Translations under genes and position numbers: made by a program
Notes under the pieces: generated by a model
Databases searched by the model: none
What the model saw: only the letters and a program-made list of their open reading frames with translations
What the model was told of the DNA's origin: nothing
Part shown: positions 1 to 21,924 of the stretch, one piece after another
How positions within the stretch are numbered: the first letter of the stretch is position 1
How the letters are laid out: every line of letters starts with the position of its first letter
IMG/VR virus record: IMGVR_UViG_2609459845_000023
Location: 1 to 21,924 of that record
Source: a virus
Taxonomy: Duplodnaviria; Heunggongvirae; Uroviricota; Caudoviricetes
Length of the DNA stretch: 21,924 nt
Strand: one strand, 5' to 3'

Positions 1-1284
1 TTACTTCTTCGCCTCTGCAACCACTTTACTACCCACGCCGCGGTTATTGTATTCCCACATGCGGTTGTAGTTAGTGTCATTCAGATTGCGCTGTATTTCG
101 TCGTTATCATCTACGCTGCCGGTATTACCCGCAAACGGACGATTAGAGATCACCGCATCGGCCCACGGTTTAGCCGTGTTAAAACCTTCGTTGATGGCGC
201 TATCACGGATCACCACCTGACCGTTGGTATTGGCATCAACATCCAGCGAGCGGCCCAGTTGCGCCACACCATCACCGAAAGCATTGAAACGGCTGTTTAC
301 GGCGAGGAAACCGTAGTAAATGTTGGACAGCGTAGCCGGTGCAAACACATACGCTTCTTGCTGAGTACGTGAGTTCACCACGCGGAATTCGGTGTTATCG
401 AACACCACTGCGCCGCGACCAGAAACGATATCCACATCCCCTTCAATGTAGCTGTTGGTCACCAGCGTACGCGGCTGACGATTTGTTTCCAGACGGTTCT
501 GCACACCGCTGTTGGTGACAAAGAAGGTGTTCTGACGACCGAGAATGTTAACGTTGTTAATCTGTACCTGGTCACCATCAGTACGCAGTGCCACCGCCGG
601 ATGGTTACCTGCATCTACGCTATCGCCCAGCGTGTTTTCGATGGTCAGATTTTGCAGTTGCAGGCCATTGTTTTGTGACCAGAAGACCGCAGAGCAGAGA
701 ACACCGATACTGTCGCTGCGTTTGCTCTGGCAGCTATCGTACATATACCACGCTGGTTTACCTGGCATATATTTGCCGCGCGGGTTGACGTCGTGACGCC
801 AGTCGGCAGGGCTCATGCCACCATCAAGGGAAAGCCCAATCTTCACATCAATCGGTTTTTCACCTGTACCGTACAGAGTAATTCCACCCGGAGCGGCAGG
901 GACATATACCGTTCCCTGATACTCACCAGGCATCACGGCAATATACTGGCGCTTGTTGGTACGCTTGATAATTGCCGCATCTACCGCCGCCTGAATCGTG
1001 GTATGCGTTACACCTTGAGTGCCCGCCGGGCCGACAACAAAGTCAGGTTGCGCAGGCAGGGTAATCGGGGAAGGATTCCACGCTGCAGCACCTGGTGTCA
1101 GGGATGCAAAATAGTGTTGAGCATCGAAATTCTGCGCTTCTTTTGCCGACAGAATCGGGCGAGAAGAGGTACCAGGCGCGGTTTGATCAGAAGGACGTTG
1201 ATCGGGCGGGGTTGAGCTACAGGCGGTCAGCGTCACGCCAAAAGCCAATGCCAGCGCCAGACGGGAAACTGAAAATGTGTTCAC
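1..1284 (-). CDS. ybhC: host outer-membrane lipoprotein YbhC (pectinesterase-fold / acyl-CoA thioesterase family)
   Basis: 427-aa ORF from track; N-terminal lipoprotein signal MNTFSVSRLALALAFGVTLTAC (lipobox LTAC); recognised as E. coli YbhC, the gene flanking attB-lambda on the gal side; GC-normal composition. Confidence 0.85.
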   Translation of the reverse strand: MNTFSVSRLALALAFGVTLTACSSTPPDQRPSDQTAPGTSSRPILSAKEAQNFDAQHYFASLTPGAAAWNPSPITLPAQPDFVVGPAGTQGVTHTTIQAAVDAAIIKRTNKRQYIAVMPGEYQGTVYVPAAPGGITLYGTGEKPIDVKIGLSLDGGMSPADWRHDVNPRGKYMPGKPAWYMYDSCQSKRSDSIGVLCSAVFWSQNNGLQLQNLTIENTLGDSVDAGNHPAVALRTDGDQVQINNVNILGRQNTFFVTNSGVQNRLETNRQPRTLVTNSYIEGDVDIVSGRGAVVFDNTEFRVVNSRTQQEAYVFAPATLSNIYYGFLAVNSRFNAFGDGVAQLGRSLDVDANTNGQVVIRDSAINEGFNTAKPWADAVISNRPFAGNTGSVDDNDEIQRNLNDTNYNRMWEYNNRGVGSKVVAEAKK

Positions 1285-1330
1285 AGGTTGCTCCGGGCTA
1301 TGAAATAGAAAAATGAATCCGTTGAAGCCT

Positions 1331-1345
1331 GCTTTTTTATACTAA
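1331..1345. other. attL: attL core (O) of lambda site-specific recombination; lambda P' arm follows to about 1418
   Basis: exact 15-bp lambda common core GCTTTTTTATACTAA; right flank GTTGGCATTATAAAAAAGCATTGCTTATCAATTTGTTGCAACGAACAGGTCACTATCAGTCAAAATAAAATCATTATTT matches the lambda attP P' arm; left flank ...GTTGAAGCCT is the bacterial B arm. Confidence 0.92.
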
Positions 1346-1418
1346 GTTGGCATTATAAAAAAGCATTGCTTATCAATTTGTTGCAACGAACAGGTCACTA
1401 TCAGTCAAAATAAAATCA

Positions 1419-2489
1419 TTATTTGATTTCAATTTTGTCCCACTCCCTGCCTCTGTCATCACGATACTGTGATGCCATGGTGTCCGACTTATGCCCGAGA
1501 AGATGTTGAGCAAATTTATCGCTTATCTGCTTCTCATAGAGTCTTGCAGACAAACTGCGCAACTCGTGAAAGGTTGGCGGATCCCCTTCGAAGGAGAGAC
1601 CTGATGCTTTTCGTGCGCGCATAAAATACCTTGATACTGTGCCGGATGAAAGCGGTTCACGACGAGTAGATGCAATTATGGTTTCTCCGCCAAGAATCTT
1701 TTTGCATTTATCAAGTGTTTCCTTCATTGATATCCCGAGAGCATCAACATGCAATGTTGTTGGGATGGCAATTTTTACGCCTGTTTTGCTTTGCTCGACA
1801 TAAAGATATCCATCTACGATATCAGACCACTTCATTTCGCATAAATCACCAACTCGCTGCCCGGTAACAACAGCCAGTTCCATTGCAAGTCTAAGCCAAC
1901 ATGGTGATGATTCTGCTGCTTGATAAATTTTCAGGTATTCGTCAGCCGTAAGTCTTGATCTCCTTACCTCTGATTTTGCAGCGCGAGTGGCTGCGACCGG
2001 GTTTGTTGTTATATGGCCTTCAGCCATAGCCTCTCGGAATGCATCGCTCAGTGTTGATCTGATTAACTTGGCTGATGCCGCCTTTCCCTCGTCTATGTAT
2101 CCATTGAGCATTGCCGCAATTTCTTTTGTGGTGATGTCTTCAAGTGGAGCATCAGGCAGACCCCTCCTTATTGCTTTAATTTTGCTCATGTAATTTATGA
2201 GTGTCTTCTGCTTGATTCCTCTGCTGGCCAGGATTTTTTCGTAGCGATCAAGCCATGAATGTAACGTAACGGAATTATCACTGTTGATTCTCGCTGTCAG
2301 AGGCTTGTGTTTGTGTCCTGAAAATAACTCAATGTTGGCCTGTATAGCTTCAGTGATTGCGATTCGCCTGTCTCGGCCTAATCCAAACTCTTTACCCGTC
2401 CTTGGGTCCCTGTAGCAGTAATATCCATTGTTTCTTATATAAAGGTTAGGGGGTAAATCCCGGCGCTCATGACTTCGCCTTCTTCCCAT
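1419..2489 (-). CDS. int: lambda integrase (tyrosine recombinase)
   Basis: 356-aa ORF; MGRRRSHERRDLPPNLYIRNNGYYCYRDPRTGKEFGLGRD... matches lambda Int essentially full length; 3' end 74 bp from att core as in lambda. Confidence 0.97.
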   Translation of the reverse strand: MGRRRSHERRDLPPNLYIRNNGYYCYRDPRTGKEFGLGRDRRIAITEAIQANIELFSGHKHKPLTARINSDNSVTLHSWLDRYEKILASRGIKQKTLINYMSKIKAIRRGLPDAPLEDITTKEIAAMLNGYIDEGKAASAKLIRSTLSDAFREAMAEGHITTNPVAATRAAKSEVRRSRLTADEYLKIYQAAESSPCWLRLAMELAVVTGQRVGDLCEMKWSDIVDGYLYVEQSKTGVKIAIPTTLHVDALGISMKETLDKCKKILGGETIIASTRREPLSSGTVSRYFMRARKASGLSFEGDPPTFHELRSLSARLYEKQISDKFAQHLLGHKSDTMASQYRDDRGREWDKIEIK

Positions 2490-2685
2490 TTCTGATCCTC
2501 TTCAAAAGGCTACCTGTTACTGGTCGATTTAAGTCAACCTTTACCGCTGATTCGTGGAACAGATATTCTCTTCCATCCTTAACCGGAGGAGGGAATATCC
2601 TGCATTCGCGCACCCATCGACGAACTGTTTCAAGGCTTCTTGGGCGTCGCTGGCGAGCGTTCCACTCCTGAAGTGTCAAGTACAT
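2467..2685 (-). CDS. xis: lambda excisionase
   Basis: 72-aa ORF MYLTLQEWNARQRRPRSLETVRRWVRECRIFPPPVKDGREYLFHESAVKVDLNRP..., recognised as lambda Xis; overlaps int start as in lambda. Confidence 0.95.
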   Translation of the reverse strand: MYLTLQEWNARQRRPRSLETVRRWVRECRIFPPPVKDGREYLFHESAVKVDLNRPVTGSLLKRIRNGKKAKS

Positions 2686-2710
2686 CGCAAAGTCTCCGCA
2701 ATTACACGCA

Positions 2711-2733
2711 AGAAAAAACCGCCATCAGGCGGC
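2711..2733 (-). terminator. putative intrinsic terminator (hairpin CCGCC-TGAT-GGCGG + U6) between orf55 and xis
   Basis: minus-strand read GCCGCCTGATGGCGGTTTTTTCT; overlaps the stop codon of the 55-aa ORF. Confidence 0.45.
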
Positions 2734-2892
2734 TTGGTGTTCTTTCAGTTCTTCAATTCGAATATTGGTTATGTCTGCATGTGCTATCTGCGCCCATATC
2801 ATCCAGTGGTCATAGCAGTCATTGATGTTCTCTGCTTCGATAACTCTGTTGAATGGTTCTCCATTCCATTCACCTGTGACTCGGAAGTGCAT
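2725..2892 (-). CDS. hypothetical small protein (55 aa), xis-proximal
   Basis: hand-translated ORF MHFRVTGEWNGEPFNRVIEAENINDCYDHWMIWAQIAHADITNIRIEELKEHQAA; below the 60-aa track cutoff; followed by a terminator-like hairpin; no recognisable family. Confidence 0.4.
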   Translation of the reverse strand: MHFRVTGEWNGEPFNRVIEAENINDCYDHWMIWAQIAHADITNIRIEELKEHQAA

Positions 2893-2902
2893 TTATCATC
2901 TC

Positions 2903-2930
2903 CATAAAACAAAACTCGCCGTAGCGAGTT
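2903..2930 (-). terminator. putative intrinsic terminator downstream of the 142-aa gene
   Basis: minus-strand hairpin AACTCGC-TACG-GCGAGTT followed by TTTGTTTTAT. Confidence 0.45.
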
Positions 2931-2974
2931 CAGATATAATTTCCACCAAAGGCAGTAGTTGCTGATGCTAAGAA

Positions 2975-3403
2975 TTATTCAATATCTATTCCTGTAATAT
3001 CTTTTATCTTTTTCCTTGCAAAGCCTTTTGCTAGTGATTTTGAAACACTTATTAGTGTACTAATTCCCTCATCCTTAAAGTTTGTTTTTATAGTTTGCCA
3101 GACCTCCTTTTGACGCAAGTCAGCAATAAAATCATGCCCTCTTGCTGTCAACCTCAGTGGTACTTCGATCCAACTATATCCAACACCTTCCCCTAACTCG
3201 TTGGACATTATATGACCGAACCCAGGTTTTCCATCAACCCTGACTATTAATTCGTAGTCGCATAATAATCGCATATGGAAAATAAAATTTTGGTCATATC
3301 TATTAAAGCCATTATCCTCTAGTTCACTAAGCATCGTGTCAGGGCCATGAGTTTTTTCGAATGCGATAAGTAGATCTTTTAGATATTGCTGGTCTAATTT
3401 CAT
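2975..3403 (-). CDS. hypothetical protein (142 aa), AT-rich accessory gene
   Basis: track ORF; strong SD GGAGG 7 nt upstream of ATG; AT-rich by eye relative to the lambda core genes; no family recognised. Confidence 0.7.
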   Translation of the reverse strand: MKLDQQYLKDLLIAFEKTHGPDTMLSELEDNGFNRYDQNFIFHMRLLCDYELIVRVDGKPGFGHIMSNELGEGVGYSWIEVPLRLTARGHDFIADLRQKEVWQTIKTNFKDEGISTLISVSKSLAKGFARKKIKDITGIDIE

Positions 3404-3431
3404 TGCCGCCTCCGTGACATGTCACAGAGAT

Positions 3432-3770
3432 TTATATCATTAATTTTGTTTCGTGCCAGCCTTTGGTCACCCAGCATTGTGAGTCACCATTACACGGGCA
3501 TGAATTAACAGGAACTCTCTCGCCGCACTTACCGCAACGTTTTCTGCTGATCGATTTTATACGCCAGCGCACACGTGCATCATCCTGGCGGCTCAGTAAC
3601 GCGATGTACTCACCAAACTCGTAAGGCGCATGCCTGAAGCGGCGCGTGGCTCAGTTACGATCCAGCATTTCAATTTCCTGAGCATCAAGTACAAGCTCCA
3701 GCTTACGCATACCGGATGATGCTTGCTTGGCTCTCTGATCGACTTTGCGCTCTGCTGATGATTTAGCCAT
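3432..3770 (-). pseudogene. Cys-rich (zinc-ribbon-like) small protein gene interrupted by an in-frame TGA at 3651..3653
   Basis: ATG at 3770 with SD AGGAAAAG; 39 codons (MAKSSAERKVDQRAKQASSGMRKLELVLDAQEIEMLDRN), then TGA, then 72 further in-frame sense codons (ATRRFRHAPYEFGEYIALLSRQDDARVRWRIKSISRKRCGKCGERVPVNSCPCNGDSQCWVTKGWHETKLMI) with no internal restart ATG. Confidence 0.5.
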
Positions 3771-3963
3771 TCTGCTTTTCCTGCATTAGGAGAAAGACAA
3801 TCATGGCGGCGCGGATACTTCCGGTATCTTTTTACTCGATATTACCCTTCAATGGCACATACAAGAAGAGAGCCATCAACAGGAGTGAGTGAGGAATCGA
3901 CAACCAGCAACGCTTAATTATCTATAGTGTCGTATTTGCTTCATAAAATATGGCGAATAACAC

Positions 3964-3995
3964 AAAGCCCGCAGCAGCTCATTGTGCGGGCTTTT
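3964..3995. terminator. hairpin (AGCCCGCA / TGCGGGCT) with T-rich flanks, candidate terminator downstream of the 204-aa gene
   Basis: 8-bp perfect stem about 70 nt beyond the stop of the 4064..4678 gene; loop is long (11 nt), so weak. Confidence 0.3.
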
Positions 3996-4063
3996 CTTAT
4001 ACATACTTCCTAGAGATAATTCTATGGAGGCATTAAATTAATACTGTCATTGGTAATATCATA

Positions 4064-4678
4064 TTATCTAAAAGTCTTTCCACTTTTAACGTCTAGGTAT
4101 ATTCTGTTCGACAACGTCATTCCTCCGCAATATGTGAAATAGATGTTTTTCCCCTTATTGCTTGATGCCATCCACCCTCCGATTTCCTTAAAGTCGCTTT
4201 CCGTGCAGACCCCTTCGTTTATTAACTTCCTAGCTGCCGAAGAAAACTCTTTTTTGTATATACGGTAGTCATCAGATCCTTTGATTAAAGTATCATCTCC
4301 GCTCGCATTTTCAGCAGGATCTGATGGCCTTTCACTGCTAAGATCACTAAGTTTAACCCATTCTGAAAACTTGCCATTGACGATTCCGTTTTTTCTTGTG
4401 CAGGATTTATTACCTTCTTTAATATATTCGCTTTCCCCTCCCACACATGAGGCTGAATATGGCTCAGTTATACGAACCCATTCACCTTTTTTTTCTAGAA
4501 AATCTACGCCTTCCCTGAAAAATAGTTTCCCAGCCACTCCACATTTACTTGAAGGGCAGGTATGTCTTTCCGTTCGATCAACAACAACCCAAAGTCTTGA
4601 TTCATTTTTTGCCATTGCCGATGGTATTTGAGATGAGACAATTAACGTAAGCCCTAAAATTAGTATTGATTTTTTCAT
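4064..4678 (-). CDS. secreted/periplasmic Cys-containing hypothetical protein (204 aa)
   Basis: track ORF; N-terminal signal peptide MKKSILILGLTLIVSSQIPSAMA; SD AAGGA 8 nt upstream; AT-rich. Confidence 0.75.
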   Translation of the reverse strand: MKKSILILGLTLIVSSQIPSAMAKNESRLWVVVDRTERHTCPSSKCGVAGKLFFREGVDFLEKKGEWVRITEPYSASCVGGESEYIKEGNKSCTRKNGIVNGKFSEWVKLSDLSSERPSDPAENASGDDTLIKGSDDYRIYKKEFSSAARKLINEGVCTESDFKEIGGWMASSNKGKNIYFTYCGGMTLSNRIYLDVKSGKTFR

Positions 4679-4814
4679 TGTAATTTCCTTTTACTTTTTA
4701 CAAAGCGTTTAATCATGGCTGATTATCTTTAAGCGTAGTAACAGCCTTGTGCGAAACATGTTACCAAATCGCCATTTCAGTGTATCCGCAGTTAGGCTGC
4801 CACTTCAAGGATTC

Positions 4815-5228
4815 CTAATTACATGGTACGTAAGCGTAAAATCCCGTTGGTTGTCGGGTAATAACTCTGATCAAATCTCCCTTGTCTTTTGCTCTTACGT
4901 ATGCAGCTCTTGTGTATTCAACCCAGGCCTCCAGTTCAGCAATACGCTTACTTCCATCCGAGATAACACCTTCTACTCACGCTGCTCGTTGAGTTTTGAT
5001 TTTTGCTGTCTCCAGCTCAACACGCAGTTTCCTCACCGTTAGCGCAATATCCTCGTTCTCCTGGTCGCGGCGTTTGATGTACTGCTGGTTTCTTTCCCGT
5101 TCATCCAGCAGTGTCAGCACAATCGATGGTGTTACCAGCTCATGGAAAAGGTCCGCGTCAAATCCCCAGTTGTCATGCATTGCCTGCTCTGCCGCTTCAC
5201 GCAGTGCCTGAGAGTGAATTACGCTCAC
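4815..5228 (-). pseudogene. hypothetical coiled-coil protein gene with in-frame TGA at 4977..4979 (83 codons + TGA + 53 codons)
   Basis: track ORF 4977..5228 (MSVIHSQALREAAEQ...AKIKTQRAA) continues in the same frame past TGA as VEGVISDGSKRIAELEAWVEYTRAAYVRAKDKGDLIRVITRQPTGFYAYVPCN to a TAG at 4815..4817. Confidence 0.5.
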
Positions 5229-5446
5229 TTCGAACCTCTCTGTTTACTGATAAGTTCCAGATCCTCCTGGCAACTTGCACAAGTCCGACAACCCTGAACG
5301 GCCAGGCGTCTTCGTTCATCTATCGGATCGCCACACTCACAACAATGAGTGGCAGATATAGCCTGGTGGTTCAGGCGGCGCATTTTTATTGCTGTGTTGC
5401 GCTGTAATTCTTCAATTTCTGATGCTGAATCAATGATGTCTGCCAT
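5225..5446 (-). CDS. TraR/DksA-family C4 zinc-finger protein (73 aa)
   Basis: track ORF with CxxC...CxxC spacing (CCECGDPIDERRRLAVQGCRTCASC) typical of phage TraR/DksA-type zinc fingers; stop overlaps the start of the downstream ORF. Confidence 0.7.
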   Translation of the reverse strand: MADIIDSASEIEELQRNTAIKMRRLNHQAISATHCCECGDPIDERRRLAVQGCRTCASCQEDLELISKQRGSK

Positions 5447-5495
5447 CTTTCATTAATCCCTGAATTGTTGGTTAATACGCTTGAGGGTGAATGCG

Positions 5496-5522
5496 AATAA
5501 TAAAAAAGGAGCCTGTAGCTCC
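5496..5522 (-). terminator. intrinsic terminator (GGAGC-TACAG-GCTCC + U-run)
   Basis: minus-strand read GGAGCTACAGGCTCCTTTTTTATTATT immediately downstream of the 5545..5760 ORF. Confidence 0.55.
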
Positions 5523-5544
5523 ATGATGATTTTGTTTTTCATGC

Positions 5545-5760
5545 TCACCGTTCCTTAAAGACGCCGTTTAACATGCCGATCGCCAGGCTTAAATGAGTCG
5601 GTGTGAATCCCATCAGCGTTACCGTTTCGCGGTGCTTCTTCAGTACGCTACGGCAAATGTCATCGACGTTTTTATCCGGAAACTGCTGTCTGGCTTTTTT
5701 GATTTCAGAATTAGCCTGACGGGCAATACTGCGAAGGGCGTTTTCTTGCTGAGGTGTCAT
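5545..5760 (-). CDS. hypothetical protein (71 aa from MTPQQENALRS; alternative upstream start at 5826 gives 93 aa)
   Basis: track ORF 5545..5826; the internal ATG at 5760 forms an ATGA overlap with the stop of a coupled 27-codon ORF; start uncertain. Confidence 0.5.
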   Translation of the reverse strand: MTPQQENALRSIARQANSEIKKARQQFPDKNVDDICRSVLKKHRETVTLMGFTPTHLSLAIGMLNGVFKER

Positions 5761-5840
5761 TGAACAAGTCCCATGTCGGCAAGCATAAGCACACAGAATA
5801 TGAAGCCCGCTGCCAGAAAAATGCATTCAGTGGTTGTCAT
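5757..5840 (-). CDS. putative 27-aa hydrophobic micro-protein (MTTTECIFLAAGFIFCVLMLADMGLVQ)
   Basis: hand-translated; ATGA overlaps at both ends (with the orf63-like stop and with the MTPQQ start); single hydrophobic stretch; alternative reading is the N-terminal extension of the 93-aa ORF. Confidence 0.25.
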   Translation of the reverse strand: MTTTECIFLAAGFIFCVLMLADMGLVQ

Positions 5841-6028
5841 ACCTGGTCTCTCTCATCTGCTTCTGCTTTCGCCACCATCATTTCCAGCTTTTGTGAAAGG
5901 GATGCGGTTAACGTATGAAATTCTTCGTCTGTTTCTACCGGTATTGGCACAAACCTGACTCCAATTTGAGCGAGGCTATGTGCCATCTCAATGCTCGTTC
6001 TTAACTCAACAGGAGATGCTTTGTGCAT
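5837..6028 (-). CDS. small early-left protein, lambda orf63-like (63 aa)
   Basis: track ORF; SD GGGGAG 6 nt upstream; size and position (between exo and xis) match lambda orf63; sequence identity to lambda not confirmed from memory. Confidence 0.5.
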   Translation of the reverse strand: MHKASPVELRTSIEMAHSLAQIGVRFVPIPVETDEEFHTLTASLSQKLEMMVAKAEADERDQV

Positions 6029-6183
6029 ACAGCTCCCCGTTTATTATTTATCTCCTCAGCCAGCCGCTGTGCTTTCAGGGGATTTCGGGTAACAGAAAGG
6101 CCGGGAAATACCCAGCCTCGCTTTGTAACGGAGTAGACGAAAGTGATCGCGCCTACCCGGATATTATCGTGAGGATGCGTCAT
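6001..6183 (-). CDS. small early-left protein, lambda orf60a-like (60 aa from second Met)
   Basis: track ORF 6001..6189; ATG at 6183 overlaps the exo stop (ATGA), giving 60 aa as in lambda orf60a. Confidence 0.45.
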
Positions 6184-6860
6184 CGCCATTGCTCCCCAAA
6201 TACAAAACCAATTTCAGCCAGTGCCTCGTCCATTTTTTCGATGAACTCCGGCACCATCTCGTCAAAACTCGCCATGTAATTTTCATCCCGCTCAACCACG
6301 ACATAATGCAGGCCTTCACGCTTCATTCGTGGGTCATAGTTGGCAAAGTACCAGGCATCTTTTCGCGTCACCCACATGCTGTACTGCACCTGGGCCATGT
6401 AAGCCGACTTTATGGCCTCGAAACCACCGAGCCGGAACTTCATGAAATCCCGGGAGGTAAACGGGCATTTCAGCTCAAGGCCGTTGCCGTCACTGCATAA
6501 ACCATCGGGAGAGCAGGCGGTGCGCATACTTTCGTCGCGATAGATGATCGGGGATTCAGTAACATTCACGCCGGAAGTAAACTCAAACAGGGCTCTGGCG
6601 TCATTCTCGTACTTTTTTCCCCAGGCCAGCGCCTTAGCGTTAACTTCCGGAGCCACACCGGTACAAATCTCAGCCAGCAGGGTGTGAAAGTAGGACATTT
6701 TCATGTCAGGCCACTTTTTACCGGAGCGGGGTTTTGCTATCACATTGTGAACTTCTGAAGCCGTGATGACGCCGAGTCGTAATTTGTTCCACGCATCATC
6801 TCCCTGTTCGACAGCTCTCACGTCGATCCCGGTACGCTGCAGGATAATGTCCGGTGTCAT
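6180..6860 (-). CDS. exo: lambda exonuclease (Red-alpha)
   Basis: 226-aa [67 protein letters not shown]..., recognised as lambda Exo. Confidence 0.97.
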
Positions 6861-7642
6861 GCAGCCACCTTCTGCTCAGAGGCTTTCTGTTTCAGGAATC
6901 CAAGAGCTTTCACTGCTTCGGCCTGTGTCAGTTCTGACGATGCGCGAATGTCGCGGCGAAATATCTGGGAACAGAGCGGCAATAAGTCGTCATCCCATGT
7001 TTTATCCAGGGCAATCAGCAGAGTGTTAATCTCCTGCATGGTTTCATCGTTAACCGGAGTGATGTCGCGTTCCGGCTGACGTTCTGCAGTGTATGCGGTA
7101 TTTTCGACAATGCGCTCGGCTTCATCCTTGTCATAGATACCAGCAAATCCGAAGGCCAGACGGGCACACTGAATCATGGCTTTATGACGCAACATCCGTT
7201 TGGGATGCGACTGCCACGGCCCCGTGATTTCTCTGCCTTCGCGGGTTTTGAATGGTTCGCGGCGGCATTCATCCATCCACTCGGTAACGCAGATCGGATG
7301 ATTACGGTCCTTGCGGTAAATCCGGCATGTGCAGGATTCATTGTCCTGCTCAAAGTCCATGCCATCAAACTGCTGGTTTTCATTGATGATACGGGACCAG
7401 CCATCAACGCCCACCACCGGAACGATGCCGTTCTGCTTATCAGGGAAGGCGTAAATTTCTTTCGTCCACGGATTAAGGCCGTACTGGTTGGCGACGATCA
7501 ACAATGCGATGAACTGCGCATCGCTGGCATCACCTTTAAATGCCGTCTGGCGAAGAGTGGTGATCAGTTCCTGTGGGTCGACAGAATCCATGCCGACACG
7601 TTCAGCCAGCTTCCCTGCCAGCGTTGCGAGTGCTGTACTCAT
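6857..7642 (-). CDS. bet: lambda Bet single-strand annealing protein (Red-beta)
   Basis: 261-aa [69 protein letters not shown]..., recognised as lambda Bet. Confidence 0.97.
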
Positions 7643-7647
7643 CCGTT

Positions 7648-8064
7648 TTATACCTCTGAATCAATATCAACCTGATGGTGAGCAATGGTTTCAACCATGT
7701 ACCGGATGTGTTCTGCCATGCGCTCCTGAAACTCAACATCGTCATCAAACGCACGGGTAATGGCTTTTTTGCTGGCCCCGTGGCGTTGCAAATGATCGAT
7801 GCATAGCGATTCAAACAGGTGCTGGGGCAGGCCTTTTTCCATGTCGTCTGCCAGTTCTGCCTCTTTCTCTTCACGGGCGATCTGCTGGTAGTGACGCGCC
7901 CAGCTCTGAGCCTCAAGACGATCCTGAATGTAATAAGCGTTCATGGCTGAACTCCTGAAATAGCTGTGAAAATATCGTCCGCGAAATGCCGGGCTGATTA
8001 GGAAAACAGGGAAGGGGGGTAGTGAATGCTTTTGCTTGATCTCAGTTTCAGTATTAATATCCAT
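7648..8064 (-). CDS. gam: lambda Gam (RecBCD inhibitor)
   Basis: 138-aa [77 protein letters not shown]..., recognised as lambda Gam. Confidence 0.95.
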
Positions 8065-8162
8065 TTTTTATAAGCGTCGACGGCCTCACGAAACATCTTT
8101 TCATCGCCAATAAAAGTGGCGATAGTGAATTTAGTCTGGATAGCCATAAGTGTTTGATCCAT
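7998..8162 (-). CDS. kil: host-killing / cell-division inhibitor Kil
   Basis: internal start of track ORF 7998..8288 at [39 protein letters not shown]...; start overlaps the cIII 3' end by 32 nt as in lambda; exact C-terminus and length versus lambda uncertain. Confidence 0.8.
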
Positions 8163-8295
8163 TTTTTGGGACTCCTGGCTGATTAAGTATGTCGATAAGG
8201 CGTTTCCATCCGTCACGTAATTTACGGGTGATTCGTTCAAGTAAAGATTCGGAAGGGCAGCCAGCAACAGGCCACCCTGCAATGGCATATTGCAT
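8131..8295 (-). CDS. cIII: lambda CIII (FtsH inhibitor, stabilises CII)
   Basis: hand-translated 54-aa [57 protein letters not shown]; SD TAAGGAG upstream; below the track length cutoff. Confidence 0.9.
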   Translation of the reverse strand: MQYAIAGWPVAGCPSESLLERITRKLRDGWKRLIDILNQPGVPKNGSNTYGYPD

Positions 8296-8367
8296 GGTGT
8301 GCTCCTTATTTATACATAACGAAAAACGCCTCGAGTGAAGCGTTATTGGTATGCGGTAACGCCGCGC

Positions 8368-8736
8368 TCAGGCGGCTTTGATAGTCATATCATCTGGATC
8401 AAATATTCCTGATGTATCGATATCGGTAATTCTTATTCCTTCGCTACCATCCATTGGAGGCCATCCTTCCTGACCATTTCCATCATTCCAGTCGAACTCA
8501 CACACAACACCATATGCATTTAAGTCGCTTGAAATTGCTATAAGCAGAGCATGTTGCGCCAGCATGATTAATACAGCATTTAATACAGAGCCGTGTTTAT
8601 TGAGTCGGTATTCAGAGTCTGACCAGAAATTATTAATCTGGTGAAGTTTTTCCTCTGTCATTACGTCATGGTCGATTTCAATTTCTATTGATGCTTTCCA
8701 GTCGTAATCAATGATGTATTTTTTGATGTTTGACAT
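8368..8736 (-). CDS. ea10: lambda Ea10 (early single-strand-binding-like protein)
   Basis: 122-aa ORF MSNIKKYIIDYDWKASIEIEIDHDVMTEEKLHQINNFWSDSEYRLNKHGS...; same length and same 73-nt spacing from cIII as in lambda. Confidence 0.85.
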   Translation of the reverse strand: MSNIKKYIIDYDWKASIEIEIDHDVMTEEKLHQINNFWSDSEYRLNKHGSVLNAVLIMLAQHALLIAISSDLNAYGVVCEFDWNDGNGQEGWPPMDGSEGIRITDIDTSGIFDPDDMTIKAA

Positions 8737-8754
8737 CTGTTCATATCCTCACAG

Positions 8755-8782
8755 ATAAAAAATCGCCCTCACACTGGAGGGC
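8755..8782 (-). terminator. intrinsic terminator (tL2-region) upstream of ea10
   Basis: minus-strand hairpin GCCCTC-CAGTGT-GAGGGC followed by GATTTTTTAT. Confidence 0.45.
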
Positions 8783-8844
8783 AAAGAAGATTTCCAATAA
8801 TCAGAACAAGTCGACTCCTGTTTAGTTACGAGCGACATTGCTCC

Positions 8845-8872
8845 GTGTATTCACTCGTTGGAATGAATACAC
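8845..8872. repeat. 9-bp inverted repeat GTGTATTCA / TGAATACAC with 10-nt spacer
   Basis: read directly; lies between two terminator hairpins in the gap between the ral-slot gene and ea10. Confidence 0.5.
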
Positions 8873-8905
8873 AGTGCAGTGTTTATTCTGTTGTTTGCGT
8901 GAAAA

Positions 8906-8927
8906 TGAAACCCGCCTGAGCGGGTTA
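8906..8927 (-). terminator. intrinsic terminator overlapping the stop of the ral-slot gene
   Basis: minus-strand hairpin AACCCGC-TCAG-GCGGGTT followed by TCATTTTC. Confidence 0.5.
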
Positions 8928-9653
8928 TGACCACTTTTTGTTTGGATTTCGTTGGTGAGCGTGGTTTACAGGATTATTTGATATACCCCATAACTCTGAC
9001 TCGCTTATCTCTACACGAGAGAAAGACCTGCTTTCTTTCAGTTCTTTTATAAACCTAGAACCTACGATGACATCTATTGTCCCAGAAAGTTCTTGTAAAA
9101 GATCTTTGTTTTTTCTGAGGAAGAAAACATCTTCTTTATATTTAATTTTTACATAGAATTTATTCTGTATTTTTAATATATCAAAGCATGGCAGATATCT
9201 ATATCCCTCATGCTTTCGCCACTGCTTAACAATTATAACATCTCTTTCATTTACTGCATTAATCAGCCCAAGACCAAGTATAGGTATGAATATTCTATTG
9301 TCTGCCGAAAGCGTACAATTATTACCACCAGGCAAATATGTATAAATCATGTCGGAATTTTTATTCGCATCAACGAATGCACGTAAGAATCGTACATATT
9401 TTTGCCATCCGTTTATACCAAATTTACCATATAAGTATTCTTTATTTGTTAGAAGAAAACTATTTGTATCAGGAGCCTTATCTACAGACCTGTCGATAAG
9501 ATCTCCAACTACGTTTACAAAGTCAAAGACAGAGTTTAATAAGAACAATTGTCTTTCAGTCGGGCGAATTTCAATTATGTAGCCTGGATGAAGACGATAT
9601 TGCATCTGCTTACGAAGTATGCTGAACGCTTGGGTCCGGGCATCTGAAAGCAA
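8925..9653 (-). CDS. hypothetical AT-rich protein occupying the lambda ral/sieB slot (242 aa from TTG at 9653; 226 aa from first ATG at 9605)
   Basis: track ORF; body 8930..9540 is strongly AT-rich by eye while the 5' ~100 nt is GC-normal; no family recognised; does not match lambda Ral. Confidence 0.65.
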   Translation of the reverse strand: MLSDARTQAFSILRKQMQYRLHPGYIIEIRPTERQLFLLNSVFDFVNVVGDLIDRSVDKAPDTNSFLLTNKEYLYGKFGINGWQKYVRFLRAFVDANKNSDMIYTYLPGGNNCTLSADNRIFIPILGLGLINAVNERDVIIVKQWRKHEGYRYLPCFDILKIQNKFYVKIKYKEDVFFLRKNKDLLQELSGTIDVIVGSRFIKELKESRSFSRVEISESELWGISNNPVNHAHQRNPNKKWS

Positions 9654-9803
9654 CTTCCTGTCGCCATCGCCGTGAGCATTGTTTCTAATAAAACTGATAT
9701 AATTTGCTAATTTTTCAGCCTCTTTTTTGTGTTTTTTTTCGCTCTGATGCTGAGTCTATTGGTTTTGGTATGGACTTGTAATCAATTTTCTTCATTACGT
9801 ACC

Positions 9804-10127
9804 TCATGCCAATGGAATGGATTTCCCTTTAACCTTTTGTCTTCCTTGACAAGTTATACCGAACTCACTTGGCTTGCTATACCAAACTCGAAGATTCTTG
9901 CGCTCAATACGTTGCAGGTTGCTTTCAATCTGTTCGTGGTATTCAGCCAGCACCGTAAGGTCTATCGGATTCAGTGCGCTTTCTACTCGTGATTTCGGTT
10001 TGCGATTCAGCGAGAGAATAGGGCGGTTAACTGGTTTTGCGCTTACCCCAACCAACAGGGGATTTGCTGCTTTCCATTGAGCCTGTTTCTCTGCGCGACG
10101 TTCGCGGCGGCGTGTTTGTGCATCCAT
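9804..10127 (-). CDS. N: lambda N transcription antiterminator
   Basis: internal start of track ORF at MDAQTRRRERRAEKQAQWKAANPLLVGVSAKPVNRPILSLNRKPKSRVESALNPIDLTVLAEYH... (107 aa), recognised as lambda N. Confidence 0.95.
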   Translation of the reverse strand: MDAQTRRRERRAEKQAQWKAANPLLVGVSAKPVNRPILSLNRKPKSRVESALNPIDLTVLAEYHEQIESNLQRIERKNLRVWYSKPSEFGITCQGRQKVKGKSIPLA

Positions 10128-10285
10128 CTGGATTCTCTTGTCAGTTAGCTTTGGTGGTGTGTGTGAGTCGTAGTCCTGAACGAAAACACCCCACGATTGG
10201 CTCATTTGCAGCTAATCCGGATTCGCACTTCCGGCCAATGCTTCGTTTCGTATCACACACCCCAAAGCCTTCTGCTTTGAATGCT

Positions 10286-10317
10286 GCCCTTCTTCAGGGC
10301 TTAATTTTTAAGAGCAT
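10286..10317 (-). promoter_or_regulatory. nutL: nutL (boxB GCCCTGAAGAAGGGC; boxA-like TGCTCTTAA)
   Basis: minus-strand read GATGCTCTTAAAAATTAAGCCCTGAAGAAGGGCAGCA; boxB identical to lambda nutL, boxA differs at its first base from my recollection of lambda (CGCTCTTA). Confidence 0.85.
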
Positions 10318-10354
10318 CACCTTCAATGGTGGTCAGTGCGTCCTGCTGATGGTT

Positions 10355-10430
10355 TAAAATTACAAAAAAGATTGTATGTTGTAAACAAGAAATATTGTAA
10401 GAAAGGGGCATGAAAAACAAACTCCATTGT
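10355..10430 (-). promoter_or_regulatory. 434-type OL operators (three ACAA-N6-TTGT sites) with pL
   Basis: ACAAAAAAGATTGT (10362..10375), ACAAGAAATATTGT (10385..10398), ACAAACTCCATTGT (10417..10430); leftward promoter-like hexamers TTGTTT...TGTAAT overlap them. Confidence 0.75.
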
Positions 10431-10480
10431 TTTTAAACGGAAAATAGTTTGTTTTTTGGTTATCGAGATTGAGGTGGGGA

Positions 10481-11836
<1,356 letters not shown>

Positions 11837-11844
11837 GACATTCC

Positions 11845-11876
11845 CGCTCTTACACATCCCAGCCCTGAAAAAGGGC
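11845..11876 (+). promoter_or_regulatory. nutR: nutR (boxA CGCTCTTAC, boxB GCCCTGAAAAAGGGC)
   Basis: read directly: CGCTCTTACACATCCCAGCCCTGAAAAAGGGC, matching lambda nutR. Confidence 0.9.
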
Positions 11877-11894
11877 ATCAAATTAAACCACACC

Positions 11895-11930
11895 TATGGT
11901 GTATGCATTTATTTGCATACATTCAATCAA
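11895..11930 (+). terminator. tR1 region (hairpin GTATGCA-TTTATT-TGCATAC)
   Basis: sequence ATGGTGTATGCATTTATTTGCATACATTCAATCAATTG recognised as the lambda tR1 region between nutR and cII. Confidence 0.6.
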
Positions 11931-11955
11931 TTGTTATCTAAGGAAATACTTACAT

Positions 11956-12249
11956 ATGGTTCGTGCAAACAAACGCAACGAGGCTCTACGAATCGAGAGT
12001 GCGTTGCTTAACAAAATCGCAATGCTTGGAACTGAGAAGACAGCGGAAGCTGTGGGCGTTGATAAGTCGCAGATCAGCAGGTGGAAGAGGGACTGGATTC
12101 CAAAGTTCTCAATGCTGCTTGCTGTTCTTGAATGGGGGGTCGTTGACGACGACATGGCTCGATTGGCGCGACAAGTTGCTGCGATTCTCACCAATAAAAA
12201 ACGCCCGGCGGCAACCGAGCGTTCTGAACAAATCCAGATGGAGTTCTGA
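11956..12249 (+). CDS. cII: lambda CII transcriptional activator
   Basis: internal start of track ORF at MVRANKRNEALRIESALLNKIAMLGTEKTAEAVGVDKSQISRWKRDWIPKFSMLLAVLEWGVVDDDMARLARQVAAILTNKKRPAATERSEQIQMEF (97 aa). Confidence 0.95.
   Translation: MVRANKRNEALRIESALLNKIAMLGTEKTAEAVGVDKSQISRWKRDWIPKFSMLLAVLEWGVVDDDMARLARQVAAILTNKKRPAATERSEQIQMEF
11965..11978 (-). promoter_or_regulatory. CII-binding repeat TTGC-N6-TTGC of pRE
   Basis: minus-strand read TTGCGTTTGTTTGC inside the 5' end of cII, as in lambda pRE. Confidence 0.7.
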
Positions 12250-12271
12250 GGTCATTACTGGATCTATCAAC
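12195..12271 (-). ncRNA. oop: oop antisense RNA (77 nt) with its intrinsic terminator
   Basis: minus-strand read GTTGATAGATCCAGTAATGACCTCAGAACTCCATCTGGATTTGTTCAGAACGCTCGGTTGCCGCCGGGCGTTTTTTATT matches lambda oop; antisense to the cII 3' end. Confidence 0.8.
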
Positions 12272-12281
12272 AGGAGTCATT

Positions 12282-13181
12282 ATGACAAATACAGCAAAAA
12301 TACTCAACTTCGGCAGAGGTAACTTTGCCGGACAGGAGCGTAATGTGGCAGATCTCGATGATGGTTACGCCAGACTATCAAATATGCTGCTTGAGGCTTA
12401 TTCGGGCGCAGATCTGACCAAGCGACAGTTTAAAGTGCTGCTTGCCATTCTGCGTAAAACCTATGGGTGGAATAAACCAATGGACAGAATCACCGATTCT
12501 CAACTTAGCGAGATTACAAAGTTACCCGTCAAACGGTGCAATGAAGCCAAGTTAGAACTCGTCAGAATGAATATTATCAAGCAGCAAGGCGGCATGTTTG
12601 GACCAAATAAAAACATCTCAGAATGGTGCATCCCTCAAAACGAGGGAAAATCCCCTAAAACGAGGGATAAAACATCCCTCAAATTGGGGGATTGCTATCC
12701 CTCAAAACAGGGGGACACAAAAGACACTATTACAAAAGAAAAAAGAAAAGATTATTCGTCAGAGAATTCTGGCGAATCCTCTGACCAGCCAGAAAACGAC
12801 CTTTCTGTGGTGAAACCGGATGCTGCAATTCAGAGCGGCAGCAAGTGGGGGACAGCAGAAGACCTGACCGCCGCAGAGTGGATGTTTGACATGGTGAAGA
12901 CTATCGCACCATCAGCCAGAAAACCGAATTTTGCTGGGTGGGCTAACGATATCCGCCTGATGCGTGAACGTGACGGACGTAACCACCGTGACATGTGCGT
13001 GCTGTTCCGCTGGGCATGCCAGGACAACTTCTGGTCCGGTAACGTGCTGAGCCCGGCCAAACTCCGCGATAAGTGGACCCAACTCGAAATCAACCGTAAC
13101 AAGCAACAGGCAGGCATGACAGCCAGCAAACCAAAACTCGACCTGACAAACACAGACTGGATTTACGGGGTGGATCTATGA
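12282..13181 (+). CDS. O: lambda O replication initiator
   Basis: 299-aa ORF MTNTAKILNFGRGNFAGQERNVADLDDGYARLSNMLLEAYSGADLTKRQFKVLLAILRKTYGWNKPMDRITDSQLSEITKLPVKRCNEAKLELVRMNIIKQQGGMF... Confidence 0.97.
   Translation: MTNTAKILNFGRGNFAGQERNVADLDDGYARLSNMLLEAYSGADLTKRQFKVLLAILRKTYGWNKPMDRITDSQLSEITKLPVKRCNEAKLELVRMNIIKQQGGMFGPNKNISEWCIPQNEGKSPKTRDKTSLKLGDCYPSKQGDTKDTITKEKRKDYSSENSGESSDQPENDLSVVKPDAAIQSGSKWGTAEDLTAAEWMFDMVKTIAPSARKPNFAGWANDIRLMRERDGRNHRDMCVLFRWACQDNFWSGNVLSPAKLRDKWTQLEINRNKQQAGMTASKPKLDLTNTDWIYGVDL
12629..12760 (+). repeat. ori: ori-lambda: four iterons (ATCCCTCAAAACGAGGGA-like) plus adjacent AT-rich region
   Basis: TCCCTCAAAACGAGGGA / TCCCCTAAAACGAGGGA / TCCCTCAAATTGGGGGA / TCCCTCAAAACAGGGGGA followed by ACAAAAGACACTATTACAAAAGAAAAAAGAAAAGATTATT, inside O. 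Confidence 0.9.
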
Positions 13182-13879
13182 AAAACATCGCCGCACAGAT
13201 GGTTAACTTTGACCGTGAGCAGATGCGTCGGATCGCCAACAACATGCCGGAACAGTACGACGAAAAGCCGCAGGTACAGCAGGTAGCGCAGATCATCAAC
13301 GGTGTGTTCAGCCAGTTACTGGCAACTTTCCCGGCGAGCCTGGCTAACCGTGACCAGAACGAAGTGAACGAAATCCGTCGCCAGTGGGTTCTGGCTTTTC
13401 GGGAAAACGGGATCACCACGATGGAACAGGTTAACGCAGGAATGCGCGTAGCCCGTCGGCAGAATCGACCATTTCTGCCATCACCCGGGCAGTTTGTTGC
13501 ATGGTGCCGGGAAGAAGCATCCGTTACCGCCGGACTGCCAAACGTCAGCGAGCTGGTTGATATGGTTTACGAGTATTGCCGGAAGCGAGGCCTGTATCCG
13601 GATGCGGAGTCTTATCCGTGGAAATCAAACGCGCACTACTGGCTGGTTACCAACCTGTATCAGAACATGCGGGCCAATGCGCTTACTGATGCGGAATTAC
13701 GCCGTAAGGCCGCAGATGAGCTTGTCCATATGACTGCGAGAATTAACCGTGGTGAGGCGATCCCTGAACCAGTAAAACAACTTCCTGTCATGGGCGGTAG
13801 ACCTCTAAATCGTGCACAGGCTCTGGCGAAGATCGCAGAAATCAAAGCTAAGTTCGGACTGAAAGGAGCAAGTGTATGA
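13178..13879 (+). CDS. P: lambda P (DnaB helicase loader)
   Basis: 233-aa ORF MKNIAAQMVNFDREQMRRIANNMPEQYDEKPQVQQVAQIINGVFSQLLATFPASLANRDQNEVNEIRRQWVLAF... Confidence 0.97.
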   Translation: MKNIAAQMVNFDREQMRRIANNMPEQYDEKPQVQQVAQIINGVFSQLLATFPASLANRDQNEVNEIRRQWVLAFRENGITTMEQVNAGMRVARRQNRPFLPSPGQFVAWCREEASVTAGLPNVSELVDMVYEYCRKRGLYPDAESYPWKSNAHYWLVTNLYQNMRANALTDAELRRKAADELVHMTARINRGEAIPEPVKQLPVMGGRPLNRAQALAKIAEIKAKFGLKGASV

Positions 13880-14166
13880 CGGGCAAAGAGGCAATTATTC
13901 ATTACCTGGGGACGCATAATAGCTTCTGTGCGCCGGACGTTGCCGCGCTAACAGGCGCAACAGTAACCAGCATAAATCAGGCCGCGGCTAAAATGGCACG
14001 GGCAGGTCTTCTGGTTATCGAAGGTAAGGTCTGGCGAACGGTGTATTACCGATTTGCTACCAGGGAAGAACGGGAAGGAAAGATGAGCACGAACCTGATT
14101 TTTAAGGAGTGTCGCCAGAGTGCCGCGATGAAACGGGTATTGGCAGTATATGGAGTTAAAAGATGA
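13876..14166 (+). CDS. ren: lambda Ren
   Basis: 96-aa ORF MTGKEAIIHYLGTHNSFCAPDVAALTGATVTSINQAAAKMARAGLLVIEGKVWRTVYYRFATREEREGK... Confidence 0.9.
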   Translation: MTGKEAIIHYLGTHNSFCAPDVAALTGATVTSINQAAAKMARAGLLVIEGKVWRTVYYRFATREEREGKMSTNLIFKECRQSAAMKRVLAVYGVKR

Positions 14167-14190
14167 CCATCTACATCACTGAGCTAATAA

Positions 14191-14223
14191 CAGGCCTGCT
14201 GGTAATCGCAGGCCTTTTTATTT
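14191..14223 (+). terminator. tR2 intrinsic terminator between ren and ninB
   Basis: hairpin AGGCCTGC-TGGTAATC-GCAGGCCT followed by TTTTTATTT. Confidence 0.8.
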
Positions 14224-14239
14224 GGGGGAGAGGGAAGTC

Positions 14240-14680
14240 ATGAAAAAACTAACCTTTGAAATTCGATCTCCAGCACATCAGCAAAACGCTATTCACGCGG
14301 TACAGCAAATTCTTCCAGACCCAACCAAACCAATCGTAGTAACCATTCAGGAACGCAACCGCAGCTTAGACCAGAATCGAAAGCTTTGGGCTTGCCTTGG
14401 TGACGTCTCTCGTCAGGTTGAATGGCATGGTCGCTGGCTGGATGCAGAAAGCTGGAAGTGTGTGTTTACCGCAGCATTAAAGCAGCAGGATGTTGTTCCT
14501 AACCTTGCCGGGAATGGCTTTGTGGTAATAGGCCAGTCAACCAGCAGGATGCGTGTAAACGAATTTGCGGAGCTATTAGAGCTTATACAGGCATTCGGTA
14601 CAGAGCGTGGCGTTAAGTGGTCAGACGAAGCGCGACTGGCTCTCGAATGGAAAGCGCGATGGGGAGATCGGGCTGCATGA
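14240..14680 (+). CDS. ninB: NinB (Orf recombination mediator, nin146)
   Basis: 146 aa from MKKLTFEIRSPAHQQNAIHAVQQILPDPTKPIVVTIQERNRSLDQNRKLWACLGDVSRQVEWHGRWLDAESWKCVFTAALKQQD..., recognised as lambda NinB. Confidence 0.93.
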   Translation: MKKLTFEIRSPAHQQNAIHAVQQILPDPTKPIVVTIQERNRSLDQNRKLWACLGDVSRQVEWHGRWLDAESWKCVFTAALKQQDVVPNLAGNGFVVIGQSTSRMRVNEFAELLELIQAFGTERGVKWSDEARLALEWKARWGDRAA

Positions 14681-15205
14681 CTATCAAATCAAATACGCCA
14701 GCACACGACAAGGACTGCTGGCAAACGCCGCTTTGGCTTTTTGATGCACTGGATATTGAGTTTGGATTCTGGCTGGATTCGGCAGCGAGCGACAAAAAAT
14801 GCTCTGTGCGCTCACTGGTTAACTGAGGCCGACGACGCGCTAAATTCTGAGTGGATAAGCCACGGTGCAATCTGGAATAACCCACCGTACAGCAATATCA
14901 GGCCGTGGGTGGAAAAAGCCGCTGAGCAGTGCATACAACAGCGACAGACGGTAGTTATGCTTGTGCCAGAGGATATGTCAGTCGGATGGTTCAGCAAGGC
15001 TCTGGAGAGTGTCGACGAAGTTCGCATTATCACTGATGGACGGATTAATTTTATCGAACCATCGACAGGGCTGGAGAAGAAGGGAAACAGCAAAGGCTCC
15101 ATGCTGCTGATTTGGCGACCGTTCATCAGTCCTCGACGGATGTTTACTACCGTATCCAAAGCGGCATTGATGGCGATCGGGCAGGGCGTCAGGAGGGCGG
15201 CATGA
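14677..15205 (+). pseudogene. phage Dam-family DNA N6-adenine methyltransferase, frameshifted in an A6 run (14794..14799)
   Basis: two track ORFs in different frames (14617..14826 and 14741..15205) join into one protein, MTIKSNTPAHDKDCWQTPLWLFDALDIEFGFWLDSAASD / KNALCAHWLTEADDALNSEWISHGAIWNNPPYSNI..., if one A is removed; NPPY motif present; start overlaps the ninB stop (ATGA). Confidence 0.75.
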
Positions 15206-15354
15206 GGCGACAGCGACGAAGTTTCACCGACATCATCTGCGAAAACTGCAAATACCTTCCAACGAAACGCTCCAGAAATAAACGCAAGCCAATCCCAAAA
15301 GAATCTGACGTAAAAATCTTCAATTACACAGCTCACCTGTGGGATATCCGGTAG
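15202..15354 (+). CDS. ninE: NinE (50 aa here; lambda NinE is 60 aa)
   Basis: [50 protein letters not shown]; SD AGGAGGG upstream; start overlaps the Dam stop; C-terminus shorter than lambda nin60. Confidence 0.85.
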
Positions 15355-15380
15355 CTAAGATATCGTGCGAGGAAATGACA

Positions 15381-15722
15381 ATGGATTATTCACAGTTAAG
15401 TGATTTTGAAATTAACAGAATGGTAGGAGACATAATTTTTAAAGGCCTTTGGGCAAGTAAACCGGAAACATCAGGGAATAACACCAACAAATGGTATTAC
15501 GGAAATGCTTATACAACTTTTGAGCCATTAAATCATTTGCCTGACTACTGCAATGATCCGAGCGCTTCATGGCCGATTATTGAGAAATACAGGATTTCTA
15601 TCTTAGACCAGTTAACTGAATGGTGTGTGGATGCAAAAGGCGTAAGCCCAATATTTGATACCAGACCTCTCCGCGCCGCCATGATTGTCTTTCTCCTGAT
15701 GCAGGAGGCCAATAATGCTTAG
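15381..15722 (+). CDS. hypothetical protein (113 aa from [15 protein letters not shown]) immediately upstream of the holin
   Basis: track ORF 15339..15722; likely start at ATG 15381 with GAGG 8 nt upstream; not Q-like (only 2 Cys, no zinc-finger motif). Confidence 0.5.
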
Positions 15723-15975
15723 CCCATCTCAATCCCTTCAATACCTGAAAGAAAGCGTCGAGCGGGTATTAACGTGCGCTATGGACAAAATCAGAGAATG
15801 GTTCAGTTACAGCTTCGGAGGACTGACTGCGATGGGTGGCATTCTCTCCCTGAATGACTGGGCTGTCATCATTGGTATTCTTTGTACTGTCGGCACATTT
15901 GGCATCAACTGGTACTACAAGCGCAAAGAGCGCGAGGACAGATTGAATGGCAATGTCACCGGCACTACGAAATAG
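15715..15975 (+). CDS. putative holin (86 aa)
   Basis: track ORF; hydrophobic core [34 protein letters not shown] followed by charged tail [12 protein letters not shown]; positioned directly upstream of the endolysin. Confidence 0.6.
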
Positions 15976-16450
15976 CGTAATAGCGGCGATAAGTGGCGGG
16001 GCTATTGCTATAGCATCTGTGTTAATCACTGGACCGAGTGGTAACGATGGTCTGGAAGGTGTCAGCTACATACCATACAAAGATATTGTTGGTGTATGGA
16101 CTGTATGCCACGGACACACCGGAAAAGACATCATGCTCGGTAAAACGTATACCGAAGCAGAATGCAAAGCCCTCCTGAATAAAGACCTTGCCACGGTCGC
16201 CAGACAAATTAACCCGTACATCAAAGTCGATATACCGGAAACAACGCGCGGCGCTCTTTACTCGTTCGTCTATAACGTGGGCACAGGCAATTTCAGAACA
16301 TCGACGCTTCTTCGCAAAATAAACCAGGGCGATATCAAGGGCGCATGTGATCAGCTACGGCGCTGGACATACGCTGGCGGTAAGCAATGGAAAGGGCTGA
16401 TGACCCGTCGTGAGATTGAGCGTGAAGTCTGTTTGTGGGGGCAACAATGA
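15947..16450 (+). CDS. SAR-endolysin (T4-lysozyme-like muramidase with N-terminal signal-anchor-release segment)
   Basis: track ORF; N-terminal weakly hydrophobic Gly/Ala-rich segment [20 protein letters not shown] then [19 protein letters not shown]...; resembles RrrD-type prophage lysozymes of E. coli. Confidence 0.88.
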
Positions 16451-16538
16451 GCATGATTTGCTTTTTCATGGCAGCGTTGCTCGCATTGAATGGCAACGAT
16501 GCGTGGCCGTGGTTTCTGGCCGTTGGGGTGTTGATGTC

Positions 16539-16997
16539 ATGAGTCGGTTAACCGCGATTATCTCCGCTCTGGTTATCTGCATCATCGTCTGCCTGTCGTG
16601 GGCGGTCAATCATTACCGTGATAACGCAATCGCCTACAAAGAGCAGCGCGATAACAAGGCCAGTGAACTGGAGAAGGCGAACGCCACCATCGCTGACATG
16701 CGGAAGCGTCAACGTGATGTAGCAGAACTCGATGCCAGATATACAAAGGAGCTTGCTGATGCTAACGCGACTATCGAAAGTCTCCGTGCTGATGTTTCTG
16801 CTGGTCGTAAGCGCCTGCAAGTCGCCGCCACCTGTGCAAAGTCAACGACCGGAGCCAGCAGCATGGGCGATGGAGAAAGCCCAAGACTTACAGCAGATGC
16901 TGAACTCAATTATTACCGTCTCCGAAGTGGAATCGACAAGATAACCGCGCAGGTTAACTACCTGCAGGAATACATCAGGACGCAATGCCTGAAATAA
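16539..16997 (+). CDS. Rz-like i-spanin (153 aa)
   Basis: internal start of track ORF 16410..16997 at [26 protein letters not shown] (N-terminal TM) followed by coiled-coil-like sequence; SD GGGGTG upstream. Confidence 0.8.
16759..16944 (+). CDS. Rz1-like o-spanin lipoprotein embedded in the +1 frame of Rz (61 aa)
   Basis: [20 protein letters not shown] lipoprotein signal (lipobox VSAC), then Pro-rich [12 protein letters not shown]; SD AAGGA 8 nt upstream; entirely within Rz. Confidence 0.7.
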
Positions 16998-17028
16998 TTT
17001 TTTTGCAAATCACAAAGTCAATTTAATG

Positions 17029-17083
17029 AGCCTCGCGATGCGGGGCTTTTTGCAATAAATGCGTACCGCAACGCATGTTTTTT
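17029..17083 (+). terminator. tandem intrinsic terminators ending the rightward operon
   Basis: hairpin AGCCTCGC-GAT-GCGGGGCT + TTTTT (about 17029..17051), then ATGCGT-ACCGCA-ACGCAT + GTTTTTT (17059..17083). Confidence 0.6.
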
Positions 17084-17198
17084 ACACCGAACCTGCCCCT
17101 TTGGAATGGGCCTTTGAGGATACCAGTTAGTGCTGGCGAGCCTCGGTGGGCTGGTTTCCTATGCGGCAAAGGTTCATTTCAAATGGTAGGTAAACGTT

Positions 17199-17720
17199 AT
17201 GAATATCGTGCCACTTAATTACAAAGGTGAAATTGTCAGTTTCAACACTGATGGTTGGATCAACGTCACAGGTGTTGCTGAGAGATTTGGAAAACGCATT
17301 GATAACTGGATGCGTTTGGCAGAAACGCTTGAATACGTTCGTGCTTTAGACGAAGCGTTGACCGGGAAAGAATCTCAAATTTTACATCCCTCACAATCGA
17401 GGTATGTAAAAACCAGCAAGGCACGAAAGGACAGGGGTGGTGGTACGTGGCTACATCCAAAACTTTCAGTTGCATTTGCCCGTTGGTGTGATGCTCGTTT
17501 TGCTGTGTGGTGCGACCTGCACATTGATAGTCTGCTTCGCGGTGAACTGACTGAGCAGCAGAAATATGAGCAAGCATGTCGCATTCGCGATGACCGGAAA
17601 TCAAAAGCCAGCAATGGGGCAAGAGAGATGGCTCGCTGGCGATGGGATAAGCCGGTTATTGAAGCAAATGTTGAGTACTGGCGCGAGCAACTGCAGTTGA
17701 CTCTCGATATCGCGTGCTGA
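17199..17720 (+). CDS. KilA-N domain protein (173 aa)
   Basis: track ORF; N-terminal pattern DGWINVTGVAERFGKRIDNWMRLAETLEYVRALDEAL fits the KilA-N / APSES-type DNA-binding signature; SD GGTAGG upstream. Confidence 0.65.
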   Translation: MNIVPLNYKGEIVSFNTDGWINVTGVAERFGKRIDNWMRLAETLEYVRALDEALTGKESQILHPSQSRYVKTSKARKDRGGGTWLHPKLSVAFARWCDARFAVWCDLHIDSLLRGELTEQQKYEQACRIRDDRKSKASNGAREMARWRWDKPVIEANVEYWREQLQLTLDIAC

Positions 17721-18177
17721 TGGCAAACGCAAAACTGCGTTATCGGAAAAATCAAAGCATTACGAGAACTGAGCAACGGCTATCCATTACAAAGCCCATC
17801 TACGGGTGGGCTTGATAATGAAACCGGAATTTATTCTTGGCAACCAGTTACGGCAGTACCACAAAACAACCCAAGCCAGTAAGTGGGGAAATAACACTGG
17901 CAGCCACTGAAAGATGAACCTCCTGCCTTATGGCAAAAAAGATTCTTTGTTGTGGCGGACTGATGGAAAGACATCGGTTATTGCAGAGGCCATTCAATGA
18001 GTGGTCTCGACAATGGCTTATACCCTGCACGGGATAACTTAACTGATATCCCTTTTAACGGATAAACGGAGCCAACAATGGCAGAGCTCACAGACAAACA
18101 AGAGCTGTTTGCCCATCCGGATGATGTGTATGTCGGAGAGTGTGTGATTTATACCGGCTACCGGGCAAGTTCCGGAT

Positions 18178-18513
18178 ATGTCATCCTTTACCTATACAAC
18201 AACCGGGTCTGGTGTGGTTATTCGCCTTCCTGGCAATATGATCATCCAGATGGATGTAGGTACAACGGACAGTAACGGATTTTATAATGTGAATATGGGT
18301 GTGGCGATGAGCTCATACCAGGTATTTGCAGTAGAAGGCCATGTCTCTGGATGGACAGCCTCCGGCGGTATCTATCAACTCTTAACCGTGTATGGTGCCG
18401 AAAAGGTTAACGCAGGGAGCTTTAATGTTCGTTCTGCAACCTGGAGTTCGTCCGACCACAACTTTACTGCGCAGCCAACAGTTTTTAACTGGATTGCTAT
18501 CGGGAGAGCGTAA
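18178..18513 (+). CDS. probable 3' remnant of a side tail-fibre gene (C-terminal domain, 111 aa)
   Basis: track ORF; stop overlaps the tfa start (TAATG) as in stf-tfa pairs; the frame is open from about 18148; overlapping ORF 18078..18275 in another frame suggests a 5' truncation or frameshift. Confidence 0.45.
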   Translation: MSSFTYTTTGSGVVIRLPGNMIIQMDVGTTDSNGFYNVNMGVAMSSYQVFAVEGHVSGWTASGGIYQLLTVYGAEKVNAGSFNVRSATWSSSDHNFTAQPTVFNWIAIGRA

Positions 18514-18977
18514 TGTCTGATTCAGATTTTTTATATAGTGCCAAAAGCAACGCTTTTGTTTTCAAGGAAAGCTCTCTGTTAAAGACGGACGAATACAGTG
18601 ATGCTGTGCCGGTTGATATGGGTGTTTTCGCCGAATTTTACCCAACAGTTAAAGACGGCATGCGAAGGGTTGCAGGGCCAGACGGCATGCCTGCGTGGGA
18701 AAAAATTCCCGAGCCAACTAAAGAAGAACTGTTCGCGCTTAAACTGGCACAGGCCGAGTCAAAGAGAGATGCGTTAATCTCTGCGGCTAACGCATATATA
18801 AGCAGCGAACACTGGCCTTCTAAGCTCATTCTGGAGATCATCACCGATGAAGAGAAGGCGACCTTTAAAGAGTGGCTTGCTCATATCGATGCCTTGAAGA
18901 AAATGAAGTTTAATGATGAAGCAGCGATATTAAGTGACAGCCTTGAATGGCCGCCACGTCCTGCTACCGCGTCGTAA
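18513..18977 (+). CDS. tfa: tail-fibre assembly protein (Tfa family)
   Basis: 154-aa ORF; C-terminal region (...EELFALKLAQAESKRDALISAANAYISSEHW...EEKATFKEWLAHIDAL...LEWPPRP) resembles the conserved Tfa C-terminal domain ending in an EWP..P motif. Confidence 0.75.
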   Translation: MSDSDFLYSAKSNAFVFKESSLLKTDEYSDAVPVDMGVFAEFYPTVKDGMRRVAGPDGMPAWEKIPEPTKEELFALKLAQAESKRDALISAANAYISSEHWPSKLILEIITDEEKATFKEWLAHIDALKKMKFNDEAAILSDSLEWPPRPATAS

Positions 18978-20025
18978 TCTCCTGGCGTTTCAGCGCCGAA
19001 CGGGCCAGACGGATAAACGGTTTTTCAATTATCCGGTTAGCTGCGAATGCCATCATCAGAGAAGCAACAAGCATGCAGGGGACAAGGACGCCCCAGTGCT
19101 TATACTCCCCAATCGGAATAAATTTCTGTACCATCTGCATTACCAGCCAATGACAGAGATAAATGCTATATGTCAGGTCGCCAAGAATTGATAATGCTTT
19201 TATCTCTCCCGCCTTTGATTTATCCAGCATCAAAACGCCCACAAAAAATATTGCAGCAAAAAAGAACATTCCTTCTATACCGCTGGTATGGTCTGAGAAT
19301 GTGAAGAAAAAATAGAAAAATAAAGCCGATGCGAATATTGCTATAGTAATAGCAGTTAAGTTAGGAAGAATTAATTTAAACCTTTCAAATATCATTCCAG
19401 ACATAATCCCAAACGCAAACTCATAAAACATCGTTGAGCCTGCCAGCCTGATTAGACCATAAAACGGCGAGTCAGCAGGAGGGATAGCGGTGACTGTGCT
19501 GTTAAACGACAACCCTCCATTAAACGCAACCTGTAGCACTGCCGGGATTGCAATCAGCAGCGCGATACACAATGAACCTCGATACCGGGTCGTTATTGCA
19601 GCGCACATACAGAAAATAGCGTAGAACGATATTTCATAAGTCAATGTCCACGCGGGCGGTAGCAGATTAAATCCAAACGCCGGAGCGGGTAGTGTGTAAT
19701 CGTTGTGCAGAACCAGAAAACCCCTGGATAATTGTGTGGCAGGCGCAGGTTGCAATAACAACGAAACCAGTAACACAACAAAAAATAGCGGGTATATTCT
19801 GGCGAATCGTTTAACAATAAATACCGTTGGTCTGCATTCCTCAGGATTTATTGTTGACCAATAAATAATAAATCCAGAGATAATGAAAAAAATATCAACG
19901 CCCACCATGCCATTTGCAAATAAATTAGCAAACCAGCGCGGAGTAAAAAAAGAAAAATGGTACAGCACCACAAGTAGCGCTGCTATTCCACGAAGATACT
20001 GGACGGAAAATATTTTATTGTTCAT
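18964..20025 (-). CDS. acyltransferase-3 family integral membrane protein (O-acetyltransferase-like)
   Basis: track ORF 18964..20037 (TTG); likely ATG start at 20025 (MNNKIFSVQYLRGIAALLVVLYHF...); multiple hydrophobic helices; AT-rich; converges on tfa with a 14-nt overlap. Confidence 0.8.
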   Translation of the reverse strand: MNNKIFSVQYLRGIAALLVVLYHFSFFTPRWFANLFANGMVGVDIFFIISGFIIYWSTINPEECRPTVFIVKRFARIYPLFFVVLLVSLLLQPAPATQLSRGFLVLHNDYTLPAPAFGFNLLPPAWTLTYEISFYAIFCMCAAITTRYRGSLCIALLIAIPAVLQVAFNGGLSFNSTVTAIPPADSPFYGLIRLAGSTMFYEFAFGIMSGMIFERFKLILPNLTAITIAIFASALFFYFFFTFSDHTSGIEGMFFFAAIFFVGVLMLDKSKAGEIKALSILGDLTYSIYLCHWLVMQMVQKFIPIGEYKHWGVLVPCMLVASLMMAFAANRIIEKPFIRLARSALKRQEITTR

Positions 20026-20059
20026 TATGTGGCCCAATTTTCATTGAGCCACAATTATA

Positions 20060-21346
20060 TCAGAAAACCCCCTCAACCCACAACTGGCCATCAAAGCACA
20101 CCATTCTAAACAGACGTGATGCGGCGTTCCCGCCAGCCGCCACTACCAAATCAGCATCAAATATCGCCATGCCATTAGCCGGGTGGTACAGGTCGCCGAC
20201 AGCCTGTTTAAGCGTCAGATCACCAGCTCCCGGCGTTGCGCTTCGGACCATCAGATAAAACGAACTCCCGTCCGGGTAAACAGTTGGCAGCGCATTGATT
20301 GTCACGTTACCGGATAACCCCTCGGTGAAATAACAATGTCCAGTTTCAGGCCACCAGATTAAATCAGTAGCGTTGATATTGCTCGTTCCCGCTACATCAA
20401 TGAGCTTGTGGATTTTCCCTGGCTGTAAATCCCCGGAGTTTGCACAGAACAGCGCCGACAGTTGCTGCAATGCGGTTTCACTATCGCGCCAGTTCAGCAC
20501 ATTTGTAATAGTCCCGCGCTTAATTCTGCCGTCAAACAAAACGGGGCGCTCTGGCGTGAACGTCACGAAGTCTTTCGTGTCTACAAAATAAGTCCATTTT
20601 TTTGTGTCGAAAAAATCCGCATAGATTCTGATCGTGCCGTCCGGCAAATAAACCAGCGCCGGGCCTTCCGCCGCCTGAGTAAACGGAATTACTGATAATT
20701 TCGTGAACTGTCCTGAGAAACAATTTGAACAATACACCTCAATTTTTTTGGTGATTTCATCTTTTATTGTCAGGTAATACGTCTGGAATATTCTGGAAAA
20801 AACAGAATCAATCATGTTTTTTGGTTCGATATTTACCGCAACCGGATCGTAAAACTCCAGTCTCTCAACATCAGAACAGACAGAATAGAATGTTTTAAAA
20901 CTTTTGACATTTACACCTTTACTGTCAGTCTGATCGTTGTAATAACGCAGGCTGACTATCAGGAACAGATTTTCGTCATCAACAAACCATTCAGGAGCCC
21001 ACACGTCAGTGGTCACCAGATCTGAACCCGGTAATCGTTTCCCACAGACTGGCGTATCGCCAAGCTTAATTCGTACCAGTTCCCACACGGTTAAATCACG
21101 TGAGCGCCAGCAATCGACGTCATAAACGTTTTCTGTATATCCTGATACGGCTATTAACCACCAACCGTTGTGATAAATAATTGATGGGTCTCTCCCTAAA
21201 ACTTCTCCAGTTCCACCAATAGCCCAAAGGAATTGAGCCTTTATTTTTTCGAATCGTTCTCCATCATAAGATAATGCCAGGTTTACTTTTGAGCTTTGGT
21301 CACTTTCAAAAAAAGAACCAACAAACAGCGCGGAATTATTTTTCAC
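20060..21346 (-). CDS. hypothetical protein (428 aa), upstream partner of the acyltransferase
   Basis: track ORF; only possible start is GTG at 21346 (in-frame TAA two codons upstream) with weak SD; no signal peptide; family not recognised. Confidence 0.65.
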   Translation of the reverse strand: MKNNSALFVGSFFESDQSSKVNLALSYDGERFEKIKAQFLWAIGGTGEVLGRDPSIIYHNGWWLIAVSGYTENVYDVDCWRSRDLTVWELVRIKLGDTPVCGKRLPGSDLVTTDVWAPEWFVDDENLFLIVSLRYYNDQTDSKGVNVKSFKTFYSVCSDVERLEFYDPVAVNIEPKNMIDSVFSRIFQTYYLTIKDEITKKIEVYCSNCFSGQFTKLSVIPFTQAAEGPALVYLPDGTIRIYADFFDTKKWTYFVDTKDFVTFTPERPVLFDGRIKRGTITNVLNWRDSETALQQLSALFCANSGDLQPGKIHKLIDVAGTSNINATDLIWWPETGHCYFTEGLSGNVTINALPTVYPDGSSFYLMVRSATPGAGDLTLKQAVGDLYHPANGMAIFDADLVVAAGGNAASRLFRMVCFDGQLWVEGVF

Positions 21347-21436
21347 GATGATTTACCGATTGGATATTTATATTTAAAGACAATTTAAATTTATAATAAA
21401 TGTCCCAAAATTGCTCACTATTTGGTTATGGGAAAT

Positions 21437-21480
21437 AACGATCAAAATCTTCAAATCGATCGGTTGCAACGATCAAAATC
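21437..21480. repeat. 13-bp direct repeat AACGATCAAAATC x2 (31-bp spacing) with three GATC sites
   Basis: read directly at 21437..21449 and 21468..21480; GATC at about 21440, 21458 and 21471; lies in the divergent intergenic region. Confidence 0.6.
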
Positions 21481-21490
21481 CATGCATTGG

Positions 21491-21510
21491 TACTGTATGT
21501 ACATACAGTG
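21491..21510 (+). promoter_or_regulatory. LexA operator (SOS box) upstream of the umuD-like gene
   Basis: TACTGTATGTACATACAGTG contains a perfect 16-bp palindrome CTGTATGTACATACAG fitting CTGT-N8-ACAG; 16 bp upstream of the start codon. Confidence 0.8.
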
Positions 21511-21525
21511 CCAATGAGGTGAGTT

Positions 21526-21924
21526 ATGGTTGCCATGTCACAGTTTCCCAGCCCTGCTGCTGATTACCACGAGGATGCGATCTCACTCGACAAGGAGTTG
21601 ATACGAAAACCAGCGGCGACATTCTTCATCCGTTACGCTGCTACATCATGGCGGGAAGGAATCAAGAGAGGTGCTCTGCTGGTCATGGACACATCGCTGA
21701 CTCCGGTAGACGGAAGCCTGGTGATTTGTCATCTGAATGACCAGATACGGCTGTTGCGTCTCAGGCTGCTGCCAAAGGTGCACCTGGAAGAACTGGACCA
21801 CGCTGATAAAAAGACATGGATAACTGACGACGATTGTGAGGAACGAGTCGTAGTGAAGGGGGTGGTGACGTACATCATCAATGACGCGCGGACTGGTGAG
21901 TTTGATGACTACCCGCTGAAGTGA
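21526..21924 (+). CDS. UmuD'-like protein (LexA/UmuD S24 family), 132 aa
   Basis: track ORF; FPSPAADY motif and overall alignment to the E. coli UmuD C-terminal domain; SD GAGGTGAG upstream; begins near the position of the UmuD Cys24-Gly25 cleavage site. Confidence 0.7.
   Translation: MVAMSQFPSPAADYHEDAISLDKELIRKPAATFFIRYAATSWREGIKRGALLVMDTSLTPVDGSLVICHLNDQIRLLRLRLLPKVHLEELDHADKKTWITDDDCEERVVVKGVVTYIINDARTGEFDDYPLK

Follow-up and report, generated by a model that had tools for sequence, protein, structure and literature searches.

The stretch of DNA analyzed here, referred to as the window, comprises the 21,924 nucleotides of the viral record IMGVR_UViG_2609459845_000023 and is 100% identical to contig 36 (JNRH01000036.1) of the assembly GCA_000704585.1. 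It begins in E. coli host DNA, with positions 1–1349 matching MG1655 positions 805,998–807,346 at 99.85% identity (2 mismatches). This segment holds ybhC (1–1284, minus strand, 427 aa, assigned from its open reading frame and the MG1655 match), the host gene that borders attB-lambda on its gal side, followed by the B arm (1285–1330, plus strand), that is, the host DNA leading from ybhC to the core, which is identical to the left flank of attB in MG1655. The 15-bp lambda common core GCTTTTTTATACTAA follows at 1331–1345 (plus strand); the match is exact and is the sole one in the window even when up to two mismatches are allowed, a tolerance at which 0.07 core matches are expected in shuffled sequence. 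The core corresponds to lambda 27724–27738 (NC_001416), and the 170 positions 1331–1500, which run from the core through the P' arm into the 3' end of int, are 100% identical to lambda 27724–27893. To the left of the core, the window is unrelated to the lambda P arm and carries the ybhC-attB DNA of MG1655; immediately after the core, MG1655 reads CTTGAGCG (B'), whereas the window reads GTTGGCAT (P').

Going by the established lambda att layout, the 7-bp overlap TTTATAC lies at 1336–1342. The P' arm (1346–1422, plus strand) is 100% identical to lambda 27739–27815 and contains, with names and consensus sequences as established for lambda attP and positions read off the sequence, the IHF site H' (TATCAATTTGTTG, 1371–1383), together with three tandem arm-type Int sites: P'1 (AGGTCACTAT, 1392–1401), P'2 (CAGTCAAAAT, 1402–1411), and P'3 (AAATCATTAT, 1413–1422), which overlaps the int stop codon. 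That stop codon starts 74 positions past the last base of the core (73 intervening bp). The earlier note on this DNA had singled out the location of int only 74 bp from the core; the distance is correct, but the arrangement is no peculiarity, being lambda's normal layout with the same spacing (core 27724–27738, int 27812–28882).

Every feature of a lambda attL that was looked for is present (core, P' arm, B arm, and the cognate int and xis), and 1331–1422 is a genuine, textbook lambda-type attL (B-O-P'). It arose by recombination between the attP of a lambda-Int phage and the E. coli attB between ybhC and ybhB, which left host B arm, core, and phage P' arm with int and xis directly behind them, the very arrangement of a lambda lysogen. 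The earlier note's view that the element was integrated by lambda Int at attB-lambda beside ybhC is thus well founded, given the core, the identity of the P' arm, the ybhC flank, and int/xis, and its claim that the left boundary of the prophage is fixed precisely holds to the base. The likeness to the attL of a K-12 lambda lysogen extends to the 15-bp core, the P' arm (lambda 27739–27893) with H' and P'1–P'3, the B arm at ybhC, the core-to-int spacing, and the Int and Xis proteins (each 98.6% identical). In contrast to a lambda lysogen, the prophage in the window has another immunity region after the first 5.4 kb, is without Q and without structural genes, and has no lambda attR partner on its contig.

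The lambda-type tyrosine integrase gene int (1419–2489, minus strand) encodes 356 aa, of which 351 are identical to lambda Int, and an identical gene in L025 (L numbers denote loci fetched for comparison) has the Pfam domains Arm-DNA-bind_1/Phage_int_M/Phage_int_SAM_1/Phage_integrase. The adjoining xis (2467–2685, minus strand, 72 aa, Pfam Exc) specifies an excisionase identical to lambda Xis at 71 of 72 residues, and the rest of the left arm (2686–5375, minus strand) carries a 55-aa ORF, a DUF2513 gene, a 204-aa ORF, an Ea22-like gene, and a TraR/DksA gene. Over positions 1–5522, the window shows 0–2 mismatches to the ybhC prophages in the chromosome-scale records L029, L035, L032, and L037, and L030 is 100% identical over 1–5130, where it has a deletion; from 5523 on, these same ybhC prophages differ from the window by ~3%. 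The 204-aa ORF is present in 3,268 blocks of the contig index. Judged by these matches, the left arm (1331 to ~5375–5522) is that of a prophage which is very common at the ybhC/ybhB site and in most cases defective. The defective prophage of E. coli ATCC 8739 (NC_010468.1, 3,139,0xx–3,148,2xx), for example, has the host site, int, xis, DUF2513 gene, and 204-aa ORF in common with the window; Sp3 of O157:H7 Sakai occupies the same ybhC/ybhB site. Such prophages end in a lambda-like P arm and core beside ybhB, with 9–12 kb from attL to attR where both ends were read, whereas the window runs into a remnant of sbcB type.

The passage from one to the other takes place in a switch interval at 5376–5522, 147 bp that are identical in both parents: the last difference from the sbcB type is at 5375 and the first difference from the ybhC type is at 5523. 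The interval falls within exo-bet-region DNA common to the two parents, ~97% identical with exact stretches of up to ~150 bp (147 bp here). Left of 4930, sbcB-native copies of the remnant are unrelated to the window, and 23 sites differ in 4937–5375. From 5376 to the end of the window, the sbcB-resident copies L023, L047, L050 (closed chromosome CP170296.1), and L048 differ from it by 3–5 SNPs. In CP170296.1, the remnant lies between sbcB and dacD, has its own 392-aa integrase, and retains both cognate cores ~22.4 kb apart; the native frame sbcB-int392...UmuD-attR-dacD is found in JMGU01000058.1, CP170296.1, and GCA_035608275.1. On the basis of these near-identities, 5523–21924 (plus strand) is assigned to a defective lambdoid prophage native to sbcB/dacD, and what begins at 5376–5522 is another element, a ~20-kb remnant native to sbcB|dacD that is without Q, head, and tail genes. 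It has retained exo-bet-gam-kil-cIII, N, cI/cro/cII, O, P, ren, nin, and lysis genes, as well as a KilA-N gene, and its right end carries Tfa, acyltransferase, GH43-like, and UmuD-like genes.

Two internal deletion joints account for the missing genes. The first, at 15780–15781, lacks 2,509 bp relative to CP170296.1: window positions 14046–15781 correspond to L050 1–1736 and 15780–21924 to L050 4246–10390, so that everything from ninF to Q is gone. At the corresponding position, L027, L047, and L050 encode NinF, YbcO, RusA, NinH, and Q, and it is ninF, ybcO, rusA, ninH, and Q that the 2,509-bp deletion removed. Because both Q and the 674-bp Q-to-holin spacer of CP170296.1 have been deleted, the lysis genes in the window are left without either; a late promoter would be expected in that spacer. 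At the second joint (18153–18161), where the element has lost every head and tail gene, the beginning of an HNH endonuclease gene runs into the C-terminal portion of a 227-aa tail-fibre gene. On its left, 18060–18161 matches the starts of HNH genes; on its right, 18153–21924 corresponds to L002 6629–10399, downstream of a Mu-like baseplate. The ORF that spans the joint (18078–18275; a second ORF at the joint is at 18178–18513) is present on 20 contigs from many unrelated samples, so that the remnant represents a widespread lineage, and all of the joint-ORF contigs that extend rightwards reach dacD. L012 and L014 show a further variant, in which 16551 is joined to 18059.

Lambda-like similarity to known phages and E. 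coli genomes ends at ~17–18 kb, and no record in a search of phages and complete E. coli genomes covers ≥80% of the window. Among 5,426 complete RefSeq E. coli genomes and 50,697 phage records, nothing closely matches the last 3.8 kb except for its final 66 bp, the stretch without a near match among complete E. coli genomes and phages being 18160–21858. The final 66 bp are the end of the UmuD-like S24 peptidase gene (21526–21924, plus strand), the last gene before an sbcB-type attR; in phage HK140, the homologue of this gene adjoins the annotated attP. Contigs that encode the UmuD-like protein have the gene order tail genes, Tfa, acyltransferase, GH43-like, UmuD-like, dacD-sbmC-yeeA-yeeX; in all of the places displayed by two look-ups (8 and 10, from 24 and 21 contigs read), the UmuD-like gene is the direct neighbour of dacD, and ybhB/bioA is absent from beside it in all contigs encoding the protein that were examined.

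Positions 18513–21924 form a cargo cassette made up of Tfa, Acyl_transf_3 (18964–20037, minus strand), the 428-aa GH43-like gene (20060–21346, minus strand), and the UmuD-like S24 peptidase gene, the last of which occurs in ~80 index blocks and stands behind at least two different myovirus tail modules. The minus-strand ORFs at 19–21 kb had also been considered as candidates for ybhB/bioA, in the style of an engineered cro-bioA deletion; they are the Acyl_transf_3 and GH43-like genes, and the candidate was rejected. A bio-region reading of the right end is likewise excluded by the finding that the MG1655 bio region matches nothing in the window past 1349.

The contig on which the window lies extends another 99 bp to the right and breaks off with the final base of the sbcB-type core CGTAATCGTGAAA. 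These 99 bp, read on the overlapping contigs L019 and L020 (same assembly, 100% identical to window 8238–21924), consist of 86 bp identical to the P side of HK140 attP followed by the 13-bp core. Past the core, L019 carries the first 48 nt of MG1655 sbcB as their reverse complement, followed by the sbcB-dacD spacer, dacD, sbmC, yeeA, and yeeX, a flank that is 98.4% identical to MG1655 and inverted relative to the ybhC side. A three-way alignment of L019, HK140 attP, and MG1655 places the common core 87–99 bp past the window, and the right end is a genuine attR of the integrase family of HK140/2851, which integrates in sbcB. The sbcB-integrating lambdoid phages and prophages include HK140, mEp234, HK544, and the Stx2c phage 2851/1717 type. 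The window together with the next 99 bp shares with HK140 the UmuD-like gene and the attP sequence up to the core, after which come the sbcB 5' end and dacD; the window differs from these phages in having the lambda int arm where they have their cognate integrase arm (int392, AlpA-like, ea8.5). The cognate 392-aa integrase (Arm-DNA-bind_3) and an attL at sbcB are thus absent from the window, and both are present in L023, L047, L048, and L063.

The sbcB-type core itself lies in approximately codons 12–16 of sbcB (L019 13774–13786; L047 13900, minus strand; L022 3153), and the P' side of the phage encodes an alternative sbcB N terminus (MTDTDKQPTFLFHDYE...), so that integration appears to keep the sbcB reading frame intact.

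With a lambda attL at one end and the attR of an sbcB-integrating element just past the other, the window is a composite of two prophages. We infer that the join across 5376–5522 is an assembly chimera, and put the probability of this at roughly 70%. A short-read assembly would have run from the ybhC arm through the common exo-bet repeat into the single sbcB remnant. In the assembly itself, the same 16.4-kb block (5594 to 22023) is found on four contigs of GCA_000704585.1 with three different left ends: the ybhC arm on contig 36, a dsdC-dsdX-dsdA arm on contig 28 (JNRH01000028.1), and none on contigs 66 and 72, which start at 5594 and run into dacD (the loci read from these four contigs are L019, L020, L024–L026, L061, L062, and L065). 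Contigs 28 and 36 share their right-hand end to the base, both breaking off where the sbcB-type core finishes. From its left end, contig 28 follows the dsdC prophage of a sister strain (JNRW01000017.1) only up to ~6034, in window coordinates, beyond which it agrees with the block at every base; in the sister, the true dsdC prophage has its own exo-bet-gam region, 95.7% identical, and a different immunity region. A block contig of the sister assembly (JNRW01000063.1) has ybhC-type alleles at its left tip (5523–5993) and switches to the block type within a 40-bp identical stretch at 5994–6033, unlike the switch point in the window. Finally, the hybrid joint is found in none of 5,426 complete E. 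coli genomes (best match 98.7% over 4900–6100), and of the 16 index contigs that carry the block-type exo allele, those with the lambda arm come only from GCA_000704585.1, whereas the sbcB-int392 arm is attached to it in several independent assemblies.

One block on four contigs with three left ends, two contigs that end at the same base, a contig that leaves the sister's dsdC prophage for the block, a different switch point in the sister assembly, and a lambda arm joined to the block solely in one redundant assembly are the marks of near-identical repeats that have been collapsed and re-used by a short-read assembler, and hence argue for a chimera. As a separate observation, the shared stop at the att core suggests that the reads branch there, e.g., because of excised circles or tandem copies. 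Three points count against an artefact. A pair-aware assembler should normally resolve a 147-bp repeat. The int392 arm is joined to the block on no block-carrying contig of GCA_000704585.1, which would also fit a real exchange of arms. In addition, ybhC (minus strand) is followed by dacD on the plus strand, and dacD is on the minus strand in MG1655, which is the orientation expected of a viable inversion.

These points lead to an alternative that we consider rather unlikely: that the join is real and arose by crossing over within 5376–5522 between the ybhC prophage and an oppositely oriented sbcB remnant, inverting ~1.27 Mb of the chromosome. In MG1655 coordinates, the inverted segment would reach from 807 kb to 2,083 kb and include the terminus, and the lambda attR would lie at the end of the reciprocal hybrid, sbcB-int392...attR-ybhB. 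On this reading, a natural E. coli isolate would carry a hybrid prophage remnant with a lambda attL at one end and, at the other, a non-cognate attR of sbcB type, permanently locked in because neither integrase could excise it. In support of an inversion, the deposited contig is continuous, the flanks are oriented as in a viable inversion and not as in a lethal deletion, the shared DNA, ~97% identical and in places exact for as many as 147 bp, provides a substrate, and the int392 arm is, as noted, missing from the block contigs; what such an event calls for, two inverted prophages that share long near-identical DNA, is indeed present here. There is precedent in E. coli O157:H7, in which inversions between homologous, oppositely oriented lambdoid prophages that share kilobases of near-identical DNA are described (PMC10925052, citing Iguchi et al., 2006, and Fitzgerald et al., 2021) and in which ybhC and sbcB are standard prophage sites. 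The O157:H7 inversions were verified by long reads or PCR at both reciprocal junctions; here, there is one junction, in a redundant short-read assembly. The literature otherwise provided general background on insertion sites and prophage-mediated inversions, and nothing was found in it on the source strain.

What tells against an inversion is that in this one assembly the block is attached to yet another host flank, the third (dsdC), since both joins are impossible for a single-copy block. Contigs 36 and 28 do not go on into dacD but end with the sbcB-type core, which is not what a simple inversion predicts; the sister assembly switches at another point; and neither other assemblies nor complete genomes provide an independent replicate. 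A homology search with the Ea22-like protein of the int392 arm found no exact representative of the sbcB/int392 arm of the source strain, and thus no reciprocal junction. The presence of the block on four contigs with different left ends also speaks against taking the inversion as proven.

The earlier note had expected attR beyond the right edge of the window, to be found by searching downstream for a second core with the lambda P arm, and had held that the lack of a second core would indicate a deletion that removed attR. We scanned the window and the fetched loci for the core at ≤2 mismatches and used BLAST with the lambda P arm. Across the window and the 4.75 kb that follow it, there is neither a second lambda core (≤2 mismatches) nor a lambda P arm, and both are likewise absent from L019, L020, L023, L024, and L026. 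The scan does find attR in two positive controls: in ATCC 8739, a second core with an 87% identical P arm is located beside ybhB, 9.15 kb from attL, and in L037, the attR has a 14/15 core (ACTTTTTTATACTAA, 1811–1825) with an intact overlap region and a P arm (1826–2023) 85% identical to that of lambda. It should be noted that an exact-core search would wrongly have called the L037 attR missing.

The expected attR is thus not where it was predicted to be, its place being taken by an HK140-type P arm, CGTAATCGTGAAA, the sbcB 5' end, and dacD: as the right part is a different prophage with an sbcB-type attR, the lambda attR does not lie beyond the right edge, and the absence of a downstream core is no evidence that attR was deleted. 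To place attR just past the window is wrong whether the join is a chimera or an inversion. In the former case, the lambda attR should be on another contig, where it would close the real ybhC prophage beside ybhB in the manner of ATCC 8739; in the latter, it would be ~1.27 Mb away and inverted. That a single intact lambda-type prophage fills the window, with an attR (P arm and GCTTTTTTATACTAA) past the right edge at ybhB, is highly improbable: attL, int, and xis are canonical and relatives at the ybhC site do carry a lambda attR, but the 99 bp and 4.75 kb past the window are those of the sbcB-dacD-sbmC-yeeA-yeeX locus, the UmuD-like end gene adjoins dacD everywhere shown, the element is without Q and all morphogenesis genes, and no cognate attR completes it. 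Loss of attR and the ybhB side of a ybhC prophage by deletion can be given hardly any credence either, although the lack of a second lambda core downstream and the two internal deletions would be in keeping with it, since the right end is not a scar but a complete, cognate-looking attR that follows HK140 attP base for base and then the MG1655 sbcB 5' end, since a deletion from ybhC to dacD would have cost ~1.27 Mb of essential chromosome, and since the flanks are in inverted, not direct, orientation.

All of the parts found here are of known kinds (lambda site-specific recombination, sbcB-integrating lambdoids, defective remnants, and chimeras or inversions), and the biological import is small: a lambda attL beside ybhC is a textbook site, and the two prophages are both commonly resident in E. 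coli. The case does call for caution in that, even behind an exact attL, the sequence that follows on a draft contig may come from another prophage. The near-identical recombination-gene modules shared among lambdoid phages can mislead short-read assemblers or, more rarely, give rise to real inversions, and with chimeric or hybrid contigs, prophage boundaries, calls of intact or defective prophages, and predictions of excision competence can all be wrong. Were the join to prove true, it would add one more prophage-mediated chromosome inversion and a remnant excisable by neither integrase.

Two smaller features of the sbcB remnant may be mentioned. A 242-aa ORF at 8925–9653 (minus strand), between the N-like gene and DUF2528/cIII, has no Pfam match and is found on only 8 index contigs. 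In the nin region, at ~14680–15210, a Dam-like methyltransferase is split into 49-aa and 98-aa parts, in place of the single 175-aa gene found in L034 and other loci, and is probably a pseudogene.

Follow-up and report, generated by a model that had tools for sequence, protein, structure and literature searches.

The segment that adjoins int and xis in this lambda-type prophage, located at the ybhC attachment site, is a patchwork of imported phage accessory genes of an ordinary and widely shared kind. It is best explained as the variable end of a lambda-type exo-xis region that has been rebuilt from at least three imported modules, with genes that would be expressed mainly by read-through from pL and with the gene for a 204 amino acid exported protein as the sole plausible moron. 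We give this explanation a probability of about 70%. The window analysed is a stretch of 21,924 nucleotides (IMG/VR record IMGVR_UViG_2609459845_000023), in which the following features are considered.

2716-2735, minus strand: hairpin with U-tract, just past the orf55 stop codon
2725-2892, minus strand: orf55 (55 amino acids), homologue of lambda orf55
2912-2931, minus strand: hairpin with U-tract, between the DUF2513 gene and orf55
2941-4929, no strand assigned: mosaic patch of 1,989 bp, GC content 41.0%
2975-3403, minus strand: DUF2513 gene (142 amino acids)
3410-3429, no strand assigned: palindrome CTCTGTGACATGTCACGGAG, with the core GTGACATGTCAC at 3414-3425
3432-3770, minus strand: PHROG 536 pseudogene (112 amino acid protein)
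3808-3913, minus strand: remnant of a P1-type humD gene (umuD-like, S24 peptidase)
3964-3994, no strand assigned: 10-bp GC-rich hairpin downstream of the 204 amino acid gene
4064-4678, minus strand: gene for the 204 amino acid protein
4679-4820, minus strand: 142-nt upstream region, co-mobile with the 204 amino acid gene
4817-5228, minus strand: ea22-like gene, frameshifted

Comparison with lambda (blastn against J02459) shows that window positions 1331-2940 correspond to lambda 27724-29333 and positions 4930-8400 to lambda 30094-33568. Because these flanks are collinear with lambda, the segment 2941-4929 stands in for lambda 29334-30093, which holds ea8.5 and the 3' part of ea22. The homology stops at 2940, just upstream of the hairpin at 2912-2931, and resumes at 4930. 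The position agrees exactly with the one named in the original prediction, which had placed accessory genes with functionally uncharacterised products where lambda has ea8.5 and ea22, the dispensable exo-xis ('ea') position of lambdoid prophages. The four minus-strand ORFs that it listed, at 2725-2892 (55 amino acids), 2975-3403 (142 amino acids), 3432-3770 and 4064-4678 (204 amino acids), are also present.

The exo-xis region of lambda (orf55, ea8.5, ea22, orf73, orf61, orf63 and orf60a) has the same position between xis and exo and the same leftward orientation downstream of pL. Its genes are dispensable and are read from pL, and great diversity has been described for ea22 (PMC7093339). The window has orf55, the N-terminal part of ea22, the homologue of orf73 (TraR/DksA), exo, bet and gam in common with lambda, all 97% identical, but differs in that ea8.5 and the 3' part of ea22 are missing, three unrelated genes and debris are found instead, and ea22 is frameshifted. 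The ea22-like gene (Pfam Ead_Ea22, E 9e-20), frameshifted according to both the PGAP annotation and a reading of the sequence, has 83 lambda-like N-terminal codons (4977-5228) and an alternative C-terminal segment (about 4817-4976) in another frame.

The four ORFs had been regarded as an island of independent genes, and this could not be upheld: the PHROG 536 and DUF2513 genes belong together as one two-gene module, and orf55 with both its flanking hairpins is ordinary lambda sequence. The orf55 gene (PHROG 676, E 1.7e-39, function unknown) lies outside the imported patch, within DNA about 97% identical to lambda, and has a dN/dS of 0.11 when compared with Chlobot, an isolated, plaque-forming phage. 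The terminator scan found one hairpin just past its stop codon (-14.6 kcal/mol, z -2.9), identical in lambda, and one between the DUF2513 gene and orf55 (-12.1 kcal/mol, z -4.05), which lambda has with one G-U change. Since these hairpins (2735-2716 and 2931-2912) are found almost base for base in lambda, they are not a property of the imported genes. A literature search for an established lambda name for the two (possibly tL3) gave nothing usable.

The claim that each ORF has its own terminator stands for three of the four, whereas nothing terminator-like was found between the Cys-rich ORF and the 142 amino acid ORF. The combination of a GC-rich hairpin and a U-run expected of an intrinsic terminator is seen at 2735-2716 and 2931-2912, in part at 3994-3964, and not in the palindrome at 3410-3429. 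The hairpin at 3964-3994 (-18.8 kcal/mol on the minus strand, -17.5 kcal/mol on the plus strand, z about -2.7) is a candidate bidirectional terminator whose T-run is better on the plus strand than on the minus strand, where it is weak. Counted over both strands there are six terminator-like sites, compared with 2.3 +/- 1.6 in shuffled sequences, which is a modest excess.

The description of the segment as AT-rich applies unevenly: in relation to the whole window (46.4% GC), the values are 36.1% for the 142 amino acid gene and 39.2% for the 204 amino acid gene, and 49.6% for the Cys-rich ORF and 44.6% for orf55. The GC content of the patch is the 33rd lowest among 399 windows of equal size, and the stretch at about 8400-9800 is lower still. 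Contrary to the statement that no product matches a family that can be named, all four match PHROG families (676, 585, 536 and 8310, E 1e-34 to 1e-136), and the 142 amino acid protein is recognised by the DUF2513 model (PF10711) over residues 2-115 with 42.9 bits against a gathering cut-off of 29.6. NCBIfam searches of the products gave no hits, and single-sequence searches of PDB with the 204 amino acid, DUF2513 and PHROG 536 proteins gave nothing useful.

The description of the 204 amino acid product as secreted and Cys-containing agrees with its sequence: it begins with MKK, continues with a hydrophobic core and has AMA directly before K, which together have the form of a Sec signal peptide, and it has six Cys residues conserved in its family. 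The signal peptide is followed by an SH3b-type domain with a Cys-rich insert, recognisable by fold or sequence profile, and by a C-terminal domain of about 75-90 amino acids. No solved structure or Pfam family matches this last domain, which is also found alone in small lipoproteins. Unlike the SH3b domains of endolysins, lysostaphin and NlpC/P60 hydrolases, the protein has no catalytic domain and carries a disulfide-rich insert; the partner of its SH3b domain is the uncharacterised C-terminal domain. The gene has a dN/dS of about 0.1 in comparison with Chlobot, indicating strong purifying selection. Homologues are found beside integrases or in accessory positions of prophages in Pseudomonas and Aeromonas.

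This gene moves as a unit with its 142-nt upstream region: the boundaries are shared between copies, and window positions 4062-4820 are 84.9% identical to a P1-like plasmid of E. fergusonii. The upstream region contains a weak promoter-like pair, TTGAAG (4808-4803) and TACACT (4784-4779) separated by 18 nt, which agrees with the consensus at 8 of 12 positions and falls below the pass level of the promoter scan. The two hexamers are invariant and the spacer is variable in a comparison of three sequences only. The hairpin that follows the gene is strong, but the U-tract on the sense strand is weak.

Morons, such as bor and lom of lambda and the morons of HK97, are an established concept. The 204 amino acid gene resembles such morons in being present or absent between related phages at one position, in its lower GC content (39%, with 51.5% in exo-bet-gam), in having its own upstream region and downstream hairpin, and in its predicted envelope product. 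It is absent from lambda at this position and present in Chlobot and many prophages, and only one of 50,697 phage records carries it. The moron-like organisation proposed for the whole segment can be retained for this gene only, because orf55, DUF2513 and PHROG 536 lack a promoter and terminator of their own. Judging from its sequence context, it is the only gene here for which independent expression as a moron is plausible.

Between this gene and the PHROG 536/DUF2513 pair lies a remnant of humD, with 82-90% DNA identity to humD of P1, P7, D6 and PhiR41_1, where PGAP marks a fragment of a 'DNA repair protein'. This remnant is recombination debris.

The ORF at 3432-3770 belongs to PHROG 536 (E 7.8e-48), the family of epsilon15 gp49 and phiV10 p55. 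These two proteins and TL-2011b gp20 are 84-86% identical to the window protein, have the same length of 112 amino acids and have the same palindrome after the stop codon of the gene. The window copy differs from them in being broken by a nonsense codon and in its location, which is within a lambda-type early left operon rather than at the last position ahead of terS. The in-frame TGA reported for this Cys-rich ORF was found at 3651-3653. Alignments with Chlobot, phiV10 and TL-2011b, which all have TGT, show that it arose by a TGT to TGA change at Cys40, a residue that is invariant in all 18 sequences compared. PGAP flags the gene with 'internal stop'. Compared with Chlobot its dN/dS is 0.97, based on 9 substitutions, which are too few to tell relaxed selection from noise.

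Selenoproteins are classically recognised by a TGA that aligns with a conserved Cys, and the replacement of an invariant residue could suggest that the codon is recoded, as selenocysteine or by read-through. This is scarcely credible here. The 60 nt of RNA after the UGA fold no better than shuffled sequences (z +0.84) and thus provide no SECIS-like structure, and the TGA is a single-base change confined to one sub-lineage, found in 34 genomes compared with 315 that have the intact-type TGT allele (intact protein WP_001129736). Furthermore, the copies with TGA reside in decaying prophages and nonsynonymous changes are clustered around the site. Recoding was rejected on account of the missing fold and the minority status of the allele; a nonsense mutation has made this ORF a pseudogene. 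The database label 'transcriptional regulator' for PHROG 536 is unsupported by any Pfam, NCBIfam or PDB match, and a profile search against PDB gave nothing useful. The idea of a ribbon-helix-helix protein was discarded because hhalign against Arc gave a probability of 0.1% and there was no Pfam or PDB hit.

The DUF2513 protein has a winged-helix fold followed by C-terminal helices, and to judge by this fold it probably binds nucleic acid. Its identity to winged-helix DNA-binding proteins of the MarR, PadR and TubR types is only 8-19%, with no family match at the sequence level, and its C-terminal helices differ from theirs. The dN/dS compared with Chlobot is 0.68 from 11 substitutions, again too few to distinguish relaxed selection from noise. 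The literature search turned up no paper on the function of DUF2513, PF10711 or the RefSeq accessions. DUF2513 also moves on its own, without a partner gene: it is found at three different places in the early operons of phages, and within integron cassettes of chromosomes; in Vibrio proteolyticus it is an integron gene cassette with attC-like repeats on both sides. Together with PHROG 536, at a distance of 28 nt and with no terminator between, it constitutes a conserved two-gene module. The order PHROG 536, 28 nt, DUF2513 and terS is seen in prophages of Cronobacter whose packaging genes are epsilon15-like, and the pair is also found in Enterobacter and Yersinia loci.

The 28-nt spacer contains the palindrome at 3410-3429 (-10.8 kcal/mol as RNA), which overlaps the ribosome-binding site of DUF2513. 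Its core comes directly behind the stop codon of PHROG 536 genes in E. coli, Cronobacter, Enterobacter, Yersinia, Salmonella and TL-2011b, and in Citrobacter behind what is left of such a gene; where a DUF2513 gene has no PHROG 536, the core is absent upstream of it. The palindrome accompanies PHROG 536 in every context examined and is a conserved element associated with the 3' ends of these genes. An operator for DUF2513 was rejected as its primary reading because the palindrome is found after PHROG 536 also without DUF2513 (in TL-2011b and Salmonella) and is missing before DUF2513 genes without PHROG 536. Nor is it a terminator, as there is no U-tract and the hairpin is extended in the window, elsewhere only a stem of 4-5 bp being conserved. 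It is not the genome end of phiV10 either: the record has merely been cut open behind its final stop codon, and a terminator distinct from the palindrome comes next. By eye, its spacing and half-sites do not fit the consensus of a LexA or CRP site.

The block that makes up the patch is widespread. Among 5,426 complete E. coli genomes, at least 131 have 80% or more of its length, and Chlobot has it with 97.7% identity over the full length. Copies in complete E. coli genomes number roughly 450 altogether. The block also occurs beside torS, there with another integrase, and plasmids of E. coli, Klebsiella, Enterobacter and Citrobacter carry it as well. Sister copies have insertions of IS1 and IS4 and large deletions, and the DUF2513 and 204 amino acid families are kept at full length across genera. 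A common conserved block with annotated functions would have spoken against the original prediction, and this is half the case: the block is common and conserved, and its annotations still read 'hypothetical' or DUF. For the right half of the window, no complete genome accounts for more than 69% of it.

At least three imported modules would have been joined to make the patch, through recombination that was illegitimate or used short homologies. One would be the self-contained 204 amino acid cassette (4062-4820), with its own 142-nt upstream region and a strong hairpin after it. Its product would be exported by Sec to the periplasm, where its SH3b domain would most likely attach to the cell wall or to some other glycan of the envelope; with such binding, the protein would be an envelope factor of lysogenic-conversion or exclusion type. 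The debris at about 3808-3913 would represent a second module, a fragment of P1-type humD. The third would consist of the 112 amino acid PHROG 536 protein with its six Cys residues, the spacer with GTGACATGTCAC and the DUF2513 winged-helix protein, and in the lineage of the window its first gene is dead through the change at Cys40.

All the genes run in the same direction as transcription from pL, and the window includes an N gene and a gene for a cI-like repressor. With this orientation and an N gene, read-through as for the ea genes of lambda is the default expectation, and the genes would be transcribed mainly as part of an N-antiterminated delayed-early transcript after infection or induction. 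Promoters of their own did not emerge, as no sigma-70-like site on the coding (minus) strand passed promoter prediction. No terminase or head genes were found after the lysozyme gene within the window. The prophage may consequently be defective, and expression driven by pL may never happen in this host.

Three other explanations have to be weighed against this reconstruction. A set of four morons that act as independent units, each under a promoter and closed by a terminator of its own and expressed from the repressed prophage for the benefit of the host, would account for the three hairpins between or after ORFs, the lower GC content of two genes and the movement of the 204 amino acid gene with its upstream region. 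This arrangement is improbable, since orf55 and two of the hairpins are lambda's own sequence, PHROG 536 and DUF2513 form a tightly spaced conserved pair with no terminator between, the coding strand has no promoter-like site that passes the scan, one of the genes is a pseudogene, and every gene points in the direction of pL. At the other extreme, the segment could be recombination scar tissue in a cryptic prophage in which no ORF still matters. The nonsense mutation, the humD debris, the frameshifted ea22, the insertions and deletions in sister copies and the dN/dS values of PHROG 536 (near 1) and DUF2513 fit such decay. It is nevertheless very hard to reconcile with the low dN/dS (about 0.1) of the 204 amino acid gene and orf55, with the full-length preservation of the DUF2513 and 204 amino acid families across genera, and with the intact block in an isolated, plaque-forming phage.

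Many genes in accessory hot spots of prophages act in defence or counter-defence, and several superinfection-exclusion proteins are exported or are lipoproteins (Cor, Llp and T4 Sp). DUF2513, PHROG 536 or the exported protein might accordingly shield the lysogen or disarm host immunity. No match at E <= 0.1 was obtained when five proteins were compared with PADLOC-DB 2.0, no enzymatic or effector domain was found and no paper ties DUF2513 to a function. A defence or counter-defence locus is thus unlikely, in spite of the variable accessory position, the occurrence of DUF2513 as an integron cassette in Vibrio proteolyticus, the predicted envelope location of the 204 amino acid protein, comparable to Cor, Llp and T4 Sp, and the mobility of both genes among phages, plasmids and islands. 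The rebuilt exo-xis end, expressed mainly from pL, remains the preferred explanation.

As matters stand, nothing here would surprise a phage specialist. The region is a clean, well-bounded case of how the exo-xis region of lambda is rebuilt by module swaps at hairpin and gene boundaries. It is also of value for annotation: a supposedly recoded ORF becomes a pseudogene, PHROG 536 and DUF2513 are recognised as partners that recur together along with a conserved palindrome, and two 'hypothetical' proteins common in prophages of Enterobacterales receive assignments at the level of fold, one as a winged-helix protein and the other as a predicted exported protein with an SH3b domain. It is a speculative thought, with the odds well against it, that the two products offer first handles on undescribed mobile functions. 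DUF2513 could then be a portable regulator or phage-competition factor, with GTGACATGTCAC as a control site when it is paired with PHROG 536, and the proteins with SH3b and the C-terminal domain could be a new class of envelope factors of prophages, plasmids and islands, acting for example in superinfection exclusion or cell-wall protection. If either protein acts in conflicts between phages or between phage and host, the many natural presence and absence variants would make this easy to test.

Blastn comparison with lambda (J02459) matches lambda 27724-29333 to window positions 1331-2940 (97.9% identity) and lambda 30094-33568 to 4930-8400 (96.9% identity), and therefore 1,989 bp (2941-4929) substitute for 760 bp of lambda consisting of ea8.5 and the 3' part of ea22. 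This locus belongs to the exo-xis region, known for transcription from pL and for a highly diverse ea22 (PMC7093339). The prophage is of lambda type and is located at the lambda attachment site. The four ORFs of the original prediction are all present on the minus strand and are listed here with their surroundings.

Features of the patch and of the surrounding prophage (window positions)
1-1284, minus strand: ybhC, at the start of the window
1419-2489: int, nearly identical to lambda int
2467-2685: xis, nearly identical to lambda xis
2725-2892, minus strand: orf55
2975-3403, minus strand: DUF2513 gene (142 aa)
3432-3770, minus strand: Cys-rich ORF, PHROG 536
4064-4678, minus strand: gene for the 204-aa protein
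4067-4336: C-terminal domain of the 204-aa protein (approximately 75-90 aa; residues 115-204)
5225-5446: 73-aa ORF (TraR/DksA family), homologue of lambda Orf73
8250-8308, minus strand: lambda cIII RNA thermometer (Rfam RF01804, 88.5 bits, full length)
17199-17720: KilA-N protein
18964-20037, leftward: acyltransferase_3
20060-21346: GH43/GH32-like ORF, weak match
From 21526: S24 peptidase ORF

Orf73 is said to reprogram host transcription, according to the title of a published paper (PMC9239242). The genes exo, bet, gam, kil and cIII are found to the right of the patch, and the window also holds a DUF2528 (Ea10-like) gene, N, a cI-like repressor gene and a lysozyme gene. The positions of O, P and ren, at approximately 12282-14166, are assigned only by the size and order of the ORFs. 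AT content in the window peaks at 8400-9800 (33-39% GC), a stretch that may be another accessory insertion; a leftward ORF of 242 aa at 8925-9653, between the Ea10-like gene and N, has no Pfam match. No terminase or head genes were found past the lysozyme gene (15947-21924), where the KilA-N, acyltransferase_3, GH43/GH32-like and S24 peptidase ORFs lie instead, and the prophage may be truncated or carry cargo of the serotype-conversion type. For positions 8000-21924, matches in complete E. coli genomes cover 69% at most.

The patch is a mosaic of mobile modules. Its GC content is 41.0%, compared with 46.4% for the whole window, but the predicted AT-richness is uneven: it holds for the DUF2513 gene (36.1%) and the 204-aa gene (39.2%) but not for the Cys-rich ORF (49.6%), and orf55 has 44.6%. 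A terminator had also been proposed for each ORF. Hairpins are indeed present at 2735-2716, 2931-2912 and 3994-3964, but these are only three for four ORFs, and the junction between the Cys-rich and 142-aa ORFs has only a palindrome without a U-tract. The first two hairpins are inside lambda-homologous DNA and lambda has both almost base-for-base, with the homology ending just upstream of hairpin 2931-2912. The orf55 gene is lambda orf55 (PHROG 676, E 1.7e-39), is under purifying selection (dN/dS 0.11 against Chlobot, an isolated phage with an intact version of the block) and is outside the imported patch. The ea22-like gene (4817-5228) is frameshifted: its 83 lambda-like N-terminal codons give way, with a change of frame, to a different C-terminal segment; sister copies are flagged as frameshifted by PGAP.

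The Cys-rich ORF is a pseudogene. The in-frame TGA was confirmed at 3651-3653, and translated through this codon the ORF encodes a complete PHROG 536 protein of 112 aa (E 7.8e-48); the family includes phiV10 p55, TL-2011b gp20 and epsilon15 gp49. The codon is TGT (Cys) in Chlobot, phiV10 and TL-2011b, and this Cys and five others are invariant across 18 diverse members. Among 5,426 complete E. coli genomes, the TGA-bearing 31-mer was found in 34 and the same 31-mer with TGT in none, while the Chlobot-type TGT 31-mer is present in 315. RefSeq labels the TGA copies pseudogenes with an internal stop, and their host prophages also have IS insertions and large deletions. No SECIS-like fold was found in the RNA after the UGA (z +0.84), and comparison with Chlobot gives seven nonsynonymous and two synonymous changes (dN/dS 0.97). 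The TGA is a simple nonsense mutation of one sub-lineage. The family label "transcriptional regulator" finds no support in Pfam, NCBIfam or PDB searches or in a comparison with Arc; the 46-aa CDS with this name in Chlobot covers only the C-terminal portion of the 112-aa ORF, which is intact there.

Debris lies upstream of the PHROG 536 gene: approximately 3808-3913 shares 82-90% identity with part of the interior of humD (the umuD homologue carried by P1, P7 and D6-type phage-plasmids), and PGAP names this piece a "DNA repair protein" fragment. The TL-2011b homology sets in before the PHROG 536 start codon, at 3828. The 105-aa "UmuD-like protein" CDS of Chlobot (4405-4722) is apparently a misannotation: its start is in the humD remnant, and it then crosses the PHROG 536 gene in the wrong reading frame.

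The original prediction could name no family for the 142-aa protein, but it passes Pfam DUF2513 and has 113 homologue clusters across Enterobacterales. PHROG 536 and DUF2513 form a conserved pair with a palindrome. Cronobacter prophages with epsilon15-like packaging genes have PHROG 536, 28 nt, DUF2513 and then terS, with the same order and spacing as in the window, and the same junction is found in Enterobacter mori and Yersinia frederiksenii. The lambdoid prophages of Citrobacter have DUF2513 in the nin region, after what is left of a PHROG 536 3' end. Distant DUF2513 genes are single-gene integron cassettes, and DUF2513 is therefore a portable stand-alone gene. In Vibrio proteolyticus (L038, 1954-2650) it is flanked by two copies of an attC/VCR-type repeat of approximately 130 nt, in a cassette array with repeat spacings of 461-1538 bp, and a ...GCGTTA(T/G) core is directly upstream of the gene in several other marine loci. 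A cassette context was also noted at comparison loci L034, L040, L047, L058 and L024.

The spacer in the window contains the 12-bp palindrome GTGACATGTCAC (3414-3425), also seen at comparison loci L003 (2487) and L091-L095 (3837) and in L014-L020. Its core is kept while the flanks vary, and in every context examined it is at or just past the PHROG 536 stop codon, whether followed by DUF2513, by a terminator plus terS or by nin-region genes. It is present in TL-2011b and in Salmonella nin-region prophages, both without DUF2513, and missing upstream of DUF2513 genes without PHROG 536. The 10-mer of the palindrome occurs 27 times in the 825 kb examined, where approximately 0.8 would be expected by chance, though the loci are related, and all but four occurrences adjoin the 3' end of a PHROG 536 gene. 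The palindrome tracks PHROG 536 and not DUF2513, and is therefore an element linked to the former; a protein-binding site and a recombination boundary are two possible roles for it. In the window it extends to a 9-bp hairpin over the GGAG of the DUF2513 ribosome-binding site, an extension not conserved at other loci.

The 204-aa protein had been described as secreted, and it does have a Sec-type signal peptide, replaced by a lipobox in several relatives, so export signals are found in the family. The AlphaFold model (pLDDT 90.2) has two domains. The C-terminal alpha/beta domain, with the motif SDDY...C..DF.E.GGW.KS...YFTYCGG..NR.YLD, matches nothing in Pfam or among the solved structures of the PDB. 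It was found in 422 clusters (E <= 1e-3), in C-terminal position in all, either alone in exported proteins or lipoproteins of approximately 100 aa or preceded by SH3b and further N-terminal extensions, for example ankyrin repeats, and it is a widespread extracytoplasmic module. Homologues of the 204-aa protein in Pseudomonas and Aeromonas are of equal length with 62-69% identity, and adjoin genomic-island integrases or sit in prophage accessory positions. Purifying selection on the gene is strong, as dN/dS is 0.10 in the Chlobot comparison and 0.085 in that with E. fergusonii. Positions 4062-4820, the gene with 142 nt upstream and ending at the stop codon, are a unit in common with a P1-like plasmid of E. 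fergusonii. In the upstream stretch, a TTGAAG-18 nt-TACACT pair has invariant hexamers and a variable spacer across the three sequences compared, but matches only 8 of 12 consensus positions. Chlobot is the only one of 50,697 phage records to encode the protein, which is also found on plasmids of E. coli, Klebsiella, Enterobacter, Citrobacter, Vibrio and Pseudomonas. Of the four genes proposed to have a moron-like organisation, this is the one with moron-like attributes.

The whole block is 97.7% identical in Chlobot; at least 20 E. coli chromosomes have it at 100% identity, and at least 80% of it is present in at least 131 of the 5,426 complete genomes. In lambdoid prophages next to torS, with a different integrase, it runs orf73, ea22', 204-aa gene, PHROG 536, DUF2513, orf55, and large plasmids of Klebsiella, Enterobacter, Citrobacter and E. 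coli carry the same block within a fragment of prophage. Sister copies are broken by IS1 or IS4 or lie within heavily deleted prophages; ATCC 8739 has IS1 between ea22 and the 204-aa gene, and in strain A14 recT is fused to ren. A common block with annotated functions would have spoken against the original prediction: the block is common, but its products are annotated as hypothetical or DUF only.

No promoter passed the scan on the coding strand of the patch. Because of this, the co-orientation with pL and the presence of N, expression of the patch is most likely within the N-antiterminated delayed-early transcript, as for the genes replaced. The lysogen may in addition express the 204-aa gene independently, in which case the protein would work in the periplasm by binding the cell wall via SH3b. 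The patch contributes two folds, a winged helix (DUF2513) and SH3b; the DUF2513 protein probably binds nucleic acid, and its PHROG 536 partner would be dead in this lineage. None of the proteins matched a known defence model. The feature is real but ordinary: phage accessory modules of known kinds, newly combined in a variable region that is itself well known. Its value is as an annotation record, with the DUF2513, PHROG 536 and SH3b families as leads, while the system itself is unsurprising.

Follow-up and report, generated by a model that had tools for sequence, protein, structure and literature searches.

A TGA at an otherwise invariant cysteine codon of a lambda-like Escherichia coli prophage gene probably marks a nonsense pseudogene

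What is to be made of a reading frame that is well initiated, meets a TGA after 39 codons and then remains open for another 72? Such a frame occurs at 3432-3770 of the window, a stretch of 21,924 nucleotides of viral DNA (IMGVR_UViG_2609459845_000023:1-21924) that was analysed as a whole. The initial annotation had described a Cys-rich open reading frame (ORF) with a Shine-Dalgarno sequence, an ATG, 39 codons, a TGA and 72 further codons. All of these are present in the sequence, and the frame had been read correctly, with the strand (minus) left unstated; the Cys-rich motif quoted at that time corresponds to residues 78-100. In conceptual translation, window:3432-3770:- reads MAKSSAERKVDQRAKQASSGMRKLELVLDAQEIEMLDRN over 39 codons, the TGA, ATRRFRHAPYEFGEYIALLSRQDDARVRWRIKSISRKRCGKCGERVPVNSCPCNGDSQCWVTKGWHETKLMI over 72 codons and a terminal TAA. 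The features of the locus are:

3432..3770, minus strand: disrupted 112-codon ORF, from conceptual translation, a PHROG 536 match and full-length homologues
3775..3782, minus strand: Shine-Dalgarno-like AGGAAAAG 5' of the ATG, a candidate read in the sequence
3768..3770, minus strand: ATG start, the same start as in the annotated intact homologues of the alignment
3654..3767, minus strand: codons 2-39, the sole part expected to be translated, giving a 39-aa peptide with the start codon
3651..3653, minus strand: premature TGA at codon 40 (Cys TGT/TGC in relatives), from the DNA alignment and codon table
3642..3642, minus strand: synonymous marker linked to the TGA, C at ORF nt 129 (Arg43 CGC), from haplotype comparison
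3435..3650, minus strand: 72 in-frame codons past the TGA, the untranslated relic of the C-terminal two thirds, from translation
3570..3572, minus strand: in-frame GTG at codon 67, candidate restart of a 46-aa ORF, from the ORF list
3474..3536, minus strand: relic of the Cys cluster C79, C82, C91, C93, C99, from homologue conservation
3432..3434, minus strand: original TAA of the 112-codon gene, from translation and the DNA alignment

The AGGA of the disrupted ORF lies 8 nt from its ATG. Downstream of the stop, 72 stop-free codons have a random expectation of about 3% (our own arithmetic), and the joined frame matches full-length 112-aa proteins at E = 5e-65 and the PHROG 536 profile at E = 6.7e-49, a match that spans residues 1-111 once the stop is conceptually repaired. 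The open frame after the TGA is therefore not a product of chance.

The disrupted ORF is a copy of a 112-aa phage protein that belongs to PHROG 536 and is represented by p55 of phiV10 and gp49 of epsilon15. Homologues of the repaired protein number 299 at E <= 0.001, with most of the best 120 listed being 112 aa long, and collinear full-length tblastn matches were found in 46 isolated-phage records, including phiV10, epsilon15, TL-2011b, Enterobacter Tyrion, Klebsiella phages, Pantoea AH07 and Escherichia phage Chlobot. In phiV10, epsilon15 and AH07 the gene is annotated as intact, with 112-115 codons. Among 104 database homologues of exactly 112 aa, Cys40, Cys79, Cys82 and Cys91 are invariant (104/104), while Cys93 and Cys99 are each Cys in 103. 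The Cys cluster of the intact protein is probably a metal-binding module, for which Zn and an Fe-S cluster are the candidate ligands. By full-length similarity the repaired protein is a member of PHROG 536, but the window lacks the uninterrupted frame with six cysteines (40, 79, 82, 91, 93, 99), codon 40 being TGA; the gene is present here in disrupted form and is not a functional member of the family.

PHROG 536 is labelled "transcriptional regulator", and members also carry the label 'RepB-like replication regulatory protein'. We found no experimentally shown function for a PHROG 536-type member in the literature, and a literature search turned up no paper on epsilon15 gp49, the gp49 matches that titles and abstracts allowed to be identified being proteins of other phages. 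Pfam searches of the repaired protein and 67 homologues returned no family and only sub-threshold Cys-pattern matches; 34 of the 67 family members gave sub-threshold matches to Fer4_20 (a 4Fe-4S domain model), the best at E = 0.015. A PDB sequence search with the family profile gave nothing below E = 1. An AlphaFold2 model of the closest intact homologue, computed from the 67-sequence alignment, had a mean pLDDT of 62.6 and a pTM of 0.36, which is too poor for a fold search, so the secondary-structure pattern alone was used. This low-confidence model places a strand at about 22-28 and helices at 30-42 and 52-68, and the N-terminal half of the intact protein is accordingly treated here as a putative ribbon-helix-helix (RHH)-like DNA-binding unit. 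On the same model, the stop would fall in or at the end of the first helix and would remove the second RHH helix together with the entire Cys cluster. We infer that the intact protein is a small regulator.

The location of the gene was examined in its prophage context. An exact lambda att core, GCTTTTTTATACTAA, lies at 1331-1345 (+), where 0 would be expected by chance, and this lambda-type core between ybhC and int indicates a prophage at the classical att-lambda site. The features that flank the core and the disrupted gene are:

1-1284, minus strand: ybhC, on one side of the att core
1419-2489, minus strand: int, on the other side of the att core
2975..3403, minus strand: intact DUF2513 gene (Pfam E = 7e-11), directly 3' of the pseudogene in the same direction and followed by xis and int
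3845..3910, minus strand: UmuD-like / S24 peptidase N-terminal fragment just upstream, 'DNA repair protein, partial' in the RefSeq record of ATCC 8739

From att, the minus-strand order is int, xis, a 55-aa ORF, DUF2513, the disrupted gene, the UmuD-like fragment, a 204-aa ORF, an Ea22-like gene, a TraR/DksA-like gene, exo, bet, gam, kil, cIII, N and a cI-like repressor. O/P-like replication genes and nin-region-like ORFs then follow on the opposite strand. The disrupted gene is thus a distal member of the early-left (pL) operon, at its int-proximal end, and the prophage is lambda-like.

Several other features of this neighbourhood were recorded. The UmuD-like fragment is longer in strain 97.3. 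In Chlobot (L005 1361-1678), an ORF annotated 'UmuD-like protein' overlaps the start of the intact 112-codon gene out of frame, and the annotation calls only the last 46 codons of that gene; these calls are probably misannotation. The 204-aa ORF at 4064-4678 (-) has a signal-peptide-like N-terminus (MKKSILILGLTLIVSSQIPSAMA...), several Cys and no Pfam match, lies in a stretch of low GC (38% vs 45-53% around it), and looks like a cargo ('moron') gene. The Ead/Ea22-like ORF at 4977-5228 (-) is only 83 aa long and covers profile positions 2-110 of 139, and its counterpart in ATCC 8739 is flagged as frameshifted and incomplete, so this may be a second damaged gene in the same operon segment. At 18964-21346 (-), downstream of nin-like and KilA-N ORFs, two large ORFs encode an Acyl_transf_3 acyltransferase of 357 aa (E = 5e-34) and a 428-aa protein with sub-threshold glycoside hydrolase 43/32-like matches. 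The pair may be surface-polysaccharide-modifying cargo, and the closest related prophage has an ompC-like porin in their place. Finally, the 28-bp spacer between the pseudogene TAA and the DUF2513 start holds a perfect 12-bp palindrome, GTGACATGTCAC, at 3414-3425, which overlaps the run-up to the DUF2513 GGAGG; about five such 12-bp palindromes are expected by chance in 22 kb (our own arithmetic), and this one may mean nothing.

The identity of the residue lost at codon 40 bears directly on how the stop arose. It had been suggested that TGG (Trp) was ancestral, but alignment to intact homologues gives TGT or TGC (Cys). In the DNA alignment the window and E. coli 97.3 carry TGA, Chlobot and phiV10 carry TGT, and epsilon15 and AH07 carry TGC, and all four of these isolated phages have an intact gene. 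Across 86 loci drawn from E. coli genomes, isolated phages and IMG/VR contigs, codon 40 is TGT in 65, TGC in 3 and TGA in 18. As intact relatives have TGT or TGC and never TGG, the ancestral residue is Cys, and on this alignment the lesion is a single T-to-A transversion, TGT to TGA, at the invariant Cys40.

The stop is therefore one substitution away from a sense codon, and it is also the minority allele, as would be expected of a nonsense pseudogene. Among complete E. coli genome records (20,395 records from 5,426 genomes), 34 + 28 = 62 contained exact 59-mers with TGA and 310 the one with TGT, which places the TGA allele in about 1% of genomes. With exact 26-mers, 18 IMG/VR contigs carried TGA and 118 carried TGY. 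The TGA 26-mer had zero matches in 185,579 species-representative genomes.

The TGA haplotypes share a second, silent difference. At nt 129 of the ORF, all nine TGA haplotypes have CGC and all 67 TGT/TGC haplotypes have CGT, and a linked synonymous C that is exclusive to TGA haplotypes indicates a single origin of the TGA allele. These alleles nevertheless fall into three haplotype groups that occur in different prophages at different integration sites. Group A comprises the window and ATCC 8739; group B is found in strain 97.3, in a different and heavily degraded element near sbmC; and group C starts with MTKSAAERK and has G80R and C99Y as well. One recombinant, L039, joins an intact-type 5' half to a damaged group-C 3' half. 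This distribution argues that the TGA allele, after its single origin, diverged and recombined. The proposal in the initial annotation of a fresh nonsense mutation can thus be kept as to the nonsense mutation, while the three diverged haplotype groups show that it is not fresh.

Hosts of the TGA allele differ in the condition of the surrounding element. Over this region, E. coli ATCC 8739 and 24 other complete genomes among the matches listed share the window sequence with 100% identity. ATCC 8739 itself was considered as the source of the window and rejected, the alignment being only partial: 1-4735 matches with 2 mismatches, 4745-8328 is 97.9% identical, and nothing aligns after about 8.3 kb. 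Coverage of the window by any one complete genome of the collection does not exceed 70%. ATCC 8739 holds a remnant of about 9 kb with two IS1 copies and several gene fragments, and the window prophage is fuller. Between the two aligned blocks, at 4736-4744, the window has 9 unaligned bases against about 767 bases with an IS1 transposase in ATCC 8739; at this alignment break (4735/4745) the window has the empty site of the IS1 insertion, which fits a 9-bp target duplication. Given that the window only partly matches ATCC 8739, a description as a dead remnant holds for ATCC 8739 and not necessarily for the window, whose element is not obviously dead in view of its N, cI-like repressor and O/P-like replication genes. 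In both ATCC 8739 and 97.3 the TGA allele sits among decayed genes, with IS1, IS3, a group II intron and partial genes. In 97.3, the group-B copy near sbmC lies at a different chromosomal site with IS3 and split integrase fragments around the pseudogene, and a group II intron D1-D4 RNA (RF02005, 184.9 bits) occurs at L002 2559-2784 together with a reverse transcriptase/maturase.

If the stop abolished function, TGA copies should bear the marks of relaxed selection, and several were found. Over the whole gene, the ratio of nonsynonymous to synonymous variants (N : S) is 13 : 3 for TGA haplotypes and 56 : 58 for intact haplotypes (Fisher p = 0.017), in counts that ignore phylogeny and leave out frameshifted haplotypes, against a crude neutral expectation for this gene of about 2.7 : 1. 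For codons 41-112 taken alone the ratio is 8 : 3 vs 30 : 33, which is not significant (p = 0.19). Seven nonsynonymous variants (A2T, K3R, A10V, E37D, A48S, R66H and G80D) and two synonymous ones are private to TGA haplotypes, and some of the variants among these haplotypes may be recombinational imports rather than new mutations. The near-invariant Cys99 is lost (C99Y), the near-invariant Gly80 is struck twice (G80R and G80D), and one TGA haplotype has an additional 5' frameshift; the frame stays open through the 72 downstream codons in 8 of the 9. Copies that keep Cys40 have been broken independently, by a stop at C79 (TGC to TGA), by a stop at W105 with a replaced 3' end, and by frameshifts in two haplotypes. 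These comparisons point consistently to a gene that would be dispensable and decays once it is stopped, and its repeated inactivation in prophages suggests that the PHROG 536-type gene is dispensable for lysogens.

Taken together, we regard the TGA copy as an ordinary nonsense pseudogene of an accessory, probably regulatory, early-operon gene, with a probability of roughly 0.88. The NCBI (RefSeq) pipeline independently lists exactly this 339-bp interval as a pseudogene ("hypothetical protein; internal stop") in genome records with identical DNA, ATCC 8739 among them, so that pseudogene status is already in public annotation. In the course of events that we propose, an intact gene would encode a protein of 112 aa whose N-terminal half is RHH-like and which has six conserved cysteines, and one T-to-A transversion would have changed Cys40 from TGT to TGA. 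Translation would then stop after 39 residues, within the first helix of the putative DNA-binding unit, and the TGA copy would yield no functional protein, a loss of function. The TGA would have arisen once, been neutral in lysogens and reached further E. coli prophages through inheritance and recombination, and the stopped sequence would then have gathered further damaging changes. Against this reading stands the fact that the TGA allele is neither rare nor very recent. A harmful lesion would not persist in this way, but a neutral lesion in a dispensable gene can.

Among the alternatives, the one that survives best is that the gene has been split, so that the 39-aa N-terminal peptide, the GTG-started 46-aa C-terminal product, or both are now independent small proteins. 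The initial annotation saw no in-frame restart and concluded that the C-terminal part could be made only by readthrough; this is right as regards ATG codons, but it overlooks the in-frame GTG at codon 67 (3572-3570), a candidate restart. The 46-aa GTG ORF does exist, and the annotation of phage Chlobot lists it as a gene despite the intact long ORF of that phage. PHROG 34005, a family of 40 positions, matches residues 1-40 of the repaired protein at E = 2e-28, which means that ORFs confined to the N-terminal part have been annotated more than once in phage or prophage genomes; this family was presumably built from truncated prophage ORFs of the kind seen in the window. Both the PHROG 34005 entries and the Chlobot call, however, are outputs of gene callers and not evidence of expression. 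Codons 1-39 have 5 N : 0 S in TGA haplotypes vs 26 : 25 in intact ones (Fisher p = 0.058), the opposite of what a conserved micro-protein would give, and the truncation cuts the predicted first RHH-like helix of the low-confidence model. The GTG is preceded only by a poorly spaced AGGA, 10 nt upstream, and Cys99 is missing from the 46-aa product in many TGA copies. We consider a split gene improbable.

Slightly less probable still is functional readthrough of the UGA at a low level, with the stop serving as a dosage valve for the full-length protein. UGA is the leakiest stop in E. coli, the open frame persists in 8/9 TGA haplotypes, and the allele itself has persisted and spread. With so few substitutions, however, a 72-codon open frame is easily kept by chance, and the stop is absent from 68/86 loci and from 104/104 full-length proteins, so that the design is not a conserved one. 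By ordinary readthrough E. coli places Trp at a UGA, and here this would replace a Cys that is invariant in 104/104 homologues. TGA copies appear unconstrained, both Cys99 and Gly80 having been lost, and folding gave no notable RNA structure past the stop: a stretch of 63 nt around and beyond it has the same MFE as its shuffled versions (z = 0.26). At +4 the base is G, for which there is no bacterial consensus for scoring. The B-type RF2 is probably the common form in natural isolates, and this is the form with which the extension products of K-12 are lost. Such UGA extension products have been demonstrated in K-12, where they depend on a weak RF2, and they vanish when RF2 is the more active form from E. 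coli B (PMC5373646). The earlier idea that low-level UGA readthrough is being used at this locus therefore finds no backing in stop conservation or constraint. Equally doubtful, and disfavoured by the data, is the related idea that the TGA allele was kept in three haplotype groups because the UGA is tolerated or mildly useful. Under that idea, rare near-cognate decoding could provide a trickle of full-length regulator, or the 39-aa fragment could serve as a small peptide, dominant-negative or independent, with a modulating effect on the intact protein made by co-resident phages.

Selenoprotein genes are classically recognised by a UGA that lines up with a Cys conserved in homologues. Decoding of codon 40 as selenocysteine (Sec) by SelB, giving a Sec-for-Cys variant, was tested because the UGA aligns with Cys of the homologues and the Sec machinery exists in E. 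coli, where 5,419 of the 5,426 genomes contain the fdhF SECIS. E. coli SelB requires G23 U24 and a bulged U17, and the window allele has A23 U24 in the hairpin that follows its stop. This is a 4-bp hairpin (AGGC/GCCU) with a loop that starts 19 nt past the UGA, within the 16-37 nt range given for the apical loop of a bacterial SECIS (PMC10778597). The hairpin is weak, and its tetraloop varies among TGA haplotypes (AUGC, AUUC and GUGC); the GUGC loop is ancestral and also occurs in Cys-encoding alleles, so that the TGA brought no SECIS-like feature with it. In Rfam scans at E <= 10, no SECIS was found in the window allele or in the loci of the other two TGA groups, while the E. coli fdhF SECIS, used as a positive control, was recovered as SECIS_2 with 87.1 bits and E = 3e-18; the scan of the region returned only two chance-level snoRNA matches on the opposite strand. 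Further conserved residues 3' of the UGA have been lost, and the 8 N : 3 S there gives no sign of purifying selection. The selenocysteine reading is not supported, and we judge it very improbable. Least credible of all is an error of sequencing or assembly in the last base of codon 40. It has in its favour that the difference is limited to one base and no other support, and it is refuted by the population breadth of the TGA allele: 62 complete genome records, produced in many laboratories and on many platforms, contain identical TGA 59-mers, 18 IMG/VR contigs contain the TGA 26-mer, and the TGA never occurs without the nt-129 marker.

As a nonsense pseudogene, the locus carries little biological weight, being one more decaying accessory gene of an E. 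coli prophage. Its value is mostly corrective, in that the lost residue is an invariant Cys and not Trp. A UGA at a Cys codon mimics the selenoprotein signature, and for this reason an explicit SECIS test with a positive control was needed. PHROG 536-type genes also adjoin xis/int in many enterobacterial temperate phages, and the family is uncharacterised.

The nearest known systems are the intact relatives phiV10 p55, epsilon15 gp49 and AH07 gp31. These are collinear with the window ORF over 112 codons at 56-86% amino acid identity, share its start codon, Cys cluster and stop position, and likewise lie int-proximal in the early operon, followed directly by xis/int or the end of the genome. 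They differ from the window copy in being intact with Cys at codon 40, where the window has TGA and 39 residues are expected. A more distant likeness is to CopB / 'LexA regulated protein' (NF008671), to which residues 9-47 of the repaired protein weakly match at profile positions 38-76; at E = 0.041 and 14 bits, against a 62-bit cut-off, membership is not established. The RHH-type DNA-binding unit of CopB-like regulators fits the strand-helix-helix pattern of the AlphaFold2 model, but CopB-like proteins are without the C-terminal Cys cluster of the window family. With selenoprotein genes of the fdhF type the window shares an in-frame UGA at a Cys position and a host with Sec machinery; it differs in having no SECIS, a UGA that is not conserved in the family and a decaying downstream sequence, and its context is a small Cys-cluster protein rather than a redox enzyme. 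The closest fit is with ordinary prophage nonsense pseudogenes, which share with the TGA copy a one-base change, a minority allele, neutral-looking evolution, independent lesions in the gene and, in some hosts, nearby IS elements and gene fragments. Nothing material sets the TGA copy apart from them, and it is mildly unusual only in its three haplotype groups and in the invariant Cys that was struck.

Follow-up and report, generated by a model that had tools for sequence, protein, structure and literature searches.

A truncated ea22 allele in a lambdoid prophage, very probably the product of a frameshift, and the open relic frame behind its TGA stop codon

The ea22 locus and its surroundings

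The window, that is, the whole stretch of 21,924 nucleotides of IMG/VR record IMGVR_UViG_2609459845_000023 that was analysed, carries on its minus strand an 83-codon ORF with a GTG start (5228..4980) that ends at a TGA codon (4979..4977). Translation of the minus strand of 4815-5228 showed that this TGA is followed in the same frame by 53 sense codons (VEGVISDGSKRIAELEAWVEYTRAAYVRAKDKGDLIRVITRQPTGFYAYVPCN) and then by a TAG codon (4817..4815), which exactly reproduced the interrupted ORF reported in a preliminary description of the locus. A Pfam search showed that the 83-aa ORF matches PF13935 (Ead_Ea22) with 72.1 bits (E=9e-20) and that the conceptual 137-aa read-through product matches it with 85.5 bits (E=6e-24), the cut-off being 27 bits. 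The order of genes around the ORF is gam, bet, exo, DUF1317 (orf60a), DUF1382 (orf63), a gene for a hypothetical protein, TraR/DksA (orf73 homologue), ea22, accessory genes, xis, int and ybhC. By profile and synteny the ORF belongs to the Ead/Ea22 family, and it is the ea22 homologue in the exo-xis region of a lambdoid prophage adjoining ybhC. The early-left operon context was confirmed by the lambda cIII thermoregulator RNA at 8250..8308. The corresponding Rfam match (Lambda_thermo, minus strand, 88.5 bits, full-length model) was the sole one returned by a gathering scan of the window.

The full Ea22 architecture is absent from the window. Translation and the Pfam match showed that the truncated ORF, which with its TGA occupies 4977..5228 (minus strand), covers the N-terminal segment together with about two thirds of the coiled coil; it stops at codon 84 within the coiled coil, and its last seven residues (IKTQRAA) are frameshift-derived. 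The open frame behind the stop, hereafter the relic, contains 36 non-Ea22 codons that end in VPCN. The window ea22 is a truncated member or a pseudogene of the Ead/Ea22 family, not an intact member. This status is already known, as RefSeq carries the identical sequence in Escherichia coli ATCC 8739 as a pseudogene, which PGAP labels 'ead/Ea22-like family protein; frameshifted; incomplete'.

Immediately upstream, the ORF list places a 73-aa TraR/DksA-type zinc-finger gene (5225..5446, minus strand), the homologue of lambda orf73, which is labelled TraR/DksA family regulator in ATCC 8739, phage Chlobot and lambda relatives. Its TGA stop codon overlaps the GTG start codon of ea22 as GTGA, suggesting that the two genes may be translationally coupled. 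Promoter and terminator signals in 4600-5500 showed no excess over the shuffle expectation. Just downstream of ea22 lies a 204-aa ORF (4064..4678, minus strand) with a signal-peptide-like N-terminus (MKKSILILGLTLIVSSQIPSAMA...), which is kept in Chlobot and ATCC 8739 as 'hypothetical protein'. A 97-aa antisense ORF (4749..5042, plus strand) runs across the relic and matches an opposite-strand 'hypothetical protein' of Chlobot (locus L001, 2919..3203, minus strand); this call is probably an artefact that gene callers produce for want of a start codon in the relic frame.

Compared with lambda ea22 (NP_040612, 182 aa, PF13935), the window gene lies in the same position, downstream of the orf73/TraR-like gene and upstream of xis-int, uses the same GTG start and encodes the same N-terminal segment and coiled-coil start. 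The DNA of the two is 95.7% identical over the first 531 nt of the query (orf73 and the 5' 300 nt of ea22). However, the window gene differs from lambda ea22 in carrying a +1 and a -4 indel and a stop at codon 84, and it lacks residues ~102-182, the C-terminal domain of lambda Ea22, for which an NMR structure is given in PMC10834534. The same allele, with its A5 run, 4-nt deletion and TGA, was found in Escherichia phage Chlobot (PP925838.1; 98.3% identity) and in E. coli ATCC 8739 (NC_010468.1; ECOLC_RS15460, annotated as a pseudogene; 100% identity). In ATCC 8739 an IS1, absent from the window, is located just downstream, between ea22 and the 204-aa ORF. Chlobot is a free phage in which the adjacent 112-aa gene is intact, having TGT where the window has TGA. 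At the scale of the whole 21.9-kb window, none of 5,426 complete E. coli genomes gave at least 80% coverage in one place, the best value being 70% at 98.2% identity, indicating that the prophage is a mosaic that is not represented whole in that collection. The ea22 slot of the best-covering relative, NT1F25, is occupied by an intact 135-aa allele ending in IRIKGE.

Origin of the stop codon and composition of the relic

At least 20 independent complete E. coli genomes match the 451-nt region around the stop at 100% identity, 118 of the 5,426 cover at least 80% of it, and the identical TGA is present in 31 IMG/VR contigs, in 16 metagenome contigs and in phage Chlobot. These data exclude a sequencing error as the source of the ea22 TGA. 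Both TGA codons to which the preliminary description had drawn attention are real, the second lying at 3653..3651 on the minus strand, and each is followed by G as it had stated. The description had also considered the open frame unlikely to have arisen by chance. The probability of 53 open codons, calculated from base composition, is 0.026-0.055, and 8.6% of the stop-to-stop runs found across the window's six frames reach at least this length. A run of 53 codons is thus mildly unusual but not striking, and homology explains it fully.

Alignment of the window with lambda ea22 DNA revealed two indels, an insertion of one A and a deletion of TTAC. The insertion lies in an A5 run (5000..5004, minus strand), where lambda and every other Ea22 allele examined have A4: lambda has GCAAAATC and the window GCAAAAATC, other Ea22 alleles read GCAAAATCA at this site, and the frame shift starts here. 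The deletion sits 26 nt downstream of the additional A, at the junction between 4974 and 4973 (4973..4974, minus strand), where the alignments showed that the ancestral sequence, as in lambda, was GAGTATTACGAA and the window has GAGTAGAA. Lambda reads GCA AAA TCA AAA CTC AAC GAG CAG CGT GAG TAT TAC GAA GGT (AKSKLNEQREYYEG), whereas the window reads GCA AAA ATC AAA ACT CAA CGA GCA GCG TGA GTA GAA GGT (AKIKTQRAA*VEG; an asterisk denotes a stop codon). The aligned sequences thus define an out-of-frame segment, ATC AAA ACT CAA CGA GCA GCG TGA (IKTQRAA*; 4977..5000, minus strand), which replaces most of the ancestral TCA AAA CTC AAC GAG CAG CGT GAG TAT TAC. Ten codons are scrambled in this way, the family-wide SKLNEQREYY now being read out of frame as IKTQRAA*V; Ea22 alleles with unrelated N- and C-termini carry the motif AKS[KQ]L[NK]EQREYYEGVISDGSKRIAELE in frame. 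The TGA itself consists of the central bases of the ancestral CGT GAG (cgT GAg) read one base out of register and corresponds to no codon of the ancestral frame. The two indels sum to -3 and bring the ancestral frame back one codon after the TGA, resulting in the 53 sense codons behind the stop.

The premature stop is thus accounted for by the +1 A and the -4 TTAC when the window is compared with lambda, a sister lineage and other alleles, and the window gene is very probably a frameshifted, truncated ea22 allele whose downstream frame is a relic left by ordinary gene decay. The default reading of the preliminary description, gene decay, was right in substance, and so was its view of the downstream frame as coding or formerly coding, since the relic is homologous to coding sequence. 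The TGA is not a point nonsense mutation in an otherwise intact frame but a by-product of the indel pair, with ten codons out of frame. Nor does the allele mark a defective prophage, as had been proposed, because the free-living phage Chlobot carries it and the exo-xis genes are dispensable (PMC10834534). The homologue alignment at the TGA codon, which had been put forward as a check, supported a formerly coding downstream frame but showed CGT GAG at that place and no conserved stop.

A UGA within a formerly coding frame and an A-rich run (GCAAAAATCAAAAC) where the frames diverge might also be expected of another kind of recoding, either incorporation of selenocysteine at the UGA or a programmed ribosomal frameshift on the A5 run, by which the stop would be avoided. 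However, the deletion creates GAG TAG AAG in the +1 frame, whose TAG overlaps the 0-frame TGA region by one base, so that after the A5 run frame 0 ends at TGA, the +1 frame ends at TAG, neither frame continues, and no single shift gives a longer product. In addition, an A5 run is too short for efficient transcriptional slippage. As for selenocysteine, no SECIS-like hairpin was found 3' of the UGA (z=+0.59) and there is no Rfam match, and the homologous position is an out-of-frame CGT GAG rather than a Cys codon. Both forms of this proposal are contradicted already by the nucleotides at the site, and hardly any credence was given to it.

The relic is composed of three parts. The first comprises 17 codons (VEGVISDGSKRIAELEA; codons 85-101; 4926..4976, minus strand) and corresponds to the conserved central Ea22 coiled-coil segment in the ancestral frame. 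The second, recognized by tblastn, translations and DNA alignment, is a mosaic patch of 23 codons (WVEYTRAAYVRAKDKGDLIRVIT; codons 102-124; 4857..4925, minus strand), whose DNA is ~90% identical over ~75 nt to an internal stretch (…GGNTWVECTRAAYVRAKDKGELTRVVT…) of intact, unrelated phage proteins. These patch-bearing proteins have 208, 221, 223 and 284 aa; the two annotated ones, Cyrano CYRAN_97 and the PhiR41_1 'EaA protein', come from ~108-kb Escherichia phages and the remaining ones from IMG/VR contigs of 4-108 kb. The patch in the relic is only part of a longer shared module. Inspection of loci L044-L070 showed patch proteins in which a common middle module (PVDHGFRDNCECSSCQ...WVECTRAAYVRAKDKGELTRVV...) is joined to several different N- and C-termini. 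No significant Pfam family was found for the 53-aa tail or for the Cyrano and PhiR41_1 proteins. The third part is a tail of 13 codons (RQPTGFYAYVPCN; codons 125-137; 4856..4818), followed by the TAG (4815..4856 in all, minus strand), for which no homologue was found. Unlike lambda ea22, the window has a relic without the K/R-G-E end that is typical of Ea22 C-terminal domains and has been described for all of them (Dydecka et al., PMC7093339).

The open frame is thus explained by present or former coding sequence, and the relic looks like a recombination scar rather than a normal Ea22 C-terminal domain. It is probably a chimeric tail in which recombination swapped the Ea22 C-terminal domain for a fragment of another accessory gene, and such a tail possibly left little to lose by truncation. 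When the 53-aa tail was searched against 5.8 billion protein clusters, no protein with an Ea22 N-terminus joined to the tail was found. No intact ancestor, with the Ea22 N-terminus in frame with the tail, was sampled, and the tail may once have been translated as part of Ea22.

Only six tail-bearing proteins (P0001-P0006) were present in the 5.8 billion clusters, fused to other N-termini (TraR-like, orf63 and others). They were considered as candidates for the intact ancestor and rejected, as they are deletion derivatives or chimeric assemblies and none is fused to Ea22. Deletion derivatives in IMG/VR (L019, L022 and L028) match these tail fusions. The rare derivatives (P0001-P0006 together with L019, L022, L028 and L121), in which the relic frame is fused to other ORFs or part of ea22 is lost, show that the ea22 region is prone to deletion.

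Lineages, selection and readthrough

The sister lineage (IMG/VR loci L036-L042) carries neither indel, and its tail is 85-87% identical to that of the window lineage. At the Ea22/patch junction (positions ~1540-1550 of these loci) it reads ...EQREYYEGVISDGSKRIAEL*A*VECTRFAYVRAKDKGELIRVITCQPTGYYAYVPCN (*A*VEC...), the two amber codons resulting from GAG to TAG and TGG to TAG changes; L042 has a third TAG (TCG to TAG), and every stop in the sister lineage is TAG. The same tail has therefore been cut off independently in the two lineages, by different lesions and with different stop codons.

To compare the two parts of the gene, differences between the window and the sister lineage were counted. 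The result showed 10 synonymous and 8 nonsynonymous differences in codons 1-76 (dN/dS 0.24, p=0.0017), whereas the 36 non-Ea22 codons of the relic showed 8 nonsynonymous (2 of them nonsense) and 4 synonymous differences, which is indistinguishable from neutral evolution (p=0.47), the counts being too small to decide. The N-terminal ORF is under purifying selection, and none is detectable on the relic.

The double-indel copies in the 31 IMG/VR and 16 metagenome contigs were uniform at the stop. The TGA is present in 47 of 47 and the A5 run in 46 of 47, the exception being L121, a deletion derivative that is missing that stretch. IMG/VR, the metagenomes and the GTDB species representatives were searched for a sense codon at the stop with a pattern that had NNN at the TGA codon. 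The results showed a sense codon in none of the 47 IMG/VR and metagenome contigs, and the pattern had no match in the GTDB species representatives. Exact-pattern scans of IMG/VR also found no single-indel intermediate, either A4 with the deletion (0) or A5 without it (0). Over all 414 nt, 30 copies of the TGA lineage each showed 0-6 differences from the window, and the 9 variable sites in 414 nt are too few to inform on selection. No stop has been gained within the relic in ~50 copies of the lineage, an observation of little weight because the copies compared are nearly identical (0-6 of 414 nt).

It might be argued that the UGA is read through functionally, possibly in a regulated manner, with Trp inserted at UGA-84, so that the gene has two products, the second being a 137-aa Ea22 variant. 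The coat protein and A1 of phage Q-beta are the model for such an arrangement, in which UGA readthrough is programmed and the extension is essential. Q-beta and the window share a UGA followed by an open in-frame extension and an E. coli host, where tRNA-Trp misreads UGA. Because UGA is the leakiest stop codon in E. coli, the window gene probably yields some extended protein; the downstream frame is open and in register, and both a viable phage and 118 of the 5,426 complete E. coli genomes retain the allele. The sum of -3 of the indels could likewise hint at selection for the downstream part, although a frame-restoring second indel arises by chance about once in three times.

However, the resemblance to Q-beta ends there: in the window the stop arose by frameshift, the extension is decaying in the sister lineage, and no selection on it is detectable. 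The UGA was born of out-of-frame ancestral codons and is not a conserved codon; it is confined to one near-identical lineage, with lambda, the sister lineage and other alleles reading CGT GAG, and the conservation of the stop across diverged homologues that is looked for in programmed readthrough is therefore absent. In the sister lineage the same tail is broken elsewhere, by TAG codons, and the tail itself, a piece of a foreign module joined to 13 orphan codons, lacks the Ea22 C-terminal hallmark. A stimulatory RNA structure is also absent, since 111 nt folded around the stop gave -23.6 kcal/mol against a shuffle mean of -25.3 (z=+0.59), and the gathering scan of the whole window gave no Rfam match at the ea22 stop. 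ARAGORN found no tRNA gene in the window, suppressors included. The regulated UGA readthrough that the preliminary description had left open thus found no support, given a stop limited to one lineage, the TAG codons of the sister lineage, the lack of an RNA structure and of a tRNA gene, and the absence, among the 5.8 billion clusters, of any protein joining Ea22 to the tail, and we regard it as improbable.

A related proposal is that the +1/-4 pair is a pseudo-reversion: a first indel would have truncated the protein, and the second would have been selected because the stop codon that it brought into frame with the old C-terminal tail was UGA, which leaks, and not the tight TAG. If this were true, the gene would yield mostly 83-aa Ea22 together with a small percentage of the 137-aa form, and the ratio of the isoforms could change with growth state and temperature, both of which affect UGA leak in E. 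coli. This was judged still less probable than functional readthrough itself. A third possibility is that the locus holds two genes, with the 53 codons forming a small ORF of their own. Translation of this ORF would begin behind the ea22 stop, either by reinitiation or at a non-canonical start codon. Overlapping or abutting coupled small ORFs are indeed common in the operon, the GTGA of orf73 and ea22 being an example. However, no in-frame ATG, GTG or TTG occurs before codon 37 of the 53, the 53-codon frame is missing from the ORF finder list and was called neither in the Chlobot annotation nor by PGAP, homology places its first 17 codons inside Ea22, and the relic of the sister lineage contains stops; a separate gene is very improbable.

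The truncated product and the second TGA codon

Lambda Ea22 is a pro-lysogenic tetramer composed of an N-terminal segment, a coiled coil and a dimeric C-terminal domain (PMC10834534, PMC7093339). Its C-terminal domain alone is inactive, and the domains differ freely among phages (PMC10834534, PMC7093339). On the reading of the window gene as a frameshifted, truncated allele, ribosomes on the pL transcript would pass from the TraR-like gene to the 83-codon ORF by coupling at the GTGA overlap. The product would be an 83-aa Ea22 fragment that retains the short N-terminal segment and some two thirds of the coiled coil but no C-terminal domain, and a 137-aa product with Trp at position 84 would arise only from ordinary, unprogrammed UGA leak. 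In a K-12 reporter such leak was measured at ~2% at 37 C, against ~4% at 25 C (PMC10570021). A small amount of the 137-aa product is accordingly expected from it, and nothing indicates selection on the leak.

The dN/dS of 0.24 and the presence of the allele in the viable phage Chlobot argue that the truncated Ea22, with its N-terminal and coiled-coil part, may not be junk, suggesting that this part is the one under selection here. This would be of mild interest for work on pro-lysogenic Ea22, whose C-terminal domains swap freely. Otherwise the case has little importance beyond annotation hygiene: an open frame past a stop can stem from a compensated frameshift and then be mistaken for recoding.

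The second TGA (3653..3651) lies within a gene of a 112-aa family (3770..3432, minus strand). Its homologues, epsilon15 gp49, phiV10 gp55, TL-2011b gp20 and the Chlobot copy, are all 112 aa long and are labelled 'transcriptional regulator' or 'hypothetical protein', and Cys is invariant at the position of the TGA codon in five homologues. In related prophage copies the codon at 3653..3651 is TGT in 18 and TGA in 14, and PGAP labels the gene 'internal stop'. No structure was found after this TGA (z=-0.04). These comparisons show a separate, polymorphic nonsense change, a Cys (TGT) to TGA substitution. The preliminary description had treated the two genes as an opal-interrupted pair; the lesions are unrelated, an indel pair in one gene and a substitution in the other, so that the two TGA codons have no common mechanism and the coincidence of stop type is no evidence for recoding. 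It is mildly odd that a nonsense allele is this frequent in place of a conserved Cys. Both ea22 lineages include copies with the TGA allele of this gene, and the codon two places upstream of that TGA may be GAG or GAT.

Follow-up and report, generated by a model that had tools for sequence, protein, structure and literature searches.

Among temperate phages, lambda serves as the reference, and the exo-xis block of its early leftward pL operon is being actively studied for effects on the lysis–lysogeny decision and on the induction of Shiga-toxin phages. Genes coupled by AUGA or UGAUG overlaps (termination-reinitiation) are found at junctions of the trp operon and in many phage operons. Very short hydrophobic proteins include small inner-membrane proteins of 50 amino acids or fewer, such as KdpF, AcrZ, MgtS and MgrB, and the type I toxin peptides Ibs, ShoB, DinQ, TisB and Hok, which are 19–50 aa long. 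Here, we describe a 27-codon open reading frame (designated p27) that shares features with each of these systems and lies within a 21,924 nt-long stretch of DNA from a Caudoviricetes virus (IMG/VR record IMGVR_UViG_2609459845_000023, positions 1–21,924; hereafter the window).

Judged by its sequence, the region of the window under study is the lambda exo-xis block. It shares 97.3% identity with lambda across 851 nt (coverage 100%) and keeps the block order, with orf60a right after exo, followed by orf63, Orf61, orf73 and an Ea22-like gene; this gene content and order is shared by the blocks of lambda, 434, 933W and Phi24B. A count across 5426 complete E. coli genomes placed the block in 3252 of them, in all cases with at least 95% identity; copies in these genomes number roughly 4400. 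The Orf61 family is restricted to Escherichia-type lambdoid modules. Two Orf61 hits considered as divergent homologs (P0101 and P0107, 51–52% identity) turned out to be indel-ridden assemblies of the same module and were excluded. A scan of genome contigs yielded mostly lambda DNA contaminating unrelated assemblies. The published gene list of the lambda block holds no gene at the position of p27, this region being covered by the 5′ end of the annotated orf61. Compared with the window and most relatives, lambda orf61 carries an additional A in an A-run, which shifts its frame, whereas Orf61 of the window is intact. That the locus is lambda's own, much-studied exo-xis block, and that p27 is masked there by a 93-aa frame and by lambda orf61, goes beyond the original prediction.

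On the minus strand, exo, orf60a (DUF1317), orf63 (DUF1382), p27 and an ORF starting with MTPQQ (Orf61) form a chain, with ATGA start/stop overlaps at three junctions (exo/orf60a, orf63/p27 and p27/Orf61). The lambda exonuclease gene exo (226 aa; 6180..6860, minus strand, from the ORF list) is identical to a RefSeq locus annotated as ‘lambda exonuclease family protein’. Its TGA (6182–6180) shares bases with the ATG (6183–6181) of a 60-aa ORF beginning MTHPHD (6001..6183, minus strand), the homolog of orf60a, which matches PF07026 (DUF1317) over its full length with E = 2.4e-40. An alternative ATG at 6189 would give 62 aa; the 60-aa form is found in PGAP and the 62-aa form in the 434B record. 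A 28-nt overlap links orf60a to the orf63 homolog (63 aa; 5837..6028, minus strand; PF07131, DUF1382, E = 3.3e-31), whose lambda protein has been characterized by NMR (PMC10869804). TCAT on the plus strand at 5837–5840 represents the orf63 TGA overlapping the ATG of p27, a hydrophobic micro-ORF (MTTTECIFLAAGFIFCVLMLADMGLVQ; 5757..5840, minus strand) with an ATGA overlap at each end. The second TCAT, at 5757–5760, is the p27 TGA overlapping the ATG of the 71-aa ORF MTPQQENALR... (5545..5760, minus strand; phrog_303, E = 4.7e-36). The latter is Orf61 proper, an intact counterpart of lambda orf61, and it has its start ATGA-coupled to the p27 stop. All overlaps claimed by the original prediction, from exo through to the MTPQQ ORF, are thus present in the minus-strand sequence, and its naming of exo and of the orf60a-like and orf63-like ORFs proved right, given the Pfam DUF1317 and DUF1382 matches and the RefSeq annotation of exo.

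A rough estimate puts the chance occurrence of a 27-codon ORF with two ATGA overlaps at 0.6% (0.25 × 0.25 × 0.33 × 0.29, for A at the base preceding the orf63 stop, A at the base following the Orf61 ATG, a suitable phase of the gap and 26 stop-free codons, respectively). The real support for a p27 gene comes, as far as sequence can tell, less from this figure than from comparison across relatives, i.e. from intactness and from a synonymous bias in its own frame. Conservation of the small frame in related prophages had been suggested as a check; 321 of the 327 complete copies have p27 intact, and four more lose only Gln27. Exceptions to intactness are L235 (on a contig of 1.3x coverage), L240 and L087 (with a 14-nt deletion). 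In lambda, 434, DE3, 933W, VT2-Sakai and Phi24B, p27 is intact and 100% identical; in the lambda record LC730321.1 it lies at complement 30929–31009, and lambda has no other frame left intact across it.

Selection was assessed on the 76 nt of p27 without overlap in 346 loci comprising 224 haplotypes and 31 polymorphic variants. These variants fell on codon positions 1, 2 and 3 in the proportion 8/7/16, and in the p27 frame 15 were synonymous and 16 non-synonymous (expected synonymous 24%), corresponding to an omega of about 0.33 (p = 0.0023), a statistic that ignores phylogeny and is drawn from copies all at least 92–95% identical. The bias was stronger for variants seen in at least two haplotypes (10:5 synonymous to non-synonymous; omega 0.16, p = 5e-4), and those in at least five haplotypes were all synonymous (5:0). 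In the two other sense frames, the same sites gave omegas of 0.8–0.9, exceeding 1 for recurrent variants. As controls, Orf61 scored about 0.29 for all variants and 0.11 for recurrent ones, orf60a 0.51 and 0.34, and orf63 0.70 and 0.67. As in a coding gene, start and stop of p27 are conserved, and among the three sense frames the synonymous excess is confined to that of p27.

One frame on the opposite strand also scored low. Over the p27 segment, the antisense frame that has p27's third-codon positions gave an omega of 0.40 (p = 0.014), as would be seen if the constraint stemmed from a plus-strand gene, the candidate being a 61-aa ORF at 5773–5958 (MSASISTQNMKPAARKMH...). A frame antisense to a real gene is expected to reproduce that gene's pattern if the two have their third positions in common. 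The two-thirds of this ORF lying opposite orf63 have an omega of 0.82, and the signal is weaker than that of the p27 frame; on these grounds we rejected an antisense gene, which we regard as extremely improbable. A promoter scan of 5200–6300 revealed a single promoter-like site on the plus strand (5472–5501; one found against 1.2 expected by chance), which lies ~270 nt upstream of the antisense ORF and from which neither p27 nor a short antisense RNA across it would be transcribed. RNA structure as a cause of the conservation received no backing either, as the region folds no better than shuffled sequences (z = +1.5), and no Rfam family was detected in the p27 region.

The junction at the p27 start is retained in different gene contexts. 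In 40 loci, a gene for a 185-aa adenine methyltransferase replaces orf63 and is joined exactly at the p27 ATG as ATGA, the junction carrying a GGGAGG Shine-Dalgarno (SD) sequence, and a divergent orf63 allele likewise retains its ATGA with p27. The ATGA at p27 thus survives three different upstream genes. Two rare lineages retain Orf61 without p27. In SfI-type phages (about 3% of E. coli matches), p27 is absent and Orf61 begins at the 71-aa Met with a TGAGG SD of its own; in Escherichia sp. E1V33, a deletion of 14 nt places the ATG of p27 in frame with Orf61, resulting in an ATGA-coupled start with a good SD. As both keep Orf61, p27 is dispensable for it there.

These arrangements could be accounted for if the 27 codons merely carried ribosomes from orf63 to a weak Orf61 start, the peptide itself being a functionless by-product. 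The ATGA at both ends of p27 and the weak SD duplex of the 71-aa Orf61 start (−3.9 kcal/mol) fit this idea, as do the 39 loci in which Orf61 starts with GTG in place of ATG owing to a CAA to CAG change that is silent in p27, consistent with reliance on coupling. Moreover, p27 always accompanies Orf61 in the phage set, and in SfI, which lacks p27, Orf61 has gained the strong SD mentioned above. Were the codons needed only for passage, however, amino-acid changes should be tolerated, which is at odds with the omegas of 0.33 and 0.16 and with the fact that the variants in at least five haplotypes are all synonymous while the non-synonymous ones are mostly conservative hydrophobic swaps. Constraint on p27 is as tight as on Orf61 and tighter than on orf60a or orf63. 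We therefore consider passage of ribosomes as the sole role of p27 unlikely. In favor of a genuine coding unit, as had been argued from the start/stop overlaps, speak the purifying selection in the p27 frame, which is missing from the 93-aa frame, the ATGA kept with three upstream genes, and the near-universal intactness.

The 93-aa frame merits consideration since it offers a different reading of the same bases. In this reading there is no p27 gene; a long Orf61 (93–103 aa, phrog_303) would be real and the 27-codon frame a chance opening in its 5′ end. The phrog_303 alignment does span all 93 residues, the long form is annotated in many records (933W, Sakai, Phi24B and, truncated, as lambda orf61), and the E1V33 start reads the extension frame into Orf61. 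An N-terminal helix also appears in published AlphaFold and RoseTTAFold models, which nevertheless disagree on it (PMC8614690). The extension itself comprises 22 codons (MHFSGSGLHILCAYACRHGTCS; 5761..5826, minus strand), overlaps p27 in another frame and is unconstrained, with an omega of 0.81 that climbs to 1.83 for recurrent variants and then to infinity. Neither is its start conserved: it adds 22 codons in 198 loci and 32 in 86, a shift that depends on a silent p27 polymorphism, and its SD duplex is weak (−3.8 kcal/mol). AlphaFold2 assigned the 22 residues a pLDDT of 40–52, in contrast to 73–91 for the Orf61 core. The 71-aa start is the one used by PGAP (WP_000188870.1) and by two phage annotations, and SfI begins at that very Met. 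We judge the 22-codon extension not to be real coding sequence, and a long Orf61 in place of p27 to be very unlikely. The original prediction had named, as evidence that would count against it, related phages that break the 27-codon frame and conserve the 93-aa frame; this combination occurs in just one lineage (E1V33) of about 330. The SfI-type phages, which lack p27 altogether, begin Orf61 at the 71-aa Met.

Because RefSeq and SfI support the 71-aa start, the 93-aa form of Orf61 in Stx phages looks like an annotation artefact that covers p27, as does the 5′ end of the annotated lambda orf61, and published orf61 deletions would therefore have removed p27 as well. Fusion of p27 to Orf61 by programmed frameshifting was dismissed, inspection revealing no slippery heptamer in either frame, and so was UGA readthrough from p27 toward Orf61, which would run into a different, short frame. 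Some copies of Orf61 carry the PGAP name ZapA, for which the PF05164 score (16.1 bits) stays below the gathering cut-off of 23.8; a fold search with the Orf61 model returned no PDB match with an E-value of 0.001 or better.

Taken together, we favor the reading that p27 is a real, translationally coupled gene for a small membrane peptide of lambda-type exo-xis blocks, and on sequence grounds hold this to be probable. Ribosomes stopping at the orf63 stop codon would re-initiate at the AUG that overlaps it (AUGA), yielding a very hydrophobic peptide of 27 residues, and those ending at the second AUGA would pass on to Orf61, whose own SD is weak and whose true product would be the 71-aa MTPQQ protein. 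As in typical coupled genes, p27 has four-base overlaps at both ends and a weak SD on the downstream gene, and the overlap is kept though the upstream gene is swapped; it differs from them in being a unit of just 27 codons with constraint at the amino-acid level, and its coupling is suggested by sequence. The SD of p27 itself is mediocre (−5.6 kcal/mol).

The peptide has a GRAVY of 1.62 and a best 19-residue window of 2.33 on the Kyte-Doolittle scale, and is predicted to form one helix, of roughly residues 6–26, located in the inner membrane. The uninterrupted hydrophobic core extends over only ~15 residues, Asp22 falls within the putative helix, and no basic residue is present that could fix the topology (net charge −2). 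Its size, its single strongly hydrophobic segment, a small-xxx-small pattern (G12-x3-C16) and its having been missed by standard annotation are reminiscent of the small inner-membrane proteins. In contrast to these, p27 lacks flanking basic residues, is negatively charged, shares no sequence similarity with them, is only predicted to be at the membrane and sits inside a phage early operon, coupled to its neighbors instead of standing alone. Type I toxins are likewise short and very hydrophobic, and purely by analogy, toxicity upon over-expression is plausible and host functions may be modulated, both of which the original prediction had raised; p27 nonetheless has no promoter of its own, being internal to the pL operon, matches no NCBIfam or Pfam family, and has no antisense or adjacent sRNA gene that Rfam or the promoter scan of 5200–6300 would reveal. 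Given that its sequence is under selection, it is presumably the p27 peptide itself that acts; to judge by other proteins of fewer than 50 aa, it would most likely bind or perturb a host inner-membrane protein, or the membrane itself, during early lytic development.

Searches of NCBIfam, Pfam, PHROGs, PADLOC and PDB sequences gave no meaningful match to p27, the best hits being MtrF (E = 0.034) and phrog_21538 (E = 0.68), and we found no homolog outside the exo-xis module. Two 428-aa members of the p27 protein cluster are unrelated glycosyltransferase-like proteins and represent a clustering artefact. The ORF is unannotated in RefSeq and listed as ‘hypothetical protein’ in some GenBank records. 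A literature search retrieved neither the p27 sequence in published papers nor a description of it, and it is absent from the supplements of a study of intergenic small genes in EHEC Sakai and of an Enterobacteriaceae microproteome study. According to a review, the extra peptides that lambda ribosome profiling placed in the block are 7 and 31 aa long only, p27 not being among them (PMC8614690).

If p27 is real, the maps of lambda, 434, DE3 and Stx phages lack a conserved gene that about 60% of complete E. coli genomes contain, the 93-aa ‘Orf61’ used in structural modeling bears a spurious N-terminal helix, and the published orf61 deletions are double mutants. The locus would be a clean example of same-strand overlapping mis-annotation concealing a micro-protein. 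In addition, the mild phenotypes of lambda deletions, made where Orf61 was already frameshifted, could reflect p27 or lost coupling. It is a more tentative matter whether some of the phenotypes ascribed to ‘orf61’ and the exo-xis ‘orf’ cluster stem from p27 and not from Orf61, and we see this as possible, if rather doubtful. In that event, lambda, BL21(DE3) and most Shiga-toxin phages would possess an early host-takeover factor not seen before, a membrane peptide of 27 residues produced within seconds of pL firing. The phenotypes concerned are lysis–lysogeny bias, host survival and the kinetics of prophage induction; assays of lysogenization frequency, host survival and induction kinetics are those of PMC6213356. 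Published deletion and frameshift constructs in the block also hit p27, and lambda Orf61 is itself frameshifted.

The chain of overlapping genes goes on past Orf61, a continuation missing from the original prediction; the Orf61 TGA overlaps the GTG (ATG in lambda) of a 31-aa ORF at 5548 (GTGA overlap; 5453..5548, minus strand, from the ORF list). This ORF is annotated in 434B, lambda and mEp332, has an alternative 29-aa form from an ATG at 5542, and showed an omega of about 0.52 (p = 0.07); its size equals that of the 31-aa peptide reported by lambda ribosome profiling (PMC8614690). Within it, a terminator scan identified an intrinsic-terminator-like hairpin (GGAGCTACAGGCTCC followed by TTTTTTATTA; 5508..5522, minus strand), matching the predicted t2 between orf61 and orf73 (PMC4195576). 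Further downstream lies the orf73 homolog, a 73-aa protein with a TraR/DksA-type C4 zinc finger (5225..5446, minus strand; TIGR02419, E = 5.6e-15; PF01258, E = 7.7e-9; phrog_54, E = 2e-25). A short Ead/Ea22-like ORF of 83 aa with a GTG start (4977..5228, minus strand; PF13935, E = 9.3e-20) closes the conserved exo-xis block.

The window carries a lambda-type prophage adjoining ybhC, the lambda attachment region, with its early-left operon on the minus strand. On this strand, exo (6180–6860) ends in an ATGA, a four-base overlap of its TGA stop with the ATG of a 60-aa ORF (6001–6183; Pfam DUF1317, lambda orf60a, E = 2.4e-40). A 63-aa ORF (5837–6028; DUF1382, lambda orf63, E = 3.3e-31) overlaps the latter by 28 nt, and its own TGA overlaps the ATG of a 27-codon hydrophobic ORF (p27; 5757–5840; MTTTECIFLAAGFIFCVLMLADMGLVQ), whose TGA in turn overlaps the ATG of the 71-aa ORF MTPQQENALR... 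(Orf61; 5545–5760; phrog_303, E = 4.7e-36). There follow, likewise on the minus strand, a 31-aa ORF (5453–5548) whose GTG overlaps the Orf61 TGA, a TraR/DksA-type orf73 homolog (5225–5446) and a short Ea22-like ORF (4977–5228; 83 aa, GTG start). All start/stop overlaps from which the original prediction had built an ATGA-coupled chain are present in the minus-strand reading. The segment is lambda's own exo–xis block: positions 5400–6250 (851 nt) match phage lambda over their full length with 97.3% identity, and 434, DE3, 933W, VT2-Sakai, Phi24B and ~170 other phage records with 95–99% identity. Of 5426 complete E. coli genomes, 3252 contain the p27–Orf61 segment, in every case with at least 95% identity.

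Conservation of p27 was assessed in 346 usable copies of the region (224 distinct haplotypes), drawn from viral, metagenome and genome collections with search anchors placed outside p27. The frame is kept: of 327 complete copies, 321 retain the ATG, all 27 codons and the TGA. Four further copies had Gln27 changed to a stop, one had lost its stop, and one, from a contig of 1.3x coverage, carried a 1-nt deletion. The non-overlapping 76 nt of p27 held 31 distinct single-base variants (8, 7 and 16 at codon positions 1, 2 and 3), giving an omega-like non-synonymous/synonymous ratio of 0.33 in the p27 frame (15 synonymous to 16 non-synonymous; 24% synonymous expected; p = 0.0023). For recurrent variants, i.e. 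those seen in at least two haplotypes, omega fell to 0.16 (10:5; p = 5e-4), and variants in at least five haplotypes were 5:0 synonymous. The third sense frame scored 0.91 (recurrent, 0.73) at the same sites, and the control genes 0.29 (0.11) for Orf61, 0.51 (0.34) for orf60a and 0.70 (0.67) for orf63. Judged by these ratios, the amino-acid sequence of p27 is constrained about as strongly as that of Orf61, and more tightly than those of orf60a and orf63, both accepted genes. Since the amino-acid sequence and not just the open frame is conserved, we favor p27 encoding a functional peptide. An antisense frame sharing its third positions (plus-strand ORF, 5773–5958) gave an omega of 0.40 in the p27 segment and 0.82 over its longer part opposite orf63; we therefore ruled out an antisense gene and attribute its signal to the shadow of p27. 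RNA structure in the p27 region was unremarkable (z = +1.5), and searches against Rfam returned no match for it.

A rival reading places the coding sequence over p27 in a longer, 93-aa form of Orf61 that adds 22 N-terminal codons in another frame, and the Orf61 frame is mostly annotated as a 93–103-aa protein in Stx phages. At the p27 sites, however, the 93-aa frame is unconstrained (omega 0.81 for all and 1.83 for recurrent variants), and its start is unstable, a silent polymorphism at p27 codon 4 (ACT, ACG or ACA) setting whether the extension comprises 22 or 32 codons. Its Shine–Dalgarno (SD) sequence is weak (−3.8 kcal/mol), and AlphaFold2 assigned residues 1–22 of the window's 93-aa form a pLDDT of 40–52, as against 73–91 for the three-helix core. 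Moreover, published models disagree on the placement of the ‘N-terminal helix’ of long Orf61 (PMC8614690).

Modular exchange around p27 also bears on where these genes begin. In 40 loci (e.g. L134, 12000–12557), orf63 is replaced by the gene for a 185-aa phage N6-adenine methyltransferase, a common mosaic variant that also replaces the orf60a C-terminus. Homology breaks exactly at the p27 ATG in these loci, where the methyltransferase gene ends in ...GGGAGGCTGCATGA, again overlapping the start of p27 and providing it with a strong SD. The overlap is likewise retained by a divergent orf63 allele (...CTTGCATGA). Lambdoid phages typically have their mosaic joints at gene boundaries, and the methyltransferase joint treats the ATG of p27 as the beginning of a gene. 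p27 is absent from two other contexts. In phage SfI and ~3% of the E. coli matches, Orf61 lies 7 nt beyond a 250-aa gene; it has a TGAGG SD of its own and begins at the equivalent Met (MTIEHNNALR...). In Escherichia sp. E1V33, deletion of 14 nt of p27 causes the ATGA-coupled ATG to read into the Orf61 frame, yielding a 93-aa product. Together, these contexts indicate that the 71-aa Met is the native Orf61 N-terminus, that p27 and Orf61 are separable, and that p27 is not indispensable. The place of orf63 in E1V33 is taken by a 355-aa ORF (L087, 371–1438) that contains a DGQHR motif and is DndB-like by eye; the stop of this ORF is ATGA-coupled to the 93-aa Orf61. Two 428-aa glycosyltransferase-like proteins (P0006, P0007) sharing the 90% protein cluster of p27 were dismissed as a clustering artefact.

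The p27 finding corrects the Orf61 gene model. In our alignment, the lambda MTPQQ gene (L002, 791–1007) has one additional A in an AAAAAA run relative to the window, 434 and mEp332. The classical 61-codon ‘orf61’ annotation is the product of this frameshift and an upstream in-frame ATG, its first 30-odd codons lying over p27 in a different frame; owing to the extra A, lambda orf61 joins an out-of-frame reading of p27 to a frameshifted remnant of the MTPQQ gene. Earlier work has already pointed out that, next to the Stx-phage protein, lambda Orf61 appears truncated and unfolded (PMC8614690). The +1 A form occurred in 21 of 324 sampled copies, most of them resembling laboratory lambda. Contigs assigned to Shewanella, Bradyrhizobium, Paenibacillus, Kitasatospora, Oceanobacillus and others (L088–L101), several of them ~48.4 kb, contain the frameshifted lambda-type sequence with 100% identity and are almost certainly lambda DNA contaminating those assemblies; ‘Campylobacter phage CJLB-4’ (MW057783.1, 48.4 kb) looks like another instance of this. 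NCBI PGAP and the 434B and mEp332 records chose the MTPQQ start, and such 71-aa annotations leave the 76 nt holding p27 blank. Scattered entries in GenBank and UniRef list p27 itself as a ‘hypothetical protein’. It belongs to no family, was without RefSeq annotation in the examined loci and went unmentioned in the literature searched; no sequence relatives were found outside the exo–xis module. Some Orf61 copies bear the PGAP label ‘cell division protein ZapA’, which is probably wrong, as the Pfam ZapA match (16.1 bits) is below the 23.8 threshold and a fold search with the Orf61 model gave no significant match.

The peptide is strongly hydrophobic (GRAVY 1.62; best 19-residue Kyte–Doolittle window 2.33), with no basic residues and with Asp22 inside the putative helix. 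SDs are mediocre for p27 (−5.6 kcal/mol) and weak for Orf61 (−3.9 kcal/mol), whose start is GTG in 39 loci through a synonymous p27 change. We infer that ribosomes ending orf63 would re-initiate at the overlapping p27 AUG, make the 27-mer and, after terminating at the second AUGA, start anew on Orf61, as in other translationally coupled micro-ORFs. By its composition, p27 would be an inner-membrane micro-protein consisting of a single helix that bears a small-xxx-small face (G12...C16). It is probably akin to small inner-membrane proteins of the KdpF/AcrZ/MgtS size class and might act, soon after pL fires, on a component of the host membrane. Type I toxin loci, in contrast, have an antisense RNA and their own promoter; p27 has neither and is operon-internal, for which reason we rejected this identity.

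Earlier work connects the exo–xis block, taken as a whole, with the prevention of host replication initiation (‘bin’) and with lysis–lysogeny bias (PMC9239242; PMC8614690), neither effect having been assigned to p27. In the published orf61 deletions, the annotated orf61 was replaced in its entirety (PMC6213356), so that p27 was lost as well. Ribosome profiling is described as having ‘confirmed’ lambda orf61 (PMC8614690); such data without phase information would not separate the two overlapping frames. We regard p27 as a credible gene that had been overlooked in the best-known temperate phage, and the finding would matter more if p27 carried phenotypes now credited to orf61.

The neighboring 31-aa ORF, of 29 aa from an alternative ATG at 5542 with a good SD (−8.0 kcal/mol), is probably the 31-aa peptide that a ribosome-profiling study of lambda reported. 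Its start overlaps the Orf61 stop as GTGA in the window and ATGA in lambda, and its omega was ~0.5 (not significant). An intrinsic-terminator-like hairpin with a T-run, the predicted t2, lies inside it (5508–5522), and translation across this terminator points to an attenuation-like mechanism governing read-through into orf73/ea22. The Ea22-like gene is far shorter than lambda Ea22; in NZ_CP027544.1, which matches the window with 100% identity across the p27–Orf61 segment (296 nt), the Ea22-like gene in this position is marked as a pseudogene containing an internal stop. Between it and the int/xis end, a 204-aa ORF (4064–4678, minus strand) has a clear N-terminal signal-peptide-like segment (MKKSILILGLTLIVSSQIPSAMA...) and is possibly a secreted or periplasmic moron product. 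Finally, the lambda cIII thermoregulator RNA element (Rfam RF01804, 88.5 bits) was located upstream of cIII (8250–8308, minus strand), as expected for a lambda-type early-left operon.

Follow-up and report, generated by a model that had tools for sequence, protein, structure and literature searches.

A frameshifted ortholog of phage 434 gp48, encoding the C-terminal peptide of Nun, lies between N and ea10 in a lambdoid early-left operon

The window analysed here, that is, the whole 21,924-nt stretch of IMG/VR record IMGVR_UViG_2609459845_000023 (Caudoviricetes), contains a lambdoid early-left operon with phage 434 immunity around the gene under study. The genes and sites of this region were bet, gam, kil, cIII, ea10, the open reading frame (ORF) in question, N, the nutL boxB, hex, 434 cI and 434 cro, and the closest overall matches of the window were phage Chlobot (98.1% over 64%) and phage 434 (97.4% over 57%). 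The ORF, which was confirmed to be located between N and ea10, can be read from a TTG or from ATG 9605 (Table 1) and is AT-rich, with a GC content of 0.350 vs 0.464 for the window, 0.481 for N and 0.388 for ea10. In lambda the same interval carries ral, orf28 and sieB, accessory genes concerned with restriction alleviation and superinfection exclusion. Comparison of the N-ea10 intervals showed lambda homology up to 8896 and again from 9814, with none in 8897-9813 of the window. The window has one gene in this interval, encoded on the pL strand; sieB, in the lambda record used, is encoded on the other strand. The protein, with its reading frame repaired as described below, was unrelated to Ral, orf28 and SieB (best BLASTP E-value 8.7), by which a diverged Ral or SieB was ruled out. 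An earlier reading of these letters alone, hereafter the sequence-only reading, had proposed horizontally acquired cargo in the place of ral and sieB. That proposal stood as far as an AT-rich module substituting at the accessory-gene slot between N and ea10 is concerned, and an exclusion-type role is plausible; the chimeric 5' end that was part of it did not stand.

Two terminator hairpins and an inverted repeat had also been placed downstream of the ORF, and all three were found to fold stably, far below shuffled controls. The hairpin closest to the ORF starts in its stop codon and belongs to the DNA that is homologous to sequence downstream of nun in HK022 and HK75. The long imperfect hairpin is common to lambda and HK022/HK75, and the third hairpin is annotated as a terminator in phages 434 and HK75. 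A search against Rfam gave no RNA family near the gene, and only the cIII thermoregulator was matched.

Table 1. Features of the gp48 locus in the window, ordered by position.
Feature	Coordinates	Strand	Details
ea10	8368-8736		
Stretch 95% DNA-identical to the 3' end of HK022/HK75 nun and downstream	8755..8970		
Intrinsic-terminator-like hairpin with T6 run, just upstream of ea10	8763..8784	-	-12.9 kcal/mol, z -3.6
Long imperfect hairpin in the pL transcript, 22-nt arms, 82% complementary	8835..8882	-	-24.9 kcal/mol, z -5.4
Terminator-like hairpin AACCCGC-TCAG-GCGGGTT, then T-rich stretch	8909..8926	-	-12.4 kcal/mol, z -3.8
Full extent of the frameshifted gp48 ortholog	8925..9795	-	434 alignment, repaired translation, PHROG 12139
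Residual open frame downstream of the frameshift	8925..9653	-	242 aa (TTG) / 226 aa (ATG 9605)
Codons for the C-terminal 14 residues, VNHAHQRNPNKKWS	8928..8969	-	equal to Nun residues 96-109, RNA-polymerase arrest peptide
Core domain, residues about 71-219	9138..9584	-	beta strand, helical bundle, beta-rich part; common to remote homologs
N-terminal extension, residues 1-70	9585..9795	-	two long helices; holds the A-run and the GC-richer patch
A8 homopolymer (A7 in intact copies)	9732..9739	-	434 alignment; recurrent indel site
GAGG Shine-Dalgarno sequence of the gene	9802..9805	-	overlaps N stop TGA 9804-9806; 6 nt before ATG 9795
N	9804-10127		
nutL boxB	10286-10300		

Alignment with phage 434 showed that the ORF represents the 3' part of a 434 gp48 ortholog with a frameshift and is not the whole gene for which it had been taken; the intact frame in phage 434 and in E. 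coli prophages begins at an ATG that corresponds to window position 9795. In phage 434, gp48 (CPT_434_48) is annotated as a 'Nun C-terminal peptide-containing protein', with an 870-nt CDS that starts 8 nt past the N stop codon and encodes 289 aa, and the E. coli record of the protein is WP_001383906.1. The DNA of the window is 97.5% identical to that of phage 434 with one 1-nt gap, which is located in an A-run of eight residues (A8) in the window vs seven (A7) in 434 and causes a +1 frameshift. The frame from ATG 9795 has only 26 codons before a premature TGA (9715-9717); with one A taken out, the window encodes the 289-aa protein again. The intact frame of 289-290 codons is absent in the window, in which the frameshifted copy is present. 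Profile comparison with PHROG 12139, a family listed as function unknown, gave an E-value of 1.5e-205 for 434 gp48 over residues 1-289 and of 2e-169 for the window ORF, the latter over profile positions 48-289. Neither the frameshift nor the C-terminus identical to that of Nun had figured in the sequence-only reading.

The Shine-Dalgarno sequence of the gene is embedded in the end of N, at a position equivalent to that of a ribosome-binding site annotated in 434. Because of this overlap, and with the start codon so close by, the gene is cotranscribed from pL, and its translation is probably coupled to that of N; a separate promoter for the gene was not found.

The gene was present in 93 of 5426 complete E. 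coli genomes, being full length in 83, where it was annotated as a 289-aa hypothetical protein, and the order N-gene-ea10 was observed in both E. coli loci examined. A 100% match to the A-run stretch of the window was found in 0 of the 83 complete E. coli genomes (the matches listed being identical at 75 of 76 positions). Among the IMG/VR loci with this run, A7 was present in 26 of 29, A8 in two (L039 and L040) and A6 in one (L038). The two A8 relatives are 99.8% identical to the window over 8.2-8.6 kb, from which they differ by 14-19 substitutions. Since these non-identical relatives both have A8, it appears to be inherited within a prophage lineage, and a one-off sequencing error was ruled out as its sole source; A8 may still be a platform-specific homopolymer error common to one sequencing project. 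The occurrence of both A8 and A6 variants indicated that the run is a recurrent site of indels, which may reflect selection against a harmful gene, neutral decay or, in part, sequencing error. With translation of the A8 allele stopping so early, the gene should be inactive in this prophage lineage, or yield no more than traces of product.

The 14 residues with which the repaired protein ends, VNHAHQRNPNKKWS, also form the C-terminus of Nun in HK75 and HK022. We found three mosaic joints in this region, at 8896/8897, at 8970/8971 and at about 9813, and the second falls inside the last 15 codons of the gene, that is, in the tail-coding part. The homology to the 3' end of nun, which covers 8755-8970, makes this a recognisable recombination joint at the 3' end of the gene. 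An accident of mosaic recombination could alone explain the shared nun 3' DNA, so more distant relatives were compared. The residues V, N, H, A, H, R, K, K and W of the tail were invariant in homologs of 36-48% identity, and among six representatives (36-68% identity) 9 of 14 positions were invariant in the tail vs 50 of 275 elsewhere (Fisher p 3e-4), the tail being the most conserved 14-residue window of the protein. The codons of the tail differ synonymously between homologs, which argues that the peptide has been kept by selection and was not merely copied recently. On the evidence of these sequence comparisons, the Nun-tail peptide is under purifying selection.

The residues of Nun that make contacts in the arrested transcription complex are N97, H98, H100, R102, K106, K107 and W108, which contact RNA polymerase (RNAP), RNA and DNA, the cryo-EM contacts being with the beta' rudder, the RNA, the template strand and the downstream DNA (PMC5386594). 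Only Nun residues 87-109 are ordered in that complex, and they include all known arrest determinants (PMC5386594); Nun's C-terminal part has been described as sufficient for arrest (PMC6391919). The invariant N, H, H, R, K, K and W of the gp48 family correspond to exactly these seven contact residues, while Nun H93 and R94, which contact the upstream DNA, are not kept in the family. The tail was predicted to be disordered, with a pLDDT below 50 from residue 260, over the last 30 residues, in the AF2 model described below, as would be expected for a peptide threading into the polymerase. The Nun profile, phrog_5632, matched only the last 20 residues of the protein. No third architecture with a Nun tail was found using a 43-residue tail profile, which matched only three short Nun fragments.

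To this shared peptide, gene context adds a shared position. The order pL-nutL-N-gene, in which the start codon of the gene abuts the N stop codon, was found in the window, in 434 and in locus L044, and the same abutting arrangement was observed in L005 as well as L044. In two other loci, L006 and L045, the gene is the first after cI, there is no N, and the leader contains a 68-nt stretch 95.6% identical to putL of HK75. Judged by this organisation, L006 and L045 are HK022-type phages in which the long gene is located exactly in the nun slot (pL-putL-gene). In L005 an N-like gene is followed by the long gene and then by an uncalled ORF of 102 aa. This ORF encodes a canonical Nun that has an arginine-rich motif, ends in the tail HKVVNHAHQRRPNKKWS and matches HK75 Nun over its length with 34% identity (E 2e-12). 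Such tandem Nun-tail genes suggest a simple origin for the mosaic joint of 434, namely recombination between two tail-coding segments.

The likeness to Nun of HK022 and HK75 (P18683; PHROG 5632) thus comprises the same last 14 residues, at the extreme C-terminus and flexible in both, the location of both genes in the pL operon, and a DNA identity of 95% between the window and the 3' end of nun together with its downstream terminators. Unlike Nun, which has an arginine-rich boxB-binding motif and is a disordered protein of about 110 aa, gp48 is without such a motif and, of its 289 aa, about 190 form a folded core. The gp48 gene follows N in 434, the window, L005 and L044, whereas nun replaces N.

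In gp48, a helical extension at the N-terminus leads into a folded core, and the third part is a disordered tail at the C-terminus. The extension is rich in Lys and Glu, contains no RRR-type motif and is confined to the clade of phages that have the Nun tail. Pfam, NCBIfam and PADLOC gave no match to the window ORF, to 434 gp48 or to the remote homologs, nor did the PADLOC 2.0 defence-protein models match 434 gp48 or any of seven remote homologs, and a profile search against PDB sequences returned nothing at E<=10. For structure prediction, AF2 with a 4-sequence alignment gave a pLDDT of 46.8 and was unusable, so that a 25-sequence alignment was used instead; the resulting model had a pLDDT of 81 and a pTM of 0.71, with most blocks in residues 11-220 at 83-97. 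When this model was compared with the PDB by Foldseek, the best twelve matches were all Cas12 proteins (E 0.07-0.4), and the top matches in the viral library were mostly giant-virus 'transposases'. The order of strand, helical bundle and beta-rich part in the core presumably matches the WED-REC-WED order of TnpB. When the family profile was compared by hhalign with ISDra2 TnpB, either by itself or as one of three aligned TnpB sequences, 27 columns were recovered (P about 0.017, probability <3%), in which gp48 residues 71-97 were aligned with TnpB 6-32, that is, with the first strand and helix only. Sequence homology to TnpB is not claimed on this match.

The core is probably a TnpB/Cas12-like WED/REC module without a nuclease, as judged from the predicted structure. 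In the model, the fold of residues ~71-219 resembles that of TnpB and Cas12 (f, n, p, k), which gave the best structural matches both in the PDB and in the viral library, and the motif [FY]x[LI]xPxxxQxxxL at the first strand and helix is common to the core and TnpB/Cas12. Only about 70 residues follow the core, forming helices and the disordered tail, which leaves no room for a RuvC or zinc-finger domain, and no match to Pfam OrfB_IS605 or to a Zn-ribbon was found at E<=10. Unlike TnpB, gp48 is therefore without RuvC, without a zinc-finger/TNB domain and without a Pfam OrfB match, is located in a phage operon without IS200/IS605 context, and has a C-terminal peptide tail that is not found on TnpB proteins; the Rfam search gave no guide-RNA-like element. 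The nuclease-dead TnpB derivatives of enterobacterial prophages, TldR, are likewise prophage-encoded, and gp48 would share with them the lack of nuclease activity, but gp48 is far shorter.

The gp48 family is tiny, with five clusters in 5.8 billion proteins, and an exhaustive profile search gave 27 representatives, including a few more close relatives. The remote homologs have 210-330 aa, align to profile positions about 74-225 with E-values down to 4e-18, and keep the core together with a segment that precedes the tail, ELxxSxxYSRV(D/E)(F/I). They are without the Nun tail, most are without the N-terminal extension, and they end in another conserved peptide, ...LEG+xVxGGLPSLGK+R. A degenerate DNA pattern for the GGLPSLGK tail gave 6 loci, 5 of them real. 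These GGLPSLGK+R-tail proteins (P0011-P0038), from Betaproteobacteria and metagenomes, have the same build as gp48, with a core, a linker and a short conserved basic C-terminal peptide; they differ in the tail itself and in not being located in lambdoid pL operons. One clade of them (P0029, P0033, P0035 and P0036; 58-84% mutual identity) is located between brxC and pglX in BREX operons, the neighbours of which were identified by PADLOC as BrxA (E 3e-93), BrxB (E 4e-73), BrxC (E 0) and PglX (E 0). One further remote homolog adjoins ParB_N, NYN, RelA_SpoT and DISARM-like genes, and the others are standalone in Betaproteobacteria. These contexts are suggestive of an association with defence loci that is specific to one clade.

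From the tail, the position and the predicted fold taken together, we think it slightly better than an even chance that intact gp48 acts in transcription arrest or exclusion as Nun does, by means of a new targeting domain, and that the copy in the window has been inactivated. Intact gp48 would then work like HK022 Nun and be placed by its targeting domain at particular transcription elongation complexes: the core would localise the protein, and the flexible tail would reach into the cleft of the polymerase and stop it from translocating, with the outcome that transcription of a competitor phage or of selected templates would be blocked. A TnpB/Cas12-like WED-REC module without a nuclease would probably recognise a nucleic-acid feature, which could be a structure in the nascent RNA, or a DNA motif recognised as TnpB recognises its target-adjacent motif. 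Since phage 434 itself uses lambda-type N and nut, the target could not simply be a lambda-type nut/boxB, and since an unrestrained Nun-like arrest factor made from pL could harm its own phage, a different specificity must be assumed. Points that weigh against a Nun-type factor are the loss of the H93 and R94 contacts, the harm that it could do to 434 itself, the lack of a promoter that might serve the gene in lysogens, in which exclusion would be of use, the dependence of the TnpB likeness on a structure predicted from a 25-sequence alignment, with marginal support from the sequences, and the broken state of the gene in the window.

The loss of H93 and R94 also bears on a rather unlikely alternative, in which the conserved tail serves a purpose other than jamming RNAP, for example by binding another partner or nucleic acid, or as a tag for regulation or degradation. 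In that case gp48 would be a regulator that binds nucleic acid, or an anti-defence factor in the slot of ral, with its likeness to Nun limited to the peptide. Such a role would fit the remote homologs, which keep the core and the 'SRVDF' segment yet bear the GGLPSLGK+R tail, the placement of one remote clade between brxC and pglX in true BREX operons, and the anti-restriction gene ral of lambda at the same locus. It accounts poorly for the finding that the invariant residues of the tail are precisely those by which Nun contacts RNAP and nucleic acid, and for the presence of the gene in the nun slot behind putL in HK022-like phages and beside a canonical Nun in L005; moreover, the gene family had no match in any defence-protein model.

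In a broader and more doubtful proposal, the Nun peptide would be a portable RNA-polymerase-jamming warhead mounted on a nuclease-less, TnpB-derived domain for nucleic-acid recognition. Temperate phages would thereby have a transcription roadblock, directed by sequence or structure and conceivably with the help of RNA, for use against competitors or chosen host genes. The GGLPSLGK+R relatives, some of them in BREX operons, would form a wider, so far unrecognised class of defence-associated effectors that deliver their C-terminal peptide into a host machine.

The frameshift invites yet another explanation, which we regard as improbable, namely that the truncated ORF of 226-242 aa, comprising the core and the tail, is itself functional, or that the A-run is a slippage-based on/off switch. 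Many remote homologs begin right at the core without an extension, and a start at M64 would lie 7 residues before the first core strand. However, on reading the sequence no convincing, well-spaced Shine-Dalgarno sequence was found before TTG 9653 or ATG 9605, and the extension is kept in all six representatives of the Nun-tail clade (6/6). As to a switch, variants in both directions exist (+1 in the window, L039 and L040; -1 in L038), but A7 predominates in the IMG/VR loci as well as among the E. coli matches listed, so that the variants look like sporadic inactivations.

The chimera of the sequence-only reading, in which the 5' end of the ORF (9540-9653) is phage backbone fused by recombination to a foreign AT-rich body, is scarcely credible: the 5' 113 nt (9541-9653) do have a GC content of 0.442 vs 0.334 in the body, but the gene runs on for about 142 nt further upstream and remains AT-rich there (GC 0.355 over the next ~141 nt within the gene), homologs of 36-48% identity align collinearly and at full length across the GC-richer patch, and no homology to lambda, HK022 or another backbone begins at it. 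What had been read as a compositional junction is a local bump, which peaks at a GC of 0.50 at 9600-9689; 113-nt windows inside the gene have a mean GC of 0.348 (sd 0.060, max 0.504), so that the patch exceeds this mean by about 1.6 sd.

To our knowledge, no phage protein other than Nun has been studied that keeps out a rival through a physical lock on RNA polymerase. According to a paper of 2014, no function of Nun is known beyond its effect on lambda (PMC4124055). A literature search on the gp48 gene or family and on Nun-like proteins returned no relevant paper. The sequence itself is already known from public records, and the Nun peptide was noted by the annotators of phage 434. As far as can be told, the conservation of the tail in distant homologs, the presence of a gp48-type gene in the nun slot behind putL, its tandem arrangement with a short Nun, the predicted TnpB-like fold, and the relatives with another tail inside BREX operons are apparently undescribed.

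For the window itself, these results mean that the ORF is a pseudogene remnant and not a chimeric gene. For the family, a second architecture with the arrest peptide, conserved in divergent phages and located in the nun slot, suggests that this peptide is a re-targetable modular effector; with the intact gene in the classic phage 434 and the natural A6 and A8 knock-out alleles, the family is easy to put to the test. The relatives embedded in BREX operons suggest that some of these operons have a component that has escaped annotation. Should the TnpB-like fold hold, gp48 would represent another prophage domestication of the TnpB scaffold, in this case without any nuclease domain.

The long Nun-tail gene, known as gp48 in phage 434, was found in the slot of nun in some uncultured phages. 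A 68-nt stretch in two such loci, L006 and L045, matched the putL leader site of HK75/HK022 at 95.6% identity, and this stretch is part of the leader that separates cI from a 290-aa gene. This putL match makes these phages HK022-type, with RNA-based antitermination and no N, and the long gene replaces nun in them. In another phage, at locus L005, the long gene is located immediately upstream of an ORF encoding a canonical short Nun-like protein, with arginine-rich motif KGRRRALRMQQRR and tail HKVVNHAHQRRPNKKWS. The phage further encodes an N resembling that of lambda and has a boxB-like hairpin, so that N and two Nun-tail proteins are encoded in a single pL operon.

Features located in the window and at related loci
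Feature	Location	Strand	Remark
putL-like stretch	L006:2938-3005		68 nt
Short Nun-like ORF	L005:9037-9345	+	102 aa; absent from the gene caller's output
boxB-like hairpin	L005, about 7604-7618		GCGCTGAAAAAGCGC
A-run, A8	window 9732-9739
A-run, A8	L039, L040, about 4050-4057
A-run, A6	L038, about 4050-4057
Long imperfect hairpin	window 8835-8882	-	22-nt arms; -24.9 kcal/mol, z -5.4
Lambda cIII thermoregulator element, RF01804	window 8250-8308	-	full-length Rfam match, 88.5 bits
Open frame after cI	window 10481-10957	-	158 aa; exceeds annotated 434 hex CDS (405 nt)
Gene between brxC and pglX (example)	L010:8001-8867
ORF with Gly-rich, basic C-terminus	L049:6948-7622	+	…SGSYGSGKRR; Dechloromonas

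Codons 19-21 of the gp48-type gene, an A7 run, were a recurrent site of indels. These could be the sporadic inactivation of a costly gene, the run could be a switch prone to slippage, or the variants could in part be homopolymer sequencing errors.

Partial forms of the protein were also observed. Two predicted proteins from the representative search were chimeric: P0009 (96 aa), in which the first 23 residues of Bet are fused to the last 73 of gp48, and P0010 (107 aa), in which gp48 residues about 52-107 are joined to unrelated sequence. The former implies a bet-to-gp48 deletion in some prophage. The 44-45-aa ORFs P0041 (Raoultella) and P0042 (Serratia), both annotated as 'transcriptional regulator', contain nothing but Nun's C-terminal half, MDKVDKAL…VNHAHQRSPKKKWS, and may be truncated gene calls or stand-alone arrest peptides.

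Elsewhere in the window, the pL transcript carries the long hairpin between the gp48-type gene and ea10, and the hairpin's stretch is kept in lambda, HK022/HK75 and 434. The RF01804 match is what one would expect from a cIII leader of the lambda type. With regard to the frame following cI, the phage 434 record itself states that the published start codon of hex was incorrectly inferred.

Remote homologs of the predicted TnpB/Cas12-like core of gp48 were found in otherwise typical BREX operons (L008-L011, L052 and L055), as an unannotated 276-288-aa gene flanked by brxC and pglX, without a model in PADLOC and ending in GGLPSLGKGR. Downstream of it are a 376-aa gene, a 423-aa gene, an HSP70-like gene and a second MmeI-like methyltransferase gene. 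In Dechloromonas, the ORF with the Gly-rich, basic C-terminus is immediately downstream of a remote homolog, and its end hints that a G..GK+R C-terminal peptide is common to more than one protein family at remote-homolog loci.

Follow-up and report, generated by a model that had tools for sequence, protein, structure and literature searches.

The 21,924-nucleotide stretch of DNA analysed here (hereafter the window) is a lambdoid prophage that adjoins ybhC, at the lambda attachment site, and its early-right operon can be followed from the replication genes into a nin region (Table 1). Within this nin region, between ninB and ninE, lies a methyltransferase gene whose reading frame is broken by one additional A in a short A tract. 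The genes int, exo, bet, cI, O, P, ren and ninB are all full length, and only two indels over 3.9 kb separate the window from phage mEp332.

Table 1. Features of the early-right operon and of the split methyltransferase gene (positions in the window)
Feature	Position	Strand	Remarks
O	12282-13181		Early-right operon
P	13178-13879		Early-right operon
ren	13876-14166		Early-right operon
tR2-like terminator	14192-14215		Between ren and ninB
ninB, orf-family recombination mediator	14240-14680	+	PF05772 on the identical gene in L003/L007; annotated NinB in L001, L002 and L226
5′ fragment of methyltransferase gene (ORF1)	14677-14826	+	40 native and 9 out-of-frame residues, then TAA (14824-14826)
A6 tract, +1 insertion site	14794-14799	+	Intact alleles read GAC AAA AAT (A5)
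3′ part of methyltransferase gene, +1 frame (ORF2)	14798-15205	+	Native residues 41-175 plus TGA
NPPY catalytic motif (motif IV)	14879-14890	+	Codons AAC CCA CCG TAC; now apart from the N-terminal 40 residues
ninE, truncated	15202-15354	+	PF05322 on the same gene; stop from TGG>TAG at 15352-15354
ninX	15381-15722		Early-right operon, after ninE
Junction of 2,509-bp deletion	15780-15781	.	Relative to L006, L012, L103 and L104

No head or tail genes were found between the KilA-N gene (17199-17720) and a lone tail-fibre-assembly gene (18513-18977), nor elsewhere in the window, and no complete E. coli genome matches over 70 % of the window at any single place; the make-up of the prophage suggests that it is rearranged or chimeric, and defective. 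In E. coli NT1F25, this site is occupied by a close relative in which the methylase gene, ninE and Q are intact. The left flank of the window (1-1284) is ybhC, marking the lambda attachment site, and in the sister contigs that extend beyond the window (L003 and L007) the right flank is dacD-sbmC-yeeA, not the bio side of that site. The genes dacD-sbmC-yeeA presumably adjoin sbcB on the E. coli K-12 map.

Translation from the methylase start codon leaves the native frame after Lys40 and ends in a 49-aa product, MTIKSNTPAHDKDCWQTPLWLFDALDIEFGFWLDSAASDK followed by KCSVRSLVN and the stop codon, which has been deposited elsewhere as 'DNA N-6-adenine-methyltransferase family protein'. The +1 frame is open from 14741 to the TGA at 15203-15205; upstream of 14798, it encodes non-native residues. 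The original prediction held that a +1 insertion in the A run disrupts the gene, that removing one A restores a single ORF of roughly 175 aa with an NPPY motif, and that this ORF is translationally coupled to ninB upstream and ninE downstream, and these points were borne out, the coupling in the form of ATGA overlaps. The run is exactly A6 where intact alleles have A5; removal of one A gives a 175-aa protein identical to WP_000153270.1, with NPPY in place; and the ATGA overlaps of the ninB stop with the methylase ATG (14677-14680) and of the methylase stop with the ninE ATG (15202-15205) can be read in the sequence. Such overlaps are typical of nin regions, the genes of which are nonessential and tightly ATGA-coupled (PMC8022706).

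The 529-nt stretch of the gene matches 1,566 of 5,426 complete E. coli genomes and 244 phage records at 95-99.8 % identity. The top matches are all 528 nt long, a difference of a single 1-nt gap, and in alignments with related intact genes this gap falls in the A tract, as originally predicted, with no mismatches over the rest of the gene relative to either E. coli WCHEC050613 (L001) or mEp332. A5 versus A6 is the sole difference between the window copy of the gene and the closest intact 528-nt alleles. The window contains 50 homopolymer runs of six or more nucleotides, 17 of them A6; an A6 tract is in itself not unusual, and the non-random part is the frame break within a conserved gene.

The restored protein matches two phage Dam profiles over their full length, namely PF05869 (218 bits, 8e-65, positions 1-167 of 169, cut-off 28.1) and the NCBIfam equivalog TIGR01712 (phage N-6-adenine-methyltransferase; 264 bits, 3e-79, positions 1-165 of 165, cut-off 97.05), and it retains the (D/N)PPY motif IV as NPPY, in what is now the +1 frame. 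As encoded in the window, however, the profile is divided between two ORFs: positions 1-40 fall to ORF1 (55.7 bits, under the TIGR cut-off) and positions 37/38 to 167/165 to ORF2, so that no single uninterrupted ORF carries both the N-terminal conserved segment and the NPPY motif. Because the two ORFs match consecutive profile segments, the single frame break is located at the A tract.

The label 'Dam-family' in the original prediction is right for the phage Dam family PF05869/TIGR01712, but it does not extend to the family of E. coli Dam. Membership of the D12 class (PF02086, E. coli Dam and T4 Dam) was considered and rejected, since the Pfam scan of the restored protein returned PF05869 only and no other Pfam family at E≤0.01. 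E. coli Dam and T4 Dam resemble the M.EcoVT2Dam type in their reported GATC target and m6A product, but belong to a different sequence family, and the restored protein of the window is, at 175 aa, much smaller. No relative was found in a PDB sequence search with the restored protein, and its single-sequence AlphaFold model has a mean pLDDT of 43.

The restored protein is identical at 174 of 175 residues to Dam of the Stx2 phage VT2-Sakai (BAA94133.1), the record of which notes similarity to M.T1 of phage T1 and Orf13 of HP1. In a methylome paper, the passage that cites Radlinska & Bujnicki 2001 gives GATC as the target of M.EcoVT2Dam (PMC6602927), and by its near-identity to M.EcoVT2Dam as cited there, the restored allele would be a GATC-specific m6A enzyme. 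In VT2-Sakai, as well as in 933W, HK97 (gp62), mEp213, mEp332 and SfI, the gene likewise lies between ninB and ninE, to both of which it is joined by the same ATGA overlaps, and its DNA is 98.5-99.8 % identical to the window copy; in all of these phages it is one 528-nt ORF with A5, whereas the window copy has A6 and is split. By its profile matches, the locus derives from the PF05869/TIGR01712 family (M.EcoVT2Dam type); with its frame broken, it is a pseudogene and not a functional member of that family.

The A6 allele is common to a lineage of closely related prophages. In this lineage, the 49-aa product was found in four NCBI assemblies and an ENA metagenome scaffold, and the same A6 sequence was found on two IMG/VR contigs; the contigs that were fetched for the 49-aa product all have A6. 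Positions 5594-21924 of the window are 100 % identical to a contig of GCA_000704585.1, and only 1-3 SNPs beyond 6035 separate the window from contigs of GCA_000687025.1, GCA_000704665.1 and GCA_000704885.1. The sources given with the deposited proteins are E. coli 3-073-06_S3_C1 and 2-011-08_S3_C2. Counted across related prophages, the tract is A6 in every member of the lineage (the window, L003, L006-L010, L012, L103 and L104) and A5 in the intact copies.

Assembly GCA_000704585.1, a draft, holds three contigs, each with the same ~16-kb prophage segment (JNRH01000066, JNRH01000072 and JNRH01000028, our L007, L008 and L009). These segments are 0-1 differences apart beyond 6035 and all have A6, while their flanks differ; the prophage could be present in several copies, the culture could have been mixed, or the segment could have been duplicated in assembly.

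The genes that follow the methylase are decaying as well. The relevant ninE codon is TGG in L001, L002, L004, L011, L013 and L016 and TAG in all members of the window's lineage, shortening the product to 50 aa from the 58-60 aa of relatives; this is a second lineage-specific inactivating or truncating mutation, some 150 nt downstream of the methylase. Further downstream, the window has undergone a deletion of 2,509 bp that takes out the 3′ part of ninF, ybcO, rusA, ninH, Q and the late-promoter region, joining NinF codons 1-22 in frame to Met4 of a class II-type holin (PF16080) across a microhomology of 2 nt (TA). In this arrangement, the lysis genes now stand directly in the early-right operon without Q.

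These lesions are nested. The metagenome scaffold (L012), the IMG/VR contigs L103 and L104, and L006 have A6 and lack the 2,509-bp deletion, while a C>T change at 15317 is confined to the window and L007-L009. The order of events would accordingly read A6 with ninE W51*, then the 2,509-bp deletion, then 15317 C>T, and no reversion of A6 was found among lineage members at any of these steps. Since A6 is common to the relatives without the deletion, it is inherited and predates the later decay. Alongside the ninE nonsense codon, the loss of Q and the lack of morphogenesis genes, the frameshift counts among the decay events of a prophage predicted to be unable to complete the lytic cycle.

Outside this lineage, the A6 allele is rare. 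A 60-nt tract-centred query cannot separate A5 from A6 plus one SNP (both 98.3 % identity) and was replaced by a 40-nt query seeded by A6 copies alone, which gave no match in the 5,426 complete E. coli genomes; with the 60-nt queries, no match identical to the window was found among ~1,400 E. coli places and 191 phage records. An exact-pattern scan of IMG/VR returned two contigs for the A6 30-mer, at least 120 for the A5 version and none for the A4 version, and the best 80 related IMG/VR loci are all single intact in-frame ORFs. The A6 pattern was found neither in GTDB species representatives nor in JGI metagenomes. In a set of ~15 billion predicted proteins, 12-20 contigs encode the 49-aa A6 product exactly, and a further 4 encode one of three near-variants of it; the A4 (-1) product was found on 6 contigs, whereas no contig has the A7 product. 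The exact sequence of the intact 175-aa protein is found on at least 1,000 contigs.

An 82-aa downstream product, which occurs on 492 contigs, was considered as a sign of widespread disruption and set aside, as most of these are contig-end partials and few are true internal disruptions (among L013-L016). Draft E. coli contigs by the hundreds end at nearly one point inside the methylase gene (e.g. L017-L022); this recurrent break presumably marks the edge of a repeat that several lambdoid prophages resident in one genome have in common.

Given this rarity, the extra A could be suspected of being a homopolymer miscall from sequencing or assembly, with the real genome having A5 and an intact gene. 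The change is indeed a single-base homopolymer indel, A6 is missing from every one of the complete E. coli genomes, and A6 is also present, on different haplotypes, in L005 and L014, two assemblies of one project that are full of other 1-nt insertions; in these two it is probably an artefact, and the site can thus be miscalled. However, A6 recurs across separate data, namely four or more isolate assemblies, two contigs of IMG/VR, a metagenome scaffold obtained independently from the same lineage, and two further data sets. It segregates together with SNPs specific to the lineage and is older than the 2,509-bp deletion, and no other frameshifted conserved genes were found in the window. Its presence across separate isolates and a metagenome, nested with later changes, makes a random sequencing error unlikely. 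The original prediction had left true pseudogenisation, sequencing error and reversible switching side by side; the sharing of A6 by independent assemblies favours the first of these.

The reversible slipped-strand switch, in which the tract would toggle at high frequency between A5 (ON) and A6 or A4 (OFF) and so modulate GATC methylation of the prophage or the host, fares worse still. It draws on the position of the mutation in a homopolymer and on the occurrence of both +1 (A6) and -1 (A4, 6 contigs) alleles in public data. In the phasevarion mod genes of Haemophilus, Neisseria, Helicobacter and Moraxella, the frame of a methyltransferase depends on the length of a simple repeat, as it does at the window tract. 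Those genes, however, have long tracts or multi-copy repeats (e.g. G13 or C9) with ON/OFF polymorphism among close isolates, and the cut-offs used to screen for phase-variable tracts are A9/T9 or more and G7/C7 or more (PMC4209511). The window tract, at 5-6 nt, lies under these cut-offs, and it shows no polymorphism inside the lineage and none across ~1,600 relatives. The absence of A6 from the ~1,400 E. coli and 191 phage copies, the IMG/VR counts of 2 A6 contigs versus at least 120 with A5 versus 0 with A4, and the retention of A6 by the whole lineage across later mutations, with no reversion, all speak against switching. Moreover, E. coli host Dam methylates GATC, so these sites are already methylated, and the gene belongs to the lytic early-right operon, which, to judge from lambdoid gene order, is presumably silent in the lysogen. 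The switch is therefore unsupported, and we regard it as highly improbable.

The original prediction had also pointed to a GATC-clustered regulatory region elsewhere in the prophage. There is no overall GATC excess in the window, with 66 sites observed against 86 ± 8.5 expected. Three GATC sites do lie within 35 bp of one another (21440, 21458 and 21471), and 3′ of them a LexA-box-like palindrome (TACTGTATGTACATACAGT, 21490-21508) closely precedes the UmuD-like (Peptidase_S24) ORF at 21526. Divergent from this region, two genes on the minus strand encode a weakly GH43-like protein (20060-21346) and an Acyl_transf_3 acyltransferase (18964-20037). The stretch from 21440 to 21508 is possibly the region that was meant.

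If the frame break is genuine, it might nonetheless be bypassed. Programmed recoding, by +1 slippage of Lys-tRNA on A-AAA-AAT or by slippage of RNA polymerase, would restore the frame in part and let the A6 allele yield some full-length enzyme: if a P-site Lys-tRNA shifted by one nucleotide from the first AAA and paired anew with the +1-frame AAA, the next codon, AAT, would give exactly the native DKNALC. We consider this scarcely probable. Homologues do not share the split, the ancestral state and by far the commonest one being a single in-frame ORF, and inspection by eye revealed neither a stop or rare codon after the slip site nor a Shine-Dalgarno-like stimulator before it. An A6 run is also short for transcriptional slippage.

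The allele is not confined to the window's lineage. L004 (GCA_038073755.1) and L011 (SRR23175538) carry A6 in other lambdoid mosaics (locus positions about 9486-10640) that differ in their replication and late modules, with a ninB-methylase block identical to window positions 14163-15316, A6 included, and with ninE intact in both. Both encode NinG, NinH, a phosphatase and a different Q; in one, the replication module is of the DnaB type. Here, A6 reflects either module exchange by recombination or a second insertion on a common ninB haplotype; the same haplotype occurs with A5 in L016. L004 carries the A6 allele although, with its terminase and portal genes, it has the appearance of a complete prophage, which indicates that the methylase is dispensable. 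Other lesions strike the same gene independently in other E. coli genomes: L013 (AP027626.1) has a 4-nt insertion at the equivalent of 14723, near codon 16 of the methylase, and L016 (AP027844.1) lacks two nucleotides of the NPPY Tyr codon (equivalent to 14889-14890). In L015, the methylase gene call is truncated, with no indel.

Several independent knock-outs of the same small gene, together with the A6 allele in three mosaic backgrounds that share an identical ninB-methylase block, might be taken as a sign that loss of the methylase was selected, for example because inactivation avoids over-methylation or a methylation-dependent host nuclease. This is very unlikely in our view, as disrupted copies are a very small minority next to the at least 1,000 contigs with the exact intact sequence, and the decay of neighbouring genes (ninE, and ninF to Q) fits a general relaxation of selection. 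Equally, there is only a very faint chance that the A5/A6 tract serves as a low-frequency reversible or translationally leaky control point, which would supply small amounts of GATC methylase at prophage induction, by +1 Lys-tRNA slippage on A-AAA-AAT, RNA polymerase slippage or rare reversion of A6 to A5; the dampened module would then be tolerated or favoured and for that reason persist and move between mosaics (the window lineage, L004 and L011).

The explanation that we favour, and consider very probable, is a genuine, vertically inherited +1 frameshift (A5 to A6) that inactivates a nin-region orphan methyltransferase allele of M.EcoVT2Dam, its loss being neutral. The extra A most probably arose by replication slippage. 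Translation of the A6 allele yields a 49-aa peptide with the N-terminal conserved segment only, leaving NPPY in the other frame, and since no ribosome-binding site can be recognised for the downstream frame itself, no active enzyme is predicted to be made. The loss would have become fixed in the lineage without selection on the gene; we infer neutrality from the dispensability of nin genes for lambdoid growth, the methylation of GATC already provided by host Dam, and the restriction of early-right transcription to the lytic phase.

If the switch were real, a phase-variable methylase would be unusual for an E. coli prophage, but the evidence points elsewhere. The pseudogene allele is already deposited and the parent phage methyltransferase is well known; beyond correct annotation, the significance of the finding is slight. 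The proper label for the locus is that of a frameshifted M.EcoVT2Dam-type phage methyltransferase pseudogene, instead of two hypothetical ORFs, and it should not count as an active methylase in methylome predictions. The pseudogene-bearing module turns up in several phage mosaics, and in the lineage of the window the nested lesions (A6 with the ninE nonsense mutation, the loss of Q and the later SNP) would make a small example of the stepwise decay of a lambdoid prophage.

Follow-up and report, generated by a model that had tools for sequence, protein, structure and literature searches.

Alignment with near-identical sibling prophages shows that an illegitimate deletion, running from ninF codon 22 to holin codon 4 and a few SNPs old at most, has joined the lysis genes of a defective prophage to its early right operon. 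The window (the whole stretch of DNA analysed, 21,924 nucleotides) holds a lambdoid prophage that is defective; its immunity is of the imm434 type, its int, N, O and P are of the lambda type, and its left end lies beside ybhC at the E. coli attachment site of lambda. We consider it likely, with good confidence, that the recent loss of 2,511 bp in this defective prophage left the lysis genes under pR and N as a neutral or mildly disarming step of decay. The Q-less layout is best read as one such step, neither a designed architecture nor an evolved system, and the window by itself is routine prophage decay.

Composition of the lysis region

The cassette is ordered, in window ORFs, as a shortened ninE (ninE'), a 113-aa ORF, a holin ORF, a SAR endolysin and Rz/Rz1. 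Its components and neighbours are the following:

14240-14680, + strand: ninB (PF05772, E 1.3e-54)
14677-15205, + strand: dam-like N6-adenine methyltransferase pseudogene, frameshifted and split across two frames (one extra base relative to J6)
15202-15354, + strand: ninE with a premature stop, 50 aa (W51 TGG>TAG at 15353; aligned to J6 ninE, 60 aa)
15381-15722, + strand: ninX, 113 aa (DUF2591/PF10765)
15703-15708, + strand: ninF Shine-Dalgarno AGGAGG, now serving the chimera (6 nt 5' of the ATG at 15715; read from the sequence)
15715-15975, + strand: in-frame NinF-holin chimera ORF (NinF 1-22, 15715-15780; holin from Met4, 15781-15975)
15780-15781, + strand: deletion joint (2-bp TA microhomology; 2,511 bp absent relative to sibling prophages)
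15947-16450, + strand: SAR endolysin of R21/RrrD type (GH24; PF00959; E-X8-D-X5-T triad)
16539-16997, + strand: Rz i-spanin, 152 aa (PF03245, E 7e-41; phrog_13 matched over 1-154 of 154)
16759-16944, + strand: Rz1 o-spanin lipoprotein, inside Rz in another frame (PF06085, E 2e-20; lipobox VVSAC)
17029-17052, + strand: terminator-like hairpin and U tract (hairpin 17029-17047; RNA fold -14.6 kcal/mol, z -3.0)
17199-17720, + strand: KilA-N gene, directly 3' of Rz (PF04383)
18078-18159, + strand: second deletion or recombination joint (aligned to L020 and L006)
18160-18513, + strand: tail-fibre remnant (residues 127-243 of a 243-aa fibre protein; phrog_1396)
18513-18977, + strand: tfa, tail-fibre assembly gene (PF02413)

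Several of these identities revise a first-pass annotation of the same DNA. The 113-aa ORF, which had been left as unknown, is NinX: the profile match, at 64.3 bits, exceeds the cut-off of 22.6 (PF10765; E 1.5e-17), and the DNA is 98-99% identical to annotated ninX genes located after ninE. The length of the short ninE (50 aa versus 60) had been read correctly, but its cause is a nonsense mutation and no joint; a deletion joint at this position was considered and rejected, homology to full-length ninE running on to ~15374. In the sibling loci the neighbouring dam-like gene is annotated as a pair of Dam fragments. Some starts and stops do overlap as had been described, but 26 nt separate ninE' from ninX and 88 nt the endolysin from Rz. 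The second gap was also examined as a possible lesion and discarded, an identical gap being found in the intact prophages L035, L039 and L041. The hairpin at 17029-17047 is the first terminator-like structure 3' of the lysis cassette, but the statement that terminators appear only after Rz1 was mistaken: a strong intrinsic terminator homologous to lambda tR2 precedes the cassette within its operon, at 14192-14215. The KilA-N gene and the fibre remnant were rightly ordered as the next phage genes, but KilA-N itself has not been displaced; it occupies its normal site after Rz, a placement that matches 10 other prophages. The joint at 18078-18159 runs from the first 10 nt of a DUF2560 gene through ~65 nt of filler into the interior of a tail-fibre gene, and the remnant beyond it is 100% identical to residues 127-243 of the L006 fibre protein (tblastn).

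The earlier claim that the lysis cassette is joined to the pR early-right operon in a window lacking Q, pR' and head and tail genes stands, with tblastn and promoter scanning in agreement. Five Q types gave no tblastn match anywhere in the window. Lambda-type or P22-type terminase, portal and capsid and a baseplate protein, searched by tblastn with proteins from related loci as queries, were equally without a match in the window, where the sole virion-protein match is to fibre residues 127-243; no virions can be produced from this prophage. The promoter scan (11600-17000) returned no promoter-like site on the + strand between pR (11565-11593) and Rz, and the pR'/tR'-like leader of the siblings lies entirely inside the deleted 2,511 bp. 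Among other genomic contexts with the same KilA-N or holin, 20/20 have a Q gene 0.45-0.7 kb upstream of the holin, and the Q-less arrangement is no chance pattern.

The deletion and its sibling prophages

Four Q-bearing siblings, all E. coli prophages (L004, accession CP170296.1; L007; L010; L013), have flanks 99.97% identical to the window and carry an extra 2,511 bp exactly at 15780/15781. On both sides of this point L004, L007 and L010 differ from the window by 1-2 mismatches in ~9.3 kb, and the comparison with L013 covers the right side only. The deleted segment holds the 3' part of ninF, an 89-aa ORF, ybcO, rusA, ninH and Q (207 aa in the siblings, PF03589), together with pR'/tR', tRNA-Asn, tRNA-Thr, the holin Shine-Dalgarno and the first (antiholin) start of the holin, which in the siblings is a 67-aa protein with the dual start MYRM. 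In the siblings NinE is already cut to 50 aa, the Dam gene already broken and KilA-N already joined to the fibre remnant, and virion genes are absent while Q is kept; the virion genes were therefore lost before Q was deleted. L005, a carrier of the deletion, shows no SNP against L004 or L010, and the carriers as a group show 0-2 SNPs in ~12 kb. Since L005 is free of SNPs relative to siblings that were already defective, the loss of Q is a very recent deletion. The setting is one of decay, with segments still being lost: other deletions occur among the siblings (in L011 a further one has taken out Rz to KilA-N), and both ninE and the dam-like gene were pseudogenes already.

The 24-nt joint AACGTGCGCTATGGACAAAATCAG is present in L003 (a Logan contig, 5 samples) and in L005, L008 and L012, which are three NCBI contigs from two assemblies. 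Deletion carriers include GCA_000687025.1 and GCA_000704585.1, and GCA_000704885.1 is a Q-bearing isolate. It gave 0 matches in GTDB species representatives, IMG/VR and JGI metagenomes, which contain few E. coli strains, and no record spans it among 5,426 complete E. coli genomes (megablast, 15340-16000). The joint is rare, in collections holding few E. coli strains. Repeats abound in prophage regions, and L008 and L012 are near-identical copies, two within the one assembly GCA_000704585.1, so that a collapsed or mis-joined contig, or an annotation error, might be thought to account for the missing Q region. The recurrence of the same joint in three NCBI contigs (two assemblies) and in a Logan contig built from 5 sequencing runs, and its clean structure on a 2-bp microhomology with an open reading frame preserved, leave such an artefact with a negligible probability.

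A 204-aa left-arm protein was tried for tracing sibling contigs to ybhC and set aside as too common, the matches being unrelated prophages inserted at the lambda attachment site. In another lambda-attachment-site prophage, P is fused directly to the J C-terminus and lom.

The in-frame joint and the exact retention of the Met4 isoform could hint at selection, the chance rate of an in-frame joint being 1/3. An adaptive rewiring would make the locus a domesticated SOS-triggered, N-gated suicide or release module in which the chimeric holin replaces the antiholin/holin pair. With the whole Met4 holin isoform kept in frame, a strong Shine-Dalgarno and translational coupling to ninX, intact immunity, N and replication genes, and the deletion found in several assemblies, such a module has its attractions. 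We nevertheless regard it as extremely unlikely: the carriers amount to essentially a single clone, no copy of the joint turned up in the complete genomes and collections searched, the siblings with Q could already express the cassette and already had no virion genes, the same lineage carries other random deletions, and one chance joint in three would be in frame.

Predicted expression and activity of the lysis genes

With Q and pR' deleted, transcription of the cassette is considered from pR and the early control elements:

9807-10127, - strand: N antiterminator, lambda type, 107 aa (PF11438 N36 arginine-rich motif, E 1.9e-26; ORF intact)
10286-10300, - strand: nutL boxB (exact GCCCTGAAGAAGGGC match; 0 expected by chance)
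10885-11514, - strand: cI repressor, 434-type, 210 aa (PF01381 HTH and PF00717 S24 self-cleavage domain)
11565-11593, + strand: pR promoter TTGACA-17-GAAAAT in the 434-type operator region (top promoter-scan site, 10/12 matches)
11621-11836, + strand: cro, 434 type, 71 aa (PF01381)
11846-11876, + strand: nutR (boxA CGCTCTTA, 11846-11853; boxB, 11862-11876, an exact match with 0 expected by chance)
11956-14166, + strand: cII, O, P and ren (O 12282-13181; P 13178-13879; ren 13876-14166)
14192-14222, + strand: tR2-like intrinsic terminator in the ren/ninB interval (hairpin 14192-14215; fold -16.1 kcal/mol, z -3.8)

The region from cII to ren is 97% identical to the annotated J6 prophage. All parts for N-mediated readthrough (N, nutL and nutR boxB, nutR boxA, pR, cI434 and tR2) are present and intact, and the tR2-like hairpin is the predicted terminator for N to override between pR and the distal genes. 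The ninF'-holin, SAR endolysin and Rz/Rz1 genes would now be distal genes of the pR delayed-early operon, and cI434 would keep them silent in the lysogen. Upon RecA-stimulated cleavage of cI, N expressed from pL would act on RNA polymerase at nutR, and the polymerase so modified would pass tR1, tR2 and the untranslated stretches resulting from the dam and ninE lesions to reach the lysis genes. With readthrough achieved by N at nutR, lysis-gene expression would therefore need N and dispense with Q, and the cassette would no longer answer to the Q of an infecting phage acting in trans. As far as the DNA can tell, expression of the cassette that needs N but not Q would be mechanistically coherent after SOS induction. 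Cro turns pR down, and ~4 kb downstream of it the N-antiterminated transcription may not reach the level that lysis requires.

The ORF first called a holin is one in part; it is really an in-frame NinF(1-22)::holin(4-67) chimera of 86 aa. Its domain matches divide at residue 22/24, with phrog_672 covering residues 1-22 and PF16080 residues 24-72; the NinF 1-22 part is 100% identical (tblastn), and the position of the joint was set by alignment to phage Oslo ninF and holin. The holin half is a class II holin starting at the second start, Met4 (PF16080, E 8.5e-21), with two TMDs, of which TMD1 is weak (~1.1) and TMD2 strong (~2.3) in hydropathy windows, and a charged C-terminus. Its score against PF04971, the phage 21 S family, is 18.5 bits, below the cut-off of 26, and by profile match the two belong to different families of a related superfamily. 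Intact relatives begin MYRMDK; the window lacks Met1-Tyr-Arg and the Shine-Dalgarno and has NinF 1-22 instead, an extension of net charge zero (2 K/R, 2 D/E) that includes K12 and R17. The 64-aa holin form was rejected as a proxy for deletion carriers, as gene callers often choose Met4 in the intact gene; its look-up found Q in all 10 contexts returned.

The chimera start overlaps the ninX stop and, with the AGGAGG Shine-Dalgarno, would be well placed for translation. Any small, PMF-collapsing holes formed by the chimera would be putative pinholin behaviour, carried over from phage 21. In pinholins, positive N-terminal residues anchor the N-terminus and delay the flipping of TMD1, and such an N-terminal extension is the sole difference between antiholin and holin (PMC9636201; bioRxiv 10.1101/2021.04.20.440580). 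By analogy with this phage-21 work, the chimeric holin is probably impaired, its function blocked or delayed: 22 extra cytoplasmic residues, K12 and R17 among them, would make it harder for the weakly hydrophobic TMD1 to leave the membrane, a step that pinholins require, and the protein would act like an antiholin or a slow holin. The extension, with its net charge of zero, might also be tolerated, and internal initiation at Met4 could yield some native 64-aa holin.

The remaining lysis proteins are complete. With RrrD and R21 the endolysin shares at least 93% identity, and it aligns over its full length, including the N-terminal SAR segment, from its residue 3 to residues 1-165 of RrrD (4zpu, E 8.5e-107) and also to 3hde (6e-106); PF00959 is matched with E 8.8e-46, and the E-X8-D-X5-T triad can be read in the translation. 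The N-terminal segment is predicted to be a weakly hydrophobic signal-anchor-release segment that would allow release from the membrane. Rz, which has an N-terminal TMD, and Rz1 are both full length, Rz1 lying out of frame within Rz. SAR endolysins need no holin to lyse cells, lysis then being later and more gradual (PMC9239132), and by analogy with them it is plausible that the prophage can kill and lyse its host on induction. Since the chimera probably works poorly as a holin, any lysis would depend chiefly on the SAR endolysin freeing itself spontaneously, with the spanins contributing, and would be gradual and without sharp timing.

A stronger form of decay is possible, and we give it real though lesser weight: the deletion may have disarmed the cassette, so that induction brings no lysis, and may perhaps have been favoured for ridding a useless prophage of a lethal function. 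Q, pR' and the native translation signals of the holin are gone, positively charged extensions turn pinholins into antiholins (PMC9636201; bioRxiv 10.1101/2021.04.20.440580), further genes of the operon are already pseudogenes, and sibling L011, without Rz to KilA-N, shows the lineage to be shedding lysis genes. Yet the SAR endolysin and spanins are intact, endolysins of this kind manage without a holin (PMC9239132), and pR with N is a strong expression route of which every part is present; moreover, selection cannot be inferred here because carriers and non-carriers are separated by no SNPs. At the other extreme, a working SOS-triggered, N-gated, Q-independent suicide-lysis module, with the chimera as a functional new holin isoform kept by selection, is very unlikely. 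Were it real, it would offer, for example, altruistic lysis, release of contents or an abortive response, with no hijack by the Q of an infecting phage.

The modest value of the locus is that databases already hold a graded, near-isogenic series: Q-bearing and virion-less prophages, one that is Q-less by deletion alone (L005, in the sense of no SNP against the Q-bearing flanks compared), one also without Rz-KilA-N, and a relative with an intact tail module. Such a series could test, in natural strains, how much Q-less lysis N-antiterminated pR transcription drives, and also the effect of a long N-terminal extension on a class II holin. For genome scans there is a caution: 'no Q' here is a single recent lesion, not a distinct prophage design.

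Comparison with known systems

The closest relatives are the Q-bearing siblings (CP170296.1/L004, L007, L010 and L013), which have the same short ninE, broken dam, ninX, holin, endolysin, Rz/Rz1 and KilA-N, the same fibre-remnant joint, the same cargo (tfa, an acyltransferase, a GH43-like gene and a UmuD-like gene) and no virion genes. Unlike the window, they keep the 2,511 bp, with full ninF, Q, pR'/tR', the tRNAs and the 67-aa dual-start holin.

The DLP12 module of E. coli K-12 (essD, ybcS/rrrD, rzpD/rzoD) likewise combines a class II holin, a SAR-type lysozyme and Rz/Rz1 in a virion-less lambdoid prophage. Immunity and early genes are gone from DLP12. Its module is under Q-type control, whereas the prophage in the window is without Q and pR' and has its immunity, N and replication genes intact; the holins also differ, PF16080 here versus the P21 S family in DLP12. 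The DLP12 lysis module and its retention have been described, with the operon under a Q-type antiterminator (PMC7918800). Phage 21, with pinholin S21 68/71 and SAR endolysin R21, differs in holin family (PF04971 being below cut-off here), and relative to it the window has its first holin start deleted and a 22-residue NinF leader in place. A limited literature search found no natural N-terminal fusion of this kind on a pinholin.

The Salmonella P22-like phages ST104, PS119, Emek and Oslo (gp13/gp19) match the window at 98-100% in the holin DNA, starting at the joint, and share its gene order, ninE-ninX-ninF and then holin-endolysin-Rz; in these phages ~2.3 kb lies between ninF and holin, comprising ninG, ninY, ninH, ninZ, Q and two tRNAs. 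Lysis genes under a repressor-controlled early promoter, not Q/pR', are familiar from engineered cI857-pR-SRRz autolysis cassettes and Q-independent lambda derivatives. Compared with the cI857-pR-SRRz constructs, the arrangement in the window is natural, its holin is chimeric and its lysis genes lie ~4 kb past pR; because they lie behind tR1 and tR2, N would be required here.

The lysis region and its chimeric holin gene

The lysis region reads, in order, truncated ninE, a 113-aa ORF, holin, endolysin, Rz/Rz1, KilA-N, a fibre remnant and tfa, an arrangement proposed in the first-pass annotation and borne out by ORF reading and domain matches. Its claim that Q and the head and tail genes are absent also held: tblastn with five different Q proteins from related loci found no Q in the window, and virion queries from related loci gave no terminase, portal, capsid (lambda-type, P22-type) or baseplate match. 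The sole tblastn matches were NinF residues 1–22 (15715-15780) and residues 127–243 of a 243-aa fibre protein (18160-18510). A Q gene lies 0.45–0.7 kb upstream of the holin gene in 20/20 other contexts with the identical KilA-N protein or the same holin, and its absence here is thus exceptional. KilA-N, found directly 3' of Rz in the other contexts and ahead of the packaging genes in the ten KilA-N contexts, is therefore in its normal place.

The 113-aa ORF, initially taken as unknown, is NinX (PF10765, 64 bits); annotated ninX genes from numerous E. coli prophages, and from phages of both E. coli and Salmonella, match it at 98–99% nucleotide identity. The short ninE (50 aa) was correctly read but is not cut by the deletion joint: alignment to full-length ninE places a TGG>TAG nonsense change at 15353, with homology extending beyond the stop to about 15374. 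Likewise, the overlapping starts and stops are real where the holin start meets the ninX stop, as inherited from ninF, but are not general, as 26 nt separate truncated ninE from ninX and 88 nt separate the endolysin gene from Rz, a gap also found in intact prophages.

The gene called as holin has class II holin homology, but is a chimera (15715-15975). Homology to ninX regions extends beyond the ninX stop over the first 66 nt of ninF, ending at 15781, and homology to the class II holins of Salmonella phages Emek, ST104, PS119 and Oslo begins at 15780. Of the Oslo N-terminus, MYRMDKIREW, the window retains Met4 onward (ATG 15781-15783), fused in frame behind NinF residues 1–22. Microhomology across the joint is limited to the dinucleotide TA, and the chimera has inherited the AGGAGG Shine-Dalgarno of ninF (15703-15708).

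Sibling prophages and the origin of the joint

Contigs with near-identical defective E. coli prophages were found by look-up of a GH43-like cargo protein of the right arm and compared by megablast and base by base. Three Q-bearing siblings (L004, the complete chromosome CP170296.1; L007; and L010) differ from the window by 1–2 mismatches in about 9.3 kb flanking 15780/81 on both sides; for another, L013, the comparison covers only the right side. The Q-bearing siblings carry an additional 2,511 bp exactly at the joint. In L004, this segment comprises the remainder of ninF, an 89-aa ORF, ybcO, rusA, ninH, a 207-aa Q (PF03589), a leader with a promoter-like TTGACT...GGGTAAATT and a terminator hairpin, tRNA-Asn, tRNA-Thr, and the holin Shine-Dalgarno and first start.

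The joint itself is carried by L003 (a Logan contig, 5 runs), L005, L008 and L012, and was not found in 5,426 complete E. coli genomes, GTDB representatives, IMG/VR or JGI metagenomes. The deletion is the sole difference between L005 and the Q-bearing siblings; across 11.9 kb, L008 and the window show 100% identity, and L012 shares two extra SNPs (15317 C>T, 17863 G>A) with both. The 50-aa NinE, the broken dam gene (split into two called fragments in every sibling) and the KilA-N-to-fibre joint are already present in the Q-bearing siblings, and loss of the virion genes thus preceded loss of Q. The first-pass wiring stands as proposed, but the arrangement is the product of a single, very recent deletion in an already defective prophage. 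An independent deletion in L011 (GCA_021299245.1) keeps Q and removes the equivalent of window 16555-18058 (Rz/Rz1, KilA-N), from just after the endolysin gene to just before the second joint. Taken together, the sibling comparisons describe one clone's prophage losing segments by illegitimate deletion.

One assembly, GCA_000704585.1, contains two Q-less copies (L008 and L012), one SNP apart in 11.9 kb. They part ~116 bp beyond the UmuD-like gene, where one copy runs on to dacD while the other leads to a P4-type integrase; the pair may reflect either true duplication or ambiguous assembly.

Prophage anatomy, right arm and flanks

At its left end the window carries ybhC at 100% identity to E. 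coli, adjoined by lambda-type int and xis, which places the prophage at the lambda attachment site. Rightwards follow exo, bet, gam, kil, cIII, N, cI and cro, then cII, O, P, ren, ninB, a dam-like gene and ninE, and after these the lysis region. The control elements and cargo are:

N: 107 aa, lambda-type, intact (PF11438)
cI: 434-type, 210 aa, HTH and S24 domains
cro: 434-type
10286-10300: nutL boxB
11565-11593: pR
11846-11876: nutR boxA and boxB
14192-14215: tR2-like terminator (-16.1 kcal/mol, z -3.8)
14677-15205: dam-like N6-adenine methyltransferase gene, frameshifted, with one base more than in the annotated prophage J6
17029-17047: hairpin after the cassette (-14.6 kcal/mol, z -3.0)
18964-21924: right-arm cargo, comprising an acyltransferase-3 gene (357 aa, minus strand), the GH43-like protein (428 aa, minus strand) and a UmuD-like S24 peptidase gene (plus strand) running off the window

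Two orphan ORFs on the minus strand gave no match in Pfam or PADLOC: 8925-9653 (242 aa, in a region of ~36% GC between the DUF2528/cIII side and N) and 10481-10957 (158 aa, in the rex position directly downstream of cI and overlapping its 3' end). Their positions, in classic lambdoid accessory-gene slots, make both candidate prophage exclusion/defence genes. Also in the left arm, 50 nt (3779-3828) with 90% identity to part of ninX (L004 18152-18201), on the strand opposite to ninX, form a short dispersed repeat.

The second joint (18078-18159) is composite: the first 10 nt of the DUF2560 gene, which follows KilA-N in P22-like prophages, then ~65 nt of unrelated filler, partly matching a 'Gp49 / HNH' region of E. 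coli E308, then fibre codon 127. In two related loci, L006 and L009, the tfa and cargo region seen here adjoins an intact tail module, with identity to the window from 18153. A few E. coli assemblies carry the cargo region (18964-21924), for which megablast against 5,426 complete RefSeq E. coli genomes gave no match among the top-ranking hits.

On the right flank of L004, L005 and L008, the UmuD-like gene is followed by PBP5-family (dacD-like), GyrI-like, FUSC-family and DUF496 genes, then CP4-44-like genes, which we read as the dacD-sbmC-yeeA-yeeX neighbourhood rather than the ybhB-bioA flank of the attachment site. Set against the ybhC left flank (window 1-1420), this suggests recombination between two prophages, perhaps by inversion of a large segment, in which case a reciprocal hybrid elsewhere in the genome may carry the head and tail genes. 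Prophage decay is frequent at the ybhC site: L031 (CP055652.1) and L024-L030, E. coli prophages at this site, have large deletions and rearrangements, and one joins gene P directly to the J C-terminus and lom.

Predicted expression, lysis proteins and known systems

With cI434 bound, pR would be off and the cassette silent. Upon SOS-induced cI cleavage, N made from pL would act at nutR. Transcription from pR would then read past tR1 and tR2, cross the stretches that the dam and ninE lesions leave untranslated, and proceed via ninX into the ninF-holin chimera, the endolysin gene and Rz/Rz1, with termination near the 17029-17047 hairpin. Expression is thus predicted to need N, not Q. As pR' and the Q-utilisation site are gone, an infecting phage's Q would not switch the cassette on in trans; the cassette of the Q-bearing siblings, unlike that of the window, could respond to such a Q.

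By its match to 4zpu (E 8.5e-107), which spans the full length including the SAR segment, the endolysin is a SAR lysozyme of R21/RrrD type; it has an E-X8-D-X5-T triad. Rz and Rz1 are both full length. The holin part belongs to PF16080, with a match to the phage 21 S family under the cut-off; its TMD1 is weakly and its TMD2 strongly hydrophobic. In the phage 21 pinholin, TMD1 must exit the membrane and is retained by positive N-terminal residues, and a positive N-terminal extension alone sets the antiholin apart from the holin (PMC9636201; bioRxiv 10.1101/2021.04.20.440580). By analogy, the chimera's hydrophilic leader of 22 residues, among them K12 and R17, would be expected to delay its action or block it. 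SAR endolysins can lyse cells with no holin, at a later and less abrupt pace (PMC9239132), and lysis, given enough transcription, would most likely be gradual. The function of the chimera is doubtful and lysis competence putative.

Engineered cI-pR-SRRz autolysis cassettes follow a similar logic to this element. Among described systems, the nearest is the lysis module of DLP12 in E. coli K-12, an operon of class II holin, RrrD and Rz/Rz1 kept in a virion-less lambdoid prophage under Q-type antiterminator control (PMC7918800). Unlike that module, the window element retains immunity, N and replication genes and is without Q and pR'. It adds one more case to the well-known class of decaying lambdoid prophages and is not a new type of system.

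Follow-up and report, generated by a model that had tools for sequence, protein, structure and literature searches.

The window analysed here, a stretch of 21,924 nucleotides from the IMG/VR virus record IMGVR_UViG_2609459845_000023, is a decayed E. coli prophage carrying at its right end a pair of genes for an acyltransferase-3 (AT3) protein and a 428-aa protein, and the latter is, by fold and homology, the catalytic head of phage tailspikes without the virion anchor. Our preferred explanation, held tentatively and at a little less than an even chance, is that the two genes form a mobile cargo (moron) cassette of prophages and manage the cell-surface glycan that is used as phage receptor. The two genes are:

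18964..20025, minus strand: stand-alone AT3 membrane O-acyltransferase, 353 aa, assigned by Pfam Acyl_transf_3, PHROG 3333 and motifs

20060..21346, minus strand: putative anchorless tailspike-type glycosidase (GH), 428 aa, assigned by AF2 fold, homologues and conserved acidic residues

Both reading frames are real, intact and coding, and evolve under purifying selection (dN/dS approximately 0.06-0.15). An earlier note on this DNA, made from the sequence alone, had named a non-coding 428-aa frame as one finding that would speak against its view; the frame is coding, since it has 316 homologues, a well-defined AF2 model (pLDDT 91) and a dN/dS of 0.075 between orthologues. The GTG start and the weak ribosome-binding sequence remarked upon there are both present, and the GTG start is genuine, because a TAA in frame stands two codons ahead of it and the orthologues L001, L018 and L036 have an ATG at this residue as their start. 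The ribosome-binding sequence of the AT3 gene is weak as well. This gene had been listed as 18964-20037 from a TTG, and since its orthologues and the gene callers begin at the ATG at 20025 (MNNKIF...), we corrected its start accordingly, which yields 353 aa; its dN/dS values of 0.06-0.15 indicate purifying selection.

The acyltransferase assignment of the earlier note stands. The protein scores 118.4 bits against Pfam Acyl_transf_3 (PF01757; cut-off 31), covering profile positions 3-323 of 326, and it matches PHROG 3333 O-acetyltransferase with an E-value of 1e-56. AT3 proteins are defined by R-X10-H in TMH1 and RXXR at TMH3 (PMC9833829), and the 353-aa protein possesses R12-X10-H23 and RFAR at residues 73-76 (RXXR), next to FFIISG at residue 46. 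A crude Kyte-Doolittle scan detects 7 strongly hydrophobic segments, the family type having approximately 10 TM helices. To any AT3 of sequenced phages the protein is only about 25-37% identical. Its gene overlaps the tail-fibre assembly gene tfa by 14 bp, 3' end to 3' end on opposite strands, so that the pair converges on tfa, as had been proposed. The neighbouring features on that side are:

18153..18161, strand not applicable: deletion junction with a 9-bp overlap, at which late-region DNA after KilA-N is fused to the middle of a tail-fibre gene

18178..18513, plus strand: 5'-truncated tail-fibre remnant, 111-aa ORF (PHROG 1396 tail fiber protein, E 6e-5)

18513..18977, plus strand: tail-fibre assembly protein (tfa), 154 aa (Pfam Caudo_TAP, E 2.4e-14; PHROG 188, E 2e-28)

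The junction is evident from blastn against locus L016, of which two separated stretches match positions 17001-18161 and 18153-21924 of the window at 99.9%; the homology to an intact lambdoid prophage ends at 18066. Head and tail genes have all been lost from the prophage in the window. The 111-aa remnant, whose match to Gp53-like_C is weak, corresponds to the C-terminal part of a 243-aa fibre, and the full 243-aa gene is kept in L008 and L013. The module had been described as AT-rich; there is indeed an AT bias across the gene pair, but with a GC content of 0.39-0.50 it is only moderate. An Rfam search of 17700-21924 returned no non-coding RNA at E 0.1 or better.

The 428-aa protein had been attributed to an unknown family, with a glycoside hydrolase or a beta-propeller offered as a guess. 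The guess was a good one and the attribution has to be given up, as the protein belongs to the widespread catalytic heads of phage tailspikes. In the AF2 model (pLDDT 91.1), a five-bladed beta-propeller (approximately residues 5-285) is joined by a linker helix (289-304) to a C-terminal beta-sandwich (approximately 305-428), and the top Foldseek matches in the PDB are GH159, GH43 and GH62 (E 5e-10 to 1e-7). The protein is thus modelled as a GH43/GH159-type five-bladed propeller plus beta-sandwich. Glycosidase activity and substrate are predictions, because the scores for GH43 (PF04616; 25 bits) and GH32N (20.2) lie below the Pfam gathering cut-offs of 32.2 and 22.1, respectively; the NCBIfam search gave no match. 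In an alignment of 45 homologues D76, D180 and E227 are invariant and D53 is near-invariant. D53 lies in GRDPS and E227 in AEGP, and when D53, D180 and E227 are compared with the GH43 catalytic triad scheme of an Asp base, an Asp pKa modulator and a Glu acid, their order and spacing, as judged from sequence, are GH43-like. The propeller hydrolases of the CAZy clans GH-F and GH-J (GH43, GH62, GH159 and GH32) and the GH130 phosphorylases share the fold. In contrast to them, the 428-aa GH stays below the family thresholds, and its substrate is presumably a bacterial surface polysaccharide and not plant arabinan, xylan or fructan. The protein looks cytoplasmic, as had been noted, having neither a signal peptide nor a TM-like segment, and the hydrophobic stretch at its N-terminus is a propeller strand in the AF2 model.

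The 316 detectable relatives are mostly phage tail-spike or tail-fibre proteins of 600-1000 aa, and all informative ones among them are tail proteins. There, the GH module comes after an N-terminal virion anchor, and the accompanying domains are Tail_spike_N or Phage_tail_fib at the N-terminus and Peptidase_S74 at the C-terminus. The homology to tailspikes begins at residue 5-8 of the 428-aa GH, and the N-terminal virion-attachment domain is absent from it. Of the relatives with an anchor, the closest has 994 aa and 47% identity, and the 118-kb phage contig that encodes it carries at least three tailspikes, this one included. Among 50,697 phage genomes, matches were restricted to Pantoea phage PdC23, Propionibacterium phages and Lactobacillus phage LpeD; the genes concerned carry annotations as tail, minor-tail or tail-fibre proteins in PdC23 and the Propionibacterium phages, and as hypothetical protein only in LpeD. 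The 428-aa GH furthermore matches PHROG 18920 ('tail protein'). A homologue with 61% identity occurs in Ewingella (WP_459176991.1). Scanning 185,579 species-representative genomes with a pattern yielded a single, distant match in Lachnospiraceae, and the search of IMG/VR yielded two identical E. coli copies in addition to anchored tailspikes. A literature search for GH43 tailspikes found no match, and it is conceded that little is understood of phage depolymerase domains of the beta-propeller type (PMC12491483).

A close comparison is with tail proteins that carry a GH43-like propeller head, i.e. the Ackermannviridae tailspikes of the CBA120 TSP1-4 type, the tail fibre of PdC23 and the tail-collar fibre P0004 of a Serratia fonticola prophage. 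These proteins have the same propeller and C-terminal beta-sandwich, share 31-47% identity with the 428-aa GH over nearly its whole length and conserve the acidic residues. Unlike them, the 428-aa GH possesses neither the Tail_spike_N or Phage_tail_fib anchor, nor a second copy of the C-terminal module, nor a Peptidase_S74 chaperone, and its gene runs antisense to the tail operon. Its C-terminal domain resembles the XD/gp10-like docking domains of tailspikes, and for this reason a role in the virion would also fit. The protein would then be a structural accessory receptor-binding protein, docked non-covalently on the short fibre or the baseplate, for instance via this domain, so that the virion gains a depolymerase and AT3 is a separate neighbouring moron. 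We consider this unlikely.

The same relatives bear on the idea of a metabolic cargo, in which a cytoplasmic GH43-type exo-glycosidase (arabinofuranosidase, xylosidase or galactosidase) would act on imported plant oligosaccharides and would be unrelated to AT3 and to phage receptors. Members of the family are named 'family 43 glycosylhydrolase' by NCBI, the best matches among solved structures are exo-acting GH43 and GH159 enzymes, and many bacterial GH43 enzymes are cytoplasmic. However, the GH43 match does not reach the Pfam threshold, the nearest relatives are all tailspikes and not catabolic enzymes of bacteria, the tailspike-type C-terminal module is common to them, the gene is accompanied by neither a transporter nor a regulator, and it is strictly linked to AT3 and tfa across different backbones. 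Such a metabolic function is improbable.

The GH-then-AT3 cassette was seen in three prophage backbones of E. coli and Cronobacter, and it always adjoins the 3' end of an opposite-strand tfa at the prophage end. Its copies share 70-100% protein identity and are accompanied by differing baseplate modules, one of them Mu-like. The cargo position at the right end of the prophage, as postulated earlier, recurs in about 20 related assemblies. AT3 is found at this spot also without the GH, while the 428-aa GH was never seen without AT3; since the cassette is rare and known from a few dozen assemblies, these co-occurrence statistics are thin. An Enterobacter AT3 that is 43% identical lies tail-to-tail with a decayed GH43-like tailspike, which resembles the tailspike-plus-modifier layout of Sf6 and P22. 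The second finding that the earlier note had named as contrary to its view was an AT3 that is a conserved chromosomal gene. We reject this, as AT3 is present in none of 5,426 complete RefSeq E. coli genomes and always lies beside a phage tfa; by megablast, the DNA from 18066 to 21859 has no match in these genomes or in phage genomes. The cassette marks a hot-spot for morons on the downstream side of tfa, common to unrelated phage backbones, and even if its function turned out to be an ordinary one, it would be a clean example of such a hot-spot.

The position next to a fibre gene and tfa also recalls the invertible tail-fibre segments of the Mu G, P1 C and e14 P type, of which the pair might be a relic, with the 428-aa frame as an alternative fibre C-terminus that becomes fused to the constant part after inversion. 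Fibre, tfa and two opposite-strand genes do mimic the Sv-U / U'-S'v layout, the N-terminal anchor of the homologues has about the size of the constant part of the fibre, and in L020 a C-terminal remnant of a Pin/Gin-type invertase lies upstream of AT3. Yet neither the window nor two intact prophages contain inverted repeats that join the fibre gene and the 5' end of the GH gene, and the GH frame has a stop two codons upstream and a conserved start of its own (ATG in the orthologues). Moreover, the window is devoid of an invertase gene, the only remnant being that of the unrelated locus L020, and the place expected for a chaperone is occupied by a membrane enzyme, AT3. On the basis of the repeat searches, the upstream frame and the start codons of the orthologues this reading was rejected; it is very improbable.

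Returning to receptor management by a cargo cassette, we infer that AT3 and the GH serve lysogenic conversion, and the substrate and the site of action given in the following are meant in the same sense. AT3, as an enzyme of the 10-TM type, would move an acyl residue, probably the acetyl of acetyl-CoA, through the inner membrane and attach it as an ester to a polysaccharide of the cell surface, most probably the O-antigen. This acylation would change the serotype and mask the receptor, as in the case of Oac of phage Sf6. The GH, of the GH43 clan, would derive from a receptor-destroying tailspike head and would act on the same glycan as AT3, namely as a free enzyme, because the virion anchor is lost and an export signal is missing. 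In the intact cell, a cytoplasmic GH has no obvious access to the surface glycan. It is possible, that the GH is set free on lysis of induced cells and then strips the receptor from debris and neighbours, or that it trims lipid-linked repeat units at the cytoplasmic face.

For the release on lysis there is a precedent in the soluble, burst-released phage depolymerases PghP of Bacillus phage phiNIT1 and LevP, a levanase (PMC6966330). Both are, like the proposed GH, free non-virion phage enzymes that degrade polysaccharides, but they belong to a lytic phage and are expressed late, whereas the GH gene has a temperate prophage cargo position and is coupled to an acyltransferase. LevP is presumably a five-bladed-propeller (GH32) enzyme. 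On the acyltransferase side, the closest counterparts are Oac of Shigella phage Sf6 and OacB/C/D, which are likewise stand-alone AT3 enzymes that acetylate the O-antigen and come from serotype-converting phages. The AT3 of the window is like them an AT3-only protein of about 350 aa with R-X10-H and RXXR, is likewise encoded at a prophage end beside receptor-binding genes, and its expected effects are again acetylation of a surface glycan and a block to superinfection. Salmonella OafA and OafB carry an extra SGNH domain. What differs from the Oac type is that the AT3 gene of the window is preceded by and co-oriented with the gene of a tailspike-derived glycosidase, and we know of no described seroconversion module with such a glycosidase ahead of the acetyltransferase.

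In enterobacteria, prophage genes for O-antigen modification have a hand in the serotype, in vaccine targets and in the susceptibility to phages, and to our knowledge they comprise so far glucosyltransferases (gtr), acetyltransferases and polymerase inhibitors. A conserved cassette of an acyltransferase and a tailspike glycosidase that is free of the virion would extend this repertoire by hydrolysis, and it would show how enzyme domains for receptor binding are reused as cargo that the host expresses. In its fullest form, this proposal would have a tailspike head freed from the virion and wired to a receptor-masking AT3 in one cargo operon, possibly phase-variable (Dam/OxyR-type) and/or SOS-linked, with the free GH altering or removing, inside the cell or once it has lysed, the O-antigen or some other glycan of the surface, while acylation protects or converts the lysogen's own glycan. 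In all its parts together it is rather unlikely, and we are not aware that seroconversion and superinfection exclusion by two enzymes in this manner have been described so far. The small, soluble, monomer-sized GH would be a handy entry point to the substrates of beta-propeller depolymerases.

The divergent intergenic region between the GH gene and humD (21347-21525) holds the sites that had been summarized before as a LexA/GATC-rich region, and both kinds of site are confirmed:

21437..21480, strand not applicable: GATC cluster with sites at 21440, 21458 and 21471, lying within two 13-bp direct repeats (AACGATCAAAATC)

21491..21510, strand not applicable: LexA (SOS) box TACTGTATGTACATACAGTG, 2 mismatches to the consensus, 0 matches in 100 shuffles

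21526..21924, plus strand: HumD-family (UmuD'-like) S24 peptidase, 132 aa (NCBIfam HumD equivalog, 171 bits against a cut-off of 120)

The GH and AT3 genes may be co-transcribed and regulated by the LexA box or by the GATC/OxyR-like site. By consensus scan, no minus-strand sigma-70 promoter was detected upstream of the GH gene, and two terminator-like matches fall inside coding sequence. Since the upstream regions of E. coli and Cronobacter align only at the LexA box and the first codons, a conserved promoter is not definable.

An equivalent LexA box is present in Cronobacter (L018). This SOS box in the common upstream region would suit an enzyme-plus-immunity device for competition or defence, in which released GH removes the glycan from neighbours that are not lysogens, so that these are sensitised or rival phages are blocked, and AT3 acylation renders the glycan of the lysogen resistant; so would the fact that AT3 occurs alone but the GH was never seen without AT3. 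That free tailspikes could make stripped cells phage-insensitive has been discussed (PMC6966330). On the other hand, the box precedes humD by 16 nt and the GH start by 145 nt, and is thus placed for humD rather than for the cassette. In addition, the PADLOC models gave no match for the GH, AT3 and HumD proteins, on which ground a known defence system was rejected, and the idea is purely inferential and overlaps with our preferred explanation. We regard such a device as quite unlikely.

The GATC cluster is a candidate Dam-dependent switch by its sequence. It is the sole place in the whole window with three GATC within 50 bp, and its GATC pair 13 bp apart lies in GATCGGTTGCAACGATC (21458-21474), which fits an OxyR half-site at 8/10 positions and is the only match to the degenerate half-site in the window (0.08 expected). 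The gtr-type arrangement of OxyR and GATC sites served for comparison (PMC2909390). In P22 gtrABC and Salmonella opvAB, as in the cassette, a GATC pair 13 bp apart in an OxyR-half-site-like sequence lies upstream of a prophage glycan-modification operon. Dam/OxyR switches of the gtr, opvAB and agn43 type have their GATC sites inside OxyR half-sites that are placed for alternative binding of the tetramer. In contrast to these systems, the cassette has one half-site and three GATC but no full tetramer site, inspection by eye 22 bp either side of the first half-site revealing no convincing second one; the LexA box is adjacent, and the Cronobacter version lacks the GATC/OxyR-like site. The divergent neighbour humD lies outside the cassette, and the 66 bp at its end match phage HK140 in the UmuD-like/attP region.

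The best-supported reading of this region, which we hold tentatively, is that the 428-aa GH gene and the AT3 acyltransferase gene form a mobile cargo cassette managing a surface-glycan receptor, the function being predicted throughout. The relevant features are:

18513-18977, plus strand: tfa, tail-fibre assembly gene, 3' end overlapped over 14 bp by the AT3 3' end
18964-20025, minus strand: AT3, acyltransferase of 353 aa
20060-21346, minus strand: GH, 428 aa, GTG start
21491-21510: near-consensus LexA box, at a distance of 16 nt to humD and 145 nt to the start of GH
21526-21924, divergent from GH and preceded by the LexA box: humD, complete, UmuD'-like (HumD equivalog, 171 bits)

Both open reading frames of the pair (GC content 0.39-0.50) lie where the earlier note had placed them. 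AT3 was listed from a TTG at 20037, but the start according to its orthologs and to gene callers is the ATG at 20025. The GTG start proposed for the 428-aa frame was borne out: two codons before it there is an in-frame TAA, and the orthologs start with ATG at the identical residue. The start is therefore real, and GH does not represent the variable end of some longer gene. That the pair is the remnant of an invertible fibre segment is hardly credible.

The earlier note had assigned the 428-aa protein to no known family and guessed at a glycoside hydrolase or beta-propeller fold. The guess was right, but the protein does have relatives. Its Pfam matches to GH43 and GH32N are both sub-threshold, and a profile search against PDB sequences gave local matches only, to GH32, GH130 and GH43. 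When 1.84 billion representatives were searched exhaustively, 316 homologs were retrieved, almost all of 600-1000 aa, in which the similarity begins 100-360 residues in and which additionally carry an N-terminal Tail_spike_N or Phage_tail_fib part and a C-terminal Peptidase_S74. The closest anchored relative (994 aa, 47% identity) belongs to a run of three or more successive tailspikes on a 118-kb phage contig, and an IMG/VR relative has 913 aa and 41% identity. In sequenced phages, all matched genes bear tail, minor-tail or tail-fibre annotations, except for a hypothetical protein of Lactobacillus phage LpeD. The 428-aa protein is thus the catalytic head of a tailspike without its anchor. That it docks on the virion as an accessory spike is unlikely.

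In the AlphaFold2 model (45-sequence alignment, pLDDT 91.1), a five-bladed propeller (residues ~5-285) is followed by a helix (289-304), and a beta-sandwich (~305-428) makes up the C-terminus. In Foldseek, the propeller groups with GH159, GH43 (beta-1,3-galactosidases, xylosidases) and GH62. D76, D180 and E227 are invariant, while D53 (in GRDPS), WAP116-118 and RHG276-278 are nearly so. Judging from the alignment, D53, D180 and E227 are predicted to be base, pKa modulator and acid, as their order and spacing match those of GH43. Given the tailspike parts of the homologs, we consider a metabolic GH43 enzyme carried as cargo very unlikely. GH has neither a transmembrane nor a signal-like segment; the hydrophobic residues at its N-terminus form the first strand of the propeller.

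AT3 matches Pfam Acyl_transf_3 with 118 bits (cut-off 31) and PHROG 3333 "O-acetyltransferase" with an E-value of 1e-56, and possesses the family motifs R-X10-H (R12...H23) and RXXR (R73-R76). It lacks an SGNH domain and is AT3-only, like Oac of phage Sf6; among sequenced phages, no AT3 is more than 37% identical to it. AT3 would acylate a surface glycan and thereby mask the receptor. Cleavage of the same glycan would fall to the free glycosidase derived from a tailspike, at the cytoplasmic face or following lysis. Free phage depolymerases released at burst are a precedent (PMC6966330), and beta-propeller depolymerase domains are frequent in prophages and poorly understood (PMC12491483). We regard the cassette as putative prophage seroconversion cargo. 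An enzyme-plus-immunity logic, with the cassette as a competition device, is quite unlikely; PADLOC matched none of GH, AT3 and HumD to known defence models.

The layout of the cassette (GH, a gap of ~34-70 nt, AT3, converging on tfa) recurs in L001, another assembly, and in Cronobacter turicensis (GH 77%, AT3 83% identical). In L036 (1-4200) it adjoins tfa in a Mu-like prophage whose baseplate differs, being of the Mu gp44-48 type (GH 70%, AT3 76%). This argues that the cassette is passed from one unrelated tail module to another and retains its short 3' overlap with tfa in every case. Ewingella has a 428-aa protein 61% identical to GH. The dN/dS values are 0.075 for GH and 0.06-0.15 for AT3. 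The tfa product is 98% identical to that of C. turicensis L018 (9055-9519), far above AT3 and GH, so the parts are mosaic; these identities indicate that the fibre/tfa module was probably exchanged recently between genera, with a breakpoint near the tfa-AT3 overlap. Among the loci examined, no 428-aa GH lacked its AT3 partner, whereas a 72%-identical AT3 occupies the equivalent spot without any GH. Directly upstream of this AT3, at 7563-7667 of L020, the C-terminal HTH part of a Pin/Gin-type DNA invertase survives as a remnant, which hints that this site formerly held an invertible fibre segment.

In Enterobacter (L022, 8001-10331; also L023 and L024), a small prophage remnant near pncB/pepN, with Arc-domain and integrase fragments, carries an AT3 of 43% identity. 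It is arranged tail-to-tail with a GH43-like tailspike gene that has decayed (26% identity, in-frame stops, N-terminus lost). Here the AT3 clade and this tailspike head are linked independently, in the tailspike-plus-modifier layout of Sf6 and P22.

Between GH and humD lies the only triple-GATC cluster of the window (21437-21480), with two 13-bp direct repeats (AACGATCAAAATC). Within it, GATCGGTTGCAACGATC (21458-21474) matches an OxyR half-site at 8/10 positions, resembling the gtr/agn43 type, and contains two GATC sites with the 13-bp spacing of the gtr operons (PMC2909390). As a lead rather than a finding, the cluster is a candidate Dam-dependent phase-variation switch. Cronobacter has the LexA box and an S24 gene in an equivalent arrangement, but not the OxyR-like/GATC feature. 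A consensus scan defined no promoter upstream of GH, and Rfam found no RNA families in 17700-21924.

The window derives from E. coli: ybhC comes first, followed by the lambda-type integrase, the early region of a lambdoid prophage, lysis genes and KilA-N. Homology to intact relatives stops near 18066, and a 9-bp overlap at 18153-18161 marks an internal-deletion junction joining DNA downstream of KilA-N to the middle of the tail-fibre gene. The deletion removed all head and tail genes and left the last 119 codons of the 243-aa fibre; this prophage cannot form virions, yet its cassette is intact. The stretch 18066-21859 has no DNA-level match in 5,426 complete RefSeq E. coli genomes or 50,697 phage genomes, but a few dozen assemblies, drafts or from read archives, contain it at 99.9-100% identity.

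In those assemblies whose prophage is intact, the baseplate genes (Baseplate_J, Wedge1) are followed by the 243-aa fibre and tfa. AT3 and GH come next, on the opposite strand, and after them a divergent humD-like gene and chromosomal dacD-sbmC-yeeA-yeeX, in agreement with the right-end cargo position suggested earlier. In L006-L016, the matching right arm (tfa-AT3-GH-humD) adjoins these chromosomal genes beside CP4-44-like genes, whereas the left flank of the window (1-2489), with ybhC and the lambda-type integrase, is the lambda attachment site. The differing flanks suggest either an exchange of integration modules or recombination between two prophages (chromosomal inversion). The stop codon of humD is the exact end of the window. 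Since the last 66 bp of humD match phages HK140, HK544 and mEp234 in their UmuD-like/attP region, this end may be the phage side of an attachment site. The intact lambdoid relative in E. coli NT1F25 (L005) has, between Q and the lysis genes, a porin gene annotated as ompC (29203-30285) that the prophage of the window lacks.

Follow-up and report, generated by a model that had tools for sequence, protein, structure and literature searches.

Operators controlled jointly by OxyR and Dam are textbook cases of epigenetic inheritance in enterobacteria, and their known cargo comprises Ag43, gtr, opvAB and Mu mom. OxyR/Dam control at Mu mom and agn43 has been established experimentally (PMC2909390, PMC13337833, PMC3378877). 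At agn43 (flu), competition between OxyR and Dam results in heritable ON and OFF states (PMC13337833). In Mu, expression of mom is harmful to the host, the site guards mom, and Dam and OxyR jointly govern Pmom (PMC3378877), which depends in addition on activator C of the phage (PMC3378877, PMC4461284). Whether phase variation of mom occurs is not established (PMC2909390). The gtr operons carry 13-bp GATC pairs inside OxyR half-sites, methylation of these GATCs abolishes OxyR binding, and OxyR(BC) at the promoter-proximal GATC3/GATC4, at about -46/-33, represses (PMC2909390). The papers on gtr and opvAB are the source of the OxyR half-site consensus ATAGnTnnnAnCTAT used here and call an extended half-site spacing of ~31 bp canonical for reduced OxyR (PMC2909390, PMC4856963). 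Functional half-sites of opvAB match the consensus at 7-10 of its 10 positions (PMC4856963).

We analysed a stretch of viral DNA of 21,924 nucleotides (hereafter the window), which ends in humD, a gene for a UmuD'-like protein. The control region of humD carries an operator architecture of this kind, shares its GATC spacing with Mu mom and is linked to a LexA box, a linkage that is found in four sequence families.

Architecture of the control region

The host is E. coli, since the ybhC sequence at 1-1284 has 100% identity with many genomes of that species. It is followed by a lambda-type integrase and then by a lambdoid early and lysis region with genes for a CI-like repressor, O, P, NinB, a Dam methylase (PF05869), lysozyme, Rz and a KilA-N protein. 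Lambdoid homology ends near 18087. The remainder, 18153-21924, is a mosaic block of its own, which further E. coli assemblies contain with 99.5-99.97% identity. The block runs from a tail-fibre 3' end through a tail-fibre assembly gene, an O-acetyltransferase gene (-) and a 428-aa gene (-) to the control region and the 132-aa gene (Table 1). Elsewhere it lies at the right-hand end of prophages of two other kinds, most of them with a Mu-like baseplate and the others (L006, L010) with a second set of tail genes, and its insertion in those genomes adjoins dacD-sbmC-yeeA-yeeX. A search of 5,426 complete E. coli genomes and of cultured phages gave no match except for the final 66 bp of the module, the att core; this core matches the annotated attP of HK140 and a dacD-proximal site in E. 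coli chromosomes. The 428-aa protein shares 31% identity with the C-terminus of a tail fibre from Serratia, and its relatives fall into only four clusters among 5.8 billion proteins.

The original prediction connected the site with a Dam gene of this prophage, described as frameshift-prone. A run of A near 14790 does split that ORF (Pfam Dam), but the ORF belongs to the lambdoid segment ending near 18087, whereas the operator block is separate and occurs on other backbones. Nothing was found that ties this ORF to the operator, and the link is not supported. E. coli has its own Dam and OxyR.

Table 1. Coordinates of the features discussed, counted from the first nucleotide of the window
Feature	Position	Strand	Remarks
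Acyltransferase-3 family O-acetyltransferase gene, second of leftward operon	18964..20037	-	Pfam Acyl_transf_3 4.6e-34; PHROG 3333 1e-56
428-aa gene, first of leftward operon	20060..21346	-	tail-fibre C-terminus-like; weak GH43/GH32 beta-propeller similarity
OxyR-type half-site I, ATGGgAaatAaCGAT	21428..21442	+	ATGG-N7-CGAT; right arm holds GATC1 (21440-21443)
Direct repeat copy 1, AACGATCAAAATC	21437..21449	+	site I right arm plus 3' flank
GATC2, central Dam site	21458..21461	.	inside 12-mer AAATCGATCGGT, identical in Mu mom
OxyR-type half-site II, ATCGgTtgcAaCGAT	21459..21473	+	ATCG-N7-CGAT dyad; arms are GATC2 and GATC3
-35-like hexamer TTGCAA, candidate for rightward (humD) promoter	21464..21469	+	embedded in site II
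Direct repeat copy 2, AACGATCAAAATC	21468..21480	+	site II right arm with GATC3 (21471-21474), plus 3' flank
32-bp palindrome extending the LexA box	21485..21516	.	as RNA, a hairpin abutting the Shine-Dalgarno sequence
Weak -10 candidate GGTACT	21489..21494	+	19 nt past TTGCAA; AGTACT in L002-type alleles
LexA operator, TACTGTATGTACATACAGTG	21491..21510	.	perfect CTGT-N8-ACAG core; kept in relatives
humD, UmuD'-like accessory subunit for translesion polymerase V, 132 aa	21526..21924	+	Shine-Dalgarno sequence GAGGTGAG at 21516-21523
attP/attB-like core, 66 bp	21859..21924	+	overlaps humD 3' end

The control region is a spacer of 179 bp between the divergent 428-aa ORF (-) and 132-aa ORF (+). 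The 13-mer AACGATCAAAATC occurs in it twice, at 21437-21449 and 21468-21480, with 100% identity and 31 bp between the starts. It is the sole direct-repeat family in 21300-21560, and no further copy with 0-1 mismatch was found in the window. The GATCs of the cluster are at 21440, 21458 and 21471 (spacing 18+13 bp), and GATC1 and GATC3, 31 bp apart, lie on the same helical face. The two GATC-bearing repeat copies with a third GATC between them, and a LexA operator beside them (21491-21510) in a divergent control region, are thus exactly where the original prediction had placed them.

Of 300 first-order Markov simulations of the window, 2 produced an exact 13-mer direct repeat within 50 bp (P ~0.007). 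A cluster of three GATCs in 35 bp came up in 28% of the simulations, so that GATC density by itself is not significant, and GATC is slightly under-represented over the whole window (66 observed vs 86 expected). Because the density is unremarkable, the case for function must rest on architecture and on comparison with other sites. Judged from sequence comparison, the cluster is raised above chance by its exact architecture and by its conservation in diverged relatives.

Each repeat copy contains the right arm of a 15-nt dyad resembling an OxyR half-site. Site I matches 7/10 and site II 8/10 positions of the consensus ATAGnTnnnAnCTAT, a score to which the ATCG/CGAT arms contribute partly because GATC is within them; by our own count agn43 scores 8 + 8 and Mu 7 + 7. 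The two half-sites start 31 bp apart (about three helical turns), compared with a distance of 32 bp in agn43. A half-site pair of such consensus match and spacing is unique in the 21.9-kb window. A pair was found somewhere in 10% of simulated windows of ~22 kb, which makes it supportive but not decisive alone, and it is therefore its coincidence with the GATC cluster that counts. The spacing of the three GATCs is 18+13 bp in the window and in Mu mom, and 19+13 bp in E. coli K-12 agn43. In an ungapped alignment of Mu ACGATCGAATCAATTAAATCGATCGGTAATACAGATCGATTATG with the window sequence ACGATCAAAATCTTCAAATCGATCGGTTGCAACGATCAAAATCC, 27/44 positions are identical, including the central 12-mer AAATCGATCGGT, and the distal 14-mer of the window (AACGATCAAAATCT) agrees with that of agn43 (AACGATCAATATCT) at 13/14 positions. 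Site I corresponds to ATAGaAaacGaCGAT of Mu mom and to ATAGaAtaaAaCGAT of agn43, and site II to ATCGgTaatAcAGAT of Mu and ATCGtTtatAtCGAT of agn43. The number and spacing of the GATCs and the layout of two dyads are thus both those of the Mu mom/agn43 type. The direct repeats reported earlier are exact copies, but with this layout they appear better read as the equivalent right arms (AnCGAT) of two inverted-repeat half-sites than as iterons, and the protein that binds them is likely to be OxyR.

The window contains a single perfect CTGT-N8-ACAG, the 16-mer CTGTATGTACATACAG at 21493-21508. The 20-mer around it, TACTGTATGTACATACAGTG, agrees with TACTGTATATATATACAGTA at 17/20 positions (counted by eye). 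The box ends shortly before the gene, at 21510, 16 bp from the humD ATG at 21526, and the P1 record annotates a LexA site at the equivalent position before humD. The product of humD scores 171.1 bits against the NCBIfam HumD equivalog NF051876 (cut-off 120), over model positions 3-128 of 129, and is assigned to PHROG 811 (UmuD-like) and to Pfam Peptidase_S24. Its N-terminus is at the UmuD' position, with an FPSPAADY motif from residue 7, which places it with HumD; according to the P1 record, HumD functionally complements E. coli UmuD'.

The candidate -35 of the rightward promoter lies in site II. An alternative promoter candidate, TTCAAA (21450) - 18 nt - CAAAAT (21474), is entirely inside the operator. 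With default stringency, a consensus promoter scanner called no promoter in the control region. The window lineage has one extra base compared with related families (see below) and a poor -10. Since this -10 is poor and the scanner returned nothing, both the -35 assignment and the identity of the promoter that would be occluded are putative here. Pairing in the palindrome around the LexA box is kept in all four haplotypes, but also in 70/500 shuffles, which is not significant, and an Rfam search over 21200-21924 gave no credible RNA family.

Comparison with described operators and humD loci

Mu mom is like the window in its three GATCs at 18+13 bp, its two-dyad layout and its orientation to the downstream gene, and also in its place at the right end of the phage genome just past the tail-fibre genes. 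The Mu site differs in its placement, which is upstream of the promoter and over the 3' end of gin, with 78 bp from GATC3 to the com start, whereas the window site overlaps a -35-like hexamer and is followed by the LexA box and humD. No C-, com- or mom-like gene is present in the window. The agn43 operator resembles the window site in its half-sites and in its location in a prophage remnant (CP4-44). Its half-site spacing is one base longer, however, it has no LexA box, and its cargo is an autotransporter adhesin. It also occupies the transcription start and the DNA just after it, and GATC1 coincides with the start annotated for isrC. In both Mu and agn43 the regulated gene is to the right of site II, as is humD in the window.

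The gtr and opvAB operators of Salmonella/P22 have in common with the window the 13-bp GATC pair in an OxyR half-site and a prophage-borne cargo, in their case for surface modification (PMC2909390, PMC4856963). In gtr and opvAB, unlike the window, there are four GATCs with three or four half-sites, at which alternative OxyR positions activate or repress; no alternative activating OxyR position was found in the window, with its three GATCs and two half-sites. A switch of the gtr type proper, defined by four GATCs in two 13-bp pairs and three half-sites (PMC2909390), was rejected because the window has one 13-bp pair and two half-sites. A pap-type Lrp/Dam switch, defined in the same paper by GATCs 102 bp apart and a PapI-like protein (PMC2909390), was rejected because the spacings here are 18, 13 and 31 bp and the module contains no papI-like gene. 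We also considered a relic hix/gix site (26 bp, Hin/Gin type) of an invertible tail-fibre segment, an idea prompted by the tail-fibre-like 428-aa gene, which the other strand encodes in the manner of the Mu G segment. The stretch GATCAAAATCC resembles TTATCAAAAACC, on one side and by eye only. There is no inverted partner in 17700-21924, no second half-site and no invertase ORF, and this candidate was discarded.

The loci closest in cargo are P1 humD/lxr, N15 gp26, phiKO2 gp23 and the UmuD-like gene of HK140, whose products belong to the same protein family (~49-55% identity, tblastn). They too have a LexA box directly upstream, often within a divergent control region placed at the end of the tail-fibre region or beside att. 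They differ in that none has a three-GATC OxyR-type site, HK140 having a single GATC in a TTGATC -35; in HK639, as in these four, humD has the LexA box without the GATC cluster. A GATC inside a TTGATC -35 is kept in several other humD lineages (HK140, L015, L024, L034, BTP1). At BTP1-type loci a single ATCG-N7-CGAT dyad adjoins the LexA box and lacks a good partner half-site. In the Phytobacter locus L013, the closest humD relative outside E. coli, GATC1 and GATC2 have been lost by mutation. Because the GATC cluster is missing or eroded in these other humD loci, the site must be dispensable for the regulation of humD and is best described as an optional extra layer. Repressors beyond LexA are already known for rumAB of ICE R391 (PMC8460599).

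Related sites and LexA composites in other elements

A pattern scan of IMG/VR, in which only GATC1 and site II were fixed and the left arm of site I was left free, returned 63 loci, about ten of them chance matches in GC-rich coding sequence and the remainder AT-rich and intergenic. An ATNG exactly 7 nt upstream of CGATC1 was present in 32/39 distinct sites of AT-rich context vs 0/9 of the GC-rich chance matches. Many of the AT-rich matches are mom sites of Mu-like phages. Others flank genes for a GT25 LPS glycosyltransferase, an EAL-domain protein, a Com-like protein, DUF968, a dynamin-like GTPase or a lipoprotein. The presence of the mom/agn43-type site beside such unrelated accessory genes indicates that it is a portable regulatory cassette.

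The composite of the window, consisting of three GATCs, a LexA box 21-22 bp further on, a Shine-Dalgarno sequence and a start codon, was found at six IMG/VR loci and on two metagenome contigs, and is therefore rare. These composites fall into four sequence families, the window type and three diverged sisters. The other composites of the window type (L089, L106, L131) are identical to the window. In the sister families, the downstream gene encodes a UmuC-like Y-family polymerase (Pfam IMS) in L129 and a UmuD'-like protein in L069 and L086, while in L125 and L130 a 79-aa protein of PHROG 3893 precedes the UmuD'-like gene. None of the 5,426 complete E. coli genomes contains any of the three sister composites.

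Among the five distinct composite sequences, 13/15 columns are invariant in site II, 15/20 in the LexA box and 9/15 in site I, compared with 5/23, 3/17 and 2/15 in the flanks. Although the flanks of these families have diverged, site II has thus been conserved to the same degree as the LexA box. The sister families carry TTGAAA or TTGTAG (TTG(A/T)A(A/G)) in site II, followed after 18 nt by a TATACT that overlaps the LexA box. The TTG is invariant in the composite alignment and is absent from three-GATC sites without a LexA box. Since the -35 of the sisters lies inside site II, an OxyR-type protein bound there would cover the -35 of a LexA-controlled promoter, in a geometry resembling that of the repressing OxyR(BC) site of gtr.

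Candidate models for the regulation of humD

On balance we lean, with a confidence only somewhat above even, towards the following model. The cluster at 21428-21473 would be an operator of the Mu mom/agn43 type at which OxyR blocks humD when the GATCs are unmethylated, leaving LexA as the only governor when they are methylated. At unmethylated GATCs a tetramer of host OxyR would bind with the half-site spacing of its reduced form, and the bound protein would cover the humD -35 in site II, which would both shut the promoter and shield the GATCs from Dam. Methylation by Dam would exclude OxyR, as it has been shown to do at gtr, agn43 and mom, so that the adjacent LexA operator would remain in sole control. 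Expression of humD would then probably require two things at once, DNA damage with SOS induction and a methylated, OxyR-free site. We infer OxyR as the binder, the repression of humD and any heritable ON/OFF behaviour from the sequence. A Dam switch layered on SOS control, as proposed in the original prediction, is supported at this level by the spacing, the half-sites and the co-conservation with LexA; the part that invoked the prophage Dam gene is not supported, as described above.

The same OxyR/Dam site may instead serve mainly the leftward operon, in which case surface-polysaccharide acetylation would be phase-variable and humD would be a LexA-controlled neighbour. We regard this as a possibility of some weight, though well short of probable. 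The leftward genes encode an O-acetyltransferase and a rare tail-fibre-like protein, and O-antigen modification operons are the classic phase-variable OxyR/Dam cargo of prophages (PMC2909390, PMC4856963). A conserved divergent ORF for a hydrophobic or membrane peptide of 30-32 aa is present in the sister families, where it starts 68-70 nt to the left of GATC1, and a similar small ORF lies left of related three-GATC sites without a LexA box (L073, L126), which suggests that the cassette is able to control genes on its left. Immediately left of site I there is also a candidate for a leftward promoter, TAGTGA - 16 nt - TATTAT. However, no convincing leftward promoter conserved across the families was found, whereas the rightward -35 TTG in site II is specific to the LexA-linked families, and the regulated genes of Mu and agn43 are placed like humD. 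The site also does not obviously travel with the operon, because the one diverged homologue of the 428-aa gene for which upstream DNA is available (L012, 78%) has 86 bp before its contig ends, and these show no similarity. Control of the leftward operon is compatible with control of humD, and both targets may coexist.

GATCs 31 bp apart on the same helical face, as GATC1 and GATC3 are, suit cooperative binding of SeqA. The cluster could therefore act without OxyR, either through SeqA on the hemimethylated cluster or through an effect of methylation on the affinity of RNA polymerase, as at IS10 pIN, and humD would then be tied to replication. The GATC retained within the TTGATC -35 of other humD lineages fits this view, and SeqA is an ancillary factor at opvAB (PMC4856963). 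We nevertheless consider it improbable, as it leaves unexplained both the conserved parts of the dyads outside GATC (ATNG-N7-CGAT, ATCGGT...A.CGAT) and the exact match in spacing to two OxyR sites. The repeats could also be bound by another regulator, LysR-type or phage-encoded, to whose recognition sequence the GATCs are incidental. T-N11-A dyads are generic boxes of LysR-type regulators, and an exact 13-mer repeat exceeds what the OxyR consensus requires. Moreover, binding of the LysR-type regulator HdfR is reported to be blocked by GATC methylation (PMC6735912). Another regulator is very improbable in our view, since no regulator gene accompanies the module in any backbone inspected and the closest sequence matches are the two OxyR sites, Mu mom and agn43. 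Equally slight is the chance that the cluster is a non-functional relic or a chance feature, such as an inherited remnant of a mom/agn43-like cassette that has ceased to regulate anything in this lineage. The unexceptional number of GATCs, the degraded look of the rightward promoter in the window and the loss of two GATCs in L013 would agree with decay, and the 14 copies of the window-type region differ too little to reveal selection. Decay or chance is at odds with the conservation of site II, equal to that of the LexA box between families with diverged flanks, and with the rarity of the 13-mer repeat in the simulations.

Returning to the OxyR/Dam model for humD, the two states may be heritable, as at agn43, or may be a mere readout of methylation, as is thought for mom. 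A heritable switch seems to us rather unlikely. OxyR and Dam would in that case compete for the three GATCs after each replication, giving methylated, 'armed' lineages in which humD is SOS-inducible and OxyR-bound, 'disarmed' lineages in which it is silent even in SOS. Armed cells would supply a pre-activated UmuD' analogue to host UmuC and might show high damage-induced mutagenesis. Bound OxyR might also activate the divergent O-acetyltransferase operon, which would couple a surface antigen to mutability. A promoter of this kind, reading LexA AND methylation state, would amount to bet-hedging in SOS mutagenesis.

The class of operator is known; its fusion to a LexA-repressed promoter of translesion synthesis was not found in the literature searched or in cultured phages. 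Our literature search found no paper linking OxyR/Dam to humD/umuD prophage genes and no description of such a two-input promoter for any translesion-synthesis gene, which is not proof of novelty. The operator is fused here to the promoter of a UmuD' analogue and in a sister element to that of a UmuC-like polymerase gene. If the model is true, it would add a new layer of control over SOS mutagenesis on mobile elements. If the operator works as predicted, error-prone repair supplied by the prophage would depend on methylation state or epigenetic lineage as well as on DNA damage.

Operator variants in other humD lineages

The coordinates of the features discussed here are listed in the table. 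In another humD lineage, which includes phage BTP1, the dyad consists of two GATCs 13 bp apart and directly adjoins the LexA box, with the first GATC inside a TTGATC -35 element. A good partner half-site was absent 21-33 bp upstream of this dyad (4/10 or less). The dyad of BTP1 faces a divergent gtrA-gtrC acetyltransferase operon, an arrangement reminiscent of that in the window. Outside E. coli, the nearest humD relative is that of Phytobacter ursingii (L013, region 2940-2975). It retains the LexA box, the -35 element and the right arm of site II; GATC1 is changed to CGCAG and GATC2 to CGACAG. Judged from these substitutions, the methylation-sensitive layer has apparently been lost in this relative.

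Features of the window and of related sequences (L-numbers denote other sequences)
Feature	Location	Strand	Remarks
Single ATCG-N7-CGAT dyad of another humD lineage	L136 (phage BTP1), about 18520-18570; L015; L024; L034		
428-aa protein gene	window 20060-21346	-	upstream of O-acetyltransferase gene
32-bp palindrome enclosing LexA box	window 21485-21516		CATTGGTACTGTATGT/ACATACAGTGCCAATG
Dam methylase gene (PF05869)	window 14677-15205		two frames; broken at A-run near 14790
Mosaic junction	window 18087-18153		lambdoid homology on one side, tail-fibre/acyltransferase/humD block on the other
att core	window 21859-21924		coincides with humD 3' end
30-32-aa hydrophobic ORF, acidic tail	L125, about 760-860; L129, about 7045-7140; also L086, L130	- (L125, L129)	MWWVIGILAVIVLFAALVIRYRLRDMDDDY and variants
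GT25 LPS glycosyltransferase	L074, L075		beside 3-GATC operator
EAL-domain protein	L077 group		beside 3-GATC operator
Lipoprotein	L085, L094		beside 3-GATC operator
DUF968 protein	L105		beside 3-GATC operator
Dynamin-like GTPase	L118		beside 3-GATC operator
Com-like protein	L120		beside 3-GATC operator

The palindrome around the LexA box

In a 211-bp alignment of 11 copies, all three SNPs of the region fall in the outer arms of the palindrome. All three keep the pairing (G..C to A..T at 21489/21512, and T-A to T-G at 21491/21510), but with just four haplotypes, covariation within the palindrome was not significant (70/500 shuffles). As RNA, the palindrome, which adjoins the SD, has a predicted fold of -21.8 kcal/mol (z = -3.9).

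Structure of the prophage

Lambdoid homology, in the KilA-N/DUF2560 region, stops near 18087, and the tail-fibre/acyltransferase/humD block starts at 18153 in the middle of a tail-fibre gene. Head and tail genes are entirely absent from the stretch that separates this block from the lysis genes, and the prophage is therefore defective or recombinant. The att core is common to HK140, HK544 and mEp234 and is also found in the empty site of many E. coli chromosomes; the end of humD is therefore reconstituted by integration. The N-terminus of the prophage Dam, MTIKSNTPAHDKDCWQTPLWLF..., is read from the ATG at 14677, and the ORF at 14741-15205 encodes its C-terminal part. Either a pseudogene, a slippage-prone gene or an error in the sequencing could account for the split.

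The 428-aa protein is very rare, with four clusters at 90% identity among 5.8 billion proteins. Its resemblance to a 715-aa tail-fibre protein of Serratia covers the C-terminal 88% of the latter, and there is a faint similarity to GH43/GH32 propellers. Despite the tail-fibre resemblance, its gene stands alone on the opposite strand.

Genes beside related operators

In the sister composites, where three GATCs and a LexA box precede translesion-synthesis genes, the 30-32-aa ORF is conserved and divergent, and starts 68-70 nt left of GATC1. It had no match in PHROG or NCBIfam. In L073 and L126, comparable small ORFs (..LLWIVGGLLAWGIVGFIWCRWFTDDDDDEY..) lie left of related 3-GATC sites. The window has AT-rich DNA and the 428-aa gene in place of the 30-32-aa ORF. 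A further 15 or more sequence families in IMG/VR (L067-L129) carry 3-GATC operators of the mom/agn43 type adjoining varied prophage genes. This type of cassette seems to be far commoner than the few studied cases imply.

Follow-up and report, generated by a model that had tools for sequence, protein, structure and literature searches.

A HumD-family gene behind a LexA box at the right end of a hybrid prophage encodes an already truncated UmuD'-like protein whose branch has lost the self-cleavage lysine

Introduction

The accessory subunit of Pol V in Escherichia coli is UmuD/UmuD' (solved structures 1umu, 1ay9, 1i4v, and 8gmt), which has a Cys24-Gly25 self-cleavage site and a catalytic dyad of Ser60 and Lys97. 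The temperate phage P1 encodes a UmuD' homolog, HumD, which has reportedly been known since 1999; it works with the host UmuC and has no umuC of its own. P1 HumD has been described as an already activated, shorter UmuD (PMC7092418), and humD is a LexA-regulated SOS gene (PMC9603915). The P1 GenBank record states that humD "functionally complements E. coli UmuD'" and annotates the box upstream of the gene as a LexA binding site.

Here we describe the last open reading frame of the window, by which we mean the whole stretch of tailed-phage DNA that was analysed (21,924 nt). The first-pass annotation had read it as a UmuD'-like protein under SOS control that is carried by a prophage, is made in already truncated form, and lacks the catalytic lysine. 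This reading is borne out, and the same description defines the known HumD family. Judged by its profile matches and alignments, the gene is an ordinary member of that family and not a new kind of protein, the sole new detail being that its branch has lost a self-cleavage lysine that is no longer needed.

The gene, its start, and its family

The frame lies on the plus strand, and its end coincides with the edge of the window (Table 1). The sequence GAGGTGA, which includes the Shine-Dalgarno motif, is kept upstream of humD in P1 and in the Phytobacter allele (P0001). Because an in-frame TGA lies just upstream of the ATG, no upstream start is able to add a cleavable N-terminal arm.

Table 1. Features of the window discussed in the text.
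Feature	Position	Strand	Remark
ybhC-like gene	1-1284	-	left end of window
lambda int	1419-2489	-	starts lambda/434-like early region
KilA-N gene	17199-17720		left of joint
65-aa fusion ORF	18078-18275		deletion joint
Acyl_transf_3 family acyltransferase	18964-20037	-	possible O-antigen or surface-polysaccharide modifier
428-aa protein	20060-21346	-	weak GH43/GH32 and PHROG "tail protein" similarity
LexA (SOS) box TACTGTATGTACATACAGTG	21491..21510	.	18-bp perfect palindrome, CTGT...ACAG core; ends about 16-17 nt before ATG
Shine-Dalgarno GAGGTG	21516..21521	+	4 nt before ATG; read from sequence
In-frame TGA	21520..21522	+	two codons upstream of ATG; excludes N-terminal arm
humD-family gene	21526..21924	+	predicted pre-truncated UmuD'-like S24-fold protein, 132 aa, stop included; NF051876, PF00717, PHROG 811
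Ser5-Gln6	21538..21543	+	place of UmuD Cys24-Gly25 self-cleavage site, no scissile site; HMMER to UmuD, MAFFT
Thr40-Ser41	21643..21648	+	candidates for Ser60 nucleophile place; HMMER: Ser41, MAFFT: Thr40
Leu77-Arg78	21754..21759	+	places of UmuD Lys97-Lys98, general base lost; HMMER, MAFFT
Last 66 nt of humD	21859-21924	+	conserved with phages HK140, HK544, and mEp234
C-terminal tail INDARTGEFDDYPLK	21877..21921	+	HumD-specific, absent from UmuD; underlying DNA part of conserved att-proximal segment

On the NCBIfam equivalog NF051876 ("HumD family translesion DNA polymerase"), whose cut-off is 120, the protein scores 171.1 bits, and the match spans positions 3-128 of the 129 in the profile. 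Further matches are to Pfam PF00717 (Peptidase_S24; 27.7 bits, cut-off 23.3) and PHROG 811 ("UmuD-like protein"; 2e-40). Identity is 54-57% with HumD of P1, P7, D6, and other P1-like phages, and 49-54% with the UmuD-like genes of N15, phiKO2, HK140, and HK639. The best solved-structure matches found with HMMER are UmuD/UmuD' (8gmt, 1umu, and 1i4v; E about 3e-15). An AlphaFold model that used 48 homologs (pLDDT 82.5) is closest to UmuD' 1umu_A (TM 0.84 by target length, rmsd 2.4 Å), and its top structural matches are UmuD' 1umu, 1ay9, and 8gmt (TM 0.82-0.85 by target length).

Like P1 HumD, to which it is about 55% identical, the window protein has UmuD' length with no arm to cleave, FPSPAADY near its N-terminus, and an NDARxGEFDD tail at its C-terminus; both genes belong to temperate phages, follow a LexA box that lies about 20 nt from the ATG, and lack an adjacent umuC. 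Unlike the window protein, which has Thr-Ser and Leu at the dyad positions, P1 HumD keeps Ser (ADSH) and Lys (RIKRY), and it starts with MG where the window protein has MVAMSQ, that is, four extra N-terminal residues. In P1, humD neighbours phd-doc on a prophage that is a plasmid, whereas the window gene occupies the att-proximal end of a lambdoid prophage that is integrated. E. coli UmuD is also LexA-regulated and shares the S24 beta-fold (about 34% identity over residues 25-136), but the window protein lacks residues 1-24 and the Cys-Gly site, has Leu for Lys97, carries a one-residue deletion in the Ser60 loop, extends by 12-15 acidic residues at the C-terminus, and is not in an operon with umuC. 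HK140 gp28, N15 gp26, phiKO2 gp23, and the homologs of HK639 and BTP1 are HumD-family proteins at 49-54% identity; in HK140, as in the window prophage, humD is the last gene before attP/int, but gp28 has Lys at the Lys97 column and Thr at the Ser60 column.

Cleavage site and catalytic dyad

The start had been placed, by eye, a few residues before the position of the Cys24-Gly25 site. HMMER alignment to the solved structures pairs UmuD Gly25 with Gln6 and Phe26 with Phe7, and HMMER and MAFFT agree that Ser5-Gln6 occupies the site with four residues before it, as proposed. An Ala/Cys-Gly scissile bond with a preceding N-terminal segment is absent from the window protein in both alignments. Both programs likewise confirm the Leu/Arg that had been read at the catalytic lysine, pairing Lys97 with Leu77 (codon 21754-21756) and Lys98 with Arg78. 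Neither an N-terminal extension from an upstream start nor a lysine at the catalytic place was found when we looked for them, given the in-frame TGA and the position of Leu77 in the two alignments.

The first-pass annotation had further claimed that Ser60 is retained, a point that depends on the alignment. HMMER pairs Ser60 with Ser41 (ATSW on GDSM); the MAFFT family alignment, anchored on the "ADSH" of P1 HumD, pairs Thr40 with Ser60 and with the P1 HumD Ser. The Ser60 equivalent is therefore ambiguous, Ser41 or Thr40, because a one-residue deletion common to all HumD-type proteins sits exactly at this place.

The loss of the lysine extends to close relatives. The Lys97 column holds Leu in the window protein and in homologs P0001-P0019, which are 60-89% identical to it, Met in P0024, and Lys in P1, HK140, and P0020-P0023. 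In the window protein, P0001-P0019, and P0024, the Leu or Met stands within a conserved R-x-L-R-L-R motif. From these alignments we conclude that the loss is real and common to the whole subclade of the window protein.

We surveyed the family more widely by an exhaustive search of 50%-identity representatives, examining the best 150 of 2,067 matches at E <= 1e-3. Short forms were defined as having no more than 6 residues ahead of the Gly25 column (n = 47), and long forms as UmuD-like proteins with an A/C-G site (n = 60). Lys occupies the Lys97 column in 17 of the 47 short forms versus 50 of the 60 long forms in this best-150 sample; the remaining short forms have Arg (18) or V, L, C, Q, W, or F. 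Long forms mostly keep xS at positions 59-60 (46/60), and the Ser60 column of the short forms (n = 47) is highly variable, with S, T, E, P, Q, A, H, N, and others. As far as the alignment can be read, loss of the cleavable arm has repeatedly been followed by decay of the catalytic dyad. Such decay is expected because the dyad serves activation and not UmuD' function; it is reportedly needed for cleavage only.

These columns also bear on whether some S24-type protease activity might persist, through Thr40 or Ser41 together with another base such as Arg78, and cleave the protein itself or, in trans, host UmuD or LexA. Ser or Thr is kept near the nucleophile place across the clade (TSW or ESR), and Arg is frequent at or beside the Lys97 column in short forms. 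We nevertheless regard residual proteolysis as very improbable: the window protein has Leu and not Arg at the Lys97 column, it offers neither an Ala/Cys-Gly site nor an arm to cleave, and the high variability of the nucleophile column in short forms points to relaxed constraint rather than to an alternative active site.

LexA box and transcription

A LexA box directly above the gene had been proposed and is indeed present as a consensus match (Table 1). The sequence TACTGTATGTACATACAGT at 21491-21509 is the only CTGT-N8-ACAG in the 21.9-kb window, and the box exactly matches a pattern of 15 specified bases, TACTGTAT-N4-ATACAGT, which occurred in none of 100 shuffles. LexA boxes are found upstream of seven independent HumD-family members, with a similar spacing from the ATG in P0001 (18 nt) and P1 (about 20-21 nt).

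In P0012, P0013, P0014, and HK140, the LexA box lies about 260 nt upstream of humD, ahead of a co-oriented 79-aa ORF. This arrangement of a box, an ORF of 79-83 aa, and humD, shared by many relatives, looks like a two-gene SOS operon. The small ORF (PHROG 3893) has a stop that overlaps the start of humD (L013 3762-4001, L014, L016, and L017; HK140, L010 2756-2995), and in HK140 a divergently oriented dinI is present as well. The window differs from HK140 in having no PHROG 3893 ORF between the box and humD.

The upstream neighbour of humD is encoded on the other strand across a 179-bp spacer, so humD needs its own promoter within this spacer, where we infer that it lies. A simple scan of 21200-21924 returned no sigma-70 consensus promoter at its thresholds; by eye, TACAGT inside the LexA box is a possible -10, with no convincing -35. 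We found no intrinsic terminator after humD, and the 86-nt prophage segment past the stop folds like its shuffles (z = -0.44).

Genomic context

The identical protein is frequent in draft E. coli assemblies (80 collection blocks). In a megablast search of phages, plasmids, and 5,426 complete E. coli genomes, the last 66 nt alone were matched, and the gene itself was absent from the complete E. coli genomes. Eight contigs that are 99.4-99.97% identical over the last 3.77 kb continue 3' of humD with dacD-sbmC-yeeA-yeeX, and the flanking dacD-side genes are 98.9% identical to E. coli. Homology to K-12 begins 86 nt past the humD stop, 48 nt inside sbcB, which makes humD the final gene of a prophage inserted into sbcB. 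The gene for exonuclease I, sbcB, is thereby interrupted 48 nt into its coding sequence (L001 10400-10486; K-12, L022).

The window as a whole is a hybrid, defective prophage. The ybhC-like gene and lambda int open a lambda/434-like early region that is 97-98% identical up to about 16808-17051, and after the KilA-N gene a joint at about 18152 links this lambda-like part to the last 3.77 kb of another prophage that ends in sbcB beside dacD. The joint, visible as a fusion ORF, recurs in at least 20 contigs; the four joint-bearing contigs listed again have dacD-sbmC-yeeA-yeeX downstream, making 12/12 contigs listed overall. The flank on the left corresponds to the attB side of lambda, and that on the right, known from sister contigs, consists of dacD in the opposite orientation to K-12. 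Set against the order and orientation of genes in K-12, this layout suggests a large rearrangement, by inversion or recombination, involving two prophages some 1.3 Mb distant from each other.

The acyltransferase gene and the gene for the 428-aa protein sit as cargo between a tail-fibre assembly gene and humD; the latter diverges from humD across the LexA-box spacer, like lxr in P1. The 428-aa protein was also considered as a hidden UmuC, which we rejected, its matches being the weak ones to GH43/GH32 and PHROG "tail protein". The large window ORFs that were checked gave ybhC-like and GH43-like Pfam matches and no polymerase.

The first-pass annotation had named the lack of a downstream polymerase partner as a finding that would speak against its reading. 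The gene that follows is dacD, with no umuC, and no umuC or other Y-family polymerase gene was present in the 4-10 kb flanks around humD in loci L001-L008 and L011-L021. This absence does not refute the UmuD' reading, because HumD is normally without a cognate umuC. Similarly, humD of P0001, P0012, P0013, and P0014 is the last cargo gene after tailspike or tail-fibre genes, adjoins the integrase or host DNA, and has no umuC. Gene order thus marks humD as a putative cargo gene of the lysogenic-conversion type, placed at the extreme right end of the prophage next to attR and without a polymerase gene of its own.

Conservation of the gene and of its 3' end

The last 66 nt of humD are 84-92% identical to HK140, HK544, mEp234, and 242 E. 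coli chromosomes, with HK140 (L010 3319-3384) at 92%, and the remainder of the gene is without a match at the DNA level. The attP annotation of HK140 overlaps the end of its humD, and the 66 nt appear to belong to the attP arm of sbcB-integrating phages. Taken together, the overlap and the conservation imply that the terminal residues, YPLK versus CPVM, track the integration module.

Such an overlap could mean that the frame is a non-functional passenger, persisting because its 3' end covers DNA needed as an attachment-site arm. The HK140 annotation and the retention of the last 66 nt at the DNA level, in otherwise dissimilar humD genes of same-site phages, fit this explanation. We consider it extremely improbable, however, because the gene is under purifying selection along its full length (dN/dS about 0.08), the LexA box and Shine-Dalgarno sequence are conserved, and the family also occurs in the non-integrating plasmid prophages P1, N15, and phiKO2.

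The comparison of the window gene with the Phytobacter allele gives dN/dS = 0.077 at a dS of about 1.07, and two P0012 alleles encode the same protein although 42% of their synonymous sites differ. By these substitution patterns the Lys-less subclade is under strong purifying selection, which indicates that the Lys-less protein is functional and not the product of a decaying pseudogene.

The C-terminal tail

HumD-type proteins end in a tail with the consensus (I/V)NDARxGEFDDxPxx (alignment columns for residues 117-132), in which N119, D120, A121, G124, E125, F126, D127, and D128 are at least 90% conserved in the family alignment. Among the representatives surveyed, 17 of 47 short forms carry it, versus 1 of 60 long forms. 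The pLDDT of the model is low here, and the tail is probably disordered. In sequence this acidic tail resembles the C-terminal tip of SSB, DFDDDIPF, which is likewise acidic.

The tail is one of several features that would suit a decoy or modulator, a Lys-less HumD that has ceased to activate UmuC and instead titrates UmuC, UmuD, RecA filaments, or another SOS partner and thereby damps host mutagenesis or tunes prophage induction. A conserved, probably disordered acidic extension that UmuD lacks suggests an extra partner, the dyad and the N-terminal residues (MVAMSQ vs MG) set the clade apart from P1 HumD, and phage dinI, a modulator of RecA filaments, adjoins humD in some relatives. Yet both the tail and the FPSPAADY arm are also present in P1 HumD, which complements UmuD', and loss of the dyad does not imply loss of the cofactor role, because by established knowledge the dyad is needed for cleavage alone. 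Strong purifying selection is compatible with either role. We judge a decoy to be unlikely, and by analogy the P1 precedent favours a shortcut to translesion synthesis over a decoy.

A more specific idea is that the Lys-less subclade, recognisable by TSWREGIK, RLLRLRL, an MxxMSQ N-terminus, and the tail NDARTGEFDD, has been repurposed, with the tail serving as a short linear motif through which the protein recruits or blocks some other factor of replication or of the SOS response, besides or instead of activating UmuC. We think this quite unlikely. If it were true, the window protein would be a phage-encoded modulator of the SOS response or of replication and, more generally, pre-truncated UmuD homologs would systematically swap the N-terminal arm and the dyad for a C-terminal tail.

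Proposed function

The reading that we hold to be probable, largely by analogy with P1, is that the gene encodes an SOS-induced surrogate of UmuD', of the HumD type, that pairs with host UmuC. From the sequence and its conservation, host LexA bound to the box upstream of the ATG would keep humD off in the lysogen, and DNA damage would lead to RecA-mediated cleavage of LexA and to transcription of humD. The product, already at UmuD' length, is predicted to fold like UmuD' and presumably dimerises. The analogy with P1 HumD, which is about 55% identical and keeps the dyad, suggests that the product may then bind RecA filaments and the UmuC of the host, and a Pol V-like translesion polymerase could form without the slow RecA-dependent cleavage of UmuD to UmuD'. 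With no arm to remove, the Ser-Lys dyad would be dispensable and would have decayed in the clade (Lys97 to Leu77, Ser60 probably to Thr40). The functional data in this comparison belong to P1 HumD, which keeps Ser and Lys, and the window protein is Lys-less.

Significance

For specialists the gene raises no new question, and its comparative contribution is modest: a subclade without the lysine and, across the family, an association of truncation with loss of the dyad. These provide a case of relaxed constraint, in which the Ser-Lys dyad decays after loss of the arm and the remaining protein stays strongly selected, and the decay backs the established view that the dyad is for activation only and not for UmuD' function. 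The practical value lies in correct annotation, as a putative HumD-type, SOS-inducible Pol V cofactor that is prophage cargo in E. coli. As such, humD could give lysogens earlier translesion synthesis, and hence mutagenesis, after DNA damage.
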